Positions 1 through 64,000 of a stretch of 64,000 nucleotides of DNA are shown in pieces. Every line of letters starts with the position of its first letter. Positions within the stretch are counted from its first letter, which is position 1. The stretch covers positions 614,175-678,174 of the forward strand of contig CP066693.1 of NCBI GenBank assembly GCA_016432525.1, read 5' to 3'. The notes under the pieces were generated by a model. It was not told the DNA's origin. It searched no databases and worked only from the letters and a program-made list of their open reading frames with translations. The stretch is from Candidatus Woesebacteria bacterium (GTDB lineage: Bacteria > Patescibacteriota > Microgenomatia > UBA8517). The position numbers and the translations under genes were made by a program.

Positions 1-1635
1 AAGGTCAGCCCTTAAGGCTCTATAAATTCCTTTATTGTTAATTAATCCTAAATTATATGCATTGTCCAAATCTTCAATTATTGAATCTATGCTAACAATC
101 TGTATAGATTTTGGTGTATTTCCAGAAGTCATTAAAAATTGATCAACTTCTCCATCTGAAATAAGTCCATTGTAGGAATTTAAAGTAAGCTCTCCGTTCC
201 TATTATATAAATACGAATCCAATTGATAACTGCCATTGTTGCCTGAAAGCTTAACCTTATAATTACCATCTGTGGGTTTTGGATAAGCAAAAGTGTTAAG
301 AGAATTTGTATTTGCAGGAGAACTATCAAGATCATCAATCAGGAGGTCCTCTACAAAATTAAATCCAGTAATCTCGTTATCATTTGAATCAAAAACATGC
401 ATATTTATTGTTGGATCAACATAGAAAACCAAGTAAGAAAGATCTGTATTTGCTGGAGTATACTTATCAATTCTATCAAAACTTCCTCCATGTAGATTTT
501 CAACATCAGAAAGAAGTGTTTTGTCTGATGCGGGGTCGTTTACAATAAAATCTGAATTCTGAACCCCTTTTGTAGTCAAAAAATGTCCTGGTACGTGTAA
601 AATTGTCGGAATATTATTAGAAAGCGAATCGGTGACGATATTTTTGTCAGCTGAAAAATAGTTCCATTCAAGATGTGTCAAATCCTTATTTTGATCAATT
701 TTTGTTGTGTTAATTTTAGAAAATCTAGATATTGCTGGCCAATTTATCCATCCAATTCTATTATAACCATTATTATTTTTTAACCAATCATTTAAAGCAT
801 CAGGTAAAATATCATGATTATAATATCTTAAAACCATATCAGCTGAAGTTAGAGCACACCCCCATCTTGCAATTGAAATTTTATCAGGTAAGGCCCATTT
901 ACTAGCAGAATCATATTCCACTCCACCCCACGGGTCCGAGTATTGCTTCAGATCAGGAACAGGAAGTGAGTTATCTAAAATTTCTATTTTGAAATTATCA
1001 AACCAAACTTCTGATTGTGGAATACTTCCCGCGCTAGCTGCGAGTCCTGCAGTTAAATTACCAAAAAAAGGCATCTCATCAACTATTGTCTGAACAAGAG
1101 TTCCATCTATAAATATTTTAAATACACCTGAATTTAATTCAGTTTTGATATTATATTCCCCATTTTCCGAAAAGTTATAATTAAAATGTTTATTAGGTAA
1201 GAAATATTCAACTCCATTAACTACTTTATCTAGATAAACATCTGTCCCAACAAAATGCAATCCATACCAATTATGTAAGTCTTTAAATTTTACAATTAAA
1301 TTCCTATCCATATAAATTGATTGAGTAAAAGTTACGTCTGCTTCCACGGAATAGTTGGTAGTAGAATCAATCGTGACATAGTCTGGCATAATGAAAGTAG
1401 AACAAGAACCTCCGTTGATAATAATGCCAAACTTACCATTCACTTCCATCCATTCAGCCTTTGAGCCATTAAATTTACATAAATTTGAAATTTCCGTCCA
1501 TTTATCGACAACACCATTCTCAAAATCGTCATTGAAAATAATAGTATTGGCGCTTACTTGCTTAGGAGAAATTGAAAACAATAAAAACACTAACGAGAGT
1601 AAAAAAAATAATTTTAAACAAAAATCAAATCTCAC
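1..1635 (-). CDS. Secreted protein with an N-terminal LamG/concanavalin-like domain and a C-terminal peptidase-C39-like domain; the 3' end is truncated by the window edge.
   Basis: The minus-strand frame is open from nt 1 to a GTG at 1633-1635. The N-terminal signal peptide reads FCLKLFFLLSLVFLLFSISPKQVSA. A jelly-roll-like segment contains NDDFENGVVDKW...WMEVNGKFGIII. The Cys motif ARWGCALTSADMVLRYYN and the His/Asp motif HVPGHFLTTKG...IVNDP resemble the Peptidase_C39_2 catalytic residues. Confidence 0.5.
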   Translation of the reverse strand, partial: MRFDFCLKLFFLLSLVFLLFSISPKQVSANTIIFNDDFENGVVDKWTEISNLCKFNGSKAEWMEVNGKFGIIINGGSCSTFIMPDYVTIDSTTNYSVEADVTFTQSIYMDRNLIVKFKDLHNWYGLHFVGTDVYLDKVVNGVEYFLPNKHFNYNFSENGEYNIKTELNSGVFKIFIDGTLVQTIVDEMPFFGNLTAGLAASAGSIPQSEVWFDNFKIEILDNSLPVPDLKQYSDPWGGVEYDSASKWALPDKISIARWGCALTSADMVLRYYNHDILPDALNDWLKNNNGYNRIGWINWPAISRFSKINTTKIDQNKDLTHLEWNYFSADKNIVTDSLSNNIPTILHVPGHFLTTKGVQNSDFIVNDPASDKTLLSDVENLHGGSFDRIDKYTPANTDLSYLVFYVDPTINMHVFDSNDNEITGFNFVEDLLIDDLDSSPANTNSLNTFAYPKPTDGNYKVKLSGNNGSYQLDSYLYNRNGELTLNSYNGLISDGEVDQFLMTSGNTPKSIQIVSIDSIIEDLDNAYNLGLINNKGIYRALRADL

Positions 1636-1706
1636 ATTACTATTTAACTAAGTATTAAACCTAAACAATTACTAGTCAAGAGTTATAATTATTCTTAATT
1701 ATATTC

Positions 1707-2624
1707 ATGAAAGTTTCCATCGCCATTACTTTGTTAAATGAAGAAAAGGCAATCAAATCTCTTTTAAATTCTCTGTTATCTCAAACACAAAACCCATCAG
1801 AGATCGTTATAGTTGACGCTGGATCGACCGATGAAACTATCAAAATTATAAAAAATTCTCAAAAGAAAAATAAATCGATAAAATTATTTGTCAAAAAAGG
1901 ATTAAATATCGCTCAAGGTAGAAATTTAGCTATCAAAAAATCAAAAAATGAAATAATTGCGATTATTGATGGAGGTTGCATTGCCAAAAAAGACTGGCTA
2001 GAAAAAATCACACAGCCTTTTGAAGATCCAAAAATTGAACACGTTGCTGGATTTTACGAAATGACAGGTGAATCGAATCTTCAAAAAGCTGCAAAATTAT
2101 TTCTTGGAGTTTTACCTCAGAATTTTAAACAAGATAATTTTCTCCCATCCGCAAGATCAATGGCTTTCAAAAAATCTTTTTGGAAAAGACTTGGAGGATT
2201 TGAAGAAAAATTTAGTTTTGCAGGAGAAGACACTCATTTTAACTACAAAGCTCTCCTAAATTACTCGAATATTGCGAGGCAAAAAAAAGCAATAGTATAT
2301 TGGGAAGTCCCCAAGAGCTTCAAAAGTTTAATTAGAAAATTCTTCTTATATGCAGTAGGAGATGGGGAAATGCTAAAAATTACCAAAAAATTTAATCACC
2401 ATAGCATTAAAATTTTTTCAATATATTTAAGATATCTAATAATGTTTTTGCTTTTCCCGTTTACGGCTATTTTATTAATAATTTATTTATTTTGGTCAAT
2501 TAATAAATTCTCAAAAATAAAAAAAACTTGGCAAACTACTATTCTAATCCCTATAATTCAAATAGCATCTGACTTCGCAGTCATGGCTGGTTTTCTATAT
2601 GGGATATCAAAAAGAAACAATTAA
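1707..2624 (+). CDS. Family 2 glycosyltransferase
   Basis: N-terminus reads SIAITLLNEEKAIKSLLNSL...VIVDAGSTDET with a DGG motif. Two TM helices lie at the C-terminus. Confidence 0.8.
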   Translation: MKVSIAITLLNEEKAIKSLLNSLLSQTQNPSEIVIVDAGSTDETIKIIKNSQKKNKSIKLFVKKGLNIAQGRNLAIKKSKNEIIAIIDGGCIAKKDWLEKITQPFEDPKIEHVAGFYEMTGESNLQKAAKLFLGVLPQNFKQDNFLPSARSMAFKKSFWKRLGGFEEKFSFAGEDTHFNYKALLNYSNIARQKKAIVYWEVPKSFKSLIRKFFLYAVGDGEMLKITKKFNHHSIKIFSIYLRYLIMFLLFPFTAILLIIYLFWSINKFSKIKKTWQTTILIPIIQIASDFAVMAGFLYGISKRNN

Positions 2625-3840
2625 AGGCGCCTCCTGGATTGGAGCTCTCCGCGTTACCACAAGAGTCATCGCTCTAATAAAAACAACAGTTATCGCACGC
2701 TTGCTCAGTCCTTCAGCCTTCGGAGTATTTGGTATATCTATGGTGGTGATGGCTCTCCTTGAAATACTTACAGAAACTGGTATTAATGTTTTTTTACTTC
2801 AAGAAAAGGATGATGTAGATGAATTTGTAAACACCTCATGGGTTGTTTCAATATTTAGAGGAGTATTGATCGCTATAATACTAGTTTTATGTTCGTCTCT
2901 GGTGGCATCCTTTTTTAAATCTCCAGAAAGTCAACCATTAATTATATTGGTAAGCTTGGTACCTTTAATTAGAGGATTTATCAATCCTTCAGAAATCAAG
3001 TTGCAAAAAGATTTAAAGTTCAAAAAAGACTTTGTGTTTAGATTTACAATTTTCACTTTTGATGCCCTGGTTGCAATCGTTGCAACCTTAATTACTAAAA
3101 ACGCCGCAGGAGCAATCTTTGGTTTAATCGCAGGGGCAATATTAGAAGTAGTATTGTCGTTCTTGATAGTAAAACCAAGGCCAAAATTCATCCTTGAAAT
3201 AGAAAAAACCCGTAAAGTATTGGATAGAGGAAAATGGATAACCGGCGCTGGAATTTTCGATTACCTTTTCGAAAATATAGATGATATAACAGTAGGCCGA
3301 TTTCTCGGATCTGGCCCGCTAGGTCTATATCAAATGGCTTATAAGCTTGCCACGCTTCCAATCACTGAAGTTGCTGATGTATTCGGTAAGGTAACTCTTC
3401 CAATCTATGTAAAAATATCCGGCGACACAAAAAGAATTAAGAGAGCTTTTATCAAATCAACGATAGGAATAGCCTTTCTAACGATTCCTTTTGGAATAGT
3501 ACTAATTCTCTTTTCTAAACAAATTATATTAATAATTCTTGGAAAAAACTGGCTAGATGCAGCTCCGGCTGTTCAATTTATAACCGTTTACGCAATTCTT
3601 CGTGCAATAATTAATCCTGCCCTAACTTTATTTCTATCAGTGAAAAAACAAGAATATGTTACTTCTGTAATTTTGCTCGGTACGATAACACTTGGAATTA
3701 GTATAATTCCTCTTACTGTGAAATTGGGACTAGTAGGAGCAGGAATATCAACAATAATAGCTGTAAGTGTTATGATACCGATGACGATATTTTATACAAT
3801 AAAGCTATTTAACGGAAAATGGACTTCAACGAACGAGTAA
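2599..3840 (+). CDS. Polysaccharide biosynthesis (MOP/Wzx-like) flippase
   Basis: 413 aa with 10-12 predicted TM helices in a Wzx-like arrangement. It overlaps the upstream GT2 by 26 nt. Confidence 0.65.
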   Translation: MGYQKETIKGASWIGALRVTTRVIALIKTTVIARLLSPSAFGVFGISMVVMALLEILTETGINVFLLQEKDDVDEFVNTSWVVSIFRGVLIAIILVLCSSLVASFFKSPESQPLIILVSLVPLIRGFINPSEIKLQKDLKFKKDFVFRFTIFTFDALVAIVATLITKNAAGAIFGLIAGAILEVVLSFLIVKPRPKFILEIEKTRKVLDRGKWITGAGIFDYLFENIDDITVGRFLGSGPLGLYQMAYKLATLPITEVADVFGKVTLPIYVKISGDTKRIKRAFIKSTIGIAFLTIPFGIVLILFSKQIILIILGKNWLDAAPAVQFITVYAILRAIINPALTLFLSVKKQEYVTSVILLGTITLGISIIPLTVKLGLVGAGISTIIAVSVMIPMTIFYTIKLFNGKWTSTNE

Positions 3841-4595
3841 TACCAGATGTTTCTGCAAACTTTCTATATCAAGAAGCATTAGCCAGATATAAATTCGCCC
3901 AAAAATACCTTAAGCCAAAATTCAAAGTATTGGATTTAGGATGCGGAACTGGATATGGCACAAAATTACTAGGCGAAAAAGTGCCCGAAATTATTGGAAT
4001 CGATATCAACAAAGAGGCTATAAATTTTGCGAAAAAAAATTATCCCAAAAAGGCAAATTTCAGAATTGGTAACGTTGAACTATTAAAATTTAAAGATAAT
4101 TATTTTAATTTAATTTGCTCTTTCGAGGTAATAGAACACCTTAAGAATCCACAAAAGAAATATCTTAAGGAAATAAAAAGAGTTTTAAAAAAAGACGGAA
4201 AAGTTATATTTTCAACACCTAACAAAGAAACAAGGTCACCAGAATCTGAAGTTTCAAGCCCATATCATTTTAGAGAATACAAATATTCTGAATTTAAAAA
4301 ACTTTTAAAGAAAAATTTTTCAAAAGTAGAAATCAAAGGGCAATTTAGATCCAAACGAACTAAAAAGGCATTAAAATCCTTTATGAATTCACAAAAAGGA
4401 AGACAAAAAATTGTAGGTTTCGACAAATTGAATTTTAGAAAACTTATTCCTAAAAAATACAAAGAGTGGATTTGGAAATACGTTGGATTTTTTTTTGGAA
4501 GAAGTGATCAAGCTTCACTTAATTTCAAAAATTTCCCAATTCATTCACAAAATATAAAAAATTGTGAATACTTTATAGCTATATGCGAAAAATAA
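3819..4595 (+). CDS. Class I SAM-dependent methyltransferase
   Basis: Motif I reads VLDLGCGTGYGT, and motif post-II follows at LKKDGKVIFSTPN. Confidence 0.75.
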   Translation: MDFNERVIPDVSANFLYQEALARYKFAQKYLKPKFKVLDLGCGTGYGTKLLGEKVPEIIGIDINKEAINFAKKNYPKKANFRIGNVELLKFKDNYFNLICSFEVIEHLKNPQKKYLKEIKRVLKKDGKVIFSTPNKETRSPESEVSSPYHFREYKYSEFKKLLKKNFSKVEIKGQFRSKRTKKALKSFMNSQKGRQKIVGFDKLNFRKLIPKKYKEWIWKYVGFFFGRSDQASLNFKNFPIHSQNIKNCEYFIAICEK

Positions 4596-6739
4596 AACTT
4601 TCTATAGTAATTGTTCATTATGGGGATATAATCAATCTTTGTAATTGTTTAAATTCAATCTTGGAAAGCAAATCTAGAACAATCACCGAAATTATAGTAG
4701 TAGATAATGATGAAGAGGAAACAATTCAAAAAGAACTTCTTACAAAATTTCCAAAAATTAAATACATCAAAAGTAAAGGTAACATTGGCTACGGGGCAGC
4801 CATAAACCTTGGAGTTACAAACTCAAAGGGTGATTATATATTAGTACTAAATTCAGATACTAAAATTTTGGCCCAAACAATCAATATTTTAATACAAGAA
4901 CTTGAAAACAGTCATCAAGCAGGTATTTTAGCCCCAAAATTACTTAATAATAATAGGGAGGAATATGAACAACTCGGATCTTCAGAACTTACTCCTCTAA
5001 GAGCAATTTTTTCGCTTTCATTTTTAAATAAAATTCTACCAAGTAACCCAATATCACGCTCTTATTTCAAAAAGCCAATAAAAGACAAAAAACCATACGA
5101 AGTAGATGTCGTTCCAGGATCGGCTATGGCTATCAGAAGAAAAGCATTCGAAGAAATTAATGGTTTCGACAGCAATTTCTTTCTATATTTTGAGGAATCA
5201 GATTTTTGTAAGAGAATCAAAGAGAAAGGCTGGAAAATATTTATAGTTCCAAATTCAAAACTAATTCATATTTGGGAAGGTAACACTCCAAGAACAAAAA
5301 AAATTAAAAAAATATTTGAGGGAAGTAGATATTATTATTTCAAAAAGCATTATGGAGTTCTAAATGCCTTAATTGTCGAAATTTTCGCTAGATTTTCAAA
5401 ATGGCATGGTTTGTTAATCTTAACCCTCCTTCTTGCTCTTCTCCTAAGATTCTATAGAATTCCACAAAATCTCATCTTTCATGGAGAATTGGGACACAAC
5501 TACCTTGCTATTAAAAATTTAGTTGAATTAAGGCAAATTCCACTTCTTGGCCCTCCTACTTCTCATCCCTGGCTTTCATTCGGTCCACTTTTTTATTGGA
5601 TTTTTGCACCTTTTTTGGTTTTATTTCATTACCAACCAGTTGCCGGCGCATATTTTTTCGCTATCGAAAATCTAATTCTTATAGTAATCAATTTCTATAT
5701 AATAAAGAAAATATTCAACAGTGAAATCGCAGCAATCTCCTCTTATTTAGTTGCAATTTCACCTTTGTGGATGGATTTGACCCGTCAATCTCGTTTCTTT
5801 TCTCTTTCAATCATTTTTCTTTATCCTTTTTTTTATTTCTTAATAAAAATCATTCAAAAAAAATCTCAAAAATTTCTAATCTTAGGATTTTTTTTAGGTC
5901 TCTCTCTAAGTTTTCATCTAACACCTCTTTTTTTGATTCCTTTCACTTTGCTAATTTTCTACATCAATAAAATCCTAGAACTTCAAAAAACAATCAGATT
6001 TTTGGCTGGCTTATTAATTACACAAACCCCTTTTTTTGTATATAATCTAACTCACAAATTTGAAATGTTAACAAAATTTGTTGAATGGGTTCCTTATAGA
6101 ACCCTGACCTCTCAAAAATCATTTTCAGTGAGTCTTTTATATGACTTCATAACTAAAAGTTTTATTACCGATTCCACACTTTCAAAAATCCTATTTTTTC
6201 TCCTTTTAGCAATTATTCTTAATTTAACATTCAAATTCGTAAAAAAAACCAAAAATCCAATTTCAGTGACTCTAATTTGGTTTTATTTTGGAATTATCAC
6301 ACTTTTTATTCATGGAAACCCGCCAAGCCACTACTTAATGCCTCTTTATTTCGTCCCAATTATTTTGCTCTCTTTTGCTCTTTCTAAATCAAATAAATTT
6401 GTTATGTTAGGCTTCCTTGTGGTCATAACTTTCCTAAATTTAAAATTTTATTTTTCAAAAAATTGGTTTTATATTCCAACCAATACAATTCAAAAAAATC
6501 AGACAGTTCCATATCAGTTACAAAACCAAGTTGTTGATTTCATCGTAAGTGATGCAAAAGGCCAGAAATACAACCTTCAAAGGAAAGGTTTTTCAGATCA
6601 ATTTGAAGGAAATTACGCACAAAATTATGTATATTTAGCCTGGCTAAAAGGTAACAAGCCTAGTGAAAATCCTCAAAATCTTGTTTATACAATTGTAGAG
6701 TCGCCTCCAGATATTTCAATAATTAAGAATATAAAATGA
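4583..6739 (+). CDS. Fusion of an N-terminal GT2 domain to a C-terminal GT-C-type (PMT/ArnT-like) multi-TM domain
   Basis: The N-terminus reads SIVIVHYGD...VVDND...GYGAAINLG with an FEESDF motif, typical of GT2. The C-terminal ~400 aa are polytopic, with an RFYRIP...GHNYLA...PPTSHPW loop reminiscent of GT-C family 39/83. Confidence 0.65.
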   Translation: MRKIKLSIVIVHYGDIINLCNCLNSILESKSRTITEIIVVDNDEEETIQKELLTKFPKIKYIKSKGNIGYGAAINLGVTNSKGDYILVLNSDTKILAQTINILIQELENSHQAGILAPKLLNNNREEYEQLGSSELTPLRAIFSLSFLNKILPSNPISRSYFKKPIKDKKPYEVDVVPGSAMAIRRKAFEEINGFDSNFFLYFEESDFCKRIKEKGWKIFIVPNSKLIHIWEGNTPRTKKIKKIFEGSRYYYFKKHYGVLNALIVEIFARFSKWHGLLILTLLLALLLRFYRIPQNLIFHGELGHNYLAIKNLVELRQIPLLGPPTSHPWLSFGPLFYWIFAPFLVLFHYQPVAGAYFFAIENLILIVINFYIIKKIFNSEIAAISSYLVAISPLWMDLTRQSRFFSLSIIFLYPFFYFLIKIIQKKSQKFLILGFFLGLSLSFHLTPLFLIPFTLLIFYINKILELQKTIRFLAGLLITQTPFFVYNLTHKFEMLTKFVEWVPYRTLTSQKSFSVSLLYDFITKSFITDSTLSKILFFLLLAIILNLTFKFVKKTKNPISVTLIWFYFGIITLFIHGNPPSHYLMPLYFVPIILLSFALSKSNKFVMLGFLVVITFLNLKFYFSKNWFYIPTNTIQKNQTVPYQLQNQVVDFIVSDAKGQKYNLQRKGFSDQFEGNYAQNYVYLAWLKGNKPSENPQNLVYTIVESPPDISIIKNIK

Positions 6740-7509
6740 AAGATAAAATATCAGCAGTTATTCTTACAAAAAATGAAGAGAAAAATATAAAAAACTGCCT
6801 TAAATATCTAAGATTCTGCGATGAAATTATCTTAATTGATGATTTTTCAAAAGACAAAACAACTAAATTTGCAAAAAAGTTTCGAGCAAAAATTTTCAAA
6901 AGAGAACTCAAAAATAATTTCGCTCTACAAAGAAACTTCGGGCTTATTAAGGCCAAAAATCCGTGGGTTTTATTTGTAGACGCTGATGAAGTTGTCAGTT
7001 CAGATCTTAAAAAAGAAATTATTGATAAAATTAAAAAACCTGATATTCAAGGTTACTTTCTAGTACGAAAAGATTATATTTTTGGTAAGGAGATGAAACA
7101 TGGAGAGTTTTCAACATATGGTTGGTTTGGGAATGCAAAGTTATTGAGATTAGCAAGAAAAAATGCTGGAAAATGGAAAAGAAATGTGCATGAATTTTGG
7201 GAAATAAAAGGAGAAACAAACTCCCTAAAAAATCCAATCCTTCATTATTCTCATCCTGATTTGAAAAGTTTTATTGATAATATTGATTCCTTTTCTTATT
7301 TTCACTCAAAAGCTCTCGAAAAAGAAGGTAAACAGGTAAGTCTTTTAAAAATAATCATTTGGCCAGTAGGAAAATTTGCTTACAACTATATATTTAGATT
7401 AGGTTTCCTTGACGGTTTAGAAGGGTTTATAGTAGCTATTATAATGAGTTTTCATTCTTTTCTCGCTTGGACCAGATTATGGATTCATTCAAAAGAAAAT
7501 TACAATTAA
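6736..7509 (+). CDS. Family 2 glycosyltransferase (WaaE/KdtX-like)
   Basis: N-terminus reads ISAVILTKNEEKNIKNCL...IILIDDFSKDKT with a DADE motif. Confidence 0.75.
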   Translation: MKDKISAVILTKNEEKNIKNCLKYLRFCDEIILIDDFSKDKTTKFAKKFRAKIFKRELKNNFALQRNFGLIKAKNPWVLFVDADEVVSSDLKKEIIDKIKKPDIQGYFLVRKDYIFGKEMKHGEFSTYGWFGNAKLLRLARKNAGKWKRNVHEFWEIKGETNSLKNPILHYSHPDLKSFIDNIDSFSYFHSKALEKEGKQVSLLKIIIWPVGKFAYNYIFRLGFLDGLEGFIVAIIMSFHSFLAWTRLWIHSKENYN

Positions 7510-8645
7510 ATTTATTATTTTTATACTTTATTTTGTTTCCTTTAGGTCAATTCGCCAAATTTAAGCAATTTAACTTAACTGATTTGCTAGTTTTGCTTTC
7601 CTTATTAATTTTTGTTTTTACAAAAGAAAAAAATTACCCAAAATCCTCCAAAGAAATTTTTTTCACAATCACAGTATTTATATTTTCTACCATTTTTTCT
7701 GTCATTTTTTTTGATTCTCAATCCATAAAACTAGGAATACCCTACTTAATTAGATTTATAAATTATTTAATATTTTATTTAGCAATTTTCGATTTACTTA
7801 AAGTCTATCCAAAAATGAAAAATGTCCTAATAAACTGTTTAATTTTGGATGGAATCATTGTTTCAATCCTGGGAATACTCCAATACATTCTTTTACCTGA
7901 TTTAAGATATTTATATTATTTTGGTTGGGACGACCATTATTTTAGGCTTGTTTCAACTTTTCTAGACCCGGCATTTACTGGCATAATTTTAGTTCTAACT
8001 GACATTCTTCTTTTCTCTAAACTCAAAAACAATAAAAAAATAGCTATCCCACTTATTTTCATAGTCACGACTGCTCTTCTTCTAACTTATTCGAGAAGTA
8101 GCTTTATAGCTCTAATAGTAAGCTCAGTTTTTTATATTCTTCAAAAAAACAAAAAAGTTATTGCATTAGTATTTCCGATATTATTTTTGATAAGTCTACC
8201 TTTTCTTCCCCGACCTTCAAGTGAGGGAGTAAAACTTGAAAGAACAAACTCAATAGTTTTAAAAGTCGAAAACTACAAAGATTCCTTAAAGTTAGCAAAA
8301 TTATCTCCAATTTTTGGAATTGGATTTGATAATGTCTGCGAAGGCAAAGTTAAAATTCTAAACAAAAATGATAGTTTCAGCTCTCATTCCTGTCAAGGTC
8401 TTGATAACAGTTTTCTTTTTATCTTGGTAACAACAGGACTAGCTGGAATCTTAAGTTATCTAGTTCTAGGTCACTCTTTAATTAAAGGTTTAAAAAAAGA
8501 AAATCTACCTATTGTAGTAGCAGCAATTTCGGCAATTCTAATCCACTCACTTTTTACAAACACTCTCTTCTATTCTTGGATTATGGGTTATATGGCCATA
8601 CTTCTAGGGAGCTTTTCTAGTTACCAGAAGAATAATTCACTTTGA
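7479..8645 (+). CDS. O-antigen ligase / Wzy_C-like polymerase-ligase family membrane protein
   Basis: Polytopic membrane protein with an LLTYSRSSFIALIV motif and a large periplasmic-type loop. The track start at 7467 is a TTG; the first in-frame ATG is at 7479. Confidence 0.55.
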   Translation: MDSFKRKLQLNLLFLYFILFPLGQFAKFKQFNLTDLLVLLSLLIFVFTKEKNYPKSSKEIFFTITVFIFSTIFSVIFFDSQSIKLGIPYLIRFINYLIFYLAIFDLLKVYPKMKNVLINCLILDGIIVSILGILQYILLPDLRYLYYFGWDDHYFRLVSTFLDPAFTGIILVLTDILLFSKLKNNKKIAIPLIFIVTTALLLTYSRSSFIALIVSSVFYILQKNKKVIALVFPILFLISLPFLPRPSSEGVKLERTNSIVLKVENYKDSLKLAKLSPIFGIGFDNVCEGKVKILNKNDSFSSHSCQGLDNSFLFILVTTGLAGILSYLVLGHSLIKGLKKENLPIVVAAISAILIHSLFTNTLFYSWIMGYMAILLGSFSSYQKNNSL

Positions 8646-9339
8646 GAATTTGCTCGGTTTTGTTTCCTGCAGAATCAATTGCTTTAACACTAAAATTATT
8701 ATCTCCATCAGAGAGTGTTGTCTGGTATTTAAATGATCCATCATCAGAAACCGAAACAAACCTATCATTAATAGTAATTTGAGTAGAAGGATCAGTCATC
8801 CCCTGTATAGATATTTGCTTATTTTTATCTCCCAAAAACTTATCTCCATCATGGGGACTCGAAATAGTCAATTTTGGAGCCTTTTTGTCCAAAGTTACCT
8901 TATAATGCTGAGATTCATTGCTTTTGTTTCCACTTTTATCTTTTGCAATTCCATAAAAACTATTAGCTCCATCACTTAAGTTAAACTCACTTGAAAAATT
9001 GCCATTGTTATCCGAAACAACATCCGTTTGAGTATCATTAAAATAAATAGTAACAGTAGCCCCAGCCTCAGTGTTTCCGCTTACTACGATCTTATTTTGA
9101 TTTGTAAAATCAGGGATGTAATTAAAATTTGGAGGAGGCGGGGGAGTTGTGTCGTTTTTTTGAATTGGCTGATTACTTTGTTTTATATCAGTTACAATTC
9201 CAGCAAATTTTGTAACAAGTGGAATCCCAAAAAAGACCATTAAAATTAATATTCCAATAGTCAAAACTCCAAAAACAAAAGCAGATCTGATACTTCTTTT
9301 TTCCTCCAAACGTGAAAGTCTGGAATAATATTTGCGCAT
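8617..9339 (-). CDS. Membrane-anchored protein with two Ig-like (Big-type) repeats and a poly-Pro linker
   Basis: An N-terminal TM segment is followed by PPPPP and repeated ...SGN/AGN...FS... beta-sandwich-like modules. The track start at 9366 (GTG) would overlap tRNA-Thr by 24 nt, so the ATG at 9339 is preferred. Confidence 0.45.
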   Translation of the reverse strand: MRKYYSRLSRLEEKRSIRSAFVFGVLTIGILILMVFFGIPLVTKFAGIVTDIKQSNQPIQKNDTTPPPPPNFNYIPDFTNQNKIVVSGNTEAGATVTIYFNDTQTDVVSDNNGNFSSEFNLSDGANSFYGIAKDKSGNKSNESQHYKVTLDKKAPKLTISSPHDGDKFLGDKNKQISIQGMTDPSTQITINDRFVSVSDDGSFKYQTTLSDGDNNFSVKAIDSAGNKTEQILKVNYSSGN

Positions 9340-9342
9340 CTG

Positions 9343-9415
9343 AGCCGATGGGTGGCTTCGAACCACCGACCTCTGCTTTACGAAAGCATTGCTCTACCAG
9401 CTGAGCTACATCGGC
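9343..9415 (-). tRNA. tRNA-Thr (anticodon CGT)
   Basis: Folded by hand. Acceptor stem is gccgatg/catcggc, D-arm is gctc/gagc, anticodon stem-loop is tgct-TTCGTAA-agca, and T-arm is ggtgg-ttcgaag-ccacc. CCA is not encoded. Confidence 0.85.
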
Positions 9416-9434
9416 TTGACCCTAATCTTTGCTG

Positions 9435-9505
9435 AGCGGGATAGGAGAATCGAACTCCCTTCTCATCCTTGGGAAGGACGCATTCTACCGGTGAACTAAT
9501 CCCGC
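9435..9505 (-). tRNA. tRNA-Gly (anticodon CCC)
   Basis: Acceptor stem is gcgggat/atcccgc, anticodon stem-loop is cgtcc-TTCCCAA-ggatg, and T-arm is gggag-ttcgatt-ctcct. Confidence 0.85.
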
Positions 9506-9507
9506 GC

Positions 9508-9546
9508 ACTGTGGCTATATTATATCATTTAGCGCGGAAGTGTGAA
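9508..9546 (-). promoter_or_regulatory. Promoter for the tRNA-Gly/tRNA-Thr unit. It contains an extended -10 TGATATAAT and the conserved 20-bp element ACTGTGGCTATATTATATCA (on +).
   Basis: On the minus strand the -35 TTCACA (9541-9546) is followed by a 16-nt spacer and the -10 TGaTATAAT (9519-9527). The predicted start site lies about 6 nt before the tRNA-Gly 5' end. Confidence 0.55.
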
Positions 9547-10167
9547 GACATTTCCAGAGTGAATAATGTTTGGATTTTTAAGATTATTAGCCTTTGCTAT
9601 TTCTAACCATTTATAACCATCGCCATATGCCCTAACTGCAATTTTCCAAAGATTATCTCCATGGACAACTGTATATGTATTCTCAGTAATCTTTTGATCA
9701 ACATTACCCCCACTTACAACAATTTGACTTGGAGTAGGACTGGGCTCAGTCGTTGATTCAACACTAGGTTCAGGAGTAGGGCTTACCTCAGCAATAATTG
9801 AGGTGCTGGTTGCCTCTGGACTAGAAGACGGTTCTGCTGCTTTAGCGCTTGCTGGTATAGTCAATTTCTGACCAACCTCAATAGTTGATGGATTTTCAAT
9901 ATTATTAGCTTTGGCAATTTCTGACCATTTGAATCCATCATTATAAAACTTTTGTGATATTGACCAAAGAGTATCTCCTTTTTCAACAGTATATTCATTT
10001 GCAGATTCAGTAGTCTGTCCACTTTCAATTGAAGGAGTTGAATTCGATCTTCCTTTAAAAAAGTTTATAACTATAACTCCAATAGCCAGTATCACGAAAA
10101 TTCCTAGAGCCATACTAATTGTAGACTCGTTTAGTTTTAATGCTTTTAAAATAGACTTAAGATTCAT
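9529..10167 (-). CDS. Membrane-anchored protein with two LysM domains (peptidoglycan-binding)
   Basis: The two LysM copies read YTVEKGDTLWSISQKFY...IEVGQKLTIP and YTVVHGDNLWKIAVRAY...IHSGNVFTLP. An N-terminal TM helix and a Ser/Pro/Thr-rich linker are present. Confidence 0.85.
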   Translation of the reverse strand: MNLKSILKALKLNESTISMALGIFVILAIGVIVINFFKGRSNSTPSIESGQTTESANEYTVEKGDTLWSISQKFYNDGFKWSEIAKANNIENPSTIEVGQKLTIPASAKAAEPSSSPEATSTSIIAEVSPTPEPSVESTTEPSPTPSQIVVSGGNVDQKITENTYTVVHGDNLWKIAVRAYGDGYKWLEIAKANNLKNPNIIHSGNVFTLPR

Positions 10168-10265
10168 AAGTTTAATTAATAATCATAAGATTTAATTATG
10201 GGGCAAGATATTTATTAAGTCGCAATTTAAATCATGTGAGGTTTTGTGTCAAGAGGACTTTTATG

Positions 10266-10339
10266 CGGGGTTGACGGGGCTCGAACCCGCGACCTTTCGC
10301 GTGACAGGCGAACGCTCTAACCAACTGAGCTACAACCCC
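10266..10339 (-). tRNA. tRNA-Asp (anticodon GTC)
   Basis: Acceptor stem is ggggttg/caacccc, anticodon stem-loop is ttcgc-CTGTCAC-gcgaa, and T-arm is gcggg-ttcgagc-cccgt. The + ORF 10244-10531 is an antisense artefact of this gene. An upstream TGgTATAAT -10 lies at 10353-10361 (minus). Confidence 0.85.
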
Positions 10340-10365
10340 AAGTCTAGATTCGATTATACCATAGC

Positions 10366-10420
10366 CTCGAAAAATAAAAAACCGAAGGTCTCTGGAAATA
10401 ACAAAGAGTTATCCTTCGGT
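10366..10420 (-). terminator. Rho-independent terminator for the 10466-10786 gene
   Basis: The stem accgaagg...ccttcggt is followed on the minus strand by TTTTTTATTTTT. Confidence 0.65.
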
Positions 10421-10465
10421 GTTCAACTGCCTTGGCTAATTATGGTTCTCGTTCATTGTCTTGTT

Positions 10466-10786
10466 TTAAATCCATTTTTTGATTTTGATAATTTCATCTT
10501 CAAAGTAGTCCTCTATAGCCAATCGTATTAATGAAATTAACAAAAACAAACCGCATAAAGGTAACAAAACAATCAAAGGTTGAACGCCCAAGCTAACATC
10601 TTTGCTTGCCAGATAGAGCCAGAGTGAGAACATGTATGAGCAGGCTAAACAAAAAATTAGTATATCCATGGCATATAAAATTTTAAGCTTTCTGCCGTGA
10701 GGTTTTTTGACGCTACGTTCGAGATTGAAAGTTACTATTGCAACAATTACCAAAACCCAATTGAGAATGATATTTTCAAAGATCAC
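10466..10786 (-). CDS. Small membrane protein (3 TM), hypothetical
   Basis: GTG start preceded by GGGAGGAAG at a 5-nt spacing. Paralogous to the 10922-11221 gene. Confidence 0.45.
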   Translation of the reverse strand: MIFENIILNWVLVIVAIVTFNLERSVKKPHGRKLKILYAMDILIFCLACSYMFSLWLYLASKDVSLGVQPLIVLLPLCGLFLLISLIRLAIEDYFEDEIIKIKKWI

Positions 10787-10863
10787 GTCTTCCTCCCAAA
10801 GTCTATCCAGAGACCTTCTTATTCTATATTTTACAACTTTTTAAGAAATTGACAATCTTTCTA

Positions 10864-10899
10864 AATAAAAAACCGAAGTCTTTTTAAAAAACTTCGGTT
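10864..10899 (-). terminator. Rho-independent terminator for the 10922-11221 gene
   Basis: The stem aaccgaagt...acttcggtt is followed on the minus strand by TTTTTTATTT. The stem sequence is nearly identical to the terminator at 10366-10420. Confidence 0.65.
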
Positions 10900-10921
10900 A
10901 TGTTCTTATTATTTTCTTAAA

Positions 10922-11221
10922 TCATCTAGCACGAAATTTTCGAATTTGAATTGAAAGTTCTTTGACCAATTTAAGACTTACATAAAAAAGAACAGATACA
11001 TCCAGTAAAATCATCAGGTTGGACAGAAGATAAAAGTTAAATCCCACAATTATAATCAACTCTGACCACAAAACTCCACAAACAAGCATAAGGCTCATAA
11101 TCGCGGCAATTATTTGCCAGGATGCTCGACTACCCCTCTTCTCCAAACGACTAAAAATAATAAAGGCTAAGTAAAAAAATACGAACGCCACCCATCGCAA
11201 AGCTTGATTTTGAAAGAACAC
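10922..11221 (-). CDS. Small membrane protein (3 TM), hypothetical; paralog of the 10466-10786 gene
   Basis: GTG start with an AGGAGG Shine-Dalgarno at a 5-nt spacing. The N-terminus MFFQNQALRWVAF...RLEKRGSR aligns with MIFENIILNWVLV...NLERSVKK of the paralog. Confidence 0.45.
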   Translation of the reverse strand: MFFQNQALRWVAFVFFYLAFIIFSRLEKRGSRASWQIIAAIMSLMLVCGVLWSELIIIVGFNFYLLSNLMILLDVSVLFYVSLKLVKELSIQIRKFRAR

Positions 11222-11272
11222 TTTAGCCTCCTAGCTTCTATCTAGCAAACTTTATACCCTATATTGTGCTCC

Positions 11273-11291
11273 TTGTGAGAATTTTTTCCAA
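11273..11291 (+). promoter_or_regulatory. Candidate operator motif TTGTGAGAATTTTTTCCAA upstream of polX
   Basis: Matches 33894-33913 in the lexA divergent region at 19 of 20 positions when a 1-nt gap is allowed. Confidence 0.3.
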
Positions 11292-11337
11292 CTCACCCTA
11301 ATTTTTATTAGCAAAAATTTCAAGCTTCGCTTATAAT

Positions 11338-13119
11338 ATGGTAGTGAAGAAAAGTTTAACCAATGTTGAAATTGCAGAACTTCTAAGAGATATTGCCGCT
11401 TCTTACAAACTTAAAAACGAAGCTCAAAATCGTTTCAAAATAGTAGCTTATGAACGTGCTGCAGACTCGGTTGAGCATTTATCATCTGAACTCAAAGATA
11501 TTTGGGATGATAAAAAACTAGATGAAGTTCCTGGTATCGGTAAAAGTATTGCGGATTCTTTAGATGAACTTTTTAGAACTGGTAAATCTTCTCATTTTGA
11601 CTCTCTCTTAAAAGATTTACCCAAAGCCATGTTTGAGCTCATGAAGCTAAAAGGAGTTGGCCCTAAAAGTGCATACAGGCTTGTTACTGAGCTTAAAATT
11701 TCAAACACCAATCCATTTAAAGATTTAGAAGAAAAAATAGCTAAAAAACAAATTGAGAAACTAGAAGGCTTTGGGAAACAATCTCAAGAGGACATTAAAA
11801 AAGCTCTAGAAGAGTATAAAACAGCTAAACCTGCTCGACTGCTTCTTCCGTATGCCAGACAAATTGCAGATGAAATTATTGAATGGATGAATGAAGAAAA
11901 GTCTGTCAAGGAAATTGAAGCTTTAGGTAGTTTAAGGCGCAGTGCTTCAACTATTGGTGATATTGATCTAGCTTCCGCAACAGATAACCCTCAAAAAGTA
12001 ATTGAGAGGTTTGTAAACTACAAAAATAAAGTCAGAACTCTTGAAAAAGGGAATCATTCAGCCTCGATTTTGCTACCTGGAAATATAAGAGTTGACATTA
12101 TGGTCACACAAGTAAACAATTTTGGCTCTCTTCTTCAACATTTTACAGGCTCAAAACATCATAATATTGCCCTTCGTGAGTATGCAATCAAAAAAGGACT
12201 TAGCGTCTCAGATTACGGAATCAAAAGAAAAGAGAAACTATTAAATTTCAAAACAGAAAAAGAATTCTATAACTTTCTAGGACTTGATTATATTCCTCCT
12301 GAACTTCGCGAAGACCAAGGGGAAATTCAAAAAGCTCTTGATCATAAACTTCCTAACCTTGTTGAGATAAAAGATATTAAGGGGGATCTCCAAATTCACT
12401 CTGACTTTGATATTGAAACTAGCCATGATATAGGCCAGTCAAGCATGGAAGAAGTAATAGAAGTAGTAAATAATCTTCATTATGAATATGTAGCTTTCAC
12501 GGAACACAATCCAAGCAAAAGTAAACACAGCGAAAGCGAAATTTTGGACATATTAAAGAGGAAAAAAGAAAAAATAGAAAAAATTAATTACTCGTTAAAA
12601 GAATCTGTGAAAAAAAGAGTAAAGAAAGTTTTCAATAGCCTTGAGATTGATATACTATCAGAAGGAAACCTTCCAGTTTCAGAAAAAGCTCTCGATCTTT
12701 TAGATTTTGCCTTAGTTTCTATTCATTCATCTTTTGATCAAGAAAGAAACAAAATAACAAACCGTATTTTAAGATCCTTTGATAATCCAAAAATAAAAAT
12801 TTTCGCCCATCCAACTGCTCGTATCTTAAATAAAAGAGAAAGCATTAATGTTGATTGGGAAAAAATTTTTGAAAAAGCAAAACAAAAAAACATATACCTT
12901 GAAATTAATGCGGATCCTTCAAGGTTTGATCTCCCTGATATATTAATCCACGAAGCTCTAAAATATGGAGTTAAATTCAGCATGGGGACAGATGCTCACA
13001 ATAAAGAAGGTCTTTATAATATGAAATGGGGAATTTCCGTTGCCCGTCGTGGATGGGTAACAGAAAGTGATATAATAAACACGCTAAGTTTAGAAAAATT
13101 TGAGGAGGTGATTAAATAA
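11338..13119 (+). CDS. polX: DNA polymerase X family protein with a C-terminal PHP phosphoesterase domain (PolX)
   Basis: The N-terminal 8-kDa/HhH domain contains GIGKSIADSL and GVGPKSAYRL. A nucleotidyltransferase core follows. The C-terminal PHP domain has the DLQIHSDFD...GTDAHN motifs. Confidence 0.8.
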   Translation: MVVKKSLTNVEIAELLRDIAASYKLKNEAQNRFKIVAYERAADSVEHLSSELKDIWDDKKLDEVPGIGKSIADSLDELFRTGKSSHFDSLLKDLPKAMFELMKLKGVGPKSAYRLVTELKISNTNPFKDLEEKIAKKQIEKLEGFGKQSQEDIKKALEEYKTAKPARLLLPYARQIADEIIEWMNEEKSVKEIEALGSLRRSASTIGDIDLASATDNPQKVIERFVNYKNKVRTLEKGNHSASILLPGNIRVDIMVTQVNNFGSLLQHFTGSKHHNIALREYAIKKGLSVSDYGIKRKEKLLNFKTEKEFYNFLGLDYIPPELREDQGEIQKALDHKLPNLVEIKDIKGDLQIHSDFDIETSHDIGQSSMEEVIEVVNNLHYEYVAFTEHNPSKSKHSESEILDILKRKKEKIEKINYSLKESVKKRVKKVFNSLEIDILSEGNLPVSEKALDLLDFALVSIHSSFDQERNKITNRILRSFDNPKIKIFAHPTARILNKRESINVDWEKIFEKAKQKNIYLEINADPSRFDLPDILIHEALKYGVKFSMGTDAHNKEGLYNMKWGISVARRGWVTESDIINTLSLEKFEEVIK

Positions 13120-13700
13120 TGCCATTAATAATTTTGTTAATACTAGGTGTATTAGTTTTCTGGCTCATATCTGAATACAATTTCTTCGTTACCGCAAAAA
13201 CCAGAATTAAAGCAGCCGTCCAAGAAATTGGAAACCAATTAAAGCGTCAGGCTGACTTAATTCCTAATTTAGAAAGCTCAGTTAAAGGTTATCTAAAACA
13301 CGAAAAGGGAATTTTCAAAGATTTAACAGACGCCAGAAAGGCGATTGTTGCTGCCTCAAAATCTGGCAATCTTGAAAAAATGGCCAAAGCAGGAACTCAA
13401 TTTGCCAATGTCTTGCCACGCCTTACAATTGCGGTTGAAAGTAATCCAGAAATAAAAGGGTCAGTTGTAGTTACTGATCTTATGAACGAGTTAAGAGATA
13501 CAGCAGATAAAGTAATGTACGCTCGTCGACTCGTTATAGATTTAACAGCAGATTACAATGTCAAAAGAGTTACATTTCCAGGAAGCGTTATTGCAAATAT
13601 GTTCAAATTCGAAGAGCTTCCAGGTCTTATCACACCAGAAGAAGGTGAATTTGTAAAAGTTAGTCCCGAAGAGACAAAGACACCAAAAGTTAACATTTGA
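13119..13700 (+). CDS. lemA: LemA family protein
   Basis: An N-terminal TM helix is followed by the conserved LemA core (...KAAVQEIGNQLKRQADLIPNL...). A GAGGAGG Shine-Dalgarno lies 9 nt upstream. Confidence 0.8.
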   Translation: MPLIILLILGVLVFWLISEYNFFVTAKTRIKAAVQEIGNQLKRQADLIPNLESSVKGYLKHEKGIFKDLTDARKAIVAASKSGNLEKMAKAGTQFANVLPRLTIAVESNPEIKGSVVVTDLMNELRDTADKVMYARRLVIDLTADYNVKRVTFPGSVIANMFKFEELPGLITPEEGEFVKVSPEETKTPKVNI

Positions 13701-14632
13701 TGCAAAATTTCTACGAAGCTGTTGATTCCAACAAAAGGAAAAGCCTAATTATTGTAATAGGCTTTGCTTTGTTTATTTTTGTAGTAGTTTATGTAATATC
13801 TCAAGCCATGAGTTATTATTTTGGCTATCAGGCTGGAGGGTTAGGAATTTTTGGTGTTGCAATGATAGCCTCAGGCTTGATTAGTTTGGGAAGTTATTAT
13901 TATAGCGACAAAATAGTTTTAACTCTTTCAGGGGCGAGACCTGCAGATAGAAAAAGAGATTTTGAATACTATACAGTTGTAGAAAATCTCTGTATTGCAA
14001 CAGGTTTACCTAAGCCAAAGTTATATGTAATTAACGATAGTGCCCCAAATGCTTTTGCAACAGGTCGTGACCCCAAACACGCTGCAATTTGTACAACAAC
14101 CGGACTTTTGGACAAATTAAATAGAACTGAGTTGGAGGGAGTAATTGGCCACGAGCTCTCTCATATTAGAAATTACGATACCAGACTTATGGCAGTTGTT
14201 GCTGTAATGGTTGGAGTAGTAGCCCTTATTGGAGATTGGTTTTTAAGAATGAGTTTTTGGGGTGGGCGCAGAAGAAACGATAGGGAAGAAGGCCAACTTG
14301 GAGTAATTATAATAGTTGTAGGTTTTATCTTTGCCATACTCTCCCCGATCATTGGACAATTGATTCAACTCGCAATTTCCCGTCGTCGTGAATTTTTGGC
14401 AGATGCCTCATCTGTTGAAATAACTCATCAACCAAATGGTTTAATCTCTGCTCTTAAAAAAATTTCTTCTGACAATGAGCCACTTGAGGCAGCCAACAAA
14501 GCAACAGCTCATTTATATATAGTTAACCCTTTCAAAGAAAAAGGGCATGGAGCGGTGGGTTGGTTTGCGAATCTTTTTAATACCCATCCTCCAATTCCCG
14601 ATCGCATCAAAGCTTTGGAAAAAGTGGCCTAA
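13700..14632 (+). CDS. htpX: M48 family zinc metalloprotease HtpX
   Basis: The HELSHI (HExxH) motif sits between TM helices, and the C-terminus reads NTHPPIPDRIKAL. The track start at 13697 is a TTG; the ATG at 13700 is preferred. Confidence 0.85.
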   Translation: MQNFYEAVDSNKRKSLIIVIGFALFIFVVVYVISQAMSYYFGYQAGGLGIFGVAMIASGLISLGSYYYSDKIVLTLSGARPADRKRDFEYYTVVENLCIATGLPKPKLYVINDSAPNAFATGRDPKHAAICTTTGLLDKLNRTELEGVIGHELSHIRNYDTRLMAVVAVMVGVVALIGDWFLRMSFWGGRRRNDREEGQLGVIIIVVGFIFAILSPIIGQLIQLAISRRREFLADASSVEITHQPNGLISALKKISSDNEPLEAANKATAHLYIVNPFKEKGHGAVGWFANLFNTHPPIPDRIKALEKVA

Positions 14633-14682
14633 ATAGCTTATAATTCTCTTGTTCTTTAAATTCATATAAAAAAGAGGTAAAA

Positions 14683-15201
14683 ATGTCGATCGCCATCTTG
14701 TCCAAAGAGAAGTTTATCGAGAATTTGAATAATGCATTTTCCATTCTCACGATGGGAGATATCCTGGATAGGATATCAAAAATAAGAGATAAAGTTCCAA
14801 CAGGGCTAAATAATAGATTGTGGATACTCAAGCAAGACATCAAAGGAAATAACATAGAAACTAGTGTATCCGTCGTATTTCCATACATGGCAAAATTGCT
14901 TGCAGAGTTACTATTCGAAACAGTTTATCAAGTGGCCAGAAGCAATAAGAATGCAGCATCTGTGCTCTTTGCCATAGAAGTGAATACTCGTGCGATATAT
15001 GGCGCTGAAGATTATTACAAATTATTCGCTCCACGTTGTGGACTAGACTGCATGGATTCAGTTTACGCTGACGAAGTAATTGAAGCATTAACTGCACTAG
15101 CATTTGTTCTTGAGCCAAAAATGCTTCAAGCAATTGTAGCAAATCCAGAAGACGCAACCAAAATGATCGAAATAAGAGAACAGGAATTTAAAGGCCAATA
15201 A
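14683..15201 (+). CDS. Hypothetical protein (172 aa) with locally elevated GC
   Basis: An AGAGG Shine-Dalgarno precedes the start. No family was recognised. Its GC is visibly higher than the neighbours, and an antisense ORF (14861-15157) is also open across it. Confidence 0.4.
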   Translation: MSIAILSKEKFIENLNNAFSILTMGDILDRISKIRDKVPTGLNNRLWILKQDIKGNNIETSVSVVFPYMAKLLAELLFETVYQVARSNKNAASVLFAIEVNTRAIYGAEDYYKLFAPRCGLDCMDSVYADEVIEALTALAFVLEPKMLQAIVANPEDATKMIEIREQEFKGQ

Positions 15202-15268
15202 AATTATACTTGGGGTAACCAAAATTTAAAGTTGCCCCAAGTAGCTTCATAATGTATGATAATCATAA

Positions 15269-15547
15269 ATGTCAAAGCTAACTATTAATGAAGTTGACCA
15301 TGTTGCCAAACTTGCAAAACTTACCCTTACTCCAGAAGAAACCAAAAAATTCCAAAAACAACTCTCTGCTGTAGTTGATTACTTTAACGAACTTCAAAAG
15401 GTTGATACAACGGGTGTTGAGCCAACAAGTCAGACAACAGGTCTTTTAAATATCACACGAAATGATGAGATAGATGTTACAAATATTTTGCCTCCAAAAG
15501 ATGATTACTTTGTAGTTTCCTCTATATTAAACAAAAATGATAAATAA
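15269..15547 (+). CDS. gatC: Asp/Glu-tRNA amidotransferase subunit C
   Basis: A 92-aa protein reading ...LAKLTLTPEETKKFQKQLSAVVDYFNELQ..., lying immediately upstream of gatA. Confidence 0.8.
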   Translation: MSKLTINEVDHVAKLAKLTLTPEETKKFQKQLSAVVDYFNELQKVDTTGVEPTSQTTGLLNITRNDEIDVTNILPPKDDYFVVSSILNKNDK

Positions 15548-16949
15548 AATTCCTCAGTCAATAGAAGATTTTCAAAATGGACTAAAAAATAAATCATTTT
15601 CAGCAGTTGATCTCGTAGGTACATATCTTTCCAGAATTGAAAAATACGACAAAGATTTAAATAGTTTTATTACAATTTCTAAAGAAAAAGCATATGAAGA
15701 TGCCAAACGCACAGATAGAATTATAAATGAAAAAGGGCAAAAAGCTTTTGAAGAATATCCGCTACTCGGAGTTGTTATATCTTATAAAGATATCTACTTA
15801 ACAAAAGGGATTCGTACAACCGCCGCCTCAAAAGTTTTAGAAGGTTACATTCCTGAGTATTCGGGGACTGTTGTAAAACGCTTAGAAGAGGCTGGTTCAA
15901 TTATGATCGGAAAAACCAATTGTGATGCCTGGGCTCATGGATCCTCAGGCGAAAATTCAGATTTTGGACCAACTAAAAATCCTTGGAACAAAAATTATAT
16001 TCCAGGGGGCTCCTCGTCTGGATCTGGTGTTGCAGTTGCAGCAGATTTTTCGCTCGCCGCAATGGCTACAGACACCTGTGGCTCAATTCGCCTTCCTGCA
16101 AATTATTGTGGAGTTGTTGGCTTAAAACCTACTTATGGGTCAGTTTCTAGATATGGCGTTATTGCAATGGCCTCTTCACTTGATTCAATTGGCCATATAA
16201 CCCACACAGTTTCAGATAGCCAAAAGATTTTTGAGTGCACCAAAGGGGTAGATGGCAAAGATTCAACACTTAAAAATTCCCAAAATTTTATAGTAGGACA
16301 AAACTTAAAAATTGGTATTCCAAAAGAATTTTTCGAAGGAGGCTTAGACAACGAAGTAGAAAAATCAATTGAGGAAGCTAGAAAAGTTTTTGAAAAATTA
16401 AACATTGAGTTTGTAGAAATTACTCTCCCGTCAACAAAATATGCAATATCAACTTACTATATAATCCAACCAGCTGAAGTGTCCTCCAATTTAGGCAGAT
16501 TTGATGGAATAAGATATGGAAATGATAGAAATTTCTTTGGTGATGAAGCTAAAAGAAGAATAATGCTTGGAACATTTGTTCTTTCATCGGGCTACTATGA
16601 TGCATATTATTCAAAAGCCATGAAAATAAGAACGATCATCATAAAAGAAGTAGAAAAAGCTTTTGAAAAAGTTGATGCAATAATGGCTCCAGTTGCACCA
16701 ACTCCACCTTTTAAACTAGGCGAAAAGGTTTCAGATCCTCTTAAGATGTACTTAACCGACATTTTTGCAGCAACAGCAAATCTTTCAGGAATTCCGTCTC
16801 TTGCAATTCCATCAGGCTTAACCAAGAATAAACTCCCTTTAGGATTTCAGTTGATGGGAAAGAAATTTGAAGAAGATACCCTTTTCCATTTGGGAAAAAT
16901 GTATCAGAATAAAACTAACTTTCATGGGAATAAACCTCAAGGTTATTAA
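15537..16949 (+). CDS. gatA: Asp/Glu-tRNA amidotransferase subunit A (amidase)
   Basis: The amidase signature GGSSGGS-like stretch GGSSSGSGVAVAA is present, with Ser-cisSer-Lys triad context. Confidence 0.9.
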   Translation: MINKIPQSIEDFQNGLKNKSFSAVDLVGTYLSRIEKYDKDLNSFITISKEKAYEDAKRTDRIINEKGQKAFEEYPLLGVVISYKDIYLTKGIRTTAASKVLEGYIPEYSGTVVKRLEEAGSIMIGKTNCDAWAHGSSGENSDFGPTKNPWNKNYIPGGSSSGSGVAVAADFSLAAMATDTCGSIRLPANYCGVVGLKPTYGSVSRYGVIAMASSLDSIGHITHTVSDSQKIFECTKGVDGKDSTLKNSQNFIVGQNLKIGIPKEFFEGGLDNEVEKSIEEARKVFEKLNIEFVEITLPSTKYAISTYYIIQPAEVSSNLGRFDGIRYGNDRNFFGDEAKRRIMLGTFVLSSGYYDAYYSKAMKIRTIIIKEVEKAFEKVDAIMAPVAPTPPFKLGEKVSDPLKMYLTDIFAATANLSGIPSLAIPSGLTKNKLPLGFQLMGKKFEEDTLFHLGKMYQNKTNFHGNKPQGY

Positions 16950-18162
16950 AAATAGAAAATTTGTAAGTCTTTGGATCTCTCAGCTTTTATCCCAACTTAC
17001 AATAAATATGTTAAGTTTTTTGATCCTTGTTCGACTCTACGAACAAACAGGCTCAAGTATTGCAACATCGCTTTTATGGATTTCATATACGATCCCCGCG
17101 TTGATCGTTGGCCCATTTGCAGCAGCCTTGGTTGACTGGATTGATAGAAGAAAAACTTTGATGATCACCAATTTTCTTCAGGCAACAATTGTTTTAATTT
17201 ATGCATTTGTCTCGGGTAGACATATAATTTTTCTTCCTTATGCACTCGTTTTTACCTATTCCTTCCTAAATCAATTTTATGTCCCAGCTGAAGCAGCAAC
17301 CCTTCCAAGCGTTGTCGAAAAAAAAGATCTTCCTGAGGTAAATGGCTTATTTTTTTTGACACAACAAGCTTCCCTTATGTTAGGCTTTGGTCTTTCTGGA
17401 ATTTTAGTAAAACTGGTTGGTTTTAAAGTAAGTGCGATAATTGCAGCCGTAAATCTTTTTATTGCATTTATCAGTGTCAGTTTCCTTCCAAAACAAAAGT
17501 CCAGAAAAATTATTTTCTCTAAAGACATAGAGGATCAAATTACTAAATTCTTCAAAGAAATAGTTGAAGGCTATAGATTTATTAAAGACAATTCAAATAT
17601 TTTATCTCCCTTTTTACTACTTTTGGTTTTGCAGGTTCTTTTATCAGTAATTCTAGTTAGCCTTCCGGTAATAGCAACTCAAATAGTAAAAGTAAAAGCC
17701 AACGATTCAGGGCTTTTAATAGTAACACCGGCCTCAATCGGAGCTGTTGCGGCAACTTTAAGTATTACAAAAATGCTTAAAGGCCGTGTTCGAAAGAAAA
17801 ACGTAATTGAAGGGGCCCTCGCCCTACTTAGCCTTAATCTAATTGCAATTTTGTTTATTCAATTTATAGAAGGCCCCTTCAAAATTTTCGCTTCATTAAT
17901 TTTATTTGCAACGATCGGCTATCTTTTCGTCACAAGTTTAATTCCTTCTATCACTTTTCTTCAGGAACAAACTCCCGGGGGCCTTATGGGCCGAGTTTTT
18001 GGTAATTTCTGGTTTCTAGCATCTCTTGCAACACTTTTTCCAGTGATTCTTTCTGGAACTATTGCAGATATCTTAGGAGCAGATTCAATTATTCTTATTT
18101 TGAGTTTTATTCTTTTAACAATATTTGTTTTATCTAAGGTATATAATAAGATTTCGATATGA
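16924..18162 (+). CDS. MFS transporter
   Basis: Twelve predicted TM helices with MFS-like loops. The gene is inserted between gatA and gatB. The ATG at 16924 is preferred over the track start, which would overlap gatA by 83 nt. Confidence 0.7.
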   Translation: MGINLKVIKNRKFVSLWISQLLSQLTINMLSFLILVRLYEQTGSSIATSLLWISYTIPALIVGPFAAALVDWIDRRKTLMITNFLQATIVLIYAFVSGRHIIFLPYALVFTYSFLNQFYVPAEAATLPSVVEKKDLPEVNGLFFLTQQASLMLGFGLSGILVKLVGFKVSAIIAAVNLFIAFISVSFLPKQKSRKIIFSKDIEDQITKFFKEIVEGYRFIKDNSNILSPFLLLLVLQVLLSVILVSLPVIATQIVKVKANDSGLLIVTPASIGAVAATLSITKMLKGRVRKKNVIEGALALLSLNLIAILFIQFIEGPFKIFASLILFATIGYLFVTSLIPSITFLQEQTPGGLMGRVFGNFWFLASLATLFPVILSGTIADILGADSIILILSFILLTIFVLSKVYNKISI

Positions 18163-19448
18163 AATATACACCAATAATAGGACTAGAAGTTCACATTGAG
18201 CTATCTTCAAAAAGTAAAATATTTTGTGGCTGTCCAGCTGATCATTTTGGCAAAAGACCAAATACTCAGGTTTGTCCCACTTGCCTAGGTCTTCCGGGAG
18301 CTCTTCCTTATTTAAATCAGAAAGCTGTAGAAGATACCTTGAAATTCGGTTTGGCCTTAGGCTGCTCAATCTCTAAATTTAGCAAATTTGATAGAAAACA
18401 CTATTTTTATCCAGACCTTCCAAAGGCCTATCAAATAAGCCAATATGATTTACCATTTGCAACTAATGGAAAATTAGGAAAATTTAGAATAAGAAGAATT
18501 CATTTAGAAGAAGACACTGCAAAGCTTCAGCATCAGGCAGGCAAGTCTCTGATTGATTTTAATAGATCCTCAGTTCCGCTTGTAGAATTAGTAACAGAGC
18601 CAGATTTTAGATCGGTTTCGGAAGTCTTAGAATTCTTAAAAGAAATTCAAAAGATAGTCAGATTCTTAGAAATTTCCCCAGCTGATATGGAAAAAGGCTC
18701 AATGCGATTAGAGGCAAACATCTCATTGTCAAAAGACAGTTCTCTTCCAAACTACAAAGTTGAGCTTAAAAATATAAATTCCTTCAGATTTTTAAAAAAA
18801 GCAATCGAATCCGAGCTTAAACGCCAAGAGGATATTTTAGAGAAAGGAAAAATTGTCTTACAGGAAACCAGAGGTTTTTATGAAAAACTAGGAACCACTG
18901 TTAGTCAGAGGAGCAAAGAAGAAGCTCATGATTATAGATATTTTCCAGAACCTGATGTTCCGCCTCTAACTTTTACTGATAAATTTATTAATGATTTAAG
19001 TGCTTCTCTTCCAGAATTGCCACAAACTAAAAGACAAAGATTCATATCAGATTTTGCTCTTCCTCAAAATTATGCAGAAACACTAACAGAAGATCGTGCT
19101 CGTTCTGAATTCTTTGAAACGGCCGTTAATATTTCTAAAAAGCTCGACATCTCTCCCAAAATAATCGCAAGTGTAATGGTAAATCAAAATTTAGATCAAA
19201 AATATGATGACCCAGAAAGCTTAATTAAAAAACTTTATGAATTAGAAAAAAAGGAATTTGCATCATATGAAGAAACTAAAGAAGCAATTATTAAAGCTAT
19301 AAATGAAAACGAAAAAGCAGTTTCAGATTATCAAAATGGAAATGGAAATGTCCTAGGTTTTCTAATTGGACAAGTTCAAAAAAGACTCAAAGGAAAAGGA
19401 AACCCTAAAGTAATCAACGAATTACTATTAAAATCTTTACAAAAATAA
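18159..19448 (+). CDS. gatB: Asp/Glu-tRNA amidotransferase subunit B (short form)
   Basis: N-terminus reads PIIGLEVHIELSSKSKIFCGCPADHF...CPTCLGLPGALP. At 429 aa it is shorter than typical GatB. Confidence 0.85.
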   Translation: MKYTPIIGLEVHIELSSKSKIFCGCPADHFGKRPNTQVCPTCLGLPGALPYLNQKAVEDTLKFGLALGCSISKFSKFDRKHYFYPDLPKAYQISQYDLPFATNGKLGKFRIRRIHLEEDTAKLQHQAGKSLIDFNRSSVPLVELVTEPDFRSVSEVLEFLKEIQKIVRFLEISPADMEKGSMRLEANISLSKDSSLPNYKVELKNINSFRFLKKAIESELKRQEDILEKGKIVLQETRGFYEKLGTTVSQRSKEEAHDYRYFPEPDVPPLTFTDKFINDLSASLPELPQTKRQRFISDFALPQNYAETLTEDRARSEFFETAVNISKKLDISPKIIASVMVNQNLDQKYDDPESLIKKLYELEKKEFASYEETKEAIIKAINENEKAVSDYQNGNGNVLGFLIGQVQKRLKGKGNPKVINELLLKSLQK

Positions 19449-19460
19449 TAAAATAGCTTG

Positions 19461-22400
19461 ATGTCCAAAGACTTTGTCCATCTTCATCTACATACTGAAT
19501 ATTCTCTTTTGGATGGTTTAACCAAAACTCAAAAGCTTTTCAAACGTCTAAAAGAGCTTGATATGAAATCCTGTGCAATAACTGACCACGGAGCAATGTA
19601 TGGAGCTATTGAGTTTTATAAAAACGCCAAAAAGGAAGAAATTAAGCCAATTATCGGAATGGAGGCATATACAACTACAATAGATCACAAAAAAAGAGGC
19701 GAACGCTTGAAAAGCCAAAACCATCATCTAGTTTTACTAGCCAAAGACGAAGAAGGTTATAAAAATCTAATGAAATTAACTTCAATTGCCCATCTGGAAG
19801 GTTATTACTACCGCCCTCGTTTTACCCGAACTCTTTTAGAGAAATACCACAAAGGCCTAATTTGTACATCAGCTTGTCCTGCAGGAGAAATAGCTCAGCA
19901 TTTGATCGAAAATAATTTCGACAAAGCCAAAGAAACAGCCAAATGGTTTTCAGAAGTTTTTGGCAAAGATTATTATTTAGAGGTTCAAAGGCATAGCTAT
20001 GACAGTTTTATCGAAAACGCAACCGTTTCAGAAATAAAAGCTGAACTAACAAAAATGCGGGATAACGAGAAAACAATAAACGACGGGGTAGTAAAATTGT
20101 CCAGGGAATTGGGAATTCCTTTGGTTGCAACAAACGATGCTCATTATTTAAATAAAGAAGATGCAACAGCTCAAGACGTACTGGTTTGTGTAGCGACTGG
20201 AAAGCTCGTGACAGATGTTCAAAGAATTCGCTTTATAGATAACACAACATTTTACGTAACTTCAAAAGAGGAAATGAATACTCTTTTCCCAGATCTTCCC
20301 GATGCATTAGAAAACACACTAAAAGTAAGTAATAAATGTGAGCTTGAAATTTCAACTCTTGGAAAATGGTTCTTTCCAAAATTTGAAGTACCAAAAGGCC
20401 AAACAGATAATGAGTATCTTAAAAAATTAGCTTATGGTCATTTTGACAAAGCAATAGGTAAAGAAAATATTGAAGCCAAAAAACGACTAGATTACGAATT
20501 GGGAATTATCATTCAAAAAGGCTATGCTCCTTATTTTTTGATAGTCATGGATATGGTCAATTGGGCAAACAAAAAAGGCATTATTACAAACACCAGGGGG
20601 TCAGCTGCAGGTTCCCTAGTCTCTTTCTGTTTAGGAATTACAACAGTAAACCCTTTAACTTACTACCTTCCTTTCGAAAGGTTTTTAAATCCCTACAGAC
20701 CTTCTCCTCCAGATATTGATTTCGATGTTTCAGATAACAGAAGGGAAGAAGTAATTGCTTACATCACCAAAAAATATGACAAAGAAAAAGTAGCCCAAAT
20801 TTGCACTTTTGGAAGGATGCTTGCCCGAGCTGCGGTCAGAGATGTTGCGAGAGTCCTTGGTTACCCATATGCTATCGGAGATAGGATTTCAAAACTAGTA
20901 CCTCCCCCAAAGCAAGGTTTTCCGATAAATTTAGAATTAGCTCTTACTAAAAGCCCCGAACTTAAAAGGCTTTACGATACAGATGCTGATGCCAAAAAAA
21001 TACTAGATCTTGCTCGCAAAGTTGAAGGGAGCGCAAGGCACTTGTCAGTCCATGCAGCTGGGGTAGTAGTTGCCCCAACAGATTTGACTGATTTTAGCCC
21101 AGTTCAGAAAGAAAATAAGGAAGATAGAGTAATAACTCAATATGAAATGCATGCAGCAGAAGATGTTGGGTTAATTAAATTCGACATTTTAGGAATCAGA
21201 AATTTGTCGATCTTGGGTCTTGCTATTCAAATTGTCAAAAAAGACAAAAATATAAATGTTAACTTAAAGAAAATCCCTCTTGATGACAAAAAAACTTTTG
21301 AAATGTTATCAGAGGGTGAAACAATGGGTGTTTTCCAATTTGCTTCTTCAGGAATGACTCGTTATTTAAAAGAGCTAAAGCCTAATAAAATAGAGGATTT
21401 GATGGCAATGGTTGCTTTATATCGTCCAGGACCTATGGCAGTAATTCCTGAATATATTGCCCGCAAAAACGATCCTAAACTTATTAAATATTTAGATCCA
21501 AGAATGGAAAAATTCTTAAGCGCTTCATATGGACTTCTGGTATATCAAGATGATCTACTTTTCTGTGCTTTAGATTTGGCAGGTTACACATGGGAAGAGG
21601 CAGATAAATTTAGAAAAGCAGTAGGTAAAAAAATTCCAGAAGAAATGGCAGCCCAAAAAGAGAAATTCATCTCAGGTATTATTGCAAATGGTCAAACGAA
21701 AACATTCGCTGAAAATCTGTGGAAACTTTTTGAACCATTCCAAAGTTACGGATTCAACAAAGCTCATGCAGCTTCATATGGGATGGTTGCATATTACACT
21801 GCCTATATGAAGGCGAATTATCCAGTTGAGTATATGTGCGCTCTTTTAACTTCTGAATCAGGTGATACAGACAAAGTTTCTCTAGCTGTCAATGAATGCA
21901 GAAGAATGGAAATTAAAGTATTGCCTCCAGATATTAACGAAAGCAGTGTCGGTTTTACTATTGTAAAAAATAAAGACTCCTTAAATGGAGAAGCTATTCG
22001 TTTTGGACTTTCAGCAATCAAAAATGTAGGAGCAGCTGCAATTGAGGCCATTACAACCGAAAGAGCAAAAGGAAATTTTATCTCGTTTGCCGATTTTCTA
22101 TCTCGAGTAGATAATAGAAAAGTCAACAAAAAAGTACTTGAAAGCCTAATAAAAGTAGGAGCCTTAGAGACTTTTGGTAAAAGGTCGGCTCTATTGGAAT
22201 CAATGGAAGAGCTACGTTCAAAAGTAAAACCTAAAAATTCATCTGGCCAACAGGATCTTTTTGCAACAGAGGATCCTAAGGAAGTTCAAAGTCAAGTTTT
22301 TCAAATAATTTCTGATACTCCAGAATTCTCTGATGATGAAATTCAAGTTTTAGAGCGTCAACTTTTAGGATTTTCTCTTTCAGCAAAGCCAATTTCCGAT

Positions 22401-22940
22401 ATCCTAGGCAACCTTTCAAATTTTGCAACTCACAAAATTTCAGAAATCGCATCAGAGGAAGATTTTCCCGAGCTTATCAAAATTGCCGCGGTTGTCTCAG
22501 AAGTGCGCGTTGTAGTAACTAAAAGATCTAATCAACAAATGGCCTTTGTCAAAGTGCACGATGATACGGGTATTTTAAACTTGGTAATTTTCCCTAAGCT
22601 TTTTAACGAAACCAAAAATTTATGGGTTGATCTAAATCCACTACTTTTGACAGGAAAAATGGACAATTCAAAAGATGATGAACCGGCTCTTTTAGTAGAT
22701 GAAGTAGAAACCAAAGATTCTTTAAAAAACAAAGAAAGTACCCTTTTTATAAAAATCCCAAAAAACACAACTGTTGAAACTTTAAAAGACCTTAAGTCTT
22801 TACTTCTCAAAAACCAAGGTTCTCAAACAGTTACTCTTAGCTTTGAAGGCAAAAATAAAAGTTTGGTTTTGCCCTTCAAAGTTGCCTGGAGTGCTGATCT
22901 AAGTCATCAAATACTTGAATTACTCTTCAAAAAAATATAA
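19461..22940 (+). CDS. dnaE: DNA polymerase III alpha subunit
   Basis: The PHP domain reads FVHLHLHTEYSLLDG, followed by a polymerase core and an OB fold. The ATG at 19461 lies one codon after the track's TTG. Confidence 0.9.
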   Translation: MSKDFVHLHLHTEYSLLDGLTKTQKLFKRLKELDMKSCAITDHGAMYGAIEFYKNAKKEEIKPIIGMEAYTTTIDHKKRGERLKSQNHHLVLLAKDEEGYKNLMKLTSIAHLEGYYYRPRFTRTLLEKYHKGLICTSACPAGEIAQHLIENNFDKAKETAKWFSEVFGKDYYLEVQRHSYDSFIENATVSEIKAELTKMRDNEKTINDGVVKLSRELGIPLVATNDAHYLNKEDATAQDVLVCVATGKLVTDVQRIRFIDNTTFYVTSKEEMNTLFPDLPDALENTLKVSNKCELEISTLGKWFFPKFEVPKGQTDNEYLKKLAYGHFDKAIGKENIEAKKRLDYELGIIIQKGYAPYFLIVMDMVNWANKKGIITNTRGSAAGSLVSFCLGITTVNPLTYYLPFERFLNPYRPSPPDIDFDVSDNRREEVIAYITKKYDKEKVAQICTFGRMLARAAVRDVARVLGYPYAIGDRISKLVPPPKQGFPINLELALTKSPELKRLYDTDADAKKILDLARKVEGSARHLSVHAAGVVVAPTDLTDFSPVQKENKEDRVITQYEMHAAEDVGLIKFDILGIRNLSILGLAIQIVKKDKNINVNLKKIPLDDKKTFEMLSEGETMGVFQFASSGMTRYLKELKPNKIEDLMAMVALYRPGPMAVIPEYIARKNDPKLIKYLDPRMEKFLSASYGLLVYQDDLLFCALDLAGYTWEEADKFRKAVGKKIPEEMAAQKEKFISGIIANGQTKTFAENLWKLFEPFQSYGFNKAHAASYGMVAYYTAYMKANYPVEYMCALLTSESGDTDKVSLAVNECRRMEIKVLPPDINESSVGFTIVKNKDSLNGEAIRFGLSAIKNVGAAAIEAITTERAKGNFISFADFLSRVDNRKVNKKVLESLIKVGALETFGKRSALLESMEELRSKVKPKNSSGQQDLFATEDPKEVQSQVFQIISDTPEFSDDEIQVLERQLLGFSLSAKPISDILGNLSNFATHKISEIASEEDFPELIKIAAVVSEVRVVVTKRSNQQMAFVKVHDDTGILNLVIFPKLFNETKNLWVDLNPLLLTGKMDNSKDDEPALLVDEVETKDSLKNKESTLFIKIPKNTTVETLKDLKSLLLKNQGSQTVTLSFEGKNKSLVLPFKVAWSADLSHQILELLFKKI

Positions 22941-22952
22941 AATACCCTCACT

Positions 22953-23381
22953 ATGGCCCTAAATTTAAATCACAAAGAAAATAAATTCTCAATTGGAGAT
23001 ACAGTCAAAGTTCACCAAAAAATATCAGAGGGTGAAAAAACCAGATCTCAAATATTTGAGGGAATGGTTATTGCAATCAAAAATCGCGATACAGGAAAGT
23101 CTTTCACTGTAAGAAGAATAGGTAGCCAAAAAATAGGAATTGAGGCTATTTTCCCGATCCTTTCTCCAAACATAGAAAAAGTTGAAGTAGTGAGACATGG
23201 TGTTGAAGGGTCTCGTCATGCAAAACTTTACTACACAAGATATAAAAGTAATCGCGAAGTTGAAAAAATTTATTCGCGTTTTATTTCTAAGGAAAAAACA
23301 AAAGCTTTAAAACCTAAAAATAAAGTGACTAAAAAAATGACAAAAGCCAAAACTGCCAAAAAATCTTCGACAAAAAAATAA
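22953..23381 (+). CDS. rplS: 50S ribosomal protein L19 with a Lys-rich C-terminal extension
   Basis: L19 core reads ...FEGMVIAIKNRDTGKSFTVRRIGSQKIGIEAIFPILSPNIEKVEV... and is followed by a Lys-rich tail ending KTAKKSSTKK. Confidence 0.85.
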   Translation: MALNLNHKENKFSIGDTVKVHQKISEGEKTRSQIFEGMVIAIKNRDTGKSFTVRRIGSQKIGIEAIFPILSPNIEKVEVVRHGVEGSRHAKLYYTRYKSNREVEKIYSRFISKEKTKALKPKNKVTKKMTKAKTAKKSSTKK

Positions 23382-23386
23382 TTTTT

Positions 23387-23836
23387 TTATTGGCCTACAA
23401 TTCTGGCACGGCCTAGTTCAACTGCCTTTTTAAGTAGTTCTTTGCGACTCAAAAAAAATATTTCTTTATTACCTTCCTTTTTGGCAATTATTAACCCCAG
23501 GATCAATTGTTTAACTGTATTGGCTTCTTGTTTTCTCAAATAATGGAGTGTCAAAGGAGGCATACCAAATATCTTATGATCAATCTCTAGTGAAGCAAAG
23601 ACCATACTATGTTCAATTATCACATTGGAAATATCATCATACGAAAGGCTAGTTACTCTTTCAGATAAGATAAACGGGCGTTTTATTAAACTAACCTTAT
23701 GTCTATCAACAATCAATATAGAAGGTAACAGGTCAAAAGGAAAAATGGATTTAATTTTCCAAAGAACAGCTTCCCCTCTAGTTATTGCCTTGTCAGACTC
23801 ACGAGATTCAAAAATTATCTTTTTTCTGGTTCCCAC
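23387..23836 (-). CDS. Hypothetical protein (149 aa)
   Basis: GTG start preceded by AAGGA. An extended -10 TGATATAAT lies upstream on the minus strand at 23853-23861. No family was recognised. Confidence 0.4.
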   Translation of the reverse strand: MGTRKKIIFESRESDKAITRGEAVLWKIKSIFPFDLLPSILIVDRHKVSLIKRPFILSERVTSLSYDDISNVIIEHSMVFASLEIDHKIFGMPPLTLHYLRKQEANTVKQLILGLIIAKKEGNKEIFFLSRKELLKKAVELGRARIVGQ

Positions 23837-23925
23837 ATTCCTTGCTACTTACATTATATCATTTCTATTCGTTCCACTTGAAATTTTATTTTTTTGACCT
23901 TTTAATTCATTTACTGACAATTTAT

Positions 23926-23996
23926 TGCACCTGTAGCTCAAAGGCAGAGCATTCCGCTAGATCGGAAGGTTTAGAGGTTCGAATCCTCTCGGGTGC
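23926..23996 (+). tRNA. tRNA-like gene with a canonical acceptor, D-arm and T-arm but an apparent 6-nt anticodon loop (CUAGAU), so the anticodon is unassigned
   Basis: Acceptor stem is gcacctg/cgggtgc with one U-G pair, D-arm is gctc-aaaggca-gagc, anticodon stem ttccg/cggaa is perfect with loop ctagat, variable loop is ggttt, and T-arm is agagg-TTCGAAT-cctct. A candidate -35 TTGACC lies at 23893-23898. Confidence 0.5.
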
Positions 23997-24000
23997 TATG

Positions 24001-24079
24001 GCCAGATATTGGTGGTAATGTACGGGTTGTATCTGTTTCGTCTACCTCCTCCAACACCAATATCTGGTCCTTTTTTTTT
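24001..24079 (+). terminator. Long hairpin followed by a T-run downstream of the tRNA-like gene (putative terminator)
   Basis: The 13-bp stem ccagatattggtg / caccaatatctgg encloses a loop of about 40 nt and is followed by TCC(T)9-10. Confidence 0.4.
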
Positions 24080-24104
24080 ATTTAGTGCTAGAATTAATAT
24101 CTAA

Positions 24105-24593
24105 ATGATAATTCTAGGTATCGACCCAGGAACAGCTACAACTGGATTTGGATTAATTAGCTACAACTATCCCGTCTATGAGGTAATAGATTGGGGTCTT
24201 ATTGAAACCAAAAAAGATTCTTCCCCTGAAGTTCGTCTCGCCAAAATTTACCAAGAAATGCTTTCAATTATTGAACTATACAAGCCCGACGTTTTAGCTA
24301 TGGAAATGCTTTTTTTTGCCACAAACGCAAAAACAGCAATCAAGGTAGGTCAAGCTCAAGGAGTAATTATGCTTTCAGCATCAGCCTTTAATAAAGAAGT
24401 CGTTCAATATGCACCAGGCACCATTAAAAAAGTCATTTCAGGAGATGGGCGTGCTGATAAAATAAAAATGCAAAAAGCTGTCAGAAAGCATTTAGGGTCA
24501 TTTGTTAAAAGTGAAAAAAATAAAAAAACACACTTTGATAATGCAGCAGATGCACTAGCCATAGCTTTATGTCATATTTTTTCAATAAAGTGA
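24105..24593 (+). CDS. ruvC: Holliday junction resolvase RuvC
   Basis: N-terminus reads IILGIDPGTATTGFGLI, and the C-terminus carries the HFDNAADALAIAL catalytic acid context. Confidence 0.85.
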   Translation: MIILGIDPGTATTGFGLISYNYPVYEVIDWGLIETKKDSSPEVRLAKIYQEMLSIIELYKPDVLAMEMLFFATNAKTAIKVGQAQGVIMLSASAFNKEVVQYAPGTIKKVISGDGRADKIKMQKAVRKHLGSFVKSEKNKKTHFDNAADALAIALCHIFSIK

Positions 24594-24988
24594 AGAAAAA
24601 AAGAGGAAAGATTAATTGGGAAAATGCAGTTGATATTCAAAAAAGAATTAATTTCCTTGTCAAAAAGGTACCCATAGATTGGGTTTCACCCAAAAATATT
24701 TATGCATTTAGATCAGTTAATGCAAACACGAGAGCTTATGCTCGTATTTGGGGCTTAGGCAGGATCTGGCAGCAAGCTCTAGATCTAAAGCCTTCCTATC
24801 TAATCGAAGTGATTTCTGAAAAATTTGATCATCTTTCACAGGAACAAAAAGATGAAATACTTCTTCATGAAATAGCTCATATCCCTAAAAATTTTTCAGG
24901 GAGCTTGATGCCACATAAGAGGCGGGGAAAAGGAAATTTTCATGATAAATTGAAACAAATGATTATTCAATATAAAAAAAGTATATGA
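24569..24988 (+). CDS. HExxH-motif putative metal-dependent hydrolase (DUF45/SprT-like)
   Basis: ILLHEIAHIP is followed by ...GNFHDKLK. This is the only recognisable motif. Confidence 0.35.
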   Translation: MSYFFNKVKKKRGKINWENAVDIQKRINFLVKKVPIDWVSPKNIYAFRSVNANTRAYARIWGLGRIWQQALDLKPSYLIEVISEKFDHLSQEQKDEILLHEIAHIPKNFSGSLMPHKRRGKGNFHDKLKQMIIQYKKSI

Positions 24989-25659
24989 AAATTACTCTAA
25001 TTCACGGAGAAGATACCGAAAAATCTAGACAAAGATATATAAATATAATCAACTCTCTAAAAAAGAAAAACTGGGAAATAATTAAAATTAATCTCGAAGA
25101 TAAGCTAAAATTTTCTGATAAAGTTTCTACCTCAAGTAGCCTTTTTTCAGACAAAACTCTTTTTGTAGTTGATAAATTCAACAAGCTTTCAGTTTCAGAG
25201 CTTTCAAAATTAAAAAATCTTAAAACAGATTCAAATATCCTTTTCTGGCAATCGGGCAAAGCTTTACAAAAAAATCTTAAACTTCTCCCAAAAGAGACCA
25301 ATATAGAAAAATTCGAACTTCCCTTTTTAATTTTTAAATTTCTAGATTCTTTTCAACCCAAAAATTCAGTTATTTGTATTAAACTTTTTCATGATGTTTT
25401 AGAAGAGGAACCTGTAGAGCTAGTTTTTGCCATGTTGGCATCTCTAGTTAAAGATTTGTATTGGGCTTCTGTCTCTCCAGAAACTCTTCCTTATCAGCCC
25501 TGGCGCGTAAATAAATTAAAGTCTCTAGGACAAAAATTTGGAGGGTTAAAACTCAAAAAACTTATTCAAACCATGGCAGAATTAGATATAAAATCAAAAA
25601 CTTCTCAAATAAATTTAATAACTTCCCTTGACCTCCTTATTTTCAAAGAACTAAAATGA
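24985..25659 (+). CDS. DNA polymerase III delta subunit-like (HolA-like, short)
   Basis: N-terminus reads KITLIHGEDTEKSRQRYINII, and the C-terminal helical domain reads LIQTMAELDIKSKTSQINLITSLDLLI. Its position next to ruvC and dnaE is consistent. Confidence 0.45.
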   Translation: MKITLIHGEDTEKSRQRYINIINSLKKKNWEIIKINLEDKLKFSDKVSTSSSLFSDKTLFVVDKFNKLSVSELSKLKNLKTDSNILFWQSGKALQKNLKLLPKETNIEKFELPFLIFKFLDSFQPKNSVICIKLFHDVLEEEPVELVFAMLASLVKDLYWASVSPETLPYQPWRVNKLKSLGQKFGGLKLKKLIQTMAELDIKSKTSQINLITSLDLLIFKELK

Positions 25660-26996
25660 AGCTCATGCAAACCCTTTTTGCAACCAGTGGAATTAGAGGA
25701 GACGCCGAAAGTTTATTAACCAATCAATTCTGCTTTGATGTTGGACGTGCTTTTGCTATTTTTCTCAAAAACAATAATCAAAAAAATAAAGCTGCAATAG
25801 GTATGGATCCAAGACCTTCCAGTAGTCGTATTCAAAAAGCAGTAATGTCTGGCTTAATTAAAGAGGGGATTGAAGTTACAAATGAAGGTATCACTCCAAT
25901 TCCTTCAATGAACTATATTTTATTGGCAGACAAAACCTTCGGAGGGTCAATAATGATTACAGGGAGCCATATTAAATCTCACTTAAACGGGATTAAATTT
26001 TTTATTTTCGAAGAGGAGTTGCTTAAAAAAGACGAACTAGAAATTGATAAAATTTATTTTGATCTCAAAGAAAAAGTTAGTTTTGAAGAAAAAGAAATTC
26101 CCCAACCCCAACAAAATGCCCTCAATTTTTACAAAAAACATTTAATGAAGTTAGCATCTGTTCCATATCCTAATTGGAAAGTTGTTGTCGACACTGGAAA
26201 TGGCGCACAAACAATGGTTATTCCTTCACTTTTTCGAGAGCTGGGAATTGAAATCATACCTGTAAACAATTCACTTGATCAACAAATTCTCTCAAGAGAT
26301 ACAGAGGATGCTAAAGAATTTCAAAGCTTGATGGACAAAGTAAAGGAAGTTAGTGCCGATTTTGGTGTCGCTTATGATTCAGATGGAGATAGAACTGTTT
26401 TTGTAAACGAAAATGGTGAATATATTCCCGGCGATTATTCTGCTAGCTTGATTGCTAAAGAGGCTCAAGGTGACACAATTGTAACACCCATAAGTACTTC
26501 TCAAGTCATCGATAATATAAGAAAAAATGTAGTACGTACAAAAGTAGGCTCTCCTCAGGTTAGTGCAAAAATGAAGGAGATTAACGCTCATTTTGGCTTT
26601 GAAGCAAATGGCGGTGGAATATTTAAAGATATGTTAAGCCGCGATGGCGGGCGCACATCAATTGAAGTTTTGAATATATTAAAGGCTCACAACAAAAAAT
26701 TATCAGAATTAATAGCTGAATTACCTAAATTTTACAATTACAAAGACAAAGTAGATTACAAATGGGAACTAAAAGATAAAATAATTAATGATGCGCGTGA
26801 AAACTTTAAAGGAATCAAAGTTGAAGAGCTTGATGGTCTAAAAATTTGGATTGATGAAAAAACCTGGATACTTTTTAGATCTTCAGGTAATGCACCTGAA
26901 TTCAGAGTCTTTGCAGAAAGCAATGAGGATCAAAAAGCAAAAGATCTTCTTAAAAAAGGAATTGATTTTGTAAATCAAATCATAAGTTCAAACTAA
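25656..26996 (+). CDS. Phosphoglucomutase/phosphomannomutase (alpha-D-phosphohexomutase) family protein
   Basis: N-terminus reads ATSGIRGD. The active-site Ser region reads ITGSHIKSHLNGIKF, which is atypical against TASHNP. Metal-binding DSDGDR is present. Confidence 0.7.
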   Translation: MKLMQTLFATSGIRGDAESLLTNQFCFDVGRAFAIFLKNNNQKNKAAIGMDPRPSSSRIQKAVMSGLIKEGIEVTNEGITPIPSMNYILLADKTFGGSIMITGSHIKSHLNGIKFFIFEEELLKKDELEIDKIYFDLKEKVSFEEKEIPQPQQNALNFYKKHLMKLASVPYPNWKVVVDTGNGAQTMVIPSLFRELGIEIIPVNNSLDQQILSRDTEDAKEFQSLMDKVKEVSADFGVAYDSDGDRTVFVNENGEYIPGDYSASLIAKEAQGDTIVTPISTSQVIDNIRKNVVRTKVGSPQVSAKMKEINAHFGFEANGGGIFKDMLSRDGGRTSIEVLNILKAHNKKLSELIAELPKFYNYKDKVDYKWELKDKIINDARENFKGIKVEELDGLKIWIDEKTWILFRSSGNAPEFRVFAESNEDQKAKDLLKKGIDFVNQIISSN

Positions 26997-28066
26997 TGAT
27001 TAATTTAAATTTAAGTGAAGAAATAGAAACCGCCGACAAAGGCAAAATTCTTGAGTCAATAAGATCTCTTGATGGACAAATTTCCCAAGTTTTAGAAGAA
27101 ACCAAAGCTTTTTACCTTCCAGACAGTTACAAAGATATCTTAAATGTCGTAGTTTGCGGAATGGGTGGATCAGCTCTAGGTGGACGCATAGTTAAAGCTC
27201 TGACAACTCCCGCTTCTCGAATTCCTATAGAAATAATAACTGACTACACTCTACCATATTACGTTGGAGAAAAAACTTTAGTAATTCTCTCTTCGTATTC
27301 AGGAAATACTGAAGAAACAATATCAACTCTTTCAAATGCACAAAATAAAGGTGCAAAAATTTTTGGAGTCACAACAGGAGGAAAACTCAAAGATTTGTTA
27401 ATCGAAGCAAAACTTCCAGCATATTTATTTAACCCAAAAAATAATCCTTCAGGCCAGCCCAGAATGGCGCTTGGTTATTCAATTGCCATAAATCTAGTAG
27501 TCTTGGCTAAGTTGGGAGCATTTAATGTCTCAGAAAATGATCTTAAAAAAGCAGTTAAAACTTCGTCGAAATTTATTAAATTATTTGACTCCACAGTTAC
27601 TGAAAACGAAAATATAGCCAAAAAGCTTGCTCAAAAACTATATTTAAAAGCTCCAATTTTGTTTGCAAGCGGCCATCTTCTCGGAATTGCTCATGCTTTC
27701 AAAAACCAAGTTAACGAAAATTCAAAAACTTTTAGTACTCTTTTTGATTTGCCAGAAGCAAACCATCATCTTTTAGAAGGTTTTGGTTTCCCCAAATCTT
27801 CAAAACATGTGTTTCACTTTTTATTTTTTGAATCTAAAAACTACACTCTAAACGCTCAAAAAAGATATCCCATTACAGAAGATGTTGTAAAAAAAGAAGG
27901 CTACGAGTTTAGTGTTTATAAAACTCTCTCGAAAGAAAAACTTGAAGAAATATTTGAAATTCTTGTTCTAGGATCCTATTTAAGTTTTTATTTAGCTCTA
28001 TTAAATGAAATAGATCCCTCACAAATCCCTTGGGTAGATTATTTCAAAAAAGAACTAGCAAAATAA
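26996..28066 (+). CDS. Bifunctional phosphoglucose/phosphomannose isomerase (SIS domain)
   Basis: Two SIS motifs are present: VVCGMGGSALGGRIV and VILSSYSGNTEET. Confidence 0.7.
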   Translation: MINLNLSEEIETADKGKILESIRSLDGQISQVLEETKAFYLPDSYKDILNVVVCGMGGSALGGRIVKALTTPASRIPIEIITDYTLPYYVGEKTLVILSSYSGNTEETISTLSNAQNKGAKIFGVTTGGKLKDLLIEAKLPAYLFNPKNNPSGQPRMALGYSIAINLVVLAKLGAFNVSENDLKKAVKTSSKFIKLFDSTVTENENIAKKLAQKLYLKAPILFASGHLLGIAHAFKNQVNENSKTFSTLFDLPEANHHLLEGFGFPKSSKHVFHFLFFESKNYTLNAQKRYPITEDVVKKEGYEFSVYKTLSKEKLEEIFEILVLGSYLSFYLALLNEIDPSQIPWVDYFKKELAK

Positions 28067-28091
28067 ATTCTTATTCTGTATAGTATTTATA

Positions 28092-30380
28092 ATGTCCGAT
28101 TTAACATTATTCTTCAAAGATATAAGTAAAACTGACATCCCTAAGGTTGGAGGAAAAGGAGCTAATTTGGGTGAAATGTACAACGCCGGATTTCCTGTTC
28201 CTCCAGGCTTTGCAGTTACAGTTGCCTCTTACGATCTCTTTTTAACTGAAAATAAACTACTTGAAAAAATTACTGAAATTCTAAAAGACACTGATGTCAA
28301 TAACACTGAAAGTCTGGCTAAAGCTTCAGAAAAAATTCAAAAATTAATAATCAAAAGTGATATTCCTGAGGATGTTGCTAATGATACTATCCGTTCTTAC
28401 AAAAAGATTTCAGGTTTTTTCAAACAGGCTTTAGTTGCAGTACGTAGTTCAGCAACGGCAGAAGATCTTCCCGATGCCTCGTTTGCGGGCCAACAGGCAA
28501 CTTTTCTCAATGTAAAAGGCGAAGCAAATTTGCTTATAAAAATTCGTGAATGCTGGGCTTCTCTCTTTACAGAGCGAGCAATTTTTTATAGAGTTCAAAA
28601 TAAAATTCCACACGAAAAAGTAAAAATCTCTGTAATAATTCAAAAAATGATTCAATCTTATGTCTCTGGTGTCATGTTTACTATAGATCCAGTTACAAAC
28701 GAAAAAGACAGAATTATAATCGAGTCAGTCTGGGGTTTAGGTGAAATGATAGTCCAAGGCTCAGTGGTTCCAGATCATTACGTTGTTCAAAAAGGGACGA
28801 ATGCAATTCTTTCTAAAGAAGTTTCAGATCAGCACATACAACTTGTAAAAGAAGGAGTAGTTACAAAAGAAAGAGATGTTCCTAAATCACAAATTCCACT
28901 CCAAAAAATTTCCAATGAAGAAATAATTAAACTTGCCAAAATTGGCCAAAAACTTCAAGATCATTATTACCATCCTCAAGATGTTGAATGGGCAAAAGAA
29001 GGTGACAACCTTTATATTGTTCAAACTCGCCCTGTTACAACTATTAAAGAAACTACAAAAACAATTAGAAGAGAGGCAAGGACCAAAAAACTTGGCGATG
29101 AAGATATCACCCTTCCTGAAAAACCAATTTTAATTGGATCTCCAGCTTCTGTTGGGATTGGAACAGGTCGCGTCAAAATTATAAAAACTCCCAAGGAAAT
29201 AGGAAAAATGCAAACTGGTGATGTTTTGGTTTCCAAAATGACCTCGCCTGATTTTGTTCCAGCAATGAAAAAGGCTTCAGCCATAATTACTGACGAAGGA
29301 GGTCCAACTTCTCACGCAGCTATCGTTTCTAGAGAACTAGGAGTTCCTTGTGTAGTTGGAACAAAAGTAGCAACTACTCTATTAAAGGAAGGTTACGCTG
29401 TTACTGTTGATGGCGCAAAAGGAACTGTTTATTTAGGAAGTAAGGTCAAAATTCAAGAAAGTGAACAAAAAGTTGATTTGAATAAAAAATATGCTCATAC
29501 CAAAACAGCGACTAAAATTTATGTAAATCTAGCCGAACCCGAAAGAGCAAAGGAGGTTTCTAAGCTTAACGTTCAAGGAGTAGGGCTTTTAAGGGCAGAA
29601 TTTATGATTGCAGAAATAGGGATTCATCCCAAAGAAGCAATCAAACAAAAAAAACAAGCAAGCTTTATTGACAAATTAGCCAAGGATATTACAATTTTCT
29701 GTAAAAACTTTTATCCTCGTCCAGTAGTCTATCGTGCAACTGATTTTAAAACAAACGAATATCGCGCTCTTCCAGGAGGAAAAGCTTGGGAACCAGTTGA
29801 ACCAAATCCTTTAATGGGATTTCGCGGAGCCTTCCGTTATGTAACCTCTCCAGAAGTTTTTAATTTAGAACTTCAGGCAATTAAAAAGGTTCGAGAAAAA
29901 TATAATAATCTTTGGCTCATGACTCCTTATGTTAGGTCAGTAGATGAATTAGCTCGTGTTCGACGTCTTGTTGCAACGGAAGGCCTTTTCGAAAGTAACA
30001 CTTTTAAATTTTTGATGATGGTAGAAATTCCAGTCAATGTTATCCTTATAGAGGAGTTTATCAAAGTTGGAATTGATGGAGTTTCAATTGGATCAAACGA
30101 TCTTACAATGTTGACACTAGGCACAGATAGAGATAACGCAGAAGTTCGTGGAGCTTACAACGAGCGCTCAGAGGCAATTCTCTGGTCTCTGAAAAGAGTT
30201 ATAAAAACTTGTAATAAATATAAAATTACTAGCTCTATTTGCGGCCAAGCTCCGTCAACTTACGATGATCTTGTGAAGAAGTTGGTTAAATATGGTATAA
30301 CTAGTATCTCAGTTAATCCGGACGCAGTAGGTCGGGTTCGAGGAGTAGTTGCACAAATAGAAGAAGAATTAATAAAATAA
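28092..30380 (+). CDS. ppsA: Phosphoenolpyruvate synthase (PEP-utilising enzyme family)
   Basis: The ATP-grasp N-terminus reads KVGGKGANLGEM, the phospho-His domain reads GGPTSHAAIVSRELGVPCVVG, and a C-terminal PEP-binding TIM barrel follows. Confidence 0.8.
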   Translation: MSDLTLFFKDISKTDIPKVGGKGANLGEMYNAGFPVPPGFAVTVASYDLFLTENKLLEKITEILKDTDVNNTESLAKASEKIQKLIIKSDIPEDVANDTIRSYKKISGFFKQALVAVRSSATAEDLPDASFAGQQATFLNVKGEANLLIKIRECWASLFTERAIFYRVQNKIPHEKVKISVIIQKMIQSYVSGVMFTIDPVTNEKDRIIIESVWGLGEMIVQGSVVPDHYVVQKGTNAILSKEVSDQHIQLVKEGVVTKERDVPKSQIPLQKISNEEIIKLAKIGQKLQDHYYHPQDVEWAKEGDNLYIVQTRPVTTIKETTKTIRREARTKKLGDEDITLPEKPILIGSPASVGIGTGRVKIIKTPKEIGKMQTGDVLVSKMTSPDFVPAMKKASAIITDEGGPTSHAAIVSRELGVPCVVGTKVATTLLKEGYAVTVDGAKGTVYLGSKVKIQESEQKVDLNKKYAHTKTATKIYVNLAEPERAKEVSKLNVQGVGLLRAEFMIAEIGIHPKEAIKQKKQASFIDKLAKDITIFCKNFYPRPVVYRATDFKTNEYRALPGGKAWEPVEPNPLMGFRGAFRYVTSPEVFNLELQAIKKVREKYNNLWLMTPYVRSVDELARVRRLVATEGLFESNTFKFLMMVEIPVNVILIEEFIKVGIDGVSIGSNDLTMLTLGTDRDNAEVRGAYNERSEAILWSLKRVIKTCNKYKITSSICGQAPSTYDDLVKKLVKYGITSISVNPDAVGRVRGVVAQIEEELIK

Positions 30381-30385
30381 ATAAA

Positions 30386-31666
30386 ATGGCAAAAATTCAA
30401 AAGGTTTGGGCAGTTGAAATATTAGACTCAAGAGCAAACCCCACTGTTGAGTGTGCAATACAGCTCGATTCAGGAGCAGTAGCTGTTGCTTCAGTTCCAT
30501 CAGGAGCTTCGACAGGTACTCACGAAGCATTGGAGTTAAGAGATAATGACCCTGAACGTTTCAAAGGTAAAGGTGTGGTTAAAGCCGTGACTAACGTAAA
30601 TCAAGTTTTAGGCCCAGCCATTGTTGGGATGGATCCAACAGACCAAGATGGAGTTGATAATCGATTAAAAGGTTTAGATTCAACACCAAATAAATCAAAG
30701 CTTGGAGCAAATGCAATTCTTTCTGTTTCCTTAGCAAATGCAAAAGCAGCTAGTATAGCCAATAATTTTGCGCCTTATAAATGGGTTAACCAGCTTGCGC
30801 AAAGAAAAGGAATAGTAGTTCAAACCTTAAAAGTTCCAACACCAGTTTTTAATATGATTAACGGAGGTCTTCATGGAGCAGGAAACCTTGATTTCCAAGA
30901 ATTTTTTGTGATTCCGGCTTCCTCTAAAAAATTCTCAGATGGACTTCGTGAAGGCGCAGAAATTTATTTAAGTATCGGTGAAAATCTAAAACGTCGTGGA
31001 GCTATCCACTCAGTCGGCGATGAAGGAGGTTACGCTCCTAATCTTTTTACAAATGCAGATGCATTAGAAATCCTTGTCGAAACAATCAAACAAACTCCTT
31101 ATGCTATCGGTCGTGATGTATTTTTAGGTCTTGATGTCGCAGCTTCTCATTTCTTTAACGGCAACGCTTACTCAATAAGAGACAAATCAGCTCCAGTAGA
31201 AGAAAATGGAATGCTTGATTACTACAGAGAACTTAATGGGACCTATCACCTAGCAATTCTTGAAGATCCTTTAAACGAAGATTCCTGGAGTGGATGGAAA
31301 AATATAACTCAAACATTGGGTGCGGAAGTCTTAATAGTAGGTGATGATCTTTTGGCAACTAACCCTCAAAGAGTCCAAAAGGCAACTGCAGAGCACGCAT
31401 GTAATGCAATTTTGGTTAAACCTAACCAAATAGGAACAGTCACAGAAACCTTAGAAGTTATTAAAATGGCAAGAGATGCCAATTGGAAAATTATTATTTC
31501 TCATAGATCAGGTGAAACAAATGATTGGTTTATAGCAGATTTTGGAGTTGGAGTAGGAGCTGACTATGCAAAATTTGGAGCCCCCGCAAGAGGCGAACGT
31601 GTAGCCAAATACAATAGACTAAGCTCAATTGAAGTAGAGTTGTCCCTCGCAAATCAAAATGCCTGA
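30386..31666 (+). CDS. eno: Enolase
   Basis: N-terminus reads AVEILDSRANPTVE, and the signature LVKPNQIGTVTE / SHRSGETND is present. Confidence 0.9.
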   Translation: MAKIQKVWAVEILDSRANPTVECAIQLDSGAVAVASVPSGASTGTHEALELRDNDPERFKGKGVVKAVTNVNQVLGPAIVGMDPTDQDGVDNRLKGLDSTPNKSKLGANAILSVSLANAKAASIANNFAPYKWVNQLAQRKGIVVQTLKVPTPVFNMINGGLHGAGNLDFQEFFVIPASSKKFSDGLREGAEIYLSIGENLKRRGAIHSVGDEGGYAPNLFTNADALEILVETIKQTPYAIGRDVFLGLDVAASHFFNGNAYSIRDKSAPVEENGMLDYYRELNGTYHLAILEDPLNEDSWSGWKNITQTLGAEVLIVGDDLLATNPQRVQKATAEHACNAILVKPNQIGTVTETLEVIKMARDANWKIIISHRSGETNDWFIADFGVGVGADYAKFGAPARGERVAKYNRLSSIEVELSLANQNA

Positions 31667-33206
31667 AACTAAATTCGCCCTCCTCGTCATTCTCGATGGA
31701 TTTGGAATAGCACCTGCATCAGTTGGTAACGCCATAACTTCAGCTAACTTAATTAATATTACAAGAGTGACTGCATCTTACCCACACACCCAACTAAGAG
31801 CATCTGGAAAAGCAGTTGGTTTACCAGAAGGTGAGCCAGGTAACACTGAAACAGGCCATTTAAATTTAGGCGCGGGAAGAATTGTTTATCAGGACTTAGA
31901 GCGAATTAATATGTCTATTGCAGACGGCTCTTTTTTTGAAAATAAGACCTTAATTCAAGCAATCAATCACTGCAAAGAAAAAAATTCCAATCTACATGTA
32001 ATGGGGCTTATTGGAGGCGGAGGTGTTCATTCTAATAAAAATCATCTTTTCGCACTTATTCACTTAGCAAGGCTTCAAAATTTTAATCGACTTTTTATTC
32101 ACCTCTTCACGGATGGTCGCGACTCAAATCCCACTTCTTCCAAAATTTATATAAAAGAAGTAGAAGATGTAACAAAAAAAGAACAAACAGGGAAAATAGC
32201 TTCAATAATGGGGCGTTATTGGGCAATGGATAGAGATAATCGCTGGGAAAGAACATCTAAAGCCTACAATGCTTTAACAAAAGGGGAAGGAAATAAAGCC
32301 AAAACACCTTTTGAAATTATAGATAATTCTTATAGTCTTAAAAAAACAGATGAGTTCATTGAGCCAGCTCTTATTGTAGATAATCAAAATAATCCTATCG
32401 GTTTAATTAAAGATAATGATTCAGTTATATTTTTTAACTTTAGAATTGATAGACCAAGGCAACTAACTAGAAATTTTGTACAAAAAGAGCCTCTAAAAAA
32501 TTTATGTTTCGTAACCATGACAGAATATGACAAAGAATTTGAATCCTACGCTGTAAAAGTTGCTTATCCTCGTGAGCTTGTGAACATGCCACTTTCAAGA
32601 GTTATTTCTGAAGCAGGACTAAAACAACTTCGTGTTGCCGAATCAGAAAAAGAACGTTTTGTCACTTTTTTCTTTAATGGACAAAGGGAATTTGCATTCA
32701 CAGGAGAAAAAAGAATAATTGTTCCTTCACCTAATGTAGTAACTTACGATTTAAAACCAGAAATGTCAGCATATGAAACTACCGACAAACTTCTAAAAGA
32801 GCTTAGAAACGCTGAAATTCCTTACTCCTTTGCGTTAATAAATTACGCAAATCCCGATATGGTAGGTCACACAGGGGATCTGAATGCCGCTATAAAGGCA
32901 GTTAAGATAGTAGATGAATGCTTGGGTCGACTTATTAGTTTCATAATAGCCTATGGTGGAGTCCTGTTAGTTACAGCAGATCACGGAAACTGCGAGGAAA
33001 TGATCGATTTAAAAACAGGAGAAATTAACACCGAACACACGTCAAATCCAGTACCATTTATAGCTGTTTCAAAAGATTTTGCAGGAACACAAGTTAACAT
33101 TCAAAGTGGAATTCTTGCTGATATTGCCCCAACTATTCTCAAGATTCTAGAACTTAATCAGCCCACAGAAATGACTGGCCGCAATTTATTAGAAGGATTA
33201 CTTTAA
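31659..33206 (+). CDS. gpmI: 2,3-bisphosphoglycerate-independent phosphoglycerate mutase
   Basis: N-terminus reads LVILDGFG. Alkaline-phosphatase-superfamily motifs are present, including the catalytic Ser region and ADHGNCE. Confidence 0.9.
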   Translation: MPETKFALLVILDGFGIAPASVGNAITSANLINITRVTASYPHTQLRASGKAVGLPEGEPGNTETGHLNLGAGRIVYQDLERINMSIADGSFFENKTLIQAINHCKEKNSNLHVMGLIGGGGVHSNKNHLFALIHLARLQNFNRLFIHLFTDGRDSNPTSSKIYIKEVEDVTKKEQTGKIASIMGRYWAMDRDNRWERTSKAYNALTKGEGNKAKTPFEIIDNSYSLKKTDEFIEPALIVDNQNNPIGLIKDNDSVIFFNFRIDRPRQLTRNFVQKEPLKNLCFVTMTEYDKEFESYAVKVAYPRELVNMPLSRVISEAGLKQLRVAESEKERFVTFFFNGQREFAFTGEKRIIVPSPNVVTYDLKPEMSAYETTDKLLKELRNAEIPYSFALINYANPDMVGHTGDLNAAIKAVKIVDECLGRLISFIIAYGGVLLVTADHGNCEEMIDLKTGEINTEHTSNPVPFIAVSKDFAGTQVNIQSGILADIAPTILKILELNQPTEMTGRNLLEGLL

Positions 33207-33826
33207 TTCAAATATTTACGTATAAGCCCAACCATTTTCCCTTGTATTCGGACATTCTTTACAAATATCGGGCTCATTGCTGAATTTGCTGGTTCAAGTC
33301 TGATTCTTGTTGCTTCTTTATAAAACCTTTTCAAGGTTGCCATTCCATTATCCAAAAGTGCTACAACAATATCCCCATTTCTTGCAATTTCAGTTTCCTC
33401 AACAATCACAAAATCACCATCTCTTATTTGCTCTTCTATCATTGACTCTCCTCGAACTTGAAGTACATAAACTCTTTTTGATCCATTCACAAAAGCAGGT
33501 GGAATATCCATAGAAGCATTAGGGTCCTGCATTGGCTCAATTGGAGCACCGGCTGCAATAAACCCAAGTATTGGGACATTGACTACCCTCTCCCCTGATT
33601 CAGCAACAATATCGTTTGTTAAAGTGATCCCTCGATTCTTCCCATGCCTTCTTTTAATTACTCCTTTTGCCTCCAAAGATTCCAAATGTTCATGAACAGT
33701 TGCAAGAGAAGAAACACCAATGCATTCAGCTATCTGTTTTAAGGTTGGAGCATATCCAAAAGCCTGAATATGTTGGTATATAAAATCAACTATCTGTTTT
33801 TGTCTTTTGTAAATTACAGGGGCCAT
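33203..33826 (-). CDS. lexA: LexA repressor
   Basis: A winged-helix N-terminus is followed by the cleavage site at ...AAGAP..., the S24 peptidase Ser (GESM) and Lys (ATLKRF). The track start at 33925 lies upstream of the promoter; the ATG at 33826 gives a 207-aa protein. Its stop overlaps the gpmI stop (shared TTAA). Confidence 0.85.
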   Translation of the reverse strand: MAPVIYKRQKQIVDFIYQHIQAFGYAPTLKQIAECIGVSSLATVHEHLESLEAKGVIKRRHGKNRGITLTNDIVAESGERVVNVPILGFIAAGAPIEPMQDPNASMDIPPAFVNGSKRVYVLQVRGESMIEEQIRDGDFVIVEETEIARNGDIVVALLDNGMATLKRFYKEATRIRLEPANSAMSPIFVKNVRIQGKMVGLIRKYLN

Positions 33827-33839
33827 AACTTTCACTAAC

Positions 33840-33868
33840 AATTTACAAACTTTACCCGAACTTGTCAA
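33840..33868 (-). promoter_or_regulatory. lexA promoter: TTGACA, 17-nt spacer, TAAATT
   Basis: On the minus strand the -35 TTGACA (33863-33868) and the -10 TAAATT (33840-33845) sit about 14 nt upstream of the lexA ATG. Confidence 0.5.
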
Positions 33869-33893
33869 GGGGATATAATATATATAACGCACA

Positions 33894-33913
33894 TTGTGAG
33901 ATTTCTTTTCCAA
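33894..33913 (+). promoter_or_regulatory. Candidate operator motif TTGTGAGATTTCTTTTCCAA. It is shared with the polX upstream region and lies just downstream of a divergent gGATATAAT -10 (33871-33879).
   Basis: The 8-mers TTGTGAGA and TTTTCCAA occur at nearly the same spacing here and at 11273-11291. Confidence 0.3.
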
Positions 33914-34008
33914 TGGGAGATTCAATACCTACAACATATAGAATCGACGTTTCCAACGACCTAGATAAAGCAATGGTTACGGTCAAAAGAGAATTCGCAA
34001 AAGCATAG
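33913..34008 (+). other. Candidate small ORF (31 codons, MGDSIPTTYRIDVSNDLDKAMVTVKREFAKA) or small RNA, transcribed divergently from lexA
   Basis: A + strand -10 TATAAT at 33874-33879 is followed by the operator-like motif and then the ATG at 33913. No Shine-Dalgarno is present, and the ORF ends at a TAG at 34006-34008. Confidence 0.2.
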
Positions 34009-34051
34009 AAAACAAAAAAAGCCTGTTATGACTTATCATCACAACAGGCTT
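34008..34051 (-). terminator. Rho-independent terminator for the 34074-35189 gene
   Basis: The stem aagcctgtt...aacaggctt is followed on the minus strand by TTTTTTTGTTTT. Confidence 0.6.
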
Positions 34052-34073
34052 ACTATTAACAATCAAATTGGGT

Positions 34074-35189
34074 TTACCAAGCTACAAGTAACCTTGAATA
34101 CCAAGCCTGGGCAATCGAATGCAACTTCCAAAAACTAAATCCATCAGACATGGTTATACACAAAGTATACATATCCAAACCTCCAGACTGATAATTTTCT
34201 GGGCATTCGTAAACTATCATCAAATCGTCAGGTGACCAAGAAAGAGGAACACGGGTACTTTCTGTGTGTATCTTCATAACATATGTGCCATCTAGGCTCG
34301 AAACCAACAAAACCCGACCAGCACTATTATTACTAGCCCAACATGCAATTCTCTTTGAGGTATGAGCAAGTATTACATCACCACCCGAACAAGAGTAACC
34401 TTGAATATTAGAGGTTTCTAGTTCTGTCTTTGTTTTTCGACTCACCGAAAAAAGATAGTTAGATGAGCTACTGACTAAAAGCGTATCTGAATCAGACAGC
34501 CATCGTAAATCAGGATTTAAGTCTGGCCCATCCAAAACAACATAGTCCTTTGGAACATGTTCATTGTGAAAATCCAGGTAATCATATGGATATTTACTTG
34601 AATCAAGTTTTACAACAACAACCCAATTGTTAGACCCAAATTCTTGATGTACAAAGGCTAAAAATCTCCCATCTGGTGATACCACTGGAGAAATATTCCA
34701 TGTATCAAAATGCGAGCCACTAACAACCTTATACTCTGAATCTTTAGTTAAATCCTGAACAAAAAGACCAACTCCATCTCCCCTGATCACATCCATCTTG
34801 GAAGTAAGAACCTCATTATTATTTCCAAACCATGTAAAGCCAAGGAAATAATAAACCGGTTTGTAAGTCTTGATCAGGATTCCTTTTTCATCATAAAAAT
34901 CAACGAAGCTGTATTCGCAACATGCAGGAATTACCGCAAGCTTCGTATGGTCAGGTGACCACAAAAGTCGCTCGACATCATGATTTAGAGGTATTCTTAC
35001 TTTGTTTTGTCCACCAGGATCAACGATTTCCAAATAATAGGAATATTTGTTTGAAACAGAATCTTGTAAAACTATCACATATGCAATCCTGTACACTTTT
35101 TCTTGTGCCCAAACTTTGTTAGTTGGTACTTCCACCAAACTTCCCCATACCGTCAGAACCAAGATCAATAGAATAGTTAACCTTTTCAT
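34074..35189 (-). CDS. Secreted PD40/TolB-like beta-propeller repeat protein
   Basis: Signal peptide reads MKRLTILLILVLTVWGSLVEV. Repeated WSPD and SPDGRFLAFV motifs are present. The ATG at 35189 carries a perfect GGAGG Shine-Dalgarno at 5 nt; the track start at 35201 is a TTG. Confidence 0.6.
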   Translation of the reverse strand: MKRLTILLILVLTVWGSLVEVPTNKVWAQEKVYRIAYVIVLQDSVSNKYSYYLEIVDPGGQNKVRIPLNHDVERLLWSPDHTKLAVIPACCEYSFVDFYDEKGILIKTYKPVYYFLGFTWFGNNNEVLTSKMDVIRGDGVGLFVQDLTKDSEYKVVSGSHFDTWNISPVVSPDGRFLAFVHQEFGSNNWVVVVKLDSSKYPYDYLDFHNEHVPKDYVVLDGPDLNPDLRWLSDSDTLLVSSSSNYLFSVSRKTKTELETSNIQGYSCSGGDVILAHTSKRIACWASNNSAGRVLLVSSLDGTYVMKIHTESTRVPLSWSPDDLMIVYECPENYQSGGLDMYTLCITMSDGFSFWKLHSIAQAWYSRLLVAW

Positions 35190-35217
35190 CTCTTCCTCCA
35201 ATTTGATTTGTTAAAGA

Positions 35218-35237
35218 ACTGTGGCTATATTATATCA
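35218..35237 (-). promoter_or_regulatory. Second copy of the 20-bp element ACTGTGGCTATATTATATCA. On the minus strand it reads TGATATAATATAGCCACAGT and provides an extended -10 for the 34074-35189 gene. It lies in the divergent region shared with uvrB.
   Basis: A 20/20 identity with 9508-9527. The -10 TATAAT occupies 35229-35234 on the minus strand. Confidence 0.5.
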
Positions 35238-35282
35238 CTTCTGTCTATTCACTTTCGCTTAAATTTCGGATATTATCAAAGT

Positions 35283-37292
35283 ATGGATCTAAAACTTGTC
35301 ACTAACTACAAATTAACAGGGGACCAGCCCCAGGCTGTCGAAAAACTCGTATCTAATTTAAAGAAAAACCAAAGATATCAAACTCTTTTGGGAGTTACTG
35401 GTTCCGGTAAAACTTTTTCAGTGGCCAATGTAATTGAAAAAACTCAAAAGCCAACCTTAGTTATTTCTCACAATAAAACTCTGGCAGCTCAGCTTTATCA
35501 GGAATTCCGCGACTTTTTCCCACAAAACGCAGTTTCTTACTTTGTTTCTTACTATGATTATTACCAACCTGAAGCATATATTCCTTCAACTGACACCTAT
35601 ATTGAAAAAGATTCAGATGTAAATGAACTCATCGACAAACTTCGCCTTGCTGCAACTACAAATATTCTGACGCGCAAAGATGTCATCGTGGTGGCCTCAG
35701 TTTCTTGTATTTACAATTTAGGCTCTCCCAAGGAATATGGCAATTTTGTGCTTGAATTAACTCCGGGAATGAAAATTCAAAGAGTTCAAATTCTTGACCG
35801 TCTTGCCTCTCTTCAATATGAACGCTCAGATTTTGGTTTCCATAGAGGTACTTTTAGGGTCAGGGGAGATATCATAGATGTTTATCCAGCCTATGATGAT
35901 GTTGGTGTAAAAATCCAACTCTCCGGGGATTACCTCGCTCGTATCGACAAATTCGATCCAGTTTCAGGGCAAACCTTGGAAGAAAATTTAAATTTCTTTA
36001 TTCTTTATCCTTCAAAACACTATGTTACTGATCCAAACAAAAACAAATCTGTGTTTAAACAAATTCAAGATGATTTAAAATTTCAAGTTGAAAAATTTAA
36101 AGACGAAGGAAAGCTTCTTGAGGCAAATAGAATCTCACAAAAGGTAACTTACGATCTTGAGATGATTCAAGAGTTGGGTTACACCAAAGGAATTGAAAAT
36201 TATTCTCGTTATTTTGACGGGAGAGCAGAAGGGGAGCCTCCTTTTACTCTTGTAGATTATTTTAATGAAGCTTATGGCAAAGATTGGCTTTTGGTAGTTG
36301 ATGAAAGCCATATCACTTTTCCACAGGTTAGGGGAATGTACGCAGGCGATAGAAGTAGAAAAGAAACTCTAATTAATTATGGCTTTCGCCTTCCTTCAGC
36401 ACTCGACAATCGTCCCCTTAAGTTTGAAGAATTTATGAGATTGGTTCCAAATTTTGTCGCGGTTTCAGCTACTCCCAGTGAATGGGAAATTTCTATGTCC
36501 GAAGGAAATATTGTAGAGCAACTTGTTCGTCCCACAGGCATTGTAGATCCGCTAGTGGATATTCGTCCGACCCAGACTCAGGTTAAAGATGTAATTGAAG
36601 AAGTAAAACTTCGTGCTAATAAAAAAGAAAGAGTTTTGATAACTACCCTAACCAAAAAAACAGCTGAAGATGTAAGTAACTTTCTCGCAGAGCAAGGCTT
36701 AAACGTTCAATATCTCCACTCAGATGTTAAAACATTAGAACGCACTGATATTTTAGATAAACTTCGTCTTGGTAAATATGATTGTCTGGTTGGAGTAAAT
36801 TTATTGCGTGAAGGTTTGGATCTTCCAGAAGTCTCACTAGTTGCAATCCTAGATGCAGATAAGGAAGGTTTTTTAAGATCTGATGTTTCTTTAATTCAAA
36901 CAATGGGCCGCGCGGCTCGCCACATAGAAGGAAAGGTTATTTTATATGCAGACCAAGTTACAGGATCAATGGATAGGGCATTAAAAGAAGTTAAAAGAAG
37001 ACGTGAATATCAAGTTAGTTGGAATAAAAAGTACAGAATTACTCCCAAAAGTATTCAAAAACCAGTTCGCCAAAAACTTATTGATTTTGAGGCAATTTAT
37101 GAAGAAAAAGCCAAATCCAAATCACGAGTTACATTTTCATCGCTTAATGATATCGATATAGATTCGTTTACTCCAATGCAAAAGAAAAAGCTTGTTATAA
37201 ATCTAAAACGCGAAATGCGCCTTGCAGCAAACGATCTTGATTTTGAGCTAGCAGCAGGAATTAGAGACAAAATCAGAGAAATAGAAATTTAG
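35283..37292 (+). CDS. uvrB: Excinuclease ABC subunit B
   Basis: Helicase motif I reads GVTGSGKT. The beta-hairpin, helicase C domain and C-terminal UvrB/UvrC interaction domain are present. The track start at 35208 is an upstream TTG. Confidence 0.9.
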   Translation: MDLKLVTNYKLTGDQPQAVEKLVSNLKKNQRYQTLLGVTGSGKTFSVANVIEKTQKPTLVISHNKTLAAQLYQEFRDFFPQNAVSYFVSYYDYYQPEAYIPSTDTYIEKDSDVNELIDKLRLAATTNILTRKDVIVVASVSCIYNLGSPKEYGNFVLELTPGMKIQRVQILDRLASLQYERSDFGFHRGTFRVRGDIIDVYPAYDDVGVKIQLSGDYLARIDKFDPVSGQTLEENLNFFILYPSKHYVTDPNKNKSVFKQIQDDLKFQVEKFKDEGKLLEANRISQKVTYDLEMIQELGYTKGIENYSRYFDGRAEGEPPFTLVDYFNEAYGKDWLLVVDESHITFPQVRGMYAGDRSRKETLINYGFRLPSALDNRPLKFEEFMRLVPNFVAVSATPSEWEISMSEGNIVEQLVRPTGIVDPLVDIRPTQTQVKDVIEEVKLRANKKERVLITTLTKKTAEDVSNFLAEQGLNVQYLHSDVKTLERTDILDKLRLGKYDCLVGVNLLREGLDLPEVSLVAILDADKEGFLRSDVSLIQTMGRAARHIEGKVILYADQVTGSMDRALKEVKRRREYQVSWNKKYRITPKSIQKPVRQKLIDFEAIYEEKAKSKSRVTFSSLNDIDIDSFTPMQKKKLVINLKREMRLAANDLDFELAAGIRDKIREIEI

Positions 37293-37334
37293 TGTTATAA
37301 TTGACAACCACTGGTAATCCAGCGGAAATTTTAT

Positions 37335-40238
37335 ATGGAAAACTACATTAAAGTTAGAGGAGCCAGAGAACACAACCTCAAAAATATAGATCTTGATATT
37401 CCCAAAAATAAACTTGTGGTATTTACAGGAGTATCAGGTTCAGGCAAAAGCTCTCTTGCATTTGACACGATTTACGCAGAGGGCCAAAGGCGTTATGTCG
37501 AAAGTTTAAGCTCCTATGCTCGTCAATTTTTGGGAGTAATGCAAAAGCCAGACGTTGACTCAATCGAAGGTCTTTCTCCTGCAATTTCAATTGACCAAAA
37601 AACAACTTCCAAAAACCCTAGATCAACAGTCGGAACTGTCACAGAAATCTATGATTATTTGCGTCTTTTATTTGCCCGTGTAGGCCACCCTCATTGTCCT
37701 GTTTGTGGCAGGGAAATCTCAAATCAATCAGTTGAACAAATAGTTGAAAAAGTTACCGAAATCCTAAAAGGTAGATTTATGATCCTCTCTCCTATTGTTA
37801 AAGATAGAAAAGGTGAGTTTAGTGCTCTTTTTGAAAACATCAAGGCCCAAGGTTTCAAAAAGGTAAGAGTTGATGGGCAAGTTAAAGATTTAGATGAAGA
37901 TTTTGTTTTAATCAAAACAAATAAACACAATGTTGATGTCGTAATAGATAGGATTGTAGTTACTCCAAAAGATCTAAAAAATAAAATTTTCAAAGATAAT
38001 CTAAAAACCAGGCTTACTGATTCAATTGAACAATCCCTTAAACTCTCAGATGGTCTTGTTGTTGTCTCCCAAGTTTTGGATAAATCCTATGATTTTCCCG
38101 AGTTTCCTAAAACTTTTAATGATCATTTATTCTCTGAAAAGTTTGCTTGTCCAGTTGATAACATAGAGCTCCCTGAAATCGAGCCACGCCTTTTTTCTTT
38201 TAATACTCCACATGGAGCATGTCCTAGATGCACAGGAATTGGAAAGGTTATGGAGGTCAATCCAAAAGCTGTTTTTTCAGACGAAATTTCTATTCTAGAA
38301 GGTGGGATTTTACCCTTCTCAACCATCTTTGAACACGACACATGGTATGCAAAATTAATTAAAACAGTTTGTAGTGAAAATGGGATAGATTCCAAAAAAC
38401 CTCTAGGGCAAATTGACGAAAGCAAAAAAAACCTTCTTATTAATGGAACTGGTGATCGCATCTATCAGGTTTACGGTGAAAATAGGCATGGAAGATTAAC
38501 TTCCATTAATGAAAAATTTGATGGAATCAAGAAAAATTTAGAAAAAAGATATCACGAAACTGATTCTGACTACACAAAAATGGCCATTGAAAGATATATG
38601 TATCAAGCTGTTTGTCCAGCCTGTCTTGGAGCCCGTCTCAAAAAAGAAAGTCTAGGTATAACAATTGATTCAAAATCCATAAGTGATGTTACAAGTCTTA
38701 CAATTGACGAGTCAGCAAACTGGATTAAAAAAATCAAAAACACTTTATCAGAAAAAGAAAAAAATATTGGGGATTTAATTTTGAAAGAAATCGAATCTCG
38801 TCTTAATTTCCTTAAGGATGTAGGCCTTGAGTATTTAACTCTGGGAAGAGAAGCAGCATCTCTAGCTGGAGGCGAAGCCCAAAGAATTCGTCTTGCATCT
38901 CAAATCGGATCAGGTTTGACAGGAGTTTTGTATGTTTTAGACGAGCCAACAATTGGTCTTCATCCAAGGGATAATGGTAGGCTAATTAAAACTCTCAAAA
39001 AATTAAGAGATTTAGGAAACACTGTTTTGGTTGTAGAACACGACAAAGAAATGATGGAAGTTTGCGATTATCTTGTTGATTTTGGACCTGGGGCTGGCAA
39101 GTGGGGAGGAGTAGTTGTTAGTCAAGGAACTATTGAAAAAGTAAAAAAAGACAAAAACTCCCAAACTGGAAAATTTTTGTCAGGCAAAAAAGATATAAAT
39201 ATTCCAAATCCTCCTTCCGAATTTTTTAAAGAAGGTCAATTTTTGCATTTAATAGGTGCTTCTCAGTTTAATCTTAAAAATATAACTGTTGATTTCCCTC
39301 TCGGAAAATTAATTGCAATAACAGGAGTTTCAGGCTCAGGTAAATCAACTTTAATAGTCGATACTCTTTATCATGCTGTTGCCCAAAAGATAAACCGCGA
39401 ACACAAAGAAATTTCAGGTGCTTTTCAAAGAGTTGAGGGAATTGAAAATCTCAACAAAGTTATTTTGATGGATCAATCTCCAATTGGGAGAACTCCACGA
39501 AGTAATCCAGCAACCTATACCAAAATTTTTGATCTTATTAGAAAAATTTATGAAGGAACAAAAGAAAGTAGAATGCGTGGTTATAATGTTGGAAGATTTA
39601 GTTTTAATGTTAAAGGCGGCCGCTGTGAAGCTTGTGAAGGTCAAGGTCAAATCAAAATTGAGATGCAATTCATGCCGGATATTTGGGTAACTTGCGATGT
39701 TTGTCATGGAGCCCGCTATAATTCTCAAACTCTTGATATCGTCTACAAAGGCAAAAATATTTCTGAGGTACTCTCCTTTACAGTCTCAGAAGCAAAAGAA
39801 TTCTTCCATGCCCATATCCCAATTGTAACAAAGCTTGAAACTCTGGAAGAGGTAGGCCTTAATTACATGGAATTAGGACAGAGTGCTACCACACTTTCAG
39901 GTGGAGAGGCACAAAGAGTAAAGTTGGCATCAGAACTTGGTAAGCGCTCAACTGGTCGCACATTGTATATTCTTGATGAACCAACAACTGGTCTTCATTT
40001 TCTAGATCTAGAAAAGCTTCTTAAGATTTTAAAACTTTTAGTCTCCAAAGGCAATACTGTTATTGTAATCGAACATAATCTTGATATTGTCAAAAATGCT
40101 GATTGGGTAATAGATTTAGGGCCTGAAGGAGGAAACAAAGGCGGAGAAATAATTGCAGAAGGTTCACCAAGAGAACTTGCCAAAGTAAGCAATTCCTTTA
40201 CTGGTAAATACTTAAAGCAATATATTAAACTTCATTAA
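37335..40238 (+). CDS. uvrA: Excinuclease ABC subunit A
   Basis: Two ABC ATPase modules carry Walker A motifs GVSGSGKSSL and GVSGSGKSTL. Zinc-finger cysteines CPVCGRE and CPRCTG are present. Confidence 0.9.
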   Translation: MENYIKVRGAREHNLKNIDLDIPKNKLVVFTGVSGSGKSSLAFDTIYAEGQRRYVESLSSYARQFLGVMQKPDVDSIEGLSPAISIDQKTTSKNPRSTVGTVTEIYDYLRLLFARVGHPHCPVCGREISNQSVEQIVEKVTEILKGRFMILSPIVKDRKGEFSALFENIKAQGFKKVRVDGQVKDLDEDFVLIKTNKHNVDVVIDRIVVTPKDLKNKIFKDNLKTRLTDSIEQSLKLSDGLVVVSQVLDKSYDFPEFPKTFNDHLFSEKFACPVDNIELPEIEPRLFSFNTPHGACPRCTGIGKVMEVNPKAVFSDEISILEGGILPFSTIFEHDTWYAKLIKTVCSENGIDSKKPLGQIDESKKNLLINGTGDRIYQVYGENRHGRLTSINEKFDGIKKNLEKRYHETDSDYTKMAIERYMYQAVCPACLGARLKKESLGITIDSKSISDVTSLTIDESANWIKKIKNTLSEKEKNIGDLILKEIESRLNFLKDVGLEYLTLGREAASLAGGEAQRIRLASQIGSGLTGVLYVLDEPTIGLHPRDNGRLIKTLKKLRDLGNTVLVVEHDKEMMEVCDYLVDFGPGAGKWGGVVVSQGTIEKVKKDKNSQTGKFLSGKKDINIPNPPSEFFKEGQFLHLIGASQFNLKNITVDFPLGKLIAITGVSGSGKSTLIVDTLYHAVAQKINREHKEISGAFQRVEGIENLNKVILMDQSPIGRTPRSNPATYTKIFDLIRKIYEGTKESRMRGYNVGRFSFNVKGGRCEACEGQGQIKIEMQFMPDIWVTCDVCHGARYNSQTLDIVYKGKNISEVLSFTVSEAKEFFHAHIPIVTKLETLEEVGLNYMELGQSATTLSGGEAQRVKLASELGKRSTGRTLYILDEPTTGLHFLDLEKLLKILKLLVSKGNTVIVIEHNLDIVKNADWVIDLGPEGGNKGGEIIAEGSPRELAKVSNSFTGKYLKQYIKLH

Positions 40239-40243
40239 AGGTA

Positions 40244-42052
40244 ATGAAAAAAATTATTGTATTATTTTTGCTGACTCTTTTTTTTATTTTTCCCAAAAAA
40301 GCATTTGCTGACGAAAACTTCTTGTCTACAATCGACAGTACTTACCAAGTGGATGTGACAGGAGCAACTCGTGTTTCAAATACAATTTATCTTGAAAACA
40401 AAAAAACCAACATTTATGCCGTAAGCTACAGTCTAATTCTTACAGGTATAAAACCCGAGGATGTAACAGCAACTCAAGACAATGGCTCAAAACTTGATTT
40501 AACTACTCAAGAAAACAATGGATCTATAAAAGTAAATGTTAAGTTTCCTGATGCTATTGTTGGAATAGGTAACAAAAGAACATTTACATTAAACTATGTC
40601 AACAAAAACTTAGCAGTCAAAACAGGGGAAATCTGGGAAATTTCGATTCCGCGTCTTGAGTCACAAAATTCATTTGAATCATTTATTGTTCGCTTAAAAA
40701 TTCCCAAATCTTTAGGTAATCTTGCTTATATTTCTCCAAATGAAGATGAAGTTATAAATTCTCAAGATAGTACCAGCTACATTTTTAAAAACAATTCAAA
40801 TTCTCAAAATGGGATATCCGCAGCTTTTGGTAATTTTCAGGTTTTCGGTTTCGAACTAACATATCATTTGGAAAATCCAATCCCCATAAGCTCGCAAATA
40901 CAAATAGCTCTTCCTCCAGATACTGCTTACCAAAAAATGTATTATACAGATATTGCTCCAGACCCATCAAATGTCAGCATTGATCAAGACGGTAATTGGC
41001 AAGCACTGTATTACCTTAAGCCTGGAGATAGATTTGACGTAAAGACCAAAGGTTCAGTACAGATTTTCCCAAACCCTAGAAAAAATTATCAATCCCCGAC
41101 AACTGATTTAGGAGAGTATCTAAAACCAACTGAATTTTGGCAAACCCAGGACCCTCAAATTCAAAAGCTATCAAAAACTCTTAAAACTCCAAAGGCTATT
41201 TATGATTATGTAACTCAAAATCTAAAATATGACATTACAAGAGTAAAGCCAAACATTGAAAGGTTTGGAGCAATTAAAGCACTGGAAAATCCCAAAAACG
41301 CTATTTGTATGGAGTACACAGATCTTTTCATAGCTTTAGCCAGAGCTGCAGGGATTCCAGCCCGAGAAATTAACGGCTACGCTTACACCGAAAATCCAGA
41401 CATAGAGCCAATTTCTTTGGTCTCAGATGTTCTACATGCCTGGCCAGAATATTACGACTCAAAACTACAGTCATGGGTACCTGTTGATCCAACTTGGGGA
41501 TCAACATCAGGAATAGATTTTTTCTCAAAACTCGATCTTCGTCACTTTGTATTCGTAGTACACGGGCTTAATCCTAATTTACCTTACCCAGCCGGTTCCT
41601 ATAAATTAGGCACAAATCCCCAAAAAGACGTTTTTGTAAGTTTTGGAAAATTACCAATTTTAAGTAACCAAAATCCAGATCTTTCGATAAGTTTTTCTAA
41701 AGTTACTCTTAAAAATACAACTATAAATGCAATTTACAGTCCCAAAATAAATATTTTCTTTGACCAAAATCTCGCCCTTACCAGAACCATACCAGTTTTG
41801 CCACCTTTTGGATACTCAGAAGTAAATTTTGAAATTCCATCAGGATTTTTAGGGTTTGGTCTTCCTCAAACAGTCGATGCAAGGCTAGGTTCTCTTTCAG
41901 CAGTCTATTCTATCCCCAAAAACTTAGTTATTGTCAAAAATATTTCCTTAATTTTGCTGTGTATTCTTGTTCTAATCTTGGTAATCTTGCGCAAAAAAAT
42001 AGTAAAAATAGTAAAATTGACACATGCAAAAATTACCCAAAGATTTACCTGA
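40244..42052 (+). CDS. Transglutaminase-like (Cys-protease-fold) membrane-anchored exported protein
   Basis: Signal peptide is present. The transglutaminase core Cys context reads AICMEYTDLFIALARAAGIPAREINGYAY, with downstream His/Asp residues (HAWPEYYD...VPVDP). A C-terminal TM anchor is present. Confidence 0.65.
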   Translation: MKKIIVLFLLTLFFIFPKKAFADENFLSTIDSTYQVDVTGATRVSNTIYLENKKTNIYAVSYSLILTGIKPEDVTATQDNGSKLDLTTQENNGSIKVNVKFPDAIVGIGNKRTFTLNYVNKNLAVKTGEIWEISIPRLESQNSFESFIVRLKIPKSLGNLAYISPNEDEVINSQDSTSYIFKNNSNSQNGISAAFGNFQVFGFELTYHLENPIPISSQIQIALPPDTAYQKMYYTDIAPDPSNVSIDQDGNWQALYYLKPGDRFDVKTKGSVQIFPNPRKNYQSPTTDLGEYLKPTEFWQTQDPQIQKLSKTLKTPKAIYDYVTQNLKYDITRVKPNIERFGAIKALENPKNAICMEYTDLFIALARAAGIPAREINGYAYTENPDIEPISLVSDVLHAWPEYYDSKLQSWVPVDPTWGSTSGIDFFSKLDLRHFVFVVHGLNPNLPYPAGSYKLGTNPQKDVFVSFGKLPILSNQNPDLSISFSKVTLKNTTINAIYSPKINIFFDQNLALTRTIPVLPPFGYSEVNFEIPSGFLGFGLPQTVDARLGSLSAVYSIPKNLVIVKNISLILLCILVLILVILRKKIVKIVKLTHAKITQRFT

Positions 42053-43304
42053 AACTCCGGGAGTTTATATTTTCAAAAATTCAGATAATGTTCCTACATA
42101 TATTGGCAAAGCCAAAAATTTAAAAAGGAGAGTTTCTTCATATTTCAAAAGCAATCTTATAGGAAAAACAAAATTAATGGTAACCGAATCTGAAACTCTG
42201 TCCTACATCAAAGTAGATTCAGAATTTGAAAGCCTTCTTTTAGAAGCCAGACTGGTAAGGAAGTATATGCCTAAATACAATATCGAGTTAAAAGACGATA
42301 AATCTCCACTATATATTGCAATCACTAAGGACAATTATCCAATTATCAAAACTTTCAGAAGAACTGATTTTGGAAAAATTAAAACAAAGGCTTATTTTGG
42401 CCCATTTCCTCAAAGTTCTATCCCTAAAAAGGTCTTAAGAAACTTAAGATCAATTTTTCCTTATAGCGAACATTTACCCTCAAAAAGAGTTTGTATTTAC
42501 CGTGAACTCGGTTTATGTAACCCTTGCCCTTCAGAAATAGAATTAGAGACCAACCTCAAAACAAAAGAAATTTTAAGAAAAAAATATTTAAAAAACGTGA
42601 ATCAAATCAAAAAAATTTTAGACGGAAGGCTTACTCAGGTTAAAAAATTTCTAATTAAGCAAATGCAAGAGCTTTCAAATCAAGAAATGTTTGAACAAGC
42701 CCAAGAAGCCAAACAAAAACTCCAAGGTATAGAATATCTCCAAACTCGTGCCTCTCCCGAGGAATACCTTAAAAATCCCAATTTTTTGGTAGACATTAGA
42801 AATAGCGAATTAGAAAATCTGAAAAACATAATTTCAGGATACAAAAACATTAAGAAACTTGAAAGAATTGAGTGTTTTGATGTAGCTCACACTGCAGGAT
42901 CTTTTCCAACAGCTTCTATGGTAACTTTTATCAATGGTGAGCCAGAAAAATCTCTTTATAGACATTTCAGAGTCAAAAAAGGCAAAAAATCAGACGATCT
43001 TTCCCAAATGAGGGGAGTTTTAGAAAGGAGAAAAAAGCAGTTTAAAAACTGGAGCTATCCTGATTTAATTATAATTGATGGAGGAAAAACTCAGCTAAAA
43101 ACAGCAGAGGAAGTGATAACCGAAGTTCCAGTTGTGTCACTGGCTAAACGCTTTGAAACTATAATTGTAAAGGTGGATAATAAATATATAGAAAAAAGAT
43201 TGCCAATAGGGCCTGCCAAAAATCTGGTTCAGAGAATACGAAATGAAGCACATCGCTTTGCGCGAAGATATCACCACTATCTCATAAATAAAAATCTAAC
43301 ATGA
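42024..43304 (+). CDS. uvrC: Excinuclease ABC subunit C, short form (GIY-YIG plus RNase-H-like endonuclease domains)
   Basis: The GIY-YIG N-terminus reads GVYIFKNSDNVPTYIGKAKNLKRRVSSY. The C-terminal endonuclease region reads IECFDVAHTAGS. At 426 aa it lacks the canonical UvrBC-interaction and HhH regions. Confidence 0.7.
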   Translation: MQKLPKDLPETPGVYIFKNSDNVPTYIGKAKNLKRRVSSYFKSNLIGKTKLMVTESETLSYIKVDSEFESLLLEARLVRKYMPKYNIELKDDKSPLYIAITKDNYPIIKTFRRTDFGKIKTKAYFGPFPQSSIPKKVLRNLRSIFPYSEHLPSKRVCIYRELGLCNPCPSEIELETNLKTKEILRKKYLKNVNQIKKILDGRLTQVKKFLIKQMQELSNQEMFEQAQEAKQKLQGIEYLQTRASPEEYLKNPNFLVDIRNSELENLKNIISGYKNIKKLERIECFDVAHTAGSFPTASMVTFINGEPEKSLYRHFRVKKGKKSDDLSQMRGVLERRKKQFKNWSYPDLIIIDGGKTQLKTAEEVITEVPVVSLAKRFETIIVKVDNKYIEKRLPIGPAKNLVQRIRNEAHRFARRYHHYLINKNLT

Positions 43305-43702
43305 AAAGAGTATTGAGAACATTTATAATCCAAAGCATCTCTTTGTATATTGTTTCTCAAATTGCCCAGGGAATGGAATTTGAAAAAGGATTTCAAAGTT
43401 TGGTTTTTACAGGCCTTGCCCTGACAGTAGCATCATTTTTAGTTAAACCAATAGTCAATCTTCTTCTGATTCCAATTAACTTATTAACTTTTAATCTCTT
43501 CAGATTCGTAGGTAATGCAATTACTCTTTATCTAGTAGATCTTATTCTGCCTGAATTTAGAATAACTGTGTTTCATTTCACAGGCCTAAATTCAAGTCTT
43601 ATTTTTCTTCCAGAAATAGTTATAATCTTTCCCATTAGCTATCTAGCTTTCTCACTTCTAATTTCTATTATAAGTGGGGTGCTTCATTGGCTTGTGCGCT
43701 AA
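43301..43702 (+). CDS. Phage-holin-family-4 / YvlD-like (DUF360) small membrane protein
   Basis: Four TM helices with an LIPINLLTFNLFRFVGNAITLYLVD pattern. Confidence 0.45.
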   Translation: MKRVLRTFIIQSISLYIVSQIAQGMEFEKGFQSLVFTGLALTVASFLVKPIVNLLLIPINLLTFNLFRFVGNAITLYLVDLILPEFRITVFHFTGLNSSLIFLPEIVIIFPISYLAFSLLISIISGVLHWLVR

Positions 43703-43722
43703 GATAGAGTATAATTGATCTC

Positions 43723-43935
43723 ATGCAAAGCACACTTACTATCGCACAAATCATAGTTTCAGCCCTTCTTCTGGGAACTATTATTGTTCAGGTCAAAGGA
43801 ACAGGTTTTGGCCGTGTCTGGGGAAGCATCAACGCATCAACCACCCGCCGTGGTTTAGAAAGGCTAATTTTCCGCTCAACATTTGTCCTTGCTTTTGCTT
43901 TTATTCTCATATCAGTCCTTTCGCTTATAATCTAA
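43723..43935 (+). CDS. secG: Preprotein translocase subunit SecG
   Basis: A 70-aa protein with two TM helices and a central ...QVKGTGFG...RRGLERL... loop. Confidence 0.55.
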   Translation: MQSTLTIAQIIVSALLLGTIIVQVKGTGFGRVWGSINASTTRRGLERLIFRSTFVLAFAFILISVLSLII

Positions 43936-45252
43936 ATGCTACGAAACTTACGCTATCTGTTGCGTCTGACAAAGGCATTCATTTCGAAATTCAAAATAAT
44001 AATTCTCTTAAGTGTTATTTTTGGTTTTCTTTTCTTCCTGGCTATTTTCTTTGTTATACCTAGATTTTTTAATAAAACAAACGAAAGAATCGGCATAACC
44101 GGACGTTTCACAACTAACGATATTCCACAATCTATCCTTCTAAATATTAGCTCAGGCCTAACTTCTATAAACGATTCAGGTAAACCTATTGGAGCTCTAG
44201 CCAAAAGCTTTGAAACAACCGATAACGGTAAAACTTGGGTTTTCGAGCTTAAAGATAATATTTACTGGCAAGATGGAGAAAAAATTACTAGTAAAAGTAT
44301 TGATTATAATTTTGAAGATTTAACTCTAGACAATTCAGACCCCAAAAAGATAATTTTTAAACTCAAATCTCCTTTTTCACCTTTTCCAGTAATTGTATCT
44401 AAACCAATCTTCAAAAAAGGTCTTTTGGGCAATGGTCTTTGGCAAGTATCAAATATTTCTCTATCTTCAAATTATGTTGAAAGTCTTCTTTTGAAAGATA
44501 AAAAAGGTAATACCAAAACATTCAAATTTTATCCAAGCGAAGATAGTACTAAAACTGCTTTTAAGTTGGGCCAAATTGATAAAATTAGTGACTTAATTGA
44601 CCCTTCACCGTTTACAAATTGGAAAACAGCCAAGTTTCAAAAAAATATAGACGAGCATCAAGTAGTTGCAGTTTTTTTTAACACAAAAGAAGGAGGTCCA
44701 TTGTCAGATAAAAATATTCGCCAAGGCCTTTATTATGCAATAGACAAATCAAGTCTAGGAGAAAGAGCAGTAAGCTCAATTGCTCCAACTTCATGGGCTT
44801 ATAATTCTCAAACTAAGCCTTATGATTACGATCCTAAAAAAGCTAAAGATTTACTATCAGATTTTGTAAAAAAAACAGCCCCAATTACTCTTCTAACAAC
44901 TCCAAGTTTATTAGATAATGCTCAAAAAATCGTAAATGATTGGCAAAAAATAGGAGTAAAAGCCCAAGTTCAAGTTACCCTTACAATTCCAACTGATTAC
45001 CAAGCTCTTTTAGCAATCTATGATATTCCACAAGATCCCGATCAATACACAACTTGGCATTCTACTCAAATAGAAACCAACATAACTCGCTATTCAAACC
45101 CTAGAATTGACAAGCTCTTAGAAGACGGAAGAACTGAAGTTGATCAAGAAAAAAGAAAGAAAATTTATCTTGATTTTCAAAGATTCCTCTCTGAAGATGC
45201 ACCAGCAGCCTTTCTTTATCACCCCGCTTATTACACTGTTACCAAAAAATAA
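43936..45252 (+). CDS. Membrane-anchored solute-binding protein, family 5 (peptide/nickel-binding-like)
   Basis: An N-terminal TM helix is followed by the SBP_bac_5-like segments ...NIRQGLYYAIDK... and ...FLYHPAYYTVTKK. Confidence 0.5.
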   Translation: MLRNLRYLLRLTKAFISKFKIIILLSVIFGFLFFLAIFFVIPRFFNKTNERIGITGRFTTNDIPQSILLNISSGLTSINDSGKPIGALAKSFETTDNGKTWVFELKDNIYWQDGEKITSKSIDYNFEDLTLDNSDPKKIIFKLKSPFSPFPVIVSKPIFKKGLLGNGLWQVSNISLSSNYVESLLLKDKKGNTKTFKFYPSEDSTKTAFKLGQIDKISDLIDPSPFTNWKTAKFQKNIDEHQVVAVFFNTKEGGPLSDKNIRQGLYYAIDKSSLGERAVSSIAPTSWAYNSQTKPYDYDPKKAKDLLSDFVKKTAPITLLTTPSLLDNAQKIVNDWQKIGVKAQVQVTLTIPTDYQALLAIYDIPQDPDQYTTWHSTQIETNITRYSNPRIDKLLEDGRTEVDQEKRKKIYLDFQRFLSEDAPAAFLYHPAYYTVTKK

Positions 45253-45253
45253 A

Positions 45254-45475
45254 TCACTTCTTAACTTCAATTATTCCACTTACCTCAGCGTTTTTATTTT
45301 GAAGATCGGCTAAAGGTCTGGTAGTTGGTGCTGTAGAATGTGTAGCTCTCTCAACTCTTTGTTTTCTTGCCAATCTTTCCTCTTGAGCTCTATATGGATC
45401 ATATTTAAGTTTAATATCATCTGGAACAAGTTTAAAACCTATTCTAGGTTCTGGTTTTGTCGTCTCTTCTGCCAT
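45254..45475 (-). CDS. Hypothetical small protein (73 aa)
   Basis: A -10 TAAAAT lies 6 nt from the ATG, suggesting a leaderless transcript. No family was recognised. Confidence 0.3.
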   Translation of the reverse strand: MAEETTKPEPRIGFKLVPDDIKLKYDPYRAQEERLARKQRVERATHSTAPTTRPLADLQNKNAEVSGIIEVKK

Positions 45476-45545
45476 AGTAAAATTTTAACATAAAAAATTC
45501 TCTTCTTGAAGTCACCACTCTTATTTCTGTACAATCTACTCTGTA

Positions 45546-46205
45546 GTGGTAAGTAAAAAACTATTATTTGCAATTGTCATAATTTTAATCGTAGGAGTAT
45601 TTGGATTTGTTATTATTTCCAAAAACAAGCCAACCAAAACAACAGTAATAAATTTAGAAACTAACCAAACATCAATGCCACAAAATTCAAAAACATGGGA
45701 CAAATCTCCCGCAATGTCCATAGATACTAATAAAAAATACGCTGCGTTAATTAAAACAACAGAAGGTAATATTGTAATTGATTTAGATATAAAAGAAACT
45801 CCAATTACAGTCAATAATTTTGTTTTCCTAGCTAAAAATAATTTCTACGACAACACAATTTTCCACAGAGTAGTTAAAAATTTCATGATTCAAGGAGGAG
45901 ACCCGGCAGGTGATGGAACTGGAGGTCCCGGCTACACTTTCGATGATGAACCAATCACAAAAGATTACAAAAGAGGAACTATTGCAATGGCTAATAGGGG
46001 TCCAAACACCAATGGTAGCCAGTTTTTTATAATGCACCAGGATTATCCTCTTCCAAAAAATTACGTTATTTTTGGATCAGTATCAAACGGCCTCGAAGTT
46101 TTAGATAAAATTGCAAAGGCCGATGTCGTAACAGCTCAATCAGGCGAGCTCTCCAAACCAGTTAACCCAGTCAAAATTCTTACAATCGAAATAAATGAGT
46201 ACTAA
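45546..46205 (+). CDS. Membrane-anchored cyclophilin-type peptidyl-prolyl cis-trans isomerase
   Basis: The cyclophilin core reads HRVVKNFMIQGGDPAGDGTGGPGYTFDDE. An N-terminal TM helix is present. The start is a GTG, with upstream TTGAAG, 18-nt spacer, TACAAT. Confidence 0.85.
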   Translation: MVSKKLLFAIVIILIVGVFGFVIISKNKPTKTTVINLETNQTSMPQNSKTWDKSPAMSIDTNKKYAALIKTTEGNIVIDLDIKETPITVNNFVFLAKNNFYDNTIFHRVVKNFMIQGGDPAGDGTGGPGYTFDDEPITKDYKRGTIAMANRGPNTNGSQFFIMHQDYPLPKNYVIFGSVSNGLEVLDKIAKADVVTAQSGELSKPVNPVKILTIEINEY

Positions 46206-46689
46206 CTTATTTTTGCTTCGCCACGCTGAGACATTTGCAACCATAAATTCAGAGCCAGGAAAAGAGAAGTATCACGACAAAGTCTTAACTGCAGACATTT
46301 TAAAATCCACAGTTACTCCAATAATAGAAATTTCAAAATATTTAAAAAAAATAGATACAGAAAAGAATTTAACCTCTCCAGTAAAAAGATGCCGTCAAAC
46401 TGTAGAAATTATTACCAAGCATTCAGCTAAAAAGTTTGAAATAGACGAAGATCTAAGAGAATACTATATGGAAAATTTTGAGAGCTTAAAAAATCGTGTG
46501 GAAAATTTAGTTAAAAAAACAAATAAATACAAAAATGTTCTAATTTGCACCCATGGTGCAGTGATAGCAGGCATAAAACACTTAATTTTAGAAAATGATT
46601 TCAAGTTCGAAGATATTCATGATTACCCTAAACCAGGAGTATTAATAATTATTAAAGACAAAAAAATAGAAGAAAAAGATTTTAACTAA
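46195..46689 (+). CDS. Histidine phosphatase (phosphoglycerate-mutase-like) family protein
   Basis: N-terminus reads LFLLRHAETF (RHG-type motif), with the catalytic His context CTHGAVIAG further along. Confidence 0.7.
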   Translation: MSTNLFLLRHAETFATINSEPGKEKYHDKVLTADILKSTVTPIIEISKYLKKIDTEKNLTSPVKRCRQTVEIITKHSAKKFEIDEDLREYYMENFESLKNRVENLVKKTNKYKNVLICTHGAVIAGIKHLILENDFKFEDIHDYPKPGVLIIIKDKKIEEKDFN

Positions 46690-46700
46690 AATCTGGTATA

Positions 46701-47078
46701 ATGAATAATAGTATGCCAAAGACTATTTTGCTTGTAGAAGATGATGTAGCTCTCGCTAAAATGTATTCAACCAAGTTTGCACTCGAGGGCTTTAATGTAA
46801 AAATTGCCAGATCTGGTGATGAGGGCCTAAACATGGCCTTAACCGAAAAGCCTGATCTTATCTTGCTTGACATGATGCTTCCAAAGGTAAGCGGAGATGT
46901 CATCCTTCAAAAAATCAAAAATGATTCCAGTGCAAAAAATATACCAGTTATTGTGTTAAGTAACTTAACAGTAACCAAAGAAGCTCAGGAAGCAGTTAGG
47001 CTCGGAGCAAAAGAATATTTAGCCAAAGCAATGCATACTCCAGAACAGATAGTTGAAAAAGTTAAAAAATACATATAG
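46701..47078 (+). CDS. Single-domain response regulator (CheY-like receiver only)
   Basis: Receiver motifs are present: ILLVEDD, the phospho-acceptor Asp in LILLDMMLP, then VIVLSN and the Lys of EYLAK. No output domain is present. Confidence 0.8.
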   Translation: MNNSMPKTILLVEDDVALAKMYSTKFALEGFNVKIARSGDEGLNMALTEKPDLILLDMMLPKVSGDVILQKIKNDSSAKNIPVIVLSNLTVTKEAQEAVRLGAKEYLAKAMHTPEQIVEKVKKYI

Positions 47079-47114
47079 TATATAATCTCCGTCTAAAAAT
47101 AACCTGTATATAGT

Positions 47115-47143
47115 TTGCAAACAACAAGCTCATTTGATATAAT
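47115..47143 (+). promoter_or_regulatory. Strong promoter TTGCAA, 17-nt spacer, TGaTATAAT driving the 47194-63324 glycan operon
   Basis: The -35 sits at 47115-47120 and the extended -10 at 47135-47143. The leader is about 50 nt with no clear Shine-Dalgarno. Confidence 0.55.
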
Positions 47144-47193
47144 CCTGTAGTAGTTAATTATAAGCATTCAGCTTCTGATTCCTATTACACATT

Positions 47194-50100
47194 ATGAATA
47201 AAATAGACATAATAATTCCTGTCAAAAATGAAGAAAAGAATGTACTACCTCTAGCCCAAAGGATTCATGCTGCTTTAAAGAAACTAAAAATAGATTACTC
47301 AATGATTTTTGTCGATGATCGATCAACCGACAAAACAGTACAGACAATAGAAAGCCTTTATGATGAATACCCTGTAAGGCTTCACAAAAAACAAGGGTCA
47401 GGAGGCAAGGCTTATAGCATAGTCGAAGCAGTTCAAATATCAAATGCTCCTTTTATCGCAATGATAGATGGTGACCTTCAATATCCACCCGAAAGTATTC
47501 CAGAAATGCTTAAAAAACTAGAGACTGAAGGAGTAGGTGTTGTGGTCGCCAATAGAAAAAAAGAGAAAATAGGTCGTCTCCGGCGAATTGTTTCCAAAGC
47601 CAACGCCCTCCTACTTGGAAAGCTACTATTAAACTTCAATTGCGATGCCCAATCAGGTTTGAAACTCTTCAAAAGGGAAATTTTTGAACACTTAGATCTT
47701 AAAGACATAAAACCCTGGTCTTTTGATATGCCTCTTTTGTATACAGCTCAAGAACTGGGACTAAAAATTGAAACAGTTGAAATAGATTTTAGTGAAAGGC
47801 AAAATGGAAAATCCAAAGTTTCGCTTTTTAAAACTACAACTCAGATCGCAACAACCGCATTAAAACTAAAACTCAAAAGAAAGAAAATCTATCACATCAA
47901 GCCTCAGAAACCAAATTCAATGCTCGGAGCCGGAGTTTCCTTCAAAAGAAAGCGCTTTATTACACACACAACTCTTCACCATGACAAATCTGCTTTAGTA
48001 ACTTTCAAAAGATGGCAAAAAATTTTCATTTTATTAATTCTTTCAATTTTAGCTTTTGGTCTGGTTAAATCTCCTCTTTTAACCGCCAAAATTTTTATTG
48101 GAGTTCTATCTTTTGTTTATTTTGTGGATGTTCTTTTCAACTTTTTCTTAATTTTGAAAAGCCTTCATTTTCCACCAGAGCTGTCTTTCTCTGATGAAGA
48201 ACTTGCACAAATCAAAGATCAGTCTTTGCCAATTTACTCAATTCTTTGCCCCCTTTACAGAGAAGCCCACGTTTTACCTAATTTCCTGCAGTCAATAAAT
48301 AATCTTGATTATCCAAAAGAAAAGCTAGATGTCCTTCTTTTGCTCGAAGAGGACGATGGAGAAACAATTGATGCAGCCAAGAAAATGAAATTGCCTGATT
48401 ATGTAAGAATTTTGATTGTTCCTCACTCATATCCCAAAACCAAACCAAAGGCCTGTAATTACGGGTTATCTCACGCAATAGGCGAGTATGTAGTAATTTA
48501 CGATGCGGAAGATGCTCCAGAATCCTCACAACTTAAAAAGGCCTATCTTGGATTTCAAAAAGTAAAAAGTAGCGTTTTTTGTCTTCAAGCAAAACTTAAT
48601 TACTATAACCCAAACCACAATCTTTTAACTAGACTTTTTACTGCAGAATATTCTCTTTGGTTTGATGTAATTTTGCCAGGTCTTCAATCAATTGAAGCAA
48701 CTATTCCTCTTGGTGGAACTAGCAACCACTTTAGAACCGCTGATTTATTAAAGTTAGAAGGTTGGGATCCTTTTAATGTCACAGAAGATTGTGATTTAGG
48801 AGTTCGTCTTTTTAAAGCAGGCTACAAAACTGCAATTATTGATTCAACAACACTAGAAGAGGCCAACAGTAATCTCAAAAATTGGATTCGTCAGAGATCT
48901 CGTTGGATTAAAGGCTACATTCAATCCTATTTAGTTCATATGCGAAATCCACTTGAGTTTATAAAAAATCATGGAATTCAAGCTTTGATTTTCCAACTAA
49001 TAGTTGGTGGAAAAATCGCTTTCATGTTAATTAATCCAATTCTTTGGCTTGCAACTTTCTCCTATTTTGCTCTTTACAAATTTGTAGGCCCAACAATTGA
49101 AGCTCTTTATCCTCCAGTAATTTTCTATATGGCAGCAACATCGCTAGTAGTTGGAAACTTCATGTTTCTTTATTACTACATGATTGGTTGCGCCAAAAAA
49201 GAGCACTGGACTGTCATTAAATTTGTATTTTTAGTTCCAATTTATTGGCTCATGGTAAGCTACGCCGCCTTAGTTGCTCTAATTCAATTAATTACAAAAC
49301 CTCACTATTGGGAAAAAACCAATCACGGTCTTCACCTTAAAAAACAAGAAATAAAAGAAAAAGAACAACTAATTGTAGATATAAATAACCAAATTCCAGT
49401 TAAATCAGAAAAATTAAGCAAATCTTTAATCGGGGGAATCGCACTAATTGTAGCTTCAATGATTGCAAATGTATTAAATCTTCTTTTTAATATCTATCTT
49501 GGAAAATCAATAGGTTTGGAAAGTTTCGGCCTTATAAGCCTTTTTGGAGGAATAATCGCTCTTATTCAAATCCCTCTTTCCTCATACAGCCGCACAATTA
49601 CCCATAAAACAGCATATCTGTTAGGAAAGTATAGTACGCCAGTCAAAACATATTGGAAAGAATTGAGAAACGCCTCATACCTTCCTTCTTTTCTTTTCGC
49701 CCTTGCCTGGATTGCAATCACTCCTTTTCTAGCTCGCTACTTTCAATCTAGCCCTCTTCCATTCTTTCTTTTGACCCCTCTCTGGCTTATCGGAATTCCA
49801 TCCTCTATTGATTCAGGAATAACAAATGGAAATCTAAAATTTGTTTCAGTAGCCATAACAACAATAGTTGAAGTTGTTGCCAAGTTTGCATCAACCATCT
49901 TCTTAGTGACTTTCGGATTTAAAGATTTTGTTTATCTTTCATTTTCATTTTCAGCTGTAATTTCATTCTTGGTCGGTTGGATTCTTGTCTTGTTTATCAA
50001 TAGAAAGGGAATTGAGATTAAAAAAGAAAATCTTCCTGTCTTCCCAAAAAAGTTTTACATAAGCACATTCTTTACAAAAATCTCTACAATTGCCTTTCTC

Positions 50101-51801
50101 TCAGTAGATGTAATTATCGCCAAACATTTTTTAAATCCCAGGGAAGCAGGTGAATACGCCCTTCTGTCATTAGCTGGAAAACTAGTCTTCTACTTAGGAA
50201 CTCTCTTTACTCAATTTGTTAATCCTCTAGTTTCAAAAAATGAAGGATTAGGCAAAAGCTCAAGAAAAACATTTGGATTTATTTTAGGTCTAACCACAGC
50301 CTCTGTTTCTTTCGGATTTCTACTGTTCGGAGTATTCGGAAAGTTTACAGTTCCTTTAATCTTTGGAGTAGCCAAAACTCAAAGCATAATTACATTCTTG
50401 CCTTTATATAACTATGCAATGGCATGTATTTGTATAGCCTCAGCAATAGTTTCATATCATCAATCAAAAGACAAACACGCATTTGCTTACCTAAGTCTTT
50501 TCTTCTCAATCCTTTTAGTTCTAGGCCTTTTCGTTTGGCACTCCGCCATAAGAGATTTCAGTTTTGTCTTAAGTGTTGTTGGAATCACATATCTTTGTGC
50601 AGTTTTTCTATTACATGAATTTTCTTCTAAAGTAAAAGTACAAAAAAGTACAAAAAAACTACTAAAAATTCTCATTCTTAATTGGAGAGACACTAAACAT
50701 AAATGGGCAGGTGGAGCAGAGGTCTATGTTCACGAGCTAGCCCAAAATTGGGTAAAAGAAGGTCATTTAGTAACTCTCTTTTGTGGAAATGACCAAAAAT
50801 GCCCAAGAAATGAAGTTGTAGACGGAGTCCAGGTAGTTCGTCGAGGCGGTTTTTACACAGTTTACATTTGGGCATTTATTTATTATCTTTTTGCTTTTAG
50901 AAGAAAATACGATGTAATTGTCGAAAGTGTTAACGGAGTTCCATTCTTTACGCCTTTCTATTCAAGAATCAAAAAAATCATAATAAGCTACCATGTCCAT
51001 CAGAACGTTTTTAGAAGTCATTTAAGATTTCCTCTCTCAACTCTGGCTAGCGTCATGGAAAAAAATTTAATGCCACTTGTTTACAGAAACACTCAATTTG
51101 TAACTATTTCTGCATCATCCAAAAACGATCTTTTAAATGCAAATCTTACTAAAAATGAAAATATAAGTATCGTAAATCCAGGAATCACATCAAAGCTTTA
51201 CAAAAAGGTTCCAAAAACAAAATATCCATCATTTTCATATGTTGGCCGCCTTCAGCATTACAAAAATATTGATATAGCACTAAAAGCATTCGCAAAGGTA
51301 GTCAAAATTCACAAAGATGCAGAGTTTGCAATTGTCGGAGAAGGCGAACAAGGTCAGTATCTCAAAAACATAACACACAATCTAGGTCTTTCGGAAAATG
51401 TTTTCTTTTTAGGTAAAGTCTCAGAAGAAGAAAAAGCCCGTGTATTTGGGCGTACTTGGGCCAGCATTCAACCTTCATCGTTCGAAGGATGGGGAATTAC
51501 AGTCATCGAGGCAAATGCAGCAGGAACTCCTGTTATAGCATCAAAGGTAAATGGTCTTAAAGATTCTGTGGTTGACGGAATTACTGGCCTATTAGTTCCA
51601 GAAAAGGATATCAAAGCTCTTGCTTATGCCATGAATTCAATAATTGAAGATAAATCTCTTAGAAATTATTTAAGCAAAGAGGCTCTAAAGTGGTCAAAAC
51701 AGTTTAGTTGGGAAAAAACATCAAAACAGTTTCTCAAAATCATTAACGAAAACTACTCTGACGATACCACAAAAATAGAAGGAGATTTTCAATATGTATA
51801 A
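47194..51801 (+). CDS. Giant (1535 aa) multi-module protein: DPM1-like GT2, then processive GT2 (D, DxD, TED, QRSRW), then Wzx/MOP-flippase-like 10-12 TM block, then GT4
   Basis: aa 1-230 read IIIPVKNEEKN...VDDRSTDKT...IDGDLQYPPE. aa ~330-600 read LCPLYREAH...IYDAEDAPE...TEDCDLGVR...QRSRWIKGY. aa ~740-1150 are polytopic. aa ~1160-1535 read ILNWRDTKHKWAGGAEVYVHELA...EGWGITVIEANAAGTPVIASKVNGL...GLLV. Confidence 0.8.
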   Translation: MNKIDIIIPVKNEEKNVLPLAQRIHAALKKLKIDYSMIFVDDRSTDKTVQTIESLYDEYPVRLHKKQGSGGKAYSIVEAVQISNAPFIAMIDGDLQYPPESIPEMLKKLETEGVGVVVANRKKEKIGRLRRIVSKANALLLGKLLLNFNCDAQSGLKLFKREIFEHLDLKDIKPWSFDMPLLYTAQELGLKIETVEIDFSERQNGKSKVSLFKTTTQIATTALKLKLKRKKIYHIKPQKPNSMLGAGVSFKRKRFITHTTLHHDKSALVTFKRWQKIFILLILSILAFGLVKSPLLTAKIFIGVLSFVYFVDVLFNFFLILKSLHFPPELSFSDEELAQIKDQSLPIYSILCPLYREAHVLPNFLQSINNLDYPKEKLDVLLLLEEDDGETIDAAKKMKLPDYVRILIVPHSYPKTKPKACNYGLSHAIGEYVVIYDAEDAPESSQLKKAYLGFQKVKSSVFCLQAKLNYYNPNHNLLTRLFTAEYSLWFDVILPGLQSIEATIPLGGTSNHFRTADLLKLEGWDPFNVTEDCDLGVRLFKAGYKTAIIDSTTLEEANSNLKNWIRQRSRWIKGYIQSYLVHMRNPLEFIKNHGIQALIFQLIVGGKIAFMLINPILWLATFSYFALYKFVGPTIEALYPPVIFYMAATSLVVGNFMFLYYYMIGCAKKEHWTVIKFVFLVPIYWLMVSYAALVALIQLITKPHYWEKTNHGLHLKKQEIKEKEQLIVDINNQIPVKSEKLSKSLIGGIALIVASMIANVLNLLFNIYLGKSIGLESFGLISLFGGIIALIQIPLSSYSRTITHKTAYLLGKYSTPVKTYWKELRNASYLPSFLFALAWIAITPFLARYFQSSPLPFFLLTPLWLIGIPSSIDSGITNGNLKFVSVAITTIVEVVAKFASTIFLVTFGFKDFVYLSFSFSAVISFLVGWILVLFINRKGIEIKKENLPVFPKKFYISTFFTKISTIAFLSVDVIIAKHFLNPREAGEYALLSLAGKLVFYLGTLFTQFVNPLVSKNEGLGKSSRKTFGFILGLTTASVSFGFLLFGVFGKFTVPLIFGVAKTQSIITFLPLYNYAMACICIASAIVSYHQSKDKHAFAYLSLFFSILLVLGLFVWHSAIRDFSFVLSVVGITYLCAVFLLHEFSSKVKVQKSTKKLLKILILNWRDTKHKWAGGAEVYVHELAQNWVKEGHLVTLFCGNDQKCPRNEVVDGVQVVRRGGFYTVYIWAFIYYLFAFRRKYDVIVESVNGVPFFTPFYSRIKKIIISYHVHQNVFRSHLRFPLSTLASVMEKNLMPLVYRNTQFVTISASSKNDLLNANLTKNENISIVNPGITSKLYKKVPKTKYPSFSYVGRLQHYKNIDIALKAFAKVVKIHKDAEFAIVGEGEQGQYLKNITHNLGLSENVFFLGKVSEEEKARVFGRTWASIQPSSFEGWGITVIEANAAGTPVIASKVNGLKDSVVDGITGLLVPEKDIKALAYAMNSIIEDKSLRNYLSKEALKWSKQFSWEKTSKQFLKIINENYSDDTTKIEGDFQYV

Positions 51802-52630
51802 GTTTCCACAAAAAATAAAAGGTTTTGATTTCCAAAAAGAGCTAATTGATAAAAAATCAAAACACAATTTCTATTTTGCTATCTACAAAAATGGAAATAA
51901 ACAAGCCATTGCGAAAATGTTTGTAGGAAATAAAAGTGATAAATCATACAAATCCTTACTTCATGAAGCATTTGTCACAAAGATATTAGAAAGTCTCACT
52001 CCCAAAGTTTATTGTGTGATTCAAAAAGATGAATTCTTCTTAATTTTATTTGAATTTATTAATGGTAATAAGCTCAATAAGTTTTCAGATTCTCAAAAAA
52101 TAAAAAATTACTTAAACTCAGTCAACAATCTTAGAAACACTGGTTCAAAATTAAACAAAGAAAACAAAAGGCTAATTGGCCAAAGAAGCTCTTTATTCCA
52201 CATAATTTCATATCCATATTTTGTAATAATGGCAATCTTTTCTTATCCAAAATATTTCTTAAATATCGTTTCCTTTATTCCAATCTTTTTAGGTTCAATC
52301 ATTGATCTATTAAAACAAAACAGCCTCGTTTTAACTCACGGAGATTTACATGACGACAACATTTTAATTACCAAAAGAAAAACTTATTTATTAGATTTTG
52401 GCTTTTCCAAATTCCAACACCCCTCTTATGAATTTATAGTTACACTATCTTGCTTATGGGATGACAAACCTTTTATAAATGGAATACTAAATCATCTCAA
52501 AAACCAAAAGGTTGGTTTAAACAAAGCTCTCTCGATAAAAATAGTTACACAGTTTTTGTCTGACAAAAATCTAAGCGATAAAAAGGTTGATAATTATATT
52601 AGTTTTCTAAATTTTATTAAAAAGATATGA
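51794..52630 (+). CDS. Protein-kinase-fold phosphotransferase (WaaP/Kdo-kinase/APH-like)
   Basis: The beta3 Lys lies in QAIAKMF, the catalytic loop reads LTHGDLHDDNILI, and the DFG motif reads YLLDFGFSK. Confidence 0.6.
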   Translation: MYKFPQKIKGFDFQKELIDKKSKHNFYFAIYKNGNKQAIAKMFVGNKSDKSYKSLLHEAFVTKILESLTPKVYCVIQKDEFFLILFEFINGNKLNKFSDSQKIKNYLNSVNNLRNTGSKLNKENKRLIGQRSSLFHIISYPYFVIMAIFSYPKYFLNIVSFIPIFLGSIIDLLKQNSLVLTHGDLHDDNILITKRKTYLLDFGFSKFQHPSYEFIVTLSCLWDDKPFINGILNHLKNQKVGLNKALSIKIVTQFLSDKNLSDKKVDNYISFLNFIKKI

Positions 52631-53571
52631 AAGCATTAACCATTATTCCAGCATATATTCTAGGCAATACCAAAAAAGTAATTCTTCCCAAAAAAGTAGG
52701 TTCTTATGTTTTAATTAAAGACCTGCAACAGAAAAAAATTCATCCATACGCTGTTGGACTTTATAAAAAAGATGGAAATAAATTTGTTATTAAGATTTGG
52801 TCTGGTAATTTAAAGGATGAATTTTATTATTGCCTTAAAAATGAAATAGCTGCACTCGCAATTTTAAACAAAACTCGAAAATTTAAAATCAAGAGCTTAC
52901 CTACTCATTTAAGACAAGTCTCAACACCAGGCTTTATAGAATCAATAGATAAAAATAATCAATTAATATTAATAGCTGAATACATAGAGGGAAAAAAGGT
53001 TTCGGAGTTGAAATCAACAGAAAAACAACTTCTATATTTGAATATCTGCCAAGAATATATAAAGTGGATTGGAGACAATATTCCCCCAAAAGAAAGAAAA
53101 TTAATTAGAGACAAATCCAAACTTAAATTCTTATATTATTATCCTTTAATTTTTGCTGCAGCTTTTATAAAACGTCCAGATTTAAGATCAATTCTTTTAA
53201 AAAGCGTACATACATTTATTTCAGGAGTTCCTATGTTTCTTAAATTTGAAAGTAGATTAGTTCATGGCGATTTACATGTACAAAACATAATTACAAAAGG
53301 TAAAAAAATCTACATTTTAGATACTGAAATCATGATGTATACATTTCCTGTTTATGAACAAATAGTTTCATTTGCAAGCTTCAGAAATAGCTATTCCTTG
53401 CAGAAAAAAATATTAGATAGTTTAATTAGAAAAGCAAAAAAAAATAAAGAATTCAAGATACTGTTGAAGAGTCTCTTAATCCATAACTCAACATACGATT
53501 TAACTGGAAATGTGCCTAATAAAGTTGTTGAAAAAAGTAGAGAAAATATAAAATTAGCAATATCACTATGA
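52627..53571 (+). CDS. Protein-kinase-fold phosphotransferase (paralogous, WaaP/APH-like)
   Basis: The beta3 Lys lies in KFVIKIWSG, the catalytic loop reads LVHGDLHVQNIIT, and the metal-binding Asp lies in YILDTEI. Confidence 0.55.
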   Translation: MKALTIIPAYILGNTKKVILPKKVGSYVLIKDLQQKKIHPYAVGLYKKDGNKFVIKIWSGNLKDEFYYCLKNEIAALAILNKTRKFKIKSLPTHLRQVSTPGFIESIDKNNQLILIAEYIEGKKVSELKSTEKQLLYLNICQEYIKWIGDNIPPKERKLIRDKSKLKFLYYYPLIFAAAFIKRPDLRSILLKSVHTFISGVPMFLKFESRLVHGDLHVQNIITKGKKIYILDTEIMMYTFPVYEQIVSFASFRNSYSLQKKILDSLIRKAKKNKEFKILLKSLLIHNSTYDLTGNVPNKVVEKSRENIKLAISL

Positions 53572-54260
53572 AAAAACAAATTTACAAAATAAGATCATCA
53601 ATAACCAAAAAAATAAAATCTAAATCACGCTATTTTTTGGCTACAAAAAGTCTTAAACCTTTAAGTAGAAAGTTCGGCTTTGACAGGGGAACTCCTATCG
53701 ATAGATTCTGGATTGAATCATTTTTAAAAGAAAACAGAAGGCAAATTAAAGGAAAATGTTTAGAGATTACAGACAACTTCTACATCAAAAAATTTGGTCT
53801 TTCTAAAGTCAAAACAAGAGATGTTTTGGATATTGATATTAAAAACAAAAAAGCAAATATTCACGGAGATTTAAGAAATCTCAAAAACAAAATTAAAGAC
53901 AACTCTTATGATTGTGTAATCTTAACCCATGTTTTGGGCGCAATAGATGAATATGAAAAAGCGCTTTTAGAAATAAAAAGAATTCTAAAGCCCGGTGGAG
54001 TTTTACTTTTGACATCCTCTTGCTTTAGTCCGATATACATCCAAGGTCCTAAAAATTACTGGAGATTCACACCGGATGGAGCAAAACATGTTTTTGGAAA
54101 TATTTTTGGTGAGAGAAAAGTCAAAGTTAAATCTTATGGAAATGTACTTACTGGCCAATGTTTTTGGGTAGGTATGTCTCAAGAAGAATTAAGCAAATAT
54201 GAACTTGAATATAACGACCCCGAATTTCCATGTATAGTGGGAGTTTTAGCAAGAAAATAA
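53568..54260 (+). CDS. Class I SAM-dependent methyltransferase
   Basis: CLEITDNF...DCVILTHVLGAI...LKPGGVLLLT resembles the Methyltransf_11/23 family. Confidence 0.7.
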   Translation: MKKQIYKIRSSITKKIKSKSRYFLATKSLKPLSRKFGFDRGTPIDRFWIESFLKENRRQIKGKCLEITDNFYIKKFGLSKVKTRDVLDIDIKNKKANIHGDLRNLKNKIKDNSYDCVILTHVLGAIDEYEKALLEIKRILKPGGVLLLTSSCFSPIYIQGPKNYWRFTPDGAKHVFGNIFGERKVKVKSYGNVLTGQCFWVGMSQEELSKYELEYNDPEFPCIVGVLARK

Positions 54261-54261
54261 T

Positions 54262-55167
54262 ATGAAGAAATTAAAACAATTAACAGTCGGAATTCCTGCT
54301 TTAAACGAAGAAAAAAGTATAGGAGTTTTACTAAGCTCCTTGATTTCTCAAAAAGAGAAAGGTTTTAGGATAGTAAAAATAATAGTAATTTCCGACGGAA
54401 GTACTGATTCAACAGTATCAACTGCTAAAAGAATTAAAGACAGAAGAATAGAAGTAATTCAAAAAAAGAAACGTCTAGGAAAAGCCAGTCGATTAAATCA
54501 AATAATCAATAAAACCGATTCCGATCTTCTTGTTTTAGTAGATGCTGACATTTCAATCGCAAGTCAGGATTTCATTTCAGAATTGGTGACTCCAATAATA
54601 AACCAAAAAGCTGATATGACTTCACCTGCAATACAAGAATTGTCATCTAAAACATTTTTCGAAGAAGTTTTAGATCTTTCAATGAAATTGAAGATAATTC
54701 TATTCTCAAAATTCAAAAACGGAAATAACGTATACAACTGTCACGGCCCAGCAAGAGCTTTCAATAAAAGCTTATATAAAAAAATAAACTTCCAAAATAG
54801 CGAAGGGGACGACATGTTCTCTTATCTTTTTTGCATCAAAAACAATTATAAATTCAGATTTATTCCTAATATTTACGTCTCATACAGACTTCCATCCGTC
54901 ATAAAAGATCATTACAAACAAAGCTCACGTTATTTAAACGCAATTGAATTTTGTAATAGCTTCTTTGGCAAAAATTTAGTAAATTCAGAGTTTGCAATTC
55001 CCAGAAGTGTATTCTTATGTTCATTTCTCTCATCAATTCCGCTTTTATTTAGAATGCCAATTCATTCTATTTTTTATCTTTCAACTTTTTCTCTTGTTAG
55101 AATTGCACGTAAATTGAACATCAAACCTAATGAATATTGGCAAGTTAAATCATCAAAAAATATATGA
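54262..55167 (+). CDS. Family 2 glycosyltransferase (paralog group A)
   Basis: VGIPALNEEKSIGVLL...IVISDGSTDSTV...LVDADI, with a C-terminal tail reading NEYWQVKSSKNI. Confidence 0.75.
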   Translation: MKKLKQLTVGIPALNEEKSIGVLLSSLISQKEKGFRIVKIIVISDGSTDSTVSTAKRIKDRRIEVIQKKKRLGKASRLNQIINKTDSDLLVLVDADISIASQDFISELVTPIINQKADMTSPAIQELSSKTFFEEVLDLSMKLKIILFSKFKNGNNVYNCHGPARAFNKSLYKKINFQNSEGDDMFSYLFCIKNNYKFRFIPNIYVSYRLPSVIKDHYKQSSRYLNAIEFCNSFFGKNLVNSEFAIPRSVFLCSFLSSIPLLFRMPIHSIFYLSTFSLVRIARKLNIKPNEYWQVKSSKNI

Positions 55168-55961
55168 AGAAAAGAAACTACATAAGGAAAGCGATATATC
55201 TGACACTTTTAAGAGTTGATCATCTCTTAAAGCGTTCTAACAAAATAGTCATTTTCTGCTATCACAGTATTGCAAAGGATAATTGGGCCTTTAGCGTAAA
55301 ACCAAAAAATTTAGAAAAACAAATGGATTACATGCTTGATAATTACGAATCTTGGAGTTTATCTGATCTAGAAAAATATCTAAAAGGAAGAAAAAAACTT
55401 ACAAAGAATGTGTTTATTGTAACCTTTGATGATGGTTATAGAAACCTACTCAAATCCATTGATCTTTTCAAAAGTAAGTCAATCTATCCAACAGTTTTCC
55501 TTCTTTCTGACAAAGAAAAAATAAAAAGAAAAGAGATTTCATCTAAAAAATTAATTTTAAAAGAAAGTGACATATTAATCTTGAAGTCAGCCGGTTGGGA
55601 AATAGGAAGTCACTCAAAAACCCATCCCAACTTTTGGAAATTAGACGAAAATAAGCTAGAAGAAGAAATTAAAGGTTCTAAGCTAAATTTAGAAAAAAAT
55701 CTCAACTTAAAAGTAAATTATTTTGCTTATCCAAAAGGAAAATACACAAAAAATGCTCTAAATATAGTCAAAAAATCAGGTTATAAATTGGCGCTTACGG
55801 TAGATGACAATTTCATATGTAGATCCTCAAATAAATTCTTACTTCCAAGAATAGGTATTGATGGAACCCATACTTTCGAAGAATTTAAAGCAAGTTTTAC
55901 ACCATCAGTAGTTACATTCAGAAATATCGTAAAACACACATTTTTTTACAAATTTATATGA
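55164..55961 (+). CDS. Polysaccharide deacetylase (NodB homology domain)
   Basis: The core reads VTFDDGYRNLL...GSHSKTHP. Confidence 0.75.
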   Translation: MKKRNYIRKAIYLTLLRVDHLLKRSNKIVIFCYHSIAKDNWAFSVKPKNLEKQMDYMLDNYESWSLSDLEKYLKGRKKLTKNVFIVTFDDGYRNLLKSIDLFKSKSIYPTVFLLSDKEKIKRKEISSKKLILKESDILILKSAGWEIGSHSKTHPNFWKLDENKLEEEIKGSKLNLEKNLNLKVNYFAYPKGKYTKNALNIVKKSGYKLALTVDDNFICRSSNKFLLPRIGIDGTHTFEEFKASFTPSVVTFRNIVKHTFFYKFI

Positions 55962-57121
55962 AAAACAAAAAAATCGATTTAATAGTTAAATATTTTTATC
56001 CAGTTGCAGCCGGTATTGAAACAAATACCTTAGAAACTTATTCCATTCTTGCAAAAGAAGGTTTTAATGTAATAATTCACACATCTATAAATTCTCTTGT
56101 TGAAAAAAATATTTACAAAAATTACGAAGAATATAGAGGGCTCAAAATAAAACGTTTTGAATTTAATAAATATCTTTTAAATCCCAAAATAGATTACAAA
56201 AACTCAGATATCATTGCCCTACACAATTTTGATGTTCTACCTCATCTAACAATCATGTTAAAGTCACTATTTTTTAAAATCCTTGGCAAAAAAAATTATA
56301 AATTAATCCTAACTCCTCATGGAGGCTTTAATCCAGAATGGAGCATCTTTAAGCCTCAAATAGCTCTGGCTAAAAGCATTTATCACTTTACACTTGGAAC
56401 TTTCCTTATAAATCTTACTGTTGATTCAGTTCGCGCAGTATCGGAATGGGAAAGGCAGGAAATTATTAAAAAAGGTGTTAATCCCTCAAAAGTAGTGGTA
56501 ATTTCAAATGGATTAGAAGATGAAGCTTTCAAGGATGTTGAAAATCTTGCCTCAAACGATATAAAACAAAAAGTTAAAAGTTTTGGAAAATATATTATCC
56601 AAATCGGCCGCGTCTACCCAATCAAAAATTATGAAACTACAATTAAAGCTTTAGCTAAGTGTCCAAAAGACCTCAAATATATAATCGCAGGTCCAATTGC
56701 AAATGAAAATTATAAAACAAAATTAGATAACTTAATTAAAAAATTGAATCTTAAAAATAGAGTAATCTTCGTAGGAGTAATAAGAGGAATTGACAAATAT
56801 TATCTAATAAAACACGCACAAATCATGGTTCATATGGCTATTTGGGAAAGCTTTTGTAATGTTGTCCATGAAGGTTTATCTCAAGGCCTTCCAATAATTG
56901 TAGCCAACAATACCGCCCTTCCATACATTATTAAAAATAATGTTAACGGCTACTGCGTTGAAACCAAAAATTATCAAAAATTAGCCTCAAAAATCGATTT
57001 TATTTTGAAAAATATGAATGGAAAAGAAATTAAAGATATGAAAAAAAGAAATAAAAACGTAGGGACAGATGAATCCTGGACCTCAACAGCATTAAAAATG
57101 AAGGAGCTTTATGAAAAATAA
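55958..57121 (+). CDS. Family 4 glycosyltransferase (GT-B)
   Basis: The Glycos_transf_1 C-domain reads ...VHMAIWESFCNVVHEGLSQGLPIIVANNTALPYII...GYCV. Confidence 0.8.
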   Translation: MKNKKIDLIVKYFYPVAAGIETNTLETYSILAKEGFNVIIHTSINSLVEKNIYKNYEEYRGLKIKRFEFNKYLLNPKIDYKNSDIIALHNFDVLPHLTIMLKSLFFKILGKKNYKLILTPHGGFNPEWSIFKPQIALAKSIYHFTLGTFLINLTVDSVRAVSEWERQEIIKKGVNPSKVVVISNGLEDEAFKDVENLASNDIKQKVKSFGKYIIQIGRVYPIKNYETTIKALAKCPKDLKYIIAGPIANENYKTKLDNLIKKLNLKNRVIFVGVIRGIDKYYLIKHAQIMVHMAIWESFCNVVHEGLSQGLPIIVANNTALPYIIKNNVNGYCVETKNYQKLASKIDFILKNMNGKEIKDMKKRNKNVGTDESWTSTALKMKELYEK

Positions 57122-58034
57122 AAAAACAACAGTTTCAATCGGAATCCCAGCTTATAACGAAGAAGCAAATATTCAAAATGCTATTCGTTCTGTCTTAAAT
57201 CAAAAAAGTGATAATTTCGTTTTAGAAAAAATAATAGTAATTTCTGACGGAAGTAGCGACAATACAGTTGAAAAAGCATCATCATTTAAAGATAAAAAAA
57301 TTCAAATTATTTCAGGAAGAACAAGAATAGGAAAAGCAGAAAGGCTTAATCAAATTTTTAATATTACAAACTCAGAAATATTAATACTTTTAGATGCAGA
57401 TTGTATTCTAGAAAAAGATGCAATTTTTGAAATGATAAAGATTTTTAATAAAGACTCACGGATCACTTTAGTTGGATCAAATGCAACCCCGTTTGAAATC
57501 TCTGGATTCATAACAAAAATTGTTAACATTGGAGTAACAATAAATAAACGAGTAGGTTCTCAATACCACAAAGGCAACAATGTTTATTCTTACAGAGGAT
57601 CACTCATTGGTCTAACAAAAAAAATTTACAGATCAACAAAAGTACCAAAAGATATACTAGCAGACGATGCATATCTGTATATGTACACTATCAGTAAAAA
57701 TTTGAAAAAAGCTTGGTCCAAAAAAATTATCGTCTACTACAGAATACCTTCAACTATTTCAGAACATATTAAGCAAAGTTTGAGGTTTGTTAAATCCCAA
57801 AAAGCAATAAATAAATATTTCGGTGACTGGACAATAAAAGAATTTATCTTGCCCAGAAAAATATTAATTAAAGAGATTATATCATTAATCTTCGAACAAC
57901 CAATATTTGCAATTTTATTTTTAGTTACCAACTCGTACGTTTCATTTTTAAATTTAGTAGACGTTAAAAAAATGAATTACAAATGGGAAATGATTTCTTC
58001 TACCAAAAAAATTTTATATATAAATGAACAATAA
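57111..58034 (+). CDS. Family 2 glycosyltransferase (paralog group A)
   Basis: IGIPAYNEEANIQNAI...IVISDGSSDNTV...LLDADC, with a C-terminal tail reading NYKWEMISSTKKI. Confidence 0.75.
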   Translation: MKNKKTTVSIGIPAYNEEANIQNAIRSVLNQKSDNFVLEKIIVISDGSSDNTVEKASSFKDKKIQIISGRTRIGKAERLNQIFNITNSEILILLDADCILEKDAIFEMIKIFNKDSRITLVGSNATPFEISGFITKIVNIGVTINKRVGSQYHKGNNVYSYRGSLIGLTKKIYRSTKVPKDILADDAYLYMYTISKNLKKAWSKKIIVYYRIPSTISEHIKQSLRFVKSQKAINKYFGDWTIKEFILPRKILIKEIISLIFEQPIFAILFLVTNSYVSFLNLVDVKKMNYKWEMISSTKKILYINEQ

Positions 58035-58953
58035 AAACCAAAAAACATCAGTTTCAATTGGAATTCCAACATATAAATCGCCAGACACAATACCTCAAGT
58101 TTTGAAATCTTTATTTAAACAAAAAACCAAAAATGTCAAGATTTTAGAAATTATTATTTATTCAGACGGAAACAATGACGATACCGTCAAAAACTGCAAA
58201 AAAGTAGCTAGAAATAACAAAAAAATAAAGATTATCGACGCTAAAGTAAGACATGGAATGGCTTATGGCTTTAAGTATATGGCATCCCTTTTTAAGGGTG
58301 ACATCTTTGTTTTGTTTTGTGACGATATCAAAATCGCTGACAATTATCTCATTGAAAAATTAACAAAACCTTTGATTTCTGATAAAAAAGTTGGATTAGT
58401 AGGTGGTAACACAATTCCATTATCCCCAAAGAATTTTTTTCAAAAAGCTTACTTTTCAAGTTTCAACGCTTATCATAGAACAGCTTATAAACTAAAAGAT
58501 GGTGATAACAAACATACGTGCGATGGGGCAATATTAGCCTTTTCAAAAAACTTAATTAAAAAAGTAAAATTTCCAAAAGAAGACAAAAGACTTGGCAATG
58601 TCGATGCTTATATGTATTTCGCAACATTAACAAATGGTTTTAAATATCGTTTTGCTAAAAACGCCAGAGTTTATTTTGAGTTAGCATCTTCTCATTCAGA
58701 AATCTTATCAAGATTCTCAAGGAATAATTCAAACAAGTATTTATTAATAAGTCAATTTGGTGATATTGTTAAAAAAGAATACAAATTACCTAATGCTGAA
58801 CACAGTAAATCTCTAGTTATTGAATTTCTCAAAAACCCTTTAGGTTCAATCTATATCTATTCAATGGGAAGATATTCAGAATATAAAGGCAAACAAATAG
58901 CAAAAAATTTCAATCCAACCTGGCAAGTTATTGAGTCAACCAAAAACATATGA
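58024..58953 (+). CDS. Family 2 glycosyltransferase (paralog group A, more divergent)
   Basis: IGIPTYKSPDTIPQVL...IIYSDGNNDDTV, with a C-terminal tail reading NPTWQVIESTKNI. Confidence 0.7.
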   Translation: MNNKNQKTSVSIGIPTYKSPDTIPQVLKSLFKQKTKNVKILEIIIYSDGNNDDTVKNCKKVARNNKKIKIIDAKVRHGMAYGFKYMASLFKGDIFVLFCDDIKIADNYLIEKLTKPLISDKKVGLVGGNTIPLSPKNFFQKAYFSSFNAYHRTAYKLKDGDNKHTCDGAILAFSKNLIKKVKFPKEDKRLGNVDAYMYFATLTNGFKYRFAKNARVYFELASSHSEILSRFSRNNSNKYLLISQFGDIVKKEYKLPNAEHSKSLVIEFLKNPLGSIYIYSMGRYSEYKGKQIAKNFNPTWQVIESTKNI

Positions 58954-60497
58954 AACTATCAAAAATAATATTCACAATTTTAATATTTATTTTCTCTTCT
59001 TTATTAATGCTTTTTGCCATCAAAGGAAGAGTAGACAAGTTAGACAATTTTTATTACCAACAACAAAAAGATACTAGCGTCGGTAGTCCATTTGAATCCT
59101 CAAATTCAAATGCCCGTTATGCTTTAACTGAGGCAATCGTTAAGGACAAATCCTTTCTTTTATCTCCGGATTTAGCCAAATTCGCTTCCCCTGATGTTGT
59201 CCAATACAAAGGCAAATTTATATCAATATTCACCCCTGGAATATCTTTAATAGGTGTTCCTTTTTATTTACTAGGAGAAAAAATCGGCATTCCACAAATT
59301 ACAACTTATTTATCAGTCACAATTTTTGGTATTCTAAATATTTTTCTAGTTGCTCATCTTGCTCGAAAACTTGGTGCAGGTTTTTATGAAAGCTTAATTG
59401 GAGGACTGCTGTTTTTGTTTGCCTCAAATTCACTTTCATATTCTCTTTCTTTCACTCAGCACGAGCTTTCATCTACAGTTCTTTTGCTTGCTCTTACAAA
59501 TGCAATAGGAGAAAGAAACTTAGTCAAAAACATTATTTTTGGAGTTCTTGTCGGAATCGGAATTTTGGCAGATATTCCAAATGTAATCTTAATGGCTCCA
59601 ATTGGAATTTACATTTTCTTTAAGCACCTAAGGTTAAAAAAGACTCAAACAAAAGTCAAAAAAACACTTACAATTTTAAGCCTTCTTGGAATAGTTTTGG
59701 GTCTAATCCCTTTTGCAGGAATTTTTGCTTACTATAATTTCAAAACAACTGGTTCCTACGCAAAAATCGCTCAAAACATAGGTCGATCAAATGCTTTTAG
59801 CGTTGATAGTATTCAAAACTCAGACGATTATCTTAAAAAAGCAGAAGACGTTGGAGGAAAAAGCTCATCCTCTCTTCCTTTCAATTCCAGAAAAGAGCTC
59901 AGCGGTTTCTACACGCTCTTAATAAGCGATGAGCGCTCTTGGCTTTACTATAGTCCAATAATTTTAGTCGGAATTTTAGGTATTTGGATAGGTTTTAAAA
60001 GCAAAAAAGTTAAAGACATTCTAGTCATTGCCGTTGCAATCATAGGAACAAATATCCTTTTGTATTCCATGTTTGGTGATCCTTGGGGAGGTTGGGCGTT
60101 TGGACCAAGATATTTAATTCCAGCTGCTGCAATTCTTAGTGCAATGATCCCTATAGCTATTACCAAATATAAGAAAAAAATTATCTTTATAATACCAATG
60201 ACCCTTCTTGTAGGGTATAGCGTTTATATAAACTCTCTTGGAGCAATAACCACAAATGCAATTCCACCAAAAGTCGAAGCACAGTCATTATCTACTGGAA
60301 TTCCATACACCTATAAATACAACGAGAATCTTGCAAGCCAAAACCAATCAAGCTCGCTTGTCTATAACGCATTCATTACAAACAATCTAAGTCTTGATAT
60401 TTACATAAAAGAGTTTTCTTTATTCTCATTTGCTCTAATTGCATTCTCTTTCATATTTGCCTTTTTTGACAAAGAAAGGAAAAACAAAAATGTTTAA
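58950..60497 (+). CDS. Polytopic membrane protein, GT-C-like glycosyltransferase candidate
   Basis: About 12 TM helices. The first extracytoplasmic loop reads ...NARYALTEAIVKDKSF...PGISLIGVPFY. The assignment is tentative. Confidence 0.4.
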   Translation: MKLSKIIFTILIFIFSSLLMLFAIKGRVDKLDNFYYQQQKDTSVGSPFESSNSNARYALTEAIVKDKSFLLSPDLAKFASPDVVQYKGKFISIFTPGISLIGVPFYLLGEKIGIPQITTYLSVTIFGILNIFLVAHLARKLGAGFYESLIGGLLFLFASNSLSYSLSFTQHELSSTVLLLALTNAIGERNLVKNIIFGVLVGIGILADIPNVILMAPIGIYIFFKHLRLKKTQTKVKKTLTILSLLGIVLGLIPFAGIFAYYNFKTTGSYAKIAQNIGRSNAFSVDSIQNSDDYLKKAEDVGGKSSSSLPFNSRKELSGFYTLLISDERSWLYYSPIILVGILGIWIGFKSKKVKDILVIAVAIIGTNILLYSMFGDPWGGWAFGPRYLIPAAAILSAMIPIAITKYKKKIIFIIPMTLLVGYSVYINSLGAITTNAIPPKVEAQSLSTGIPYTYKYNENLASQNQSSSLVYNAFITNNLSLDIYIKEFSLFSFALIAFSFIFAFFDKERKNKNV

Positions 60498-62049
60498 AAA
60501 ATATGCTCTTTTTTTTGTAGTTTTAGTTCTCACAGTAATCTCTATCTATAACTTCATTTTTTATTACAAAAATGGCTTGGGGCTTTCATATAATGACGCC
60601 AGATCTCACTTAGATATCGGTAGGCGCGTAGTAGAGGGTCTAAAGCCTGGTATAGCCCAGATCGGATCTGTTTGGCTACCGCTTCCACATCTTTTGATGG
60701 TTCCAACCATCGGCAATGACTTTATGTGGCATTCAGGCCTCTCAGGGGCACTAGAATCAATGATTTCATTTGTAATAACTGGAGCACTAATTTACAAAAT
60801 TTTAGAAAAGTTAGGAGCTAAAATGTTGGCTCGTTTAATAGGAGTAGCTGTTTTTGTTTTAAATTTAAATATTTTATATCTTCAGTCAACAGCCATGACC
60901 GAGCTTTTGCTTTTGGCAACTCTAACAGCCGGAGTTTACTATTTTATTTGTTTCTATCAGCATGAAAAAATCCTCGATCTAATTAAATCAGCCTTTTACA
61001 TTATGCTTTCTTCTCTTATCAGATACGAAGGTTGGTTTTTGATTGGGTTTGCAGGCATTGTGCTTGCCCTAACTATCTTGAAGAAAAAAGGCTACAAAGT
61101 TGCAGAAGGAACTCTTGTTCTGTTTACAACTCTAGCAGGAGTAGGAATAGTTCTTTGGATTTTGTGGAATCAACTTATTTTTAAGGACGCCTTATATTTT
61201 GCAATTGGTCCTTTCTCTGCTCACGCTCAACAAGCCGATCTTGCAAAAGCAGGTAACCTGCCTACAAAAGGGAATATTTTATTATCCATAAAAATCTATT
61301 TATATTCATTAATTTATTCAACAGGTGCATTCACCTCATTTTTGGGATTAATTGGAGCAATAGTTTTATGGTTTGACAAAAAAATAAAACCAGTTGTTCG
61401 TGTGGCTTCACTCACATTGATGGCTCCATTTATTTTTAATGTTTTAGCTTTATATTTCGGTTTTTCAGTTTTATCTATTCAAGGAATATCTGGAAACACT
61501 TGGTTTAATGTTCGATATGGAGTAATGATGATGCCTTCAATTGCAGTTTTTGTAGGTTACTTAGTGCATCGTGCCAAAAGCCTAAGATGGGTAATCATAG
61601 GCCTATTTTTATTTACAACTTTCTTTATGTTCGTAAATTACGATGCAGTTACAGTTGATGATGCAAGAGTAGGATCTAGTCAGAAAAATGTTTCAGAAGT
61701 TTCAGGTTGGCTAAAAGATAATGCTTCCAATAAATCTGGCTTTATTTTAATTTCAGCAGCTTCCCATGATGCTATTATCTTCTCATCTGGCCTTCCAATG
61801 GCTAGATTCATTCATGAGGGAACTGGAGCTTATTGGGAATCAGCAACAACTGCTCCTGACAGGTGGGCTCGCTGGATTGTTATGAGAACTTACGATGAAT
61901 CAGATTTAACTTACAAGGCATTAAGTAAAACCAAAGCGCTCGATAAATACAACCTTGTTGCTAAATATCCTTTTGCGGATGTGTATGAAATCAAACCAGA
62001 ATATCTAAAATTTTTAAATCGCGATCCCATCTTCGGAAAACAAAAATAA
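60490..62049 (+). CDS. GT-C fold membrane glycosyltransferase (ArnT/PMT-like)
   Basis: The first loop NDARSHLDIGRRVVEG...GSVWLPLPHLL resembles the ArnT/PMT DE...R...G.W.P...PPL loop. About 11 TM helices precede a C-terminal soluble domain. The ATG at 60490 overlaps the upstream stop (ATGTTTAA). Confidence 0.5.
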   Translation: MFKKYALFFVVLVLTVISIYNFIFYYKNGLGLSYNDARSHLDIGRRVVEGLKPGIAQIGSVWLPLPHLLMVPTIGNDFMWHSGLSGALESMISFVITGALIYKILEKLGAKMLARLIGVAVFVLNLNILYLQSTAMTELLLLATLTAGVYYFICFYQHEKILDLIKSAFYIMLSSLIRYEGWFLIGFAGIVLALTILKKKGYKVAEGTLVLFTTLAGVGIVLWILWNQLIFKDALYFAIGPFSAHAQQADLAKAGNLPTKGNILLSIKIYLYSLIYSTGAFTSFLGLIGAIVLWFDKKIKPVVRVASLTLMAPFIFNVLALYFGFSVLSIQGISGNTWFNVRYGVMMMPSIAVFVGYLVHRAKSLRWVIIGLFLFTTFFMFVNYDAVTVDDARVGSSQKNVSEVSGWLKDNASNKSGFILISAASHDAIIFSSGLPMARFIHEGTGAYWESATTAPDRWARWIVMRTYDESDLTYKALSKTKALDKYNLVAKYPFADVYEIKPEYLKFLNRDPIFGKQK

Positions 62050-62064
62050 TGTATAATCCCCTAA

Positions 62065-63324
62065 ATGTATATCAAAGATATGAAATTAGCTAAAAAATTC
62101 TTAATAGCAGGCGTATTGATCTTTTTGATTGCGCTTTTAAATAAACCCGTAATTAGCCACAATGGTGAAAGCGAGCCAACTCTTTGGTTGATTCAATCAA
62201 TCGACACAATGAAATACTCTCGTGATCCTGCTCGAGAAAAAATAAAGGACCCCAACTTTAAAAAAGTAATCGATGATCAAGTCAAAAAAATAGCTTCCAC
62301 TGGTGCAAATTATGTGGCAATAGCAACTCCATATGATCAGGAATTCGTTCCATTTTTAAAGGAATGGGTGAGCTCTGCGAGAAAAAACAACCTTCATGTT
62401 TGGTTTCGCGGAAACCTCTCGGGTTGGGAAGGCTGGTTCAACTATCCCAAGATTTCAAAATCAGTTCATAACCAAAAAATAAAAGAGTTTATATTAGCAA
62501 ATGAAGATTTATTTCAGGATGGCGATATCTTCAGTTCATGCCCTGAATGTGAAAATGGGGGAACAGGCGACCCAAGGCAAACAGGGGATATCATCTCTTA
62601 CAGAAATTTTCTAATTAGCGAATACAGGGCCACACAGGACGCCTTCACCCAAATACATAAAAATGTTTATTCCAACTTTTTCTCGATGAATGCAGATGTT
62701 GCCAATTTAGTCATGGATCAACAGACAACAAAGGCTCTTGGTGGAATCGTCGTCATTGATCATTATGTTTCAACTCCTCAAAAACTAGTTACAGATATCG
62801 TAACTCTTAGCCAAAAAACAGGAGGAAAGATAGTTTTAGGAGAATGGGGAGCTCCTATTCCAGATATAAATGGACAAATGAATGAAAGGGAGCAGGCAAA
62901 TTGGATTCACGAAGTTTTAGATAAACTCTCAGAAACAAAAGAGCTTATTGGTTTGAATTATTGGGTCAATCTTGGAGGATCAACAAGTATATGGAATGAT
63001 GACGGAACTCAAAGGCAAGCAGTTCAAGAAATCACAAATTTCTACACTTCAAACTTAGCTAAAGGATCAATTGATGACGAGATTGATAAACCTATAGAAG
63101 CGGTAAAAGTAAATATCGGAATTCGGACGGTTTTAACTGATAAAAATGGCTATTTTGAAATTCCAAATGTAAATAAAAACATGAGAGTTGATATACAAAT
63201 GCCCAATTACGAGTCACAAACTTTAGATATAGCAAATCTTTCTCACAAAATCGTTCTAATAAGACAAAATAATGGAATCATCTTCAAAATCAAAAAATTT
63301 CTCCATTTACTTCACATCATATAA
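62065..63324 (+). CDS. Exported TIM-barrel glycoside-hydrolase-like protein with a C-terminal CarboxypepD_reg-like beta-sandwich
   Basis: Signal/anchor reads KKFLIAGVLIFLIALL. ...ANEDLF... and ...IVLGEWGAP... are reminiscent of GH-A clan acid/base and nucleophile regions. The C-terminus NGYFEIPNV is CarboxypepD_reg-like. Confidence 0.35.
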   Translation: MYIKDMKLAKKFLIAGVLIFLIALLNKPVISHNGESEPTLWLIQSIDTMKYSRDPAREKIKDPNFKKVIDDQVKKIASTGANYVAIATPYDQEFVPFLKEWVSSARKNNLHVWFRGNLSGWEGWFNYPKISKSVHNQKIKEFILANEDLFQDGDIFSSCPECENGGTGDPRQTGDIISYRNFLISEYRATQDAFTQIHKNVYSNFFSMNADVANLVMDQQTTKALGGIVVIDHYVSTPQKLVTDIVTLSQKTGGKIVLGEWGAPIPDINGQMNEREQANWIHEVLDKLSETKELIGLNYWVNLGGSTSIWNDDGTQRQAVQEITNFYTSNLAKGSIDDEIDKPIEAVKVNIGIRTVLTDKNGYFEIPNVNKNMRVDIQMPNYESQTLDIANLSHKIVLIRQNNGIIFKIKKFLHLLHII

Positions 63325-63327
63325 AAA

Positions 63328-63356
63328 TTGACTACAGGATTTATCGATGATATAAT
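63328..63356 (+). promoter_or_regulatory. Promoter TTGACT, 17-nt spacer, TGaTATAAT for the 63373 gene
   Basis: The -35 sits at 63328-63333 and the -10 at 63351-63356. The ATG follows about 17 nt later. Confidence 0.55.
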
Positions 63357-63372
63357 CCCATAAATTATTACT

Positions 63373-63882
63373 ATGGTAAATATACCAACCTTTCCTTCTT
63401 GTCCAAACCCAAATGCCACTTTGCGTGTTAAATACGACACAGGCATTCACGGAATAGTAGGTGACACCTCAAACCACACTGGTTCGGATACCGTCTACAC
63501 ATTAGATCAAGGTAATATAGTTCAATGTTATTGCGACTCAGAAAATTCAGGTATTCAAACCAATTGGATTAAGGCAAACAACTTCTCTCAAGAAGATATT
63601 CAAATTCTTAAAAATCAAGGCTGGTTTTACATTCCCAATGGCTCTCTTTGGGGTTTAGATGAAGCTCCCTATATGGCTCAAAACATTAACTTTAACTGTC
63701 AACAAAACTCAAACACAGGAGGTGGGCAAGTTCTATCATCTGCTGCCTCAACTCAAAATATCGGAGGTCAAATCTTAGGCCTTTCCAATACATCCGGAAA
63801 CTATATTACAACAATATTTACTTCCTTATTTTTTTTACTATTAGGCGTAACTTTTCTCCAAATCCTGAAGAAACTAAAATAA
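63373..63882 (+). CDS. Hypothetical Cys-containing protein with a C-terminal TM anchor
   Basis: It has its own strong promoter. The C-terminus reads ...LSNTSGNYITTIFTSLFFLLLGVTFLQILKKLK. The last ~21 codons overlap the convergent PAP2 gene, so the exact C-terminus is uncertain. Confidence 0.4.
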   Translation: MVNIPTFPSCPNPNATLRVKYDTGIHGIVGDTSNHTGSDTVYTLDQGNIVQCYCDSENSGIQTNWIKANNFSQEDIQILKNQGWFYIPNGSLWGLDEAPYMAQNINFNCQQNSNTGGGQVLSSAASTQNIGGQILGLSNTSGNYITTIFTSLFFLLLGVTFLQILKKLK

Positions 63883-64000
63883 ACCCAACAAAGGCATAAA
63901 TCGCTCCAATTATTGCGTCCACAAAAAAATGCTCCCCAAGATAGACTATTGAAAACCAAACACCAATTGTATAAATCCCAAAAATTATAGAAAGTTTTTT
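63818..64000 (-). CDS. PAP2-family phosphatase (BcrC/PgpB-like), C-terminal fragment; the 5' end lies beyond the window
   Basis: The minus-strand frame is open from the window edge to a TAA at 63818-63820. ...SIVYLGEHFFVDAIIGAIYAFVGF matches PAP2 motif 3 (YLGVHYPSDV..G). Confidence 0.5.
   Translation of the reverse strand, partial: KKLSIIFGIYTIGVWFSIVYLGEHFFVDAIIGAIYAFVGFILVSSGFGEKLRLIVKKIRK

Follow-up and report, generated by a model that had tools for sequence, protein, structure and literature searches.

A natural fusion of GT2 and GT-C glycosyltransferases in a surface-glycan gene cluster of the Microgenomates group

In the window analysed here, that is, a 64,000-nucleotide stretch of DNA from a Candidatus Woesebacteria bacterium, one open reading frame of a glycan gene cluster joins a GT2 glycosyltransferase to a GT-C-like membrane domain. 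The question raised by this locus is what the two enzymes gain from sharing a polypeptide chain, and especially whether one half makes the lipid-linked sugar that the other half uses, as had been proposed in a sequence-only reading. The open reading frame is uninterrupted, and its parts follow one another in this order:

4583..6739, forward strand: whole fusion open reading frame, 718 aa plus stop
4583..5296, forward strand: GT2 / GT-A catalytic domain (aa 1–238), predicted cytoplasmic
5297..5398, forward strand: conserved linker (aa 239–272), with the basic amphipathic helix KKIKKIFEGSRYYYFKKHY and then a hydrophobic helix
5399..6454, forward strand: GT-C membrane domain (aa 273–624) of about 11 TM helices
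6455..6736, forward strand: conserved C-terminal alpha/beta domain (aa 625–718, 94 aa), predicted extracytoplasmic

The in-frame fusion of a GT2 catalytic domain with an ArnT/PMT-like GT-C domain is borne out by the analysis. The first half scores above the gathering threshold of Pfam PF00535 and has a GT-A Rossmann-like fold, the second half scores above that of PMT_2 and has the GT-C fold, and both folds come from a confident AF2 model (pLDDT 95 overall). Moreover, the same architecture is common to 112 full-length homologs with 33–58% identity on independent contigs, and all the homologs that carry names belong to the Microgenomates group. NCBI lists an identical protein under the name 'glycosyltransferase [Candidatus Woesebacteria bacterium]', encoded by a contig of 916 kb; the homolog search found it on two contigs. 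An assembly or sequencing artefact, in which a frameshift joins two genes, would agree with a split in the relative L015 that could be due to one base, but such an artefact is extremely improbable and is rejected, because more than 110 homologs from independent samples and contigs carry the same continuous architecture; the identical protein on two contigs and a pLDDT of 95–98 at residues 241–300, which span the junction, also speak against it. The fusion is thus confirmed as real. Its junction, formerly placed near nt 5480, is in frame as claimed but lies at about aa 270–273 (nt ~5390–5400), while nt 5486–5488 form the codon of the conserved Glu302 in loop 1. No description of a GT2–GT-C fusion of this type was found in the open-access literature, and the family is an uncharacterised one.

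The GT2 half retains the conserved motifs VDN (40–42), LN(P/S)D (89–92), GFD (194–196), FEE.D (203–207) and H229. Among the 112 sequences, D92 and D196 are invariant and E204, E205 and D207 are 97–99% conserved; these residues would contribute to a metal/nucleotide motif of the DxD type and to a candidate catalytic base, both of which are preserved. Against the specific NCBIfam models the half scores 52–57 bits, far short of every curated cut-off (200–425). For example, the WbbL-type rhamnosyltransferase model TIGR01556 gives the window protein 51.8 bits against a cut-off of 200.55, and it matches 40 of 40 family members, every score being under the cut-off. Judged by these scores, the GT2 half is related to the TIGR01556 subfamily, and is not a member of it by the curated cut-off. 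In both structure and sequence comparison, DPMS, GtrB and ArnC come well behind the elongating GT2 enzymes as relatives. A polyprenyl-phosphate sugar synthase (DPMS / GtrB / ArnC / PpgS type) is an unlikely identity for this half, its closest sequence and structural relatives over the whole catalytic domain lying outside that group.

The polytopic GT-C-like domain proposed earlier is also present, but its length of roughly 400 aa is better described as about 350 aa of TM helices plus the conserved 94-aa C-terminal domain; the latter has no family match and is also found in stand-alone GT-C relatives. The predicted topology (N-in, 11-TM, C-out) agrees with the positive-inside rule, with an ambiguous helix at 336–347, and no solved chain was matched by a single-sequence search with the GT-C half. 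The conserved positions of the half, all predicted to face outward, are E302 in F.GE.G, PL.GP.TSH.W (320–330), W.PYR (502–506) and HG.PP.HY (577–584). Position 302, which the topology would place on the outer face in the first extracytoplasmic loop, is acidic in 112 of 112 sequences (glutamate in 101, aspartate in 11). The loop-1 motif of PMTs is of the 'DE'/DxD type. Of the PMT/ArnT-type first loop noted earlier, the conserved acidic residue is there, but the motif F-x-G-E-x-G differs from that of PMTs.

Few parts of the protein are as well conserved as the linker between the halves. The alignment of the 112 full-length homologs runs unbroken across the junction, and F245, S248, R249, Y252, F253, K255 and G258 are near-invariant. 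In polyprenyl-phosphate glycosyltransferases, as in DPMS and GtrB, a basic amphipathic helix followed by a hydrophobic helix is expected ahead of TM1, so the linker agrees equally with the competing models of the GT2 half.

The fusion gene stands in a cluster with the following neighbours:

1707..2624, forward strand: g1, a membrane GT2 of 305 aa whose fold is a minimal hyaluronan/cellulose-synthase-like one, the conserved first gene of the cluster
2599..3840, forward strand: Wzx/MOP flippase (Polysacc_synt_3, 232 bits)
3819..4595, forward strand: SAM-dependent methyltransferase, in a variable insert between Wzx and GT-C
6736..7509, forward strand: g5, a 257-aa GmaR-like GT2 (E 5.6e-19 to the solved GmaR chain), a conserved downstream neighbour
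7467..8645, forward strand: Wzy_C-family polytopic protein (55 bits), the conserved last gene of the cluster
8617..9366, reverse strand: convergent gene, whose Ig-like/Glucodextran_B product is membrane-anchored and has a conserved D-T-T-P-P-P-P-P motif in juxtamembrane position

The earlier assignment of the neighbours as GT2, Wzx, methyltransferase, GT2 and Wzy_C is right. The domain of the Wzy_C protein is compatible with polymerase, ligase or O-oligosaccharyltransferase activity, and g1 is a synthase-like membrane GT2 rather than a polyprenyl-phosphate sugar synthase. The description of the cluster as a complete Wzx/Wzy-type pathway, however, is not supported: a priming phosphoglycosyltransferase (PF00953 or PF02397), a chain-length regulator and an LCP-type ligase were all absent from the window ORFs scanned (41 of the 45 of at least 150 aa), and neither the cluster nor the scanned ORFs yielded a DPMS/GtrB/ArnC-type enzyme. 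With neither the primer nor such a synthase found, the pathway is not complete here, and no gene identified in the window would supply the GT-C half with its donor. A gene for the priming enzyme may lie on another part of the 916 kb contig. The window contains, in addition, a 1535-aa protein of GT2+GT2+GT4 composition, and a second cluster has a weak PMT_2-like ORF (58950–60497), which BLASTP does not detect as a paralog.

The loci of relatives, found with a 14-sequence alignment, show how the two halves are combined in the family. Among 150 representatives, the GT-C domain is stand-alone in 75 and fused to a GT2 in 37; the stand-alone form occupies the same conserved cluster of g1, Wzx, GT-C, g5, Wzy_C and the convergent Ig-like gene. 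In relatives devoid of the GT2, the Wzx gene directly adjoins the GT-C gene, with a median gap of 35 nt (mostly at most 53 nt from the Wzx stop), versus 820–5610 nt in fused loci. This space holds the variable insert, in which the GT2 is usually accompanied by a methyltransferase and occasionally by a GT4 too; the methyltransferase lies between Wzx and GT-C in 8–9 of 11 fused loci. In addition, true split genes occur, with the break directly after the hydrophobic helix of the linker, by an ATGA overlap in L010 and by three in-frame stops in L012. The unfused GT2 genes retain a hydrophobic tail of their own, which suggests that membrane anchoring has been selected for. Other species join further pairs of neighbours from this cluster (g1+Wzx, Wzx+methyltransferase, as well as a second GT2+PMT_2), and the recurrence of such pairs points to co-localisation and not to one specific chemical coupling.

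Several known systems resemble parts of this arrangement. The ArnT / PMT / ALG-type GT-C enzymes (PMT_2) resemble the GT-C half; as a point of difference, about a third of the fusion's own GT-C family carries an N-terminal GT2. WbbL-type rhamnosyltransferases and GlfT1/GlfT2 are GT2 enzymes that act in the cytoplasm, where they lengthen a glycan linked to polyprenyl diphosphate; the GT2 half is not their equivalog, scoring far under the cut-offs, and unlike the window protein they are free peripheral enzymes with no GT-C fusion. Ppm1 of Mycobacterium tuberculosis is a natural fusion of a GT2 with a polytopic membrane domain that is encoded by two genes in related species, but its GT2 is a true polyprenyl-phosphate mannose synthase, its membrane domain is not a GT-C and its domain order is reversed. 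GtrA/B/C, ArnC/ArnT, CsdAB-CflA and GacIJKL resemble the window cluster in grouping the genes for a GT2, a flippase and a GT-C. In these three- and four-component systems the GT2 is a DPM1/GtrB-type synthase, whereas neither the fused GT2 nor g1 nor g5 is of that type, and the window cluster additionally has the Wzy_C protein. A Wzx-type flippase beside the GT-C is matched by GacK/GacL (PMC9574508, PMC10821137). The lactococcal PSP pathway (WpsA-J) offers a precedent: its cytoplasmic glycosyltransferases lengthen a lipid-linked unit, which is flipped by Wzx and then polymerised and transferred by GT-Cs (PMC10821137); all of them act on one lipid-linked glycan, and the cluster needs no phosphoglycosyltransferase (PMC10821137, PMC9574508). 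Unlike the window, this pathway has no natural GT2–GT-C fusion, and its priming falls to a GacI-like GT2 aided by a small activator, a primer that is not recognisable in the window.

Taking the computed folds, conserved catalytic-type residues (present in both halves across the 112 homologs), three gene states and synteny together with a topology, substrates, order of steps and purpose of the fusion that we infer, the reading slightly favoured is that of a core GT-C acting outside the cytoplasm, with an elongating GT2 tethered to it as an optional cytoplasmic module, in a Wzx-dependent cell-surface glycan cluster. The GT-C domain would be the core enzyme, with E302, W.PYR and HG.PP.HY on the outer face of the membrane; its donor would be a polyprenyl-phosphate-linked sugar or glycan flipped by the adjacent Wzx, and its acceptor, perhaps a chain under construction, a wall polymer or a protein of the cell surface, would be extracytoplasmic. 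The GT2 half would be an optional WbbL/GlfT/ppGalNAc-T-like module that adds one sugar from a nucleotide sugar onto the lipid-linked glycan before flipping, and would not make the donor of its partner; fusion would anchor it at the membrane, beside the lipid-linked substrate and the remaining assembly line.

That the GT2 half makes a polyprenyl-monophosphate sugar inside and the fused GT-C uses the same donor outside, as a self-contained GtrB/GtrC, ArnC/ArnT or GacI/GacL pair, seems unlikely. Such a role would suit the position of a GT2 beside a GT-C, which is how three- and four-component glycosylation systems are classically laid out (PMC9574508), the adjacent Wzx-type flippase, as in GacIJKL (PMC10821137), the conserved basic amphipathic helix tethering the GT2 half to the membrane, and a cluster left with no other candidate donor synthase since g1 is synthase-like. 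Yet DPMS, GtrB and ArnC rank low among the relatives of the GT2 half, and the coupling of donor synthesis to use claimed earlier is unsupported, because the GT-C lacks the GT2 half in most clusters of the family, with the gene surroundings unchanged and no compensating donor synthase nearby.

It is similarly doubtful that the fusion is mechanistically meaningless, a neutral by-product of overlapping, translationally coupled genes in a compact genome, with the two halves serving unconnected steps, perhaps even separate glycans. The differing neighbour pairs fused in different species, the multidomain 1535-aa protein of the window and the interleaving of fused, split and stand-alone forms in the GT-C domain tree (which carries no support values) would all be expected under it; the strong conservation of the linker, the maintenance of the fused form down to ~33% identity and the anchoring tail of the unfused GT2s are not. 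More tentatively, and with rather low confidence, the pairwise fusions could mark a physical membrane assembly line, a single complex of cytoplasmic glycosyltransferases, flippase and outward-facing GT-C that passes a lipid-linked glycan across, the protein being a single-chain 'inside-outside' glycosyltransferase with both sites acting on the same carrier lipid from opposite faces; in a rarer variant, the GT2 half may feed the GT-C half directly.

Hardly any work has addressed the cell envelopes of candidate phyla radiation bacteria such as Woesebacteria, whose surface glycans are probably important in attachment to host cells. The tethered-GT2 reading is set in a conserved Microgenomates surface-glycan locus with a fixed core (synthase-like GT2, Wzx, GT-C, GT2 and Wzy_C) and a variable insert. 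The fusion itself is moderately interesting: a natural single-chain enzyme with an active site on each membrane face would suit structural work on lipid-linked glycan assembly, and the fused, split and absent series offers ready-made controls. It also carries a warning for annotation, namely that a GT2 beside or fused to a GT-C is not automatically a donor synthase. Finally, the convergent Ig-like/Glucodextran_B gene is syntenic in nearly all relatives, and its product might, speculatively, be an acceptor of the glycan.

The fusion gene lies in a window of low GC content (about 30%) and is tightly packed in a same-strand operon, where the upstream methyltransferase gene ends 13 nt past the fusion start codon and the fusion stop overlaps the start of the next gene as ATGA:

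4583..6739, + strand: fusion ORF, 718 aa, uninterrupted

In this one ORF, Pfam recognizes Glycos_transf_2 (aa 7–192, 68 bits), Glyco_transf_7C (aa 171–226) and PMT_2 (aa 335–479, 41 bits vs. a cut-off of 26.1). The homolog search gave more than 110 full-length fusion homologs from independent assemblies (about 685–800 aa, 33–58% identity, 90–100% coverage) with the same Pfam architecture. Moreover, their alignment crosses the junction without a break, and the linker is among the best-conserved stretches, with F245, S248, R249, Y252, F253, K255 and G258 near-invariant. An origin of the fusion as an assembly artefact is therefore so unlikely that it can be given almost no weight, and the in-frame GT2-to-GT-C fusion proposed in the sequence-only reading is confirmed. 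Its junction, placed there around nt 5480, is actually at about nt 5390–5400, nt 5486–5488 being the codon of E302.

The AlphaFold2 model, with 112 homologs as input, has a mean pLDDT of 95.3 and a pTM of 0.91, with nothing below 50, and the protein is divided as follows:

aa 1–238: GT-A domain, with V-D-N 40–42, L-N-(P/S)-D 89–92, G-F-D 194–196, F-E-E-x-D 203–207 and H229
aa 239–272: linker, a basic amphipathic helix (Lys/Arg at 7 of 19 residues), then a hydrophobic helix
aa 273–624: membrane domain, about 11 TM helices
aa 625–718: conserved alpha/beta C-terminal domain

In the alignment of the GT-A domain, D92 (L-N-(P/S)-D) and D196 (G-F-D) are invariant. No signal peptide was found in the fusion protein, and the positive-inside pattern points to an N-in, C-out topology, in which the short hydrophobic helix 336–347 is ambiguous. 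By this topology the GT2 half would be cytoplasmic, and the loop-1 acid E302 (position 302 is acidic in 112 of 112 sequences) and the motifs PL.GP.TSH.W, W.PYR and HG.PP.HY would be outside.

It had been proposed that the GT2 half makes a lipid-linked sugar donor and the GT-C half uses the same donor outside, a mechanism that is decided by the type of GT2 in the N-terminal half. The best 50 Foldseek matches of this half are almost all ppGalNAc-transferases; in a profile search against PDB sequences, ppGalNAc-Ts cover residues 5–236, and DPMS, GtrB and ArnC cover only the first ~105–125 residues, that is to say, the nucleotide-binding part. Among family members, the NCBIfam rhamnosyltransferase model matches 40 of 40 and GlfT1 26 of 40, and the 25 NCBIfam families listed for them include no ArnC, PpgS or Dol-P-hexose synthase model. 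Since every such match of the GT2 half is far under the curated cut-off, this half is, on profile evidence, a relative of WbbL/GlfT-type elongating enzymes outside every named equivalog.

With just the membrane half (aa 270–718) as query, an exhaustive search gave 2229 relatives, and architectures were counted over their best 150 cluster representatives: 75 are stand-alone full-length GT-C proteins (72 of which begin with Met), 37 are full-length fusions, and the rest are 3 fused fragments, 2 proteins with another N-terminal extension and 33 fragments. In a scan of species-representative genomes, 33 loci were found, and all those informatively named belong to the Microgenomates group (Woese-, Roizman-, Levy-, Chisholm-, Gottesman- and Amesbacteria). 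Many MAG records with the Microgenomates-type cluster, one of them a 938 kb "chromosome", are titled "uncultured Gammaproteobacteria" or "Pseudomonadales" (L006, L008, L014, L016–L019, L023, L024, L026–L029, L033, L035 and L038); on these small MAGs such titles seem to be placeholders or taxonomic errors.

When all six-frame ORFs of 38 relatives' loci around the GT-C gene (L001–L038) were searched with the window operon proteins, a conserved core emerged, composed of the membrane GT2 g1, Wzx, GT-C, the GT2 g5, Wzy_C and a convergent Ig-like protein; beyond these, a LysM protein is often found. The WbbL-like GT2 occurs in three states: fused (14 loci and the window), as a separate gene directly upstream of GT-C (L010, L012 and L015), or absent. 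Where it is absent, GT-C follows the end of Wzx at a median of 35 nt (in 9 of the 12 loci the distance is 53 nt or less); where it is fused, the gap of 820–5610 nt contains a methyltransferase (8–9 of 11 loci) and in some cases a GT4. The splits in L010 and L012 are clearly genuine: L010 has an ATGA stop/start overlap, L012 has an RBS-like spacer as well as three in-frame stops, and in both the free GT2 gene has its own hydrophobic tail. The third split, in L015, could be due to a frameshift. In all three, the break falls after the SRFYYFKKH.G helix and before TM1. In an NJ tree of GT-C domains, which carries no support values, the fused, split and absent states are interleaved.

Fusions of other kinds are also found in the cluster. 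L024 has g1 fused to Wzx (6119–8203, 695 aa, Pfam-confirmed), and a 688-aa ORF of similar length lies in L027 (6146–8209); Wzx is fused to the methyltransferase in L022 (1966–3945, 660 aa), L014 carries a second, paralogous GT2+PMT_2 fusion (3716–6304, 863 aa), and two fusion homologs (P0032 and P0036) have an insert of roughly 350–400 aa between the halves. In the window itself there is a further multidomain protein:

47194–51801, + strand: giant 1535-aa GT2+GT2+GT4 protein, first gene of a second glycan cluster (47194–63324)

Such varied fusions of neighbours argue that the fusion reflects co-localisation in one membrane-associated pathway instead of a particular donor-to-user coupling. That the GT2 half supplies the donor of the GT-C half is improbable, and it is equally improbable that the fusion is mechanistically neutral. 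The reading to which we incline, by a modest degree of confidence, is that GT-C is the core extracytoplasmic transferase, acting with the adjacent Wzx, and that the GT2 is an optional cytoplasmic elongating enzyme, which would be tethered to the membrane by GT-C and would lengthen the lipid-linked glycan by one sugar ahead of flipping. The GT2 domain would usually arrive with the methyltransferase as a variable insert, as in serotype-variable loci. No enzyme of the DPMS/GtrB/ArnC type and no priming phosphoglycosyltransferase came to light in the cluster or among the window ORFs of at least 150 aa, of which 41 of 45 were scanned; thus the Wzx/Wzy-type pathway, earlier called complete, is incomplete as far as the window goes, and nothing in cis accounts for the donor of the GT-C half.

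Both domains are of known kinds, and the protein is already in databases under a generic name (the identical NCBI protein is "glycosyltransferase [Candidatus Woesebacteria bacterium]", on a 916 kb contig; Woesebacteria are members of the Microgenomates group, Patescibacteria). The searchable literature yielded no account of an ArnT/PMT-like GT-C joined to a WbbL/GlfT-like GT2. The distribution of the family seems limited to a single CPR lineage, and its fused, split and absent series, with the conserved cluster, offers a useful starting point for work on the surface glycans of CPR bacteria.

Other features of the window are as follows:

8617–9366, − strand: membrane-anchored Ig-like/Glucodextran_B protein, convergent, always adjoining Wzy_C, with orthologs in L001–L036
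9529–10167, − strand: protein with two LysM domains joined by a Ser/Thr/Pro-rich linker
23927–23997, + strand: tRNA-like gene (ARAGORN, no identity assigned, two-base anticodon call)
25656–33206, + strand: sugar-phosphate and lower-glycolysis genes (PGM/PMM, bacterial PGI, PPDK/PEP synthase-like enzyme, enolase, iPGM)
58950–60497, + strand: 515-aa ORF of the second cluster, matching PMT_2 below threshold (21 bits, E 4e-4)

The Ig-like protein has a conserved juxtamembrane motif, D-T-T-P-P-(P/A)-P-P (NDTTPPPPPNF in the window), and might serve the PMT-like GT-C, or the Wzy_C protein, as an O-glycosylation acceptor. The two-LysM protein is syntenic in many relatives, and its linker composition is not kept everywhere. 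In streptococci, GT-C enzymes are reported to O-glycosylate disordered regions rich in S/T (10.1101/2024.05.05.592596). The 515-aa ORF may be another GT-C, and BLASTP found no similarity between it and the GT-C half of the fusion. The second cluster also contains kinase-like genes, a methyltransferase, a polysaccharide deacetylase, a GT4 and three more GT2 genes, and the glycolysis run is followed by LexA and UvrB/UvrC.

Follow-up and report, generated by a model that had tools for sequence, protein, structure and literature searches.

The exact 20-bp sequence ACTGTGGCTATATTATATCA (plus-strand form), which occurs twice in the window (the whole 64-kb stretch of DNA analysed, from a Candidatus Woesebacteria bacterium), probably represents the core region of two ordinary extended -10 promoters of the sigma-70 type that share no regulator, their activity and transcription starts being predicted. 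Copy 1 faces a tRNA-Gly(CCC)/tRNA-Thr(CGU) unit and copy 2 faces a gene for a PD40-repeat protein (Table 1). Read on the minus strand, both copies consist of the extended -10 element TGATATAAT followed by an 11-nt extension, ATAGCCACAGT. As far as sequence comparison can tell, these remaining 11 bases are lineage-specific and without detectable shared regulatory function.

Table 1. Coordinates of the two copies of the 20-mer, their predicted promoter elements and the adjoining genes
Feature	Position	Strand	Basis or remark
Copy 1 of the 20-mer	9508..9527	-	Predicted core promoter of the tRNA-Gly(CCC)/tRNA-Thr(CGU) unit; exact match and promoter scan
Copy 1 TG	9527-9526	-	Sequence
Copy 1 -10 TATAAT	9524-9519	-	Sequence
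Copy 1 11-nt extension	9518-9508	-	Sequence
Copy 1 predicted transcription start (A)	9512	-	Placed 7 nt past the -10
Candidate -35 TTCACA of copy 1	9541..9546	-	Overlaps the 3' end of the LysM gene; promoter scan
tRNA-Gly(CCC)	9434..9505	-	ARAGORN; Rfam tRNA, 56.8 bits; 5' end 2 nt past copy 1
tRNA-Thr(CGU)	9342..9415	-	ARAGORN, Rfam; 18 nt downstream of tRNA-Gly
LysM-domain gene	9529..10167	-	Pfam LysM, 1.7e-27; stop codon 9529-9531
Copy 2 of the 20-mer	35218..35237	-	Candidate core promoter of the PD40-repeat gene; exact match and context
Copy 2 TG	35237-35236	-	Sequence
Copy 2 -10 TATAAT	35234-35229	-	Sequence
Copy 2 predicted transcription start (A)	35222	-	Predicted position
PD40 Shine-Dalgarno GGAGG	35199-35195	-	Between copy 2 and the ATG at 35189
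PD40-repeat gene, 371 aa	34074..35189	-	Weak Pfam PD40 match

A first-pass annotation of this DNA had reported both the exact 20-bp duplication and its minus-strand reading as an extended -10 with 11 further bases, and exact matching confirms the two observations at both positions. The 20-mer is the longest exact repeat of the window, the runners-up measuring 18 and 17 nt, and no third site was found in the 64 kb even at three mismatches. Identity ends sharply: a MAFFT alignment of 160 nt around each copy revealed no homology beyond the 20-mer, the extra matches being limited to a G two bases past one end and TT past the other. A larger segmental duplication, which the same annotation had allowed for, is not the case, the flanks being unrelated. 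The window has a G+C content of 34% and contains only about 2.1 kb of intergenic DNA, within which both copies fall. Counting both copies, it holds 10 TGnTATAAT sites and 86 TATAAT sites.

Copy 1 occupies nearly all of a very short intergenic spacer. The LysM stop codon lies 1 nt from the repeat, which makes up 20 of the 23 nt between the LysM gene and tRNA-Gly, and its TATAAT stands 13 nt ahead of the mature 5' end of the tRNA. The tRNA-Thr(CGU) gene is presumably co-transcribed with tRNA-Gly(CCC). A consensus promoter scan at copy 1 returned TTCACA, a 16-nt spacer and TATAAT with the upstream TG, with 11/12 matches. Four relatives (L052, L053, L139 and L140), recovered through PolX homologues of 61-67% identity, keep the gene order Big-domain gene / tRNAs / LysM / ... 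/ polX, and in all four TGnTATAAT is found after the LysM gene and upstream of tRNA-Gly, the promoter reading TGGTATATAAT in one and TGTTATAAT in three. In the three loci where the LysM stop codon is visible (L052, L053 and L140), the element follows directly past it; tRNA-Gly starts 10-13 nt past TGnTATAAT in the relatives, with a distance of about 50 nt in L139. Because TGnTATAAT occupies the same gap in four relatives, the copy 1 promoter is conserved in position. The TTCACA hexamer is weakly conserved among them, as is expected of extended -10 promoters, which do not need a -35 element. Additionally, the tRNA-Asp promoters of L052 and L053 also read TGATATAAT; nine bases of the 20-mer thus belong to the consensus that is usual for tRNA promoters in this clade. 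The proposal that copy 1 is an extended -10 promoter facing the tRNA-Gly/tRNA-Thr unit is thus upheld by the TGnTATAAT element, its orientation and its conservation in the four relatives.

Copy 2 lies within the 93-nt gap between the PD40 start codon (ATG at 35189, minus strand) and that of uvrB (ATG at 35283, plus strand), 36 nt upstream of the former, and its TATAAT is 39 nt ahead of the PD40 ATG. It has no recognisable -35, and the promoter scan gives no -35-containing minus-strand promoter here. Sequence context agrees with the earlier description of copy 2 as an extended -10 directed toward the PD40 gene in the region divergent from uvrB. The encoded protein carries a hydrophobic N-terminus that, read by eye, resembles a signal peptide, and a terminator-like hairpin is found 3' of the gene at 34019-34051. 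A word-indexed protein search with the PD40 protein returned only the identical protein and one partial match of 29% identity, and its best distant relatives are 35-39% identical; the base composition of the gene is not anomalous. Five relatives (L047, L048, L050, L141 and L142), whose UvrB proteins are 74-79% identical to that of the window, keep the order pps-eno-iPGM-...-lexA(-)/uvrB(+)-uvrA-transglutaminase-uvrC. Between lexA and uvrB the PD40 gene is absent in all five, and none carries the 20-mer upstream of uvrB. The two genes are directly divergent in L047 and L050 (two of the five), and in L048, L141 and L142 a 119-132-aa open reading frame (ORF), co-directional with uvrB, lies between them. 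Because the interval is without PD40 in five relatives, the PD40 gene is a lineage-specific insertion. Homology between copy 2 and the spacer that ancestrally separated lexA from uvrB (AGCTATT..ATCAC, seen in L047 and L050) was suggestive by eye and was set aside, having no MAFFT support. As an observation in its own right, the lexA-uvrB spacer (window 33827-35282; L048 9463-10000; L141 2452-3000; L142 2552-3000) is a hot spot for lineage-specific genes.

In the reading that we favour, the 20-mer would span approximately -15 to +5 of each promoter. It would thus take in the TG and the single base after it, the TATAAT hexamer, six nucleotides of discriminator, the start, and the initial 4-5 bases of the transcript. 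RNA polymerase holoenzyme would recognise TGnTATAAT without a good -35. Transcription from copy 1 would yield a short-leader tRNA-Gly(CCC)/tRNA-Thr(CGU) precursor that is trimmed afterwards by RNase P, and copy 2 would start a PD40 mRNA that carries the GGAGG ribosome-binding site in a 5' UTR of ~30 nt and whose product is probably secreted. These features match those of the extended -10 sigma-70 promoters of E. coli and many Gram-positive bacteria: in both copies a perfect TATAAT is preceded, at a distance of one base, by a TG, the -35 is weak (TTCACA at copy 1) or absent (copy 2), and the element is oriented to the downstream gene at a suitable distance, with the copy 1 site conserved. The sole oddity with respect to such promoters is the identity of the 11 bases past the hexamer.

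The first-pass annotation had taken this identity to imply a shared discriminator or operator. In such a reading, the 11 nt would constitute either a binding site or a kinetic element made up of the discriminator and the initial transcribed sequence. Through it the tRNA-Gly/Thr unit and the PD40 gene would be co-regulated, whether in response to growth rate or, say, by a repressor specific to the lineage and acting on the start site. The exact identity of 11 otherwise unconstrained bases speaks for such control, as do the agreement between the limits of the 20-base identity and those of RNA polymerase contact and a low promoter-aware probability of chance (~1e-3). However, the orthologous tRNA-Gly promoters of the four relatives lack the 11-mer; there the bases past TATAAT read actcttcaaaa, accgctatatat, aattctcaat and aagcgaaagtt...; none resembles ATAGCCACAGT, and the 10-13 nt are wholly different. 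Nor does the extension recur: it follows none of the 84 other TATAAT sites in the window and none of the eight other TGnTATAAT sites. The roughly 17 kb of this genome that were read outside the window (L134 and L136) contain no further copy, so that an operator of this type would have two sites within the ~81 kb scanned of a genome of ~0.92 Mb, and none was found in about 150 kb from the relatives' loci. At up to two mismatches the 11-mer is not enriched in the window (15 sites vs 9.85 expected from shuffles), and within the window's intergenic DNA its constituent 7- and 8-mers are confined to the two copies. That every other promoter should lack the extension had been named beforehand as an outcome that would count against shared control, and it holds across the sequence scanned.

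Structural considerations point the same way. Dimeric regulators use dyad or direct-repeat sites, but neither ATAGCCACAGT nor the whole 20-mer displays, by eye, any such symmetry beyond an AT-only TATA-A-TATA. The stringently controlled rrn promoters of E. coli possess GC-rich discriminators. Copy 1 is like the stable-RNA promoters of the E. coli rrnB P1 type in being a short-leader tRNA promoter whose shared bases cover the discriminator and start, but its discriminator is AT-rich (ATAGCC, beginning with ATA) instead of GC-rich and differs among orthologous tRNA-Gly promoters. There is also no obvious functional tie between tRNA-Gly/Thr and a secreted beta-propeller protein. Neither copy matches an Rfam family, and the segment ATAGCCACA bears a weak resemblance, at 7/9 positions by eye, to TTATCCACA, which we take to be the DnaA-box consensus. 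Lacking conservation, symmetry, and recurrence in the ~81 kb and the relatives, the 11-mer is improbable as a shared operator or discriminator. A young, lineage-specific operator would escape this comparison, because the nearest relatives are distant (UvrB 79%, PolX 65-67%).

The location of copy 2 raises the alternative that the 20-mer acts on the plus strand, as an UP-like element or a LexA-related site for uvrB. A distance of 10 nt separates copy 2 from the uvrB -35 downstream of it, and the word TATATTATATC occurs exactly three times in the window, at both copies and just upstream of the lexA -35 (33872-33882, minus strand). But copy 1, read on the plus strand, points into the 3' end of LysM, where there is nothing for it to regulate; an AT-rich element of this kind is missing between the -35 boxes of lexA and uvrB in the relatives; and the conserved candidate for a LexA operator has another sequence and is situated within the -35/-10 spacers. 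We therefore consider a plus-strand role very unlikely. The more specific notion that the 20-mer is itself a LexA box, prompted by the neighbouring lexA, uvrB, uvrA and uvrC genes, was rejected, the clade motif being outside the 20-mer. The lexA-proximal word also forms a perfect 11-nt inverted repeat with part of copy 2, GATATAATATA / TATATTATATC (33872-33882 and 35226-35236), which brackets the PD40 insertion. This pairing is at chance level, and its interpretation as terminal inverted repeats of the insertion was likewise discarded because the same 1.5 kb contains three perfect 11-nt inverted repeats.

The candidate LexA operator of the Woesebacteria clade is of separate interest. It is a direct repeat, TTCG-N7-TTYGG (also written TTCG-N7-TTCGG or TTCG-N7-TT(T/C)(C/T)GG), with sites in the window at 35254-35269 (plus strand, uvrB) and 33846-33860 (minus strand, lexA). 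The motif is carried in the -35/-10 spacer of the uvrB promoter in seven genomes (that of the window, L047, L048, L050, L054, L141 and L142), and the spacer of the lexA promoter (TTGACA...TAAATT) carries a related TTCGGGT-N4-TTnn in six genomes; a metagenome UvrB scan returned mostly distant loci (~52-60% identity), L054 alone being useful. For lexA, the ATG at 33826 (minus strand; MAPVIYKRQKQ...) is the probable start: it yields an N-terminus like that of the relatives' proteins and keeps the conserved TTGACA-17-TAAATT promoter upstream, whereas the alternative TTG starts at 33925 (mechanical ORF) and 33868 (Logan gene call) would bury the promoter in the gene. The candidate operator resembles the direct repeat GTTC-N7-GTTC that has been reported as a LexA motif of Alphaproteobacteria (PMC8565304).

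Two same-orientation repeats 25.7 kb apart, one of which abuts a tRNA gene, might also suggest attL and attR sites of an integrated element, or a mobile or segmental duplication that they delimit. However, the intervening 25.7 kb hold polX, gatCAB, dnaE, rplS, ruvC, pps, eno, iPGM and lexA and contain no integrase or other mobile-element gene. Relatives without the repeat have the same gene order, the repeat lies on the 5' side of the tRNA instead of at the usual 3' end, and no homology flanks it. The syntenic housekeeping genes and the missing integrase rule out an att-bounded genomic island, and recombination or mobile-element ends are, as a class, extremely improbable. A 17-mer of the repeat was also sought in 185,579 GTDB genomes, from which the source species is evidently absent. 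The 28 hits were scattered and single, came from unrelated taxa with no Candidate Phyla Radiation (CPR) bacteria among them, and included the full 20-mer once, in Ruminococcus; in viral contigs the 17-mer gave 16 scattered hits, none with the full 20-mer. These GTDB and viral matches are at chance level.

How surprising the shared 11 bases are depends on how the comparison is framed. The earlier value of about 1 in 4 million does not stand, as it is a per-pair figure that presupposes uniform base composition and ignores multiple comparisons. An exact repeat of at least 20 nt, for example, appears in 5-7% of Markov-simulated windows of the same composition, and a 37-kb sample of a related genome contains a chance 20-mer common to two unrelated coding regions. 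When intergenic stretches were shuffled, 0/200 trials reached 20 nt, the largest repeat being 16. Across 3655 TATAAT pairs in the window, identity past the hexamer decays ~0.37-fold per base; it extends to 14 in the pair formed by copies 1 and 2 and to 9 in the next-best pairs. For a 20-mer with both copies at promoters, a fair chance figure is thus of the order of 1e-3 to 5e-3 per window. Random sequence alone does not account well for the repeat, but in a scan of many windows it is not rare enough for chance to be dismissed.

For the origin of the identity, the re-use of a short promoter patch is a reasonable possibility that falls short of being probable; most simply, the tRNA-Gly promoter would have been copied to PD40 in connection with the PD40 insertion. 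The appeal of this idea is that PD40, a recent arrival at its locus, had need of a promoter. We know of no well-established mechanism for copying a 20-nt patch. A coincidence between two strong promoters in an AT-rich and very compact genome is a tentative explanation, of some doubt but real weight. The recent promoter duplication that the first-pass annotation had offered as its own alternative is possible, and is not separable from coincidence. The sharp end of the identity at the limits of RNA polymerase contact would also fit selection on all 20 bases. A reading that combines copying with selection, in which a portable "minimal promoter cassette" (-15 to +5) moved from the tRNA-Gly promoter to the newly inserted surface-protein gene and was kept identical because its discriminator, start and early bases tie both units to a common growth-linked control, strikes us as distinctly unlikely.

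Promoter duplications have been surveyed on a larger scale. Putative mobile promoters were defined by at least 50 nt aligned at >=80% identity upstream of non-homologous genes, and exact repeats of >25 nt are quoted as a usual significance guideline (Matus-Garcia et al., Nucleic Acids Res 2012, PMC3488235). The present case is similar in that an identical promoter precedes two non-homologous units in one genome, one of which (PD40) is new to the lineage, but at 20 nt and with no flanking similarity it reaches neither that definition nor the guideline.

Several other features of the window and its relatives merit mention. Some genes look leaderless, with a -10 that ends 6-8 nt ahead of the start codon and no Shine-Dalgarno sequence; these include uvrB in 7/7 genomes (window 35271-35285), lexA in L047, and polX (window 11332-11346), where TATAAT-ATGGTA-GTG precedes a 591-aa NCBI protein that starts at the GTG. 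The 723-nt rplS-ruvC gap, which measures ~50-200 nt in relatives, accommodates a 149-aa ORF of unknown family (23387-23836, minus strand) and a tRNA-like gene (23927-23997, plus strand; Rfam tRNA, 54 bits). The latter has a 6-nt anticodon loop, CUAGAU, containing CUA, is assigned no anticodon by ARAGORN and is followed by a strong terminator-like hairpin. Two minus-strand terminator-like elements (10372-10387 and 10863-10878), one upstream of tRNA-Asp and the other after a 99-aa ORF, share the 16 bases CTTCGGTTTTTTATTT, the second-longest word common to intergenic regions, as well as a 13-nt complementary stretch. Among the relatives, assembly GCA_040960095.1 contains two Woesebacteria versions of one syntenic region (L048 and L139/L142) on JBFOMS010000011.1 and JBFOMS010000014.1 (750 kb and 688 kb), with UvrB proteins 77% and 74% identical to that of the window, and seems to hold more than one genome. 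Finally, a 21-nt piece of tRNA-Thr (TACCACTGAGCTACCCTGGCA, plus strand) is repeated 50 nt away in L053 (3602-3672), which suggests a partial tRNA duplication beside the gene.

The broader significance of the repeat varies with its interpretation. A shared operator would define a tiny lineage-specific regulon, and a copy event would illustrate, on a small scale, how an existing promoter is re-used for a gene that has just been acquired; the evidence favours neither strongly. A cassette retained under common control would imply promoter capture at a scale of ~20 nt, far below the reach of promoter-propagation surveys. If, as we favour, the two copies are ordinary promoters, their resemblance would matter little in itself. 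To our knowledge, promoter architecture in CPR bacteria is almost unstudied because these organisms are uncultivated, and in that respect the finding would be modestly useful: it would indicate that Woesebacteria transcribe tRNA genes from extended -10 promoters (TGnTATAAT), which are packed into gaps down to 23 nt.

Follow-up and report, generated by a model that had tools for sequence, protein, structure and literature searches.

The DNA analyzed here, referred to as the window, is a stretch of 64,000 nucleotides from a Candidatus Woesebacteria bacterium (Microgenomates, CPR; assembly GCA_016432525.1, contig CP066693.1) with a low GC content of about 34%. At the locus of interest, the genes for GatB, DnaE, and L19 are followed by an open reading frame for 149 amino acids on the minus strand (ORF149), a tRNA-like gene, and the genes for RuvC, an SprT-like metallopeptidase, and HolA (Table 1). 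The small SprT-like gene (PhageMetallopep, PF18894; positions 24569 to 24988) lies immediately downstream of ruvC, often overlapping it, and its presence after ruvC is conserved in these Woesebacteria (window, L001, L037, L038, L040, and L059). The remaining three tRNAs of the window are ordinary (Thr-CGU, Gly-CCC, and Asp-GUC).

TABLE 1 Features of the locus in the window and contents of the slot between L19 and RuvC in related genomes (L numbers; RuvC identity in parentheses)
Sequence	Feature	Position	Strand	Details
Window	ORF149, 149 aa, divergently transcribed	23387-23836	-	
Window	Candidate sigma-70-type promoter, TTGAAA-17 nt-TTTAAT	23878-23906	+	Read by eye
Window	Alternative promoter-like pair, TTGACC-16-GACAAT	23894-23921	+	Scan, 9 of 12 matches
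Window	tRNA-shaped gene, 71 nt	23927-23997	+	ARAGORN, Rfam RF00005, script check of stems
Window	Anticodon arm, 5-bp stem TTCCG/CGGAA around 6-nt loop CTAGAT	23952-23967 (loop, 23957-23962)	+	Script, reading
Window	Long hairpin (basal stem about 15 bp), then nine T's	24000-24069 (T's, 24071-24079)	+	Folding
L037 (96%)	149-aa ORF and tRNA-like gene			Gene uncalled by ARAGORN; Rfam 27.9 bits, below threshold of 29
L038/L039 (86%)	No tRNA			L19 about 50 nt from RuvC
L040 (73%)	Unrelated 655-aa ORF, no tRNA			
L042 (70%)	198-nt spacer with hairpins			
L064/L065 (67%)	No tRNA			L19 about 50 nt from RuvC
L048	First tRNA-shaped gene (L048a)	3656-3822 (pair)		Anticodon loop 11 nt
L048	Second tRNA-shaped gene (L048b)	3656-3822 (pair)		Anticodon loop 6 nt (TGTAAA); in four separate contigs
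L049	First tRNA-shaped gene (L049a)	2512-2680 (pair)		Anticodon loop 9 nt
L049	Second tRNA-shaped gene (L049b)	2512-2680 (pair)		Anticodon loop 7 nt; C33
L046	First tRNA-shaped gene (L046a)	1770-2016 (pair)		Anticodon loop 7 nt; anticodon AUU
L046	Second tRNA-shaped gene (L046b)	1770-2016 (pair)		Anticodon loop 7 nt; stop anticodon UUA
L066	First tRNA-shaped gene (L066a)	4390-4542 (pair)		Anticodon loop 7 nt; G33; Ser anticodon on short-arm body
L066	Second tRNA-shaped gene (L066b)	4390-4542 (pair)		Anticodon loop 7 nt; CAU, looks normal

The gene has a tRNA fold and a six-nucleotide anticodon loop

The original prediction had described a tRNA-like gene with an anomalous 6-nt anticodon loop, and ARAGORN, Rfam, and a script check of the stems all bear this out, although the span given, 23926 to 23996, was one base too far to the left. 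The gene reads GCACCTG TA GCTC AAAGGCA GAGC A TTCCG CTAGAT CGGAA GGTTT AGAGG TTCGAAT CCTCT CGGGTGC T; it ends in the discriminator U73, and CCA is not encoded. ARAGORN reports it as "tRNA-??? anticodon (ag)," with a two-base anticodon and without the normal isotype that would have spoken against the oddity. The Rfam model RF00005 matches at 54.4 bits (gathering score, 29 bits) over its full length (1 to 71), which places the gene within the tRNA fold, and in the central part of the anticodon loop its alignment has 4 nt where the model has 5. All 21 stem pairs (stems of 7, 4, 5, and 5 bp) are standard by the script check, and the positions involved in tertiary contacts are canonical by reading (U8, A14, A15:U48, G18, G19, A21, and the T-loop UUCGAAU), in agreement with the 7-bp acceptor stem, canonical D-arm, and TTCGAAT T-arm described before.

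The anticodon loop departs from this pattern. A decoder has a 7-nt loop with U33, a purine at position 37, and a 3-nt anticodon, whereas the loop here, CUAGAU, has 6 nt; if one stem pair is opened, the resulting 8-nt loop has C33 and U37. As the original prediction had stated, no standard 7-nt loop can be drawn, and this RNA cannot serve as an ordinary decoder. No other RNA family was matched in the whole window in a permissive Rfam scan (E ≤ 0.5), and over positions 23840 to 24110, RF00005 was the sole match even at E ≤ 10, with no hit to tmRNA, Y-RNA-like, or other curated tRNA-like RNAs. ARAGORN likewise found no tmRNA in the window.

An assembly indel had been offered as one explanation, according to which sequencing or assembly dropped one base of a normal 7-nt loop. 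Apart from the general likelihood of indels when metagenomes are assembled, nothing speaks for this, and we consider it exceedingly improbable. The tRNA and its flanks are identical in the Logan assemblies of two different runs (SRR12113414 and SRR12113388) and in NCBI assembly GCA_016178105.1, so that, together with the window, four assemblies agree, and an indel is effectively excluded because of this agreement. The three further assemblies draw on at least two separate read sets and are 99.97 to 100% identical to the window over 7 to 20 kb, a near-identity that confirms the base call and carries no evolutionary information. In addition, the CTAGAT context is not a homopolymer, and an unrelated second 6-nt loop (TGTAAA) is found in four separate metagenome contigs of another lineage.

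Putative signals for an independent transcription unit

Upstream of the gene, a promoter-like TTGACC had been pointed out. This hexamer is present and is followed 16 nt on by GACAAT; however, hits of this kind are as frequent in shuffled sequence (3 found, 2.9 expected), and both hexamers are weaker in the nearest relative, L037 (TTGCCC and GACAGT). The better candidate is TTGAAA-17-TTTAAT, which was found by eye and is not among the hits of the promoter scan. It ends about 20 nt upstream of the 5' end of the tRNA-like gene, and its counterpart in L037 reads TTGAAA-17-TATAAT.

The hairpin-terminator-like structure reported downstream proved to be real (z = -5.7, with a T-run of nine). It folds at -28.6 kcal/mol (z = -5.66; 0 of 200 shuffles fold as well) and has no Rfam match (23840 to 24110, E ≤ 10). 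In its arms, the window and L037 agree at 16/16 and 15/16 positions, compared with 67% identity in the interior. The hairpin and T-run are likely the intrinsic terminator predicted for the tRNA-like transcript, and the promoter-like site, gene, and hairpin have the layout of a putative independent small transcription unit. In L037, the interior of the terminator hairpin (4851 to 4925) repeats the T-loop motif GTTCGAATCCT.

Farther downstream, at positions 24086 to 24107, an extended -10-like sequence, TGcTAGAAT, lies about 10 nt upstream of the ruvC ATG. The ruvC genes of relatives also have a -10-like hexamer at a comparable distance from the start codon (TAGAAT, TACAAT, TAGTAT, or TATAAT). 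Given the closeness of this hexamer to the ATG, ruvC may be translated from a leaderless or near-leaderless mRNA.

The body has weak similarity to tRNA-Arg(ACG)

The original prediction had considered a Leu or Ser identity from the embedded UAG and AGA triplets. This is unsupported; the best matches of the body, though weak, are to tRNA-Arg(ACG), with the missing base placed at C35. In BLAST searches against E. coli, all nine hits were to tRNA-Arg, albeit weak (E = 6), and the best annotated hit among phages was to tRNA-Arg(acg) (E = 4e-3). A MAFFT alignment with tRNA-Arg(ACG) covers the whole cloverleaf, and its sole internal gap falls at C35 (CTA-GAT versus CTACGAA). Arginyl-tRNA synthetase recognizes C35 and an A or G discriminator at position 73. 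The window gene lacks C35 and has C at position 20 and U at position 73, and A20 has also been named as an arginine identity element (PMC8629427). Thus, the gene is similar to the canonical bacterial tRNA-Arg(ACG) in that this is its best sequence match over the whole cloverleaf but differs from it at all three of these positions and in not being conserved even among close relatives. A plain tRNA-Arg(ACG) minus C35 was rejected as a description of the gene, with A20 and A/G73 also missing and tRNA-Arg(ACG) appearing to be lacking in CPR (PMC8629427). The Arg-like body minus base 35 is a hint about ancestry, not identity.

Could the gene nevertheless be a working decoder with an unusual mode of reading, either a -1 frameshifting or two-base reader or, with G31-C39 opened, a tRNA with a 4-bp stem and the 8-nt loop GCUAGAUC? 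The tRNA fold and the predicted expression signals are intact, frameshifting is known for tRNAs whose loop size is altered, and structural work has shown a normal tRNA reading two bases (PMC12202706). Known doublet decoding, however, uses a 7-nt loop (PMC12202706), and neither drawing of the window loop offers U33 with a purine at position 37. The literature searched yielded no natural tRNA of bacteria whose anticodon loop has 6 nt and nothing specific on odd tRNAs in CPR. Moreover, the loop is not conserved in L037, and among the 45 long, tightly packed open reading frames of the window, none is interrupted or split or needs frameshift or stop suppression. We therefore regard an unusual decoder as improbable. 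The genes of the window use CGN codons regularly (per 1,000 codons: CGU, 5.7; CGC, 3.9; CGA, 2.6; CGG, 0.3), so that another tRNA must read them.

No orthologue, sought as a tRNA with this anticodon stem and a loop of 5 to 9 nt, was found in 185,579 species-representative genomes; the anticodon-arm scan of these genomes (GAGCATTCCGN{5,9}CGGAAGGTT) returned 33 hits, all of them chance matches. One such chance hit, in the chromosome of Cyclobacterium xiamenense (L008, 5351 to 5420), lies in a tRNA-like stretch (GAGTTTAGCTCAGTTGGTTCAGAGCATTCCG ATTACCAT CGGAAGGTT...) with an 8-nt loop and no obvious T-arm. When viral contigs were scanned for the tRNA body, with the anticodon arm left unconstrained, there were 0 hits.

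The slot between L19 and RuvC varies among close relatives

The gene order GatCAB-MFS-GatB-DnaE-L19-[slot]-RuvC is conserved in close relatives, whereas the content of the slot is not (Table 1). The tRNA-like gene is thus restricted to a narrow lineage and evolves fast. Strong conservation among close relatives, as would be expected of a decoder, is not seen: the window and L037 share 70% identity over the tRNA segment, with 35 gap columns, compared with 82 to 90% for core genes, and the slot is empty of tRNA at 86%, 73%, and 67% RuvC identity. In L042, the sequence GCACCC-19 nt-GGGTGC was seen by eye in the spacer, but a three-way alignment gave no support for its being a collapsed remnant of the gene.

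The L037 copy (4746 to 4849) is instructive. Its anticodon stem encloses 41 nt, with a perfect 22-nt palindrome, TTCACAAAGTGCACTTTGTGAA. Its body does not look Arg-like and gave weak Asn hits in BLAST. Among the 21 stem pairs compared with the window, 10 are unchanged, 7 are changed on both sides and still paired, and 4 are broken (6:67, 7:66, 49:65, and 50:64), while about 11 broken pairs would be expected if as many stem bases were substituted at random (P = 0.0007). This comparison suggests that selection has maintained the stems or, alternatively, that each copy derives from a different working tRNA; neither the primary sequence nor the anticodon loop was maintained between them.

These data bear on the possibility that the gene is a recently inactivated tRNA with no function, that is, a redundant copy of the tRNA-Arg(NCG) type that lost base 35, whose body is intact only because little time has elapsed and which has decayed in L037 or been deleted in sister lineages. 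We take this explanation seriously, although we doubt that it is the right one. It would account for the sole gap at C35 in the alignment with tRNA-Arg(ACG), for the absence of the gene from, or its damage in, the nearest relatives, and for the divergence of the tRNA segment at near the four-fold-site rate, and the CGN codons must be read by another tRNA in any case. However, four-fold degenerate sites are only 54 to 70% identical between the window and L037, and still the window body shows no broken pair and no damaged tertiary position, which argues for structural selection during most of that time. Furthermore, with A20 absent and U73 present, the gene had departed from the typical tRNA-Arg already before base 35 was lost. 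The failure to find a tRNA with this stem and a 5- to 9-nt loop among the 185,579 genomes and the reported lack of tRNA-Arg(ACG) in CPR (PMC8629427) also count against decay, as do the genes found in distant lineages described below.

The block from L19 through ORF149 to the promoter is 89 to 96% identical between the window and L037. From 22953 to 23926, four-fold sites are 80 to 84% identical, compared with 54 to 70% in the surrounding genes, and the identity falls sharply at about 23900. This pattern suggests a recent recombination tract that ends at the 5' edge of the tRNA-like gene.

The gene could also be the relic of a mobile element, being or having been an integration site or having been carried in as cargo with ORF149. 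ORF149, the tRNA-like gene, and the hairpin together form an insertion relative to the relatives at 86% and 67%, the high four-fold identity just described suggests recent exchange with L037, and the T-loop motif is repeated in the L037 hairpin interior. Against this, there is no integrase or transposase nearby, the viral-contig scan gave no hits, and ORF149 has no PHROGs or PADLOC hit. An att-site or mobile-element scar was also rejected: the window is free of direct repeats of the tRNA 3' end, and the hairpin arms have no further copies in it. ORF149 has four relatives only, and the one with 82% identity lies in another neighborhood with no tRNA, which also rules out an obligatory linkage of the two genes; ORF149 accompanies the tRNA-like gene in the window and L037 and occurs elsewhere without it. 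We give the mobile-element explanation little credence. ORF149 has no hit in Pfam or NCBIfam either, and its AF2 model (pLDDT of 62) has no significant fold match (best E = 0.2), with faint PH-domain-like fragments only.

tRNA-shaped genes with odd loops occupy the same slot in distant Microgenomates

In Microgenomates at 61 to 66% RuvC identity, tRNA-shaped genes lie in pairs, with hairpins after them, within the interval DnaE-L19-YraN-...-RuvC. The order is DnaE-L19-YraN-two tRNAs-hairpins-RuvC in L046, L048, and L049 and similar in L066 (Table 1). These pairs are putative homologs of the window gene, by synteny only. The survey of the slot sampled six lineages, and the segmentation of its tRNA-shaped genes was checked by script. 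With the window and L037 included, 7 of the 10 slot genes break the rule of a 7-nt loop with U33, an eighth has a stop anticodon, and only 1 looks normal; in contrast, the tRNAs found outside the slot are ordinary (8 of 8). BLAST gave weak, mixed hits as to the isotype of L037, L046b, and L049b.

A comparison of L048 with L049 is informative with regard to the stems. While DnaE and RuvC differ by 16 to 18% between the two, and the identity of the tRNA-like genes is 86% and 76%, all 42 stem pairs remain paired, with three double and three wobble-compatible changes; for L048b versus L049b, the retention of stems has a P value of 0.0005. The slot pattern of stems being kept and anticodon loops being variable suggests that the body, but not the anticodon, is under selection. 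The recurrence of well-paired tRNA-shaped genes with odd loops in this slot is a further argument against simple decay of the window gene.

Several other features of these loci were observed. A mismatched first acceptor pair (U:U or U:C) is conserved in L048 and L049. The non-coding flanks of the pair (L048, 3560 to 3619 and 3860 to 3979) are 95 to 97% identical to those of L049, above the coding sequences of DnaE and RuvC (83 to 84%), and these flanking intergenic segments look like non-coding elements under strong constraint. In L066, about 200 nt directly after the tRNA pair (4543 to 4750) are strongly structured (-94.8 kcal/mol, z = -7.4); this segment ends in a terminator-like hairpin, has no Rfam match, and begins TAGGCCAGA, resembling the element after the window tRNA-like gene (ATGGCCAGA).

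The presence of CUA, UUA, and UCA in slot loops brought up stop-codon suppression as a role. This idea is unsupported: CUA does not lie at the anticodon position in the 6-nt loop, the slot loops are rich in A and T, TAA and TGA serve as stops in the normal way, and no gene was seen to be interrupted.

A putative tRNA-derived RNA kept for its shape

Among the options named in the original prediction, a pseudo-tRNA or a tRNA-like element fits the evidence best. We put at about even the chance that the locus is a genuine chromosomal gene for a non-decoding tRNA-derived RNA of this kind that is kept for its shape. It has the properties of a pseudo-tRNA, namely, tRNA shape and no normal decoding, on structural grounds only, these being the 6-nt loop and the missing identity elements. 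In this scheme, the RNA would be transcribed on its own, its transcript would be trimmed by the ordinary tRNA-processing enzymes, and CCA would be added after transcription. The 6-nt loop is unable to form the usual U-turn, with three stacked anticodon bases followed by purine 37, and charging by arginyl-tRNA synthetase is unlikely because C35 and A20 are absent and the discriminator is U73. If the RNA is retained at all, its tRNA shape is therefore the probable reason; it might, for instance, serve as a tRNA-like module or processing handle of a transcript that ends in the conserved hairpin.

We favor retention for shape for three reasons: the body is undamaged despite near-saturated neutral divergence from the nearest relative, stems are kept through compensatory changes in three independent comparisons, and odd-loop, well-paired look-alikes recur at one chromosomal slot. 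On the other hand, the gene is dispensable over short distances, as is evident from its absence at 86%, 73%, and 67% RuvC identity, and the L037 copy, with its 4 broken pairs, scores 27.9 bits. It should also be considered that the stem pairs changed on both sides between the window and L037 could have arisen when one tRNA was replaced by another, and not through selection in place, since the L037 body does not look Arg-like.

More tentatively, and with a probability that we place well short of even, the window gene may belong to a class of RNAs in Microgenomates that are tRNA-shaped, do not decode, and have not been described before. Such RNAs would come from one gene or a pair of genes in the rplS-(yraN)-ruvC slot, with a conserved structured RNA downstream, and selection would act on the acceptor, D-, and T-arms, leaving the anticodon arm free in length (6 to 41 nt) and sequence. 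Their role could be to serve the downstream RNA as a processing handle or tRNA mimic, or to engage a tRNA-binding factor as a decoy or partner.

Comparison with known systems and significance

Staphylococcus has cell-wall tRNA-Gly isoacceptors with a role outside ribosomal decoding, which have sequence peculiarities and a normal anticodon loop and are charged by the synthetase. The window gene is proposed to be similar in being a tRNA gene with a nonribosomal role but has neither the normal loop nor an identifiable route to charging. The frameshift suppressors SufB2 and SufJ, with their 8-nt loops, likewise combine a normal tRNA body with a loop that is not 7 nt long; their loops, however, are enlarged and give +1 shifts, whereas the window loop is shortened. 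Natural -1 doublet reading involves a normal 7-nt loop (PMC12202706), and for the window gene there is no visible target gene.

The closest documented kind appears to be the tRNA-Other gene of Bacillus cereus, which is also a chromosomal tRNA-shaped gene predicted not to work in translation (PMC3399842). It has been proposed to be a tRNA-like element inside a larger regulatory RNA, and the experiments on it include a deletion phenotype, RACE mapping, and iron regulation (PMC3399842). The two genes differ in that tRNA-Other is experimentally supported, while the window gene is known here from sequence, and in that the defect of the window gene is specifically its 6-nt anticodon loop; the likeness shown is one of kind.

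Annotation pipelines either omit genes such as this one or give them the label of a tRNA of unknown type. Counting the gene as a decoder would make the tRNA set of the organism and any inference about its genetic code wrong, and discarding it as an artifact would mean the loss of a real RNA. Should plain decay be the explanation after all, the locus would be a clean example of a redundant tRNA gene dying in a reduced genome. In the very small genomes of CPR bacteria, a tRNA-shaped gene in which compensatory change preserves the stems, but whose anticodon loop cannot decode, is a candidate for a tRNA-like function outside translation, of which few bacterial examples are documented. The value of the finding lies mainly in the comparative pattern, with odd-loop look-alikes recurring at the rplS-ruvC slot.

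Follow-up and report, generated by a model that had tools for sequence, protein, structure and literature searches.

The excision-repair locus analyzed here appears to be the form that a LexA-controlled repair operon takes in Microgenomates (Woesebacteria and relatives), with a minimal UvrC and, as an ancient passenger, an exported transglutaminase-like protein (TG). We put the probability of this reading at about 0.7. Within the window, i.e., the whole stretch of 64,000 nucleotides that was analyzed, uvrB, uvrA, the TG gene, uvrC and a gene of the PF04020 family are tightly packed on a single strand (Table 1), with successive spacings of 42, 5, −29, and −4 nt. The contiguity of the first four genes had been described in the initial annotation and was recovered in the ORFs, UvrB and UvrA being identified by scores far over the NCBIfam equivalog cut-offs. 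The TG stop codon indeed lies beyond the uvrC ATG in a different frame; this overlap implies cotranscription and makes translational coupling probable. The packed unit ends with the PF04020 gene, whose start shares 4 nt with the end of uvrC. Taken together, spacing and motif conservation suggest that all five genes are cotranscribed. The SBP_bac_5 gene, a conserved downstream neighbor that codes for an N-terminally anchored protein (transmembrane segment [TM] at aa ~11 to 45), comes after a gap of 233 nt and is probably transcribed as a unit of its own. On the other side, divergent from uvrB, is lexA, which had been overlooked. Its mechanical ORF opens at 33925 (TTG), and its likely start is M34, because homologues align from residue ~33. 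The PD40-like gene found between lexA and uvrB is specific to the window; in most related loci the lexA-uvrB spacer is short and lacks it.

Table 1. Features of the repair locus, with positions numbered from the first nucleotide of the window (aa, residues of the protein named)
Feature	Position	Strand	Description
lexA (SOS repressor)	33203..33826	-	Pfam LexA_DNA_bind E 1.5e-17, Peptidase_S24 E 8e-31
LexA-box-like direct repeat AAGTTCGGGTAAAGTTTGTAA (GTTC-N7-GTTT)	33843..33863	-	17 nt upstream of likely lexA start
Terminator-like hairpin	34051-34019		Beside PD40-like gene; promoter/terminator scan
Exported PD40/beta-propeller-like protein gene	34074..35201	-	Weak PD40 match; between lexA and uvrB
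Promoter-like site TTCACT-17-TATTAT	35248..35276	+	Upstream of uvrB; promoter scan 9/12
LexA-box-like direct repeat ACTTTCGCTTAAATTTCGGAT (TTTC-N7-TTTC)	35251-35271	+	Within the spacer of the promoter-like site
uvrB	35283..37292	+	669 aa; NF003673 975.7 bits vs cut-off 743
UVR domain of UvrB (C-terminal)	aa 635-668		Pfam; partner of the UvrC UVR motif
uvrA	37335..40238	+	967 aa; NF001503 1424 bits vs cut-off 1147
TG gene	40244..42052	+	602 aa, exported, C-terminal membrane anchor, transglutaminase/papain fold
Layout of TG protein			Signal peptide aa 1-22; two beta-sandwich domains 26-275; Ig-like domain 479-556; TM ~560-592; basic tail
TG/uvrC overlap	42024..42052	+	29 nt, different frames
Minimal uvrC	42024..43304	+	426 aa, ATG at 42024
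PF04020 gene ("holin superfamily IV"-type)	43301..43702	+	133 aa, multi-pass membrane; Pfam E 7e-16
SBP_bac_5 protein gene (peptide-binding family)	43936..45252	+	Pfam E 7e-31

The short UvrC scores 308.9 bits with TIGR00194 (cut-off 285.45) and below the cut-off for every NF0112xx/NF001824 model. Pfam found both nuclease domains that had been attributed to it: GIY-YIG at aa 13 to 86 (E 1e-10; PDB 1yd6, E 2e-20) and the catalytic RNase H endonuclease domain at aa 278 to 413 (PF08459, E 3e-38; PDB 2nrr/2nrt, E 5e-19), with site residues D286, D325, D352, and H410. As for the missing regions, the helix-hairpin-helix part was correctly called absent, but the UvrB-binding region was not. A UVR motif is present at aa 206 to 238, aligned to residues 205 to 239 of E. 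coli UvrC; it reaches only 15.3 bits in the window protein (cut-off 21.5) and 28.7 to 31.3 bits at the same position in orthologues. What the protein does lack internally corresponds to E. coli residues 255 to 388, the central inactive RNase H-like domain (PF22920), replaced without change of frame by ~17 aa (a short junction at aa 259 to 275), and PF22920 gave no Pfam match in the protein even at E ≤ 10. The (HhH)2 domain (E. coli 546 to 610) has no counterpart either, since the protein terminates 9 residues past the RNase H domain, and neither Pfam nor tblastn revealed an HhH region in any frame or in the neighboring DNA. We also discarded the idea of a split gene, in which an adjacent stretch or a second frame would code for HhH or the central domain, because tblastn with the E. 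coli pieces yielded no match under E 0.49 across the window and 80 related loci. Between GIY-YIG and UVR there is a Cys motif, C157/C165/C168, i.e., three of the four canonical cysteines. The first Cys of the E. coli protein falls in a 5-residue gap of the alignment, and at a nearby position short UvrCs carry H150 (64%), C150 (10%), or C148 (25%), which may substitute for it.

This architecture is the normal, old, and clade-wide form of the protein. Among 320 short UvrCs, Y15, Y26, R36, E74, and N86 of the GIY-YIG domain are conserved in ≥98%, D286, D325, and D352 in 100%, H410 in 99%, and the three cysteines in 94 to 99%. The best 120 homologues are mostly 416 to 451 aa long (three have 467 to 498 aa), and nearly all of the best 150 cluster representatives at 50% identity are of the short type, 400 to 475 aa when full-length. 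The long relatives P0357 and P0383 both contain PF22920. P0357, which is full-length, also has HHH_5, and P0383 is an intermediate without HhH; neither domain was found in the short forms. One short UvrC (P0282) is fused to an additional RNHCP domain. Our literature search found no description of the short UvrC, which databases label automatically as UvrC or GIY-YIG nuclease.

Could the gene be an artefact, shortened by a frameshift, truncation, decay, or an assembly error? The NCBI name, merely "GIY-YIG nuclease family protein," would fit such an explanation. However, a continuation of UvrC in another frame was not found: both halves share one frame with no stop between them, and the PF04020 gene begins right at the stop codon. 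Moreover, hundreds of independent assemblies share this architecture and length, with identities as low as 34%, and the invariance of both active sites among the short homologues argues for a clade-wide minimal UvrC. The artefact explanation is refuted by these observations, and we give it practically no credence. A more serious objection is that the short UvrC may not be self-sufficient, its missing functions being supplied in trans, or that it may make one cut only and leave the other to a different nuclease. In E. coli, deletion of (HhH)2 is reported to abolish 5' incision (a result said to come from Moolenaar et al. in 1998), so dual incision by the short form is not guaranteed. In D. radiodurans, loss of (HhH)2 weakens the 5' cut and the C-terminal half restores it in trans, and the central domain is described as a platform holding the other domains (PMC10085695). 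The single RNHCP fusion is also in favor of this objection. On the other hand, no coding sequence resembling (HhH)2 or the central domain was detected in either the window or the 80 related loci, the only conserved candidates in the operon are membrane proteins, and the catalytic residues of the RNase H domain are invariant in the 320 sequences, which argues that the site is in use. A UvrC that is not self-sufficient thus looks quite improbable to us.

With canonical UvrC (E. coli, T. maritima, D. radiodurans; TIGR00194) the short form shares the GIY-YIG 3' nuclease, most of the Cys-rich motif, the helical UVR motif, and the C-terminal RNase H-like 5' nuclease with its Asp/Asp/(Asp)/His site, and it is likewise encoded together with uvrA and uvrB. 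Without (HhH)2 and the central inactive RNase H-like domain, which PMC10085695 names "RNase H1," it is about 130 to 185 residues shorter. E. coli Cho is also a shortened UvrC relative without (HhH)2, and the window protein weakly matches the Cho model (aa 6 to 141). However, Cho consists of the GIY-YIG half only and makes only the 3' cut, whereas here the UVR motif and a complete catalytic RNase H domain are kept. The best functional analogue is the engineered D. radiodurans UvrC-delta(HhH)2, which remains able to bind UvrB and DNA and to cut on both sides, more weakly on the 5' side (PMC10085695), although it keeps the central platform domain.

Direct repeats resembling a LexA box precede both lexA and uvrB. 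The position-specific matrix (PSSM) was built from related loci only, and the window was left out of it, so that matches in the window are an independent check. The uvrB-side repeat (16.3 bits) and the lexA-side one (15.7 bits) are the best and second-best in the 64 kb. The latter element is found at the same position in most loci, and equivalent repeats lie 20 to 50 nt upstream of uvrB in many of them. Motif density was 3.0 hits/kb in lexA-proximal intergenic DNA versus 0.079/kb elsewhere, a 38-fold enrichment that is partly circular, since regions of this class had also supplied the seed for the matrix. As many as 65 of 90 matches of ≥13 bits fell at the 5' ends of lexA or uvrB; 18 of 58 loci had no match at the chosen threshold. 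The signal is one of position and cross-species conservation, not of dyad frequency: the simple dyad TTCG-N5-8-TTCG had 5 matches in the whole window versus 5.3 expected. A generic promoter/terminator scan of positions 33800 to 45400 was not above shuffled sequences (39 versus 35.8; 11 versus 7.5) and was used only to place the −10 and −35 elements around the repeat. LexA boxes of the GTTC-N7-GTTC class have been described (PMC8565304). The arrangement resembles that of the Alphaproteobacteria with such direct-repeat boxes, i.e., an autoregulated lexA beside the uvr operon and GTTC-like half-sites 11 nt apart in promoter spacers. Unlike LexA-regulated uvr genes elsewhere, three uvr and two membrane-protein genes are joined here in one unit, under operators that are putative. 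From the divergent lexA and the repeats at both promoters, the whole operon, including TG, is predicted to be under SOS control. This lends some unexpected support to the proposal that TG is damage responsive; a functional link to nucleotide excision repair (NER) is unsupported.

The TG protein itself is, as first described, exported, membrane anchored, and transglutaminase-like. Profile search gave Transglut_core (PF01841) at aa 305 to 416 (E 2e-19, above the gathering score), within a catalytic core at ~300 to 470 that has the Cys-His-Asp triad C355/H398/D415. There are only two hydrophobic segments, an N-terminal signal-like one (ending AFA/DE) and the C-terminal TM. AlphaFold gave the catalytic core a pLDDT of 70 with 20 sequences and was rerun with 105. 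Among NCBIfam models there was only a subthreshold match, to a mycoplasma TGase-related lipoprotein. TG is predicted to be extracytoplasmic and tethered to the surface, with beta-sandwich domains of peptide-handling type facing outward, and to act as a protease/isopeptidase or cross-linker of envelope or extracellular proteins. It shares Transglut_core, the triad, and the extracytoplasmic place with bacterial "putative cysteine proteases" (PDB 3isr and 3kd4, the latter also with an accessory beta-sandwich domain, and the periplasmic domain of P. aeruginosa TgpA, 6g49). Its architecture is nevertheless distinct: signal peptide, two Ost1/M1-aminopeptidase-N-like beta-sandwiches, core, Ig-like domain, and a single C-terminal anchor, without the N-terminal multi-pass membrane domain of TgpA. 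An inactive domain with the transglutaminase fold takes part in eukaryotic NER (Rad4/XPC); this analogy was ruled out because TG is exported and membrane anchored and has an intact triad.

Of 80 Microgenomates genomes at species level, about 70 keep the order uvrB-uvrA-TG-uvrC-PF04020, which also recurs in more remote relatives, even around UvrCs of 36 to 37% identity (locus L082, labeled Gottesmanbacteria, and L087). In species-level loci TG has uvrA upstream in 68/74 and uvrC directly downstream in 71/77, with uvrB in 57/63 and a divergent lexA in 56/63, and the slot is maintained in relatives at only 42 to 50% identity. The TG and uvrC reading frames overlap in 67 of 72 related loci, a count for which gene starts were estimated from alignments. 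The PF04020 gene comes after uvrC, or after TG where uvrC has been lost, in nearly all loci. One lineage has a truncated, still exported version of TG in the same slot. Conserved synteny also reaches unrelated glycolysis genes upstream and the SBP_bac_5 gene downstream, so positional conservation alone says little about function.

In six loci the glycolysis genes, lexA, TG, PF04020, and SBP_bac_5 follow in order without uvrB, uvrA, and uvrC (the absence refers to the locus only). They occupy at least four separate places in a TG tree, a rough neighbor-joining one, by which independent uvr losses were counted. Here TG and PF04020 are directly beside lexA and its LexA-box-like repeat, and there is no second such repeat next to TG. 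The disappearance of the uvr genes from the locus in at least four lineages, with lexA, TG, and the downstream genes staying, indicates that TG is an old resident of the operon with an envelope function independent of NER. The surface protein therefore appears to work independently of repair, and this retention, together with its extracytoplasmic location, is what speaks against the functional link proposed originally.

Two other views of TG have to be weighed. That it entered the operon only recently, as a lineage-specific insertion, is suggested by its unrelated predicted function and nothing else; far from being absent in relatives, the gene has the same position in 68 to 71 of 74 to 77 informative species-level loci and in distant relatives, which refutes this view and leaves it with a negligible probability. 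The label of operon hitch-hiker in the initial annotation was close to the evidence, provided that the ride is understood as neither recent nor confined to one lineage. Alternatively, TG and the holin-like PF04020 protein could be genuine damage-response effectors, the SOS response remodeling or permeabilizing the envelope, hence their long retention. The only evident promoter of the unit contains a LexA-box-like repeat, the gene is tightly fitted between uvrA and uvrC with a widely conserved overlap, both genes still adjoin lexA and its box after uvr loss, and the truncated TG remains exported and in place. However, the uvr-less loci have no box of TG's own, synteny covers unrelated genes too, and our literature search found no transglutaminase-like envelope protein with a damage-response role. 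Small-genome bacteria, besides, often pack unrelated genes together. An effector role is therefore unlikely in our view. The boldest combination, in which a class-level clade performs NER with a UvrC lacking platform and (HhH)2 and the same SOS transcript coexpresses TG and the holin-like protein as a damage-triggered envelope response that persists under LexA after NER loss, is more doubtful than either the effector role or the dependence of UvrC on a partner.

Under the reading that we prefer, LexA would act on the GTTC-N7-GTTC-like repeats in the lexA and uvrB promoter spacers, and DNA damage would de-repress one transcript spanning all five genes. UvrA2B would then load UvrB at the lesion and UvrC would be recruited through UVR-UVR contact, the GIY-YIG domain making the 3' cut and the RNase H domain the 5' cut without the help of (HhH)2, the latter cut perhaps less efficiently. 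TG, as an ancient passenger, would share this expression and exert an envelope function that needs no NER.

Losses of uvrABC have occurred repeatedly while lexA and the envelope genes stayed, and they offer an example from nature of how repair pathways disappear from reduced genomes. The presence of TG in the operon is a curiosity that would matter only if SOS-controlled envelope remodeling were demonstrated, and the most notable part of the locus is the minimal UvrC. UvrC is the least understood of the NER proteins, and the roles of its platform and (HhH)2 domains have been probed so far only by engineered truncations. Here a natural family, with at least 130 clusters at 50% identity, has kept both active sites and the UvrB-docking motif with two domains gone, and it defines a minimal dual-nuclease core that is directly expressible and testable.

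The source organism is a member of the Microgenomates, within Patescibacteria/CPR, and the G+C content of the window is 34%. Database entries with the identical UvrC and TG sequences belong to a Candidatus Woesebacteria genome. The uvr cluster described in the initial annotation is real, with open reading frames and families at the positions then assigned, and the family scan identified the 602-aa product encoded between uvrA and uvrC as a Transglut_core protein (TG, transglutaminase-like). The 29-nt overlap between the TG stop and the uvrC start could be seen directly in the sequence. Two genes had been overlooked, the conserved divergent lexA and a fifth member of the unit, coding for a PF04020 ("holin superfamily IV"-type) membrane protein and sharing its first 4 nt with the end of uvrC. 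Intergenic distances along uvrB, uvrA, TG, uvrC and PF04020 are 42, 5, -29 and -4 nt. Just upstream of lexA lies a glycolysis/gluconeogenesis run (PGI-like SIS protein, pyruvate phosphate dikinase-type enzyme, enolase and iPGM) whose synteny is kept in related loci. Farther on, a 1,535-aa protein with several GT2 and GT4 glycosyltransferase domains is followed by a long same-strand gene run.

Features of the excision repair locus and its surroundings (window coordinates)
Feature	Position	Strand	Basis or remark
Glycolysis/gluconeogenesis run	26996-33206		upstream of lexA
lexA	33203-33925	-	conserved divergent gene
LexA-box-like repeat (predicted)	33843-33863	-	matrix match; just upstream of lexA
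Strong terminator-like hairpin	34051-34019		with PD40-like gene
Exported PD40/beta-propeller-like protein, 375 aa	34074-35201	-	between lexA and uvrB
LexA-box-like repeat (predicted)	35251-35271	+	matrix match; in spacer of promoter-like site TTCACT-17-TATTAT
uvrB	35283-37292	+	ORF listing, family scans
uvrA	37335-40238	+	ORF listing, family scans
TG, 602 aa	40244-42052	+	ORF listing, family scans
uvrC, 426 aa	42024-43304	+	ORF listing, family scans
uvrC aa 148-168, Cys-rich motif	42465-42527		
PF04020 membrane protein gene	43301-43702	+	ORF listing, family scans
Multidomain glycosyltransferase, 1,535 aa	47194-51801		GT2 and GT4 domains

The most notable element of the locus is its clade-wide minimal UvrC, of which we found no prior description in the searchable literature. 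Residues 12-254 and 389-545 of the Escherichia coli protein align with residues 6-258 and 276-417 of the window UvrC, leaving no counterpart for residues 255-388, the RNase H-like domain in the middle of the protein that has no catalytic activity (Pfam PF22920), or 546-610, the (HhH)2 domain. The PF22920 region was named "RNase H1" by Seck et al. 2023, who present it as the platform on which the other domains rest (PMC10085695). A tblastn search of the window and of 80 related loci gave no match to either missing piece. The shortening to 426 aa and the loss of (HhH)2 noted initially were correct, but the UvrB-binding region, then listed as missing, is present as a UVR motif at residues 206-238, and the real internal loss is the PF22920 domain; the earlier description needs correction. 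The motif scores 15.3 bits in the window protein, below the threshold of 21.5, and in orthologues the corresponding stretch scores 28.7 to 31.3 bits; UvrB retains its own UVR domain. Both nuclease active sites are intact, with Y15, Y26, R36, E74, N86, D286, D325, D352 and H410 invariant or >98% conserved among 320 short UvrCs. Of the Cys-rich motif, three Cys reach 94 to 99% conservation in the same set; there is no residue at the position of the first E. coli Cys, and a His (64%) or Cys is found a few residues upstream. This change may alter FeS ligation.

A frameshifted uvrC, continuing in another frame, or a pseudogene was ruled out because the short form is the norm in the clade; besides, the aligned parts share one frame throughout. 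When 1.84 billion cluster representatives were searched exhaustively, the 150 best UvrC matches (down to 34% identity) almost all aligned in one stretch, the full-length ones having ca. 400 to 475 aa. In a separate listing of homologues, the best 120 are mostly of 416 to 451 aa, with three at 467 to 498 aa. Named carriers include Woesebacteria, Gottesmanbacteria and one MAG labeled "Azambacteria". Judging from these homologues, the short UvrC is the normal form across a large clade. Departures from this form among close relatives are P0357 (588 aa), which is full-length and has both PF22920 and HHH_5; P0383 (542 aa), an intermediate that keeps the central PF22920 domain and has no HhH; and P0282, in which an RNHCP domain is joined to the C-terminus of a short UvrC.

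TG is an ancient resident of this operon. Scanning GTDB genomes, one for each species, with a TG profile confirmed 214 loci; of these the best 80 were analyzed, counting genes on the TG strand among informative loci only. A recent insertion was rejected, since uvrA is upstream in 68/74 loci and uvrC immediately downstream in 71/77. In this set uvrB is present in 57 of 63, PF04020 and then an SBP_bac_5 gene (SBP5) follow in almost all, and the TG stop overlaps the uvrC start in 67/72 (uvrC starts estimated). The same order surrounds UvrCs only 36 to 37% identical (L082, labeled Gottesmanbacteria, and L087). At L086 the place between uvrA and uvrC is taken by an exported, membrane-anchored protein of 249 aa (L086:6249-6998) that lacks a catalytic core and whose homology to TG is confined to the first beta-sandwich domain of the latter (hhalign 99%, E 7e-18), and the "Azambacteria" contig L085 has a short UvrC without TG. 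A minority of loci carry insertions, of 0.6 to 2.9 kb between uvrA and TG (L005, L007, L009, L013, L015, L019, L024, L030, L031, L035, L036, L044 and L046) or 1.9 to 6.2 kb between uvrC and PF04020 (L009, L012, L046, L066 and L069). Between PF04020 and SBP5, the distant relatives L082, L086 and L087 have CofD (PF01933), and L082 and L086 also SecG, neither of them there in the window. Many MAG records with a Woesebacteria-type locus (L001, L004-L006, L012, L013, L024 and others) bear the title "uncultured Gammaproteobacteria" or "Alphaproteobacteria"; these taxonomic names are probably placeholders or wrong.

Six loci (L001, L008, L020, L038, L050 and L080) have TG-PF04020-SBP5 without intervening uvrC. 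In the five with upstream sequence, the glycolysis genes and lexA are in order and uvrB and uvrA are absent. Their scattered placement, at four or more separate positions in a neighbor-joining tree of TG, suggests that all three uvr genes were lost repeatedly while TG was retained, amounting, as judged from the locus only, to the independent disappearance of excision repair at least four times in this clade.

In 56/63 informative loci lexA faces uvrB, usually across a spacer of ca. 80 to 120 nt. Within the spacers, (G/T)TTCG(G) half-sites are directly repeated at 11-nt spacing, a pattern that at the sequence level matches GTTC-N7-GTTC, a known LexA box class (PMC8565304). At L019 and L046, a long palindrome of GTTCGG-like units, GGTTCGGAACCCGTAA(C/G)TT(A)CGGGTTCCGAACC, is found instead ca. 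60 to 30 nt 5' of uvrB. A matrix seeded with 19 sites from related loci, leaving out the window, gave 3.0 hits/kb in lexA-proximal intergenic DNA versus 0.079/kb elsewhere. Of the matches with ≥13 bits, 65/90 were at lexA or uvrB 5' ends, and none in the related loci was near TG, uvrC or PF04020. The two top-scoring matches of the whole 64-kb window fall at the lexA and uvrB promoters, the latter 12 nt before the uvrB ATG. In the source organism these promoters are separated by the PD40-like gene, which looks like a lineage-specific insertion splitting the divergent promoter region, as most relatives have ca. 100 nt there. From the conservation of lexA and the repeats across related loci we predict that the entire unit is under SOS control, in which LexA would repress a single uvrB-uvrA-TG-uvrC-PF04020 transcript.

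The triad Cys355-His398-Asp415 of TG is invariant in 105 homologues. A structure model built on their alignment (pLDDT 85.8, pTM 0.76) has a signal peptide, two beta-sandwich domains (aa 26 to 275), the catalytic core, an Ig-like domain and a long C-terminal helix. Hydropathy gives just two hydrophobic segments, one per terminus, followed by a basic tail, so the bulk of TG is outside the cell. We conclude that TG is a surface-tethered protein with predicted protease/isopeptidase or cross-linking activity. It is probably induced together with the repair genes, but its function is independent of theirs.
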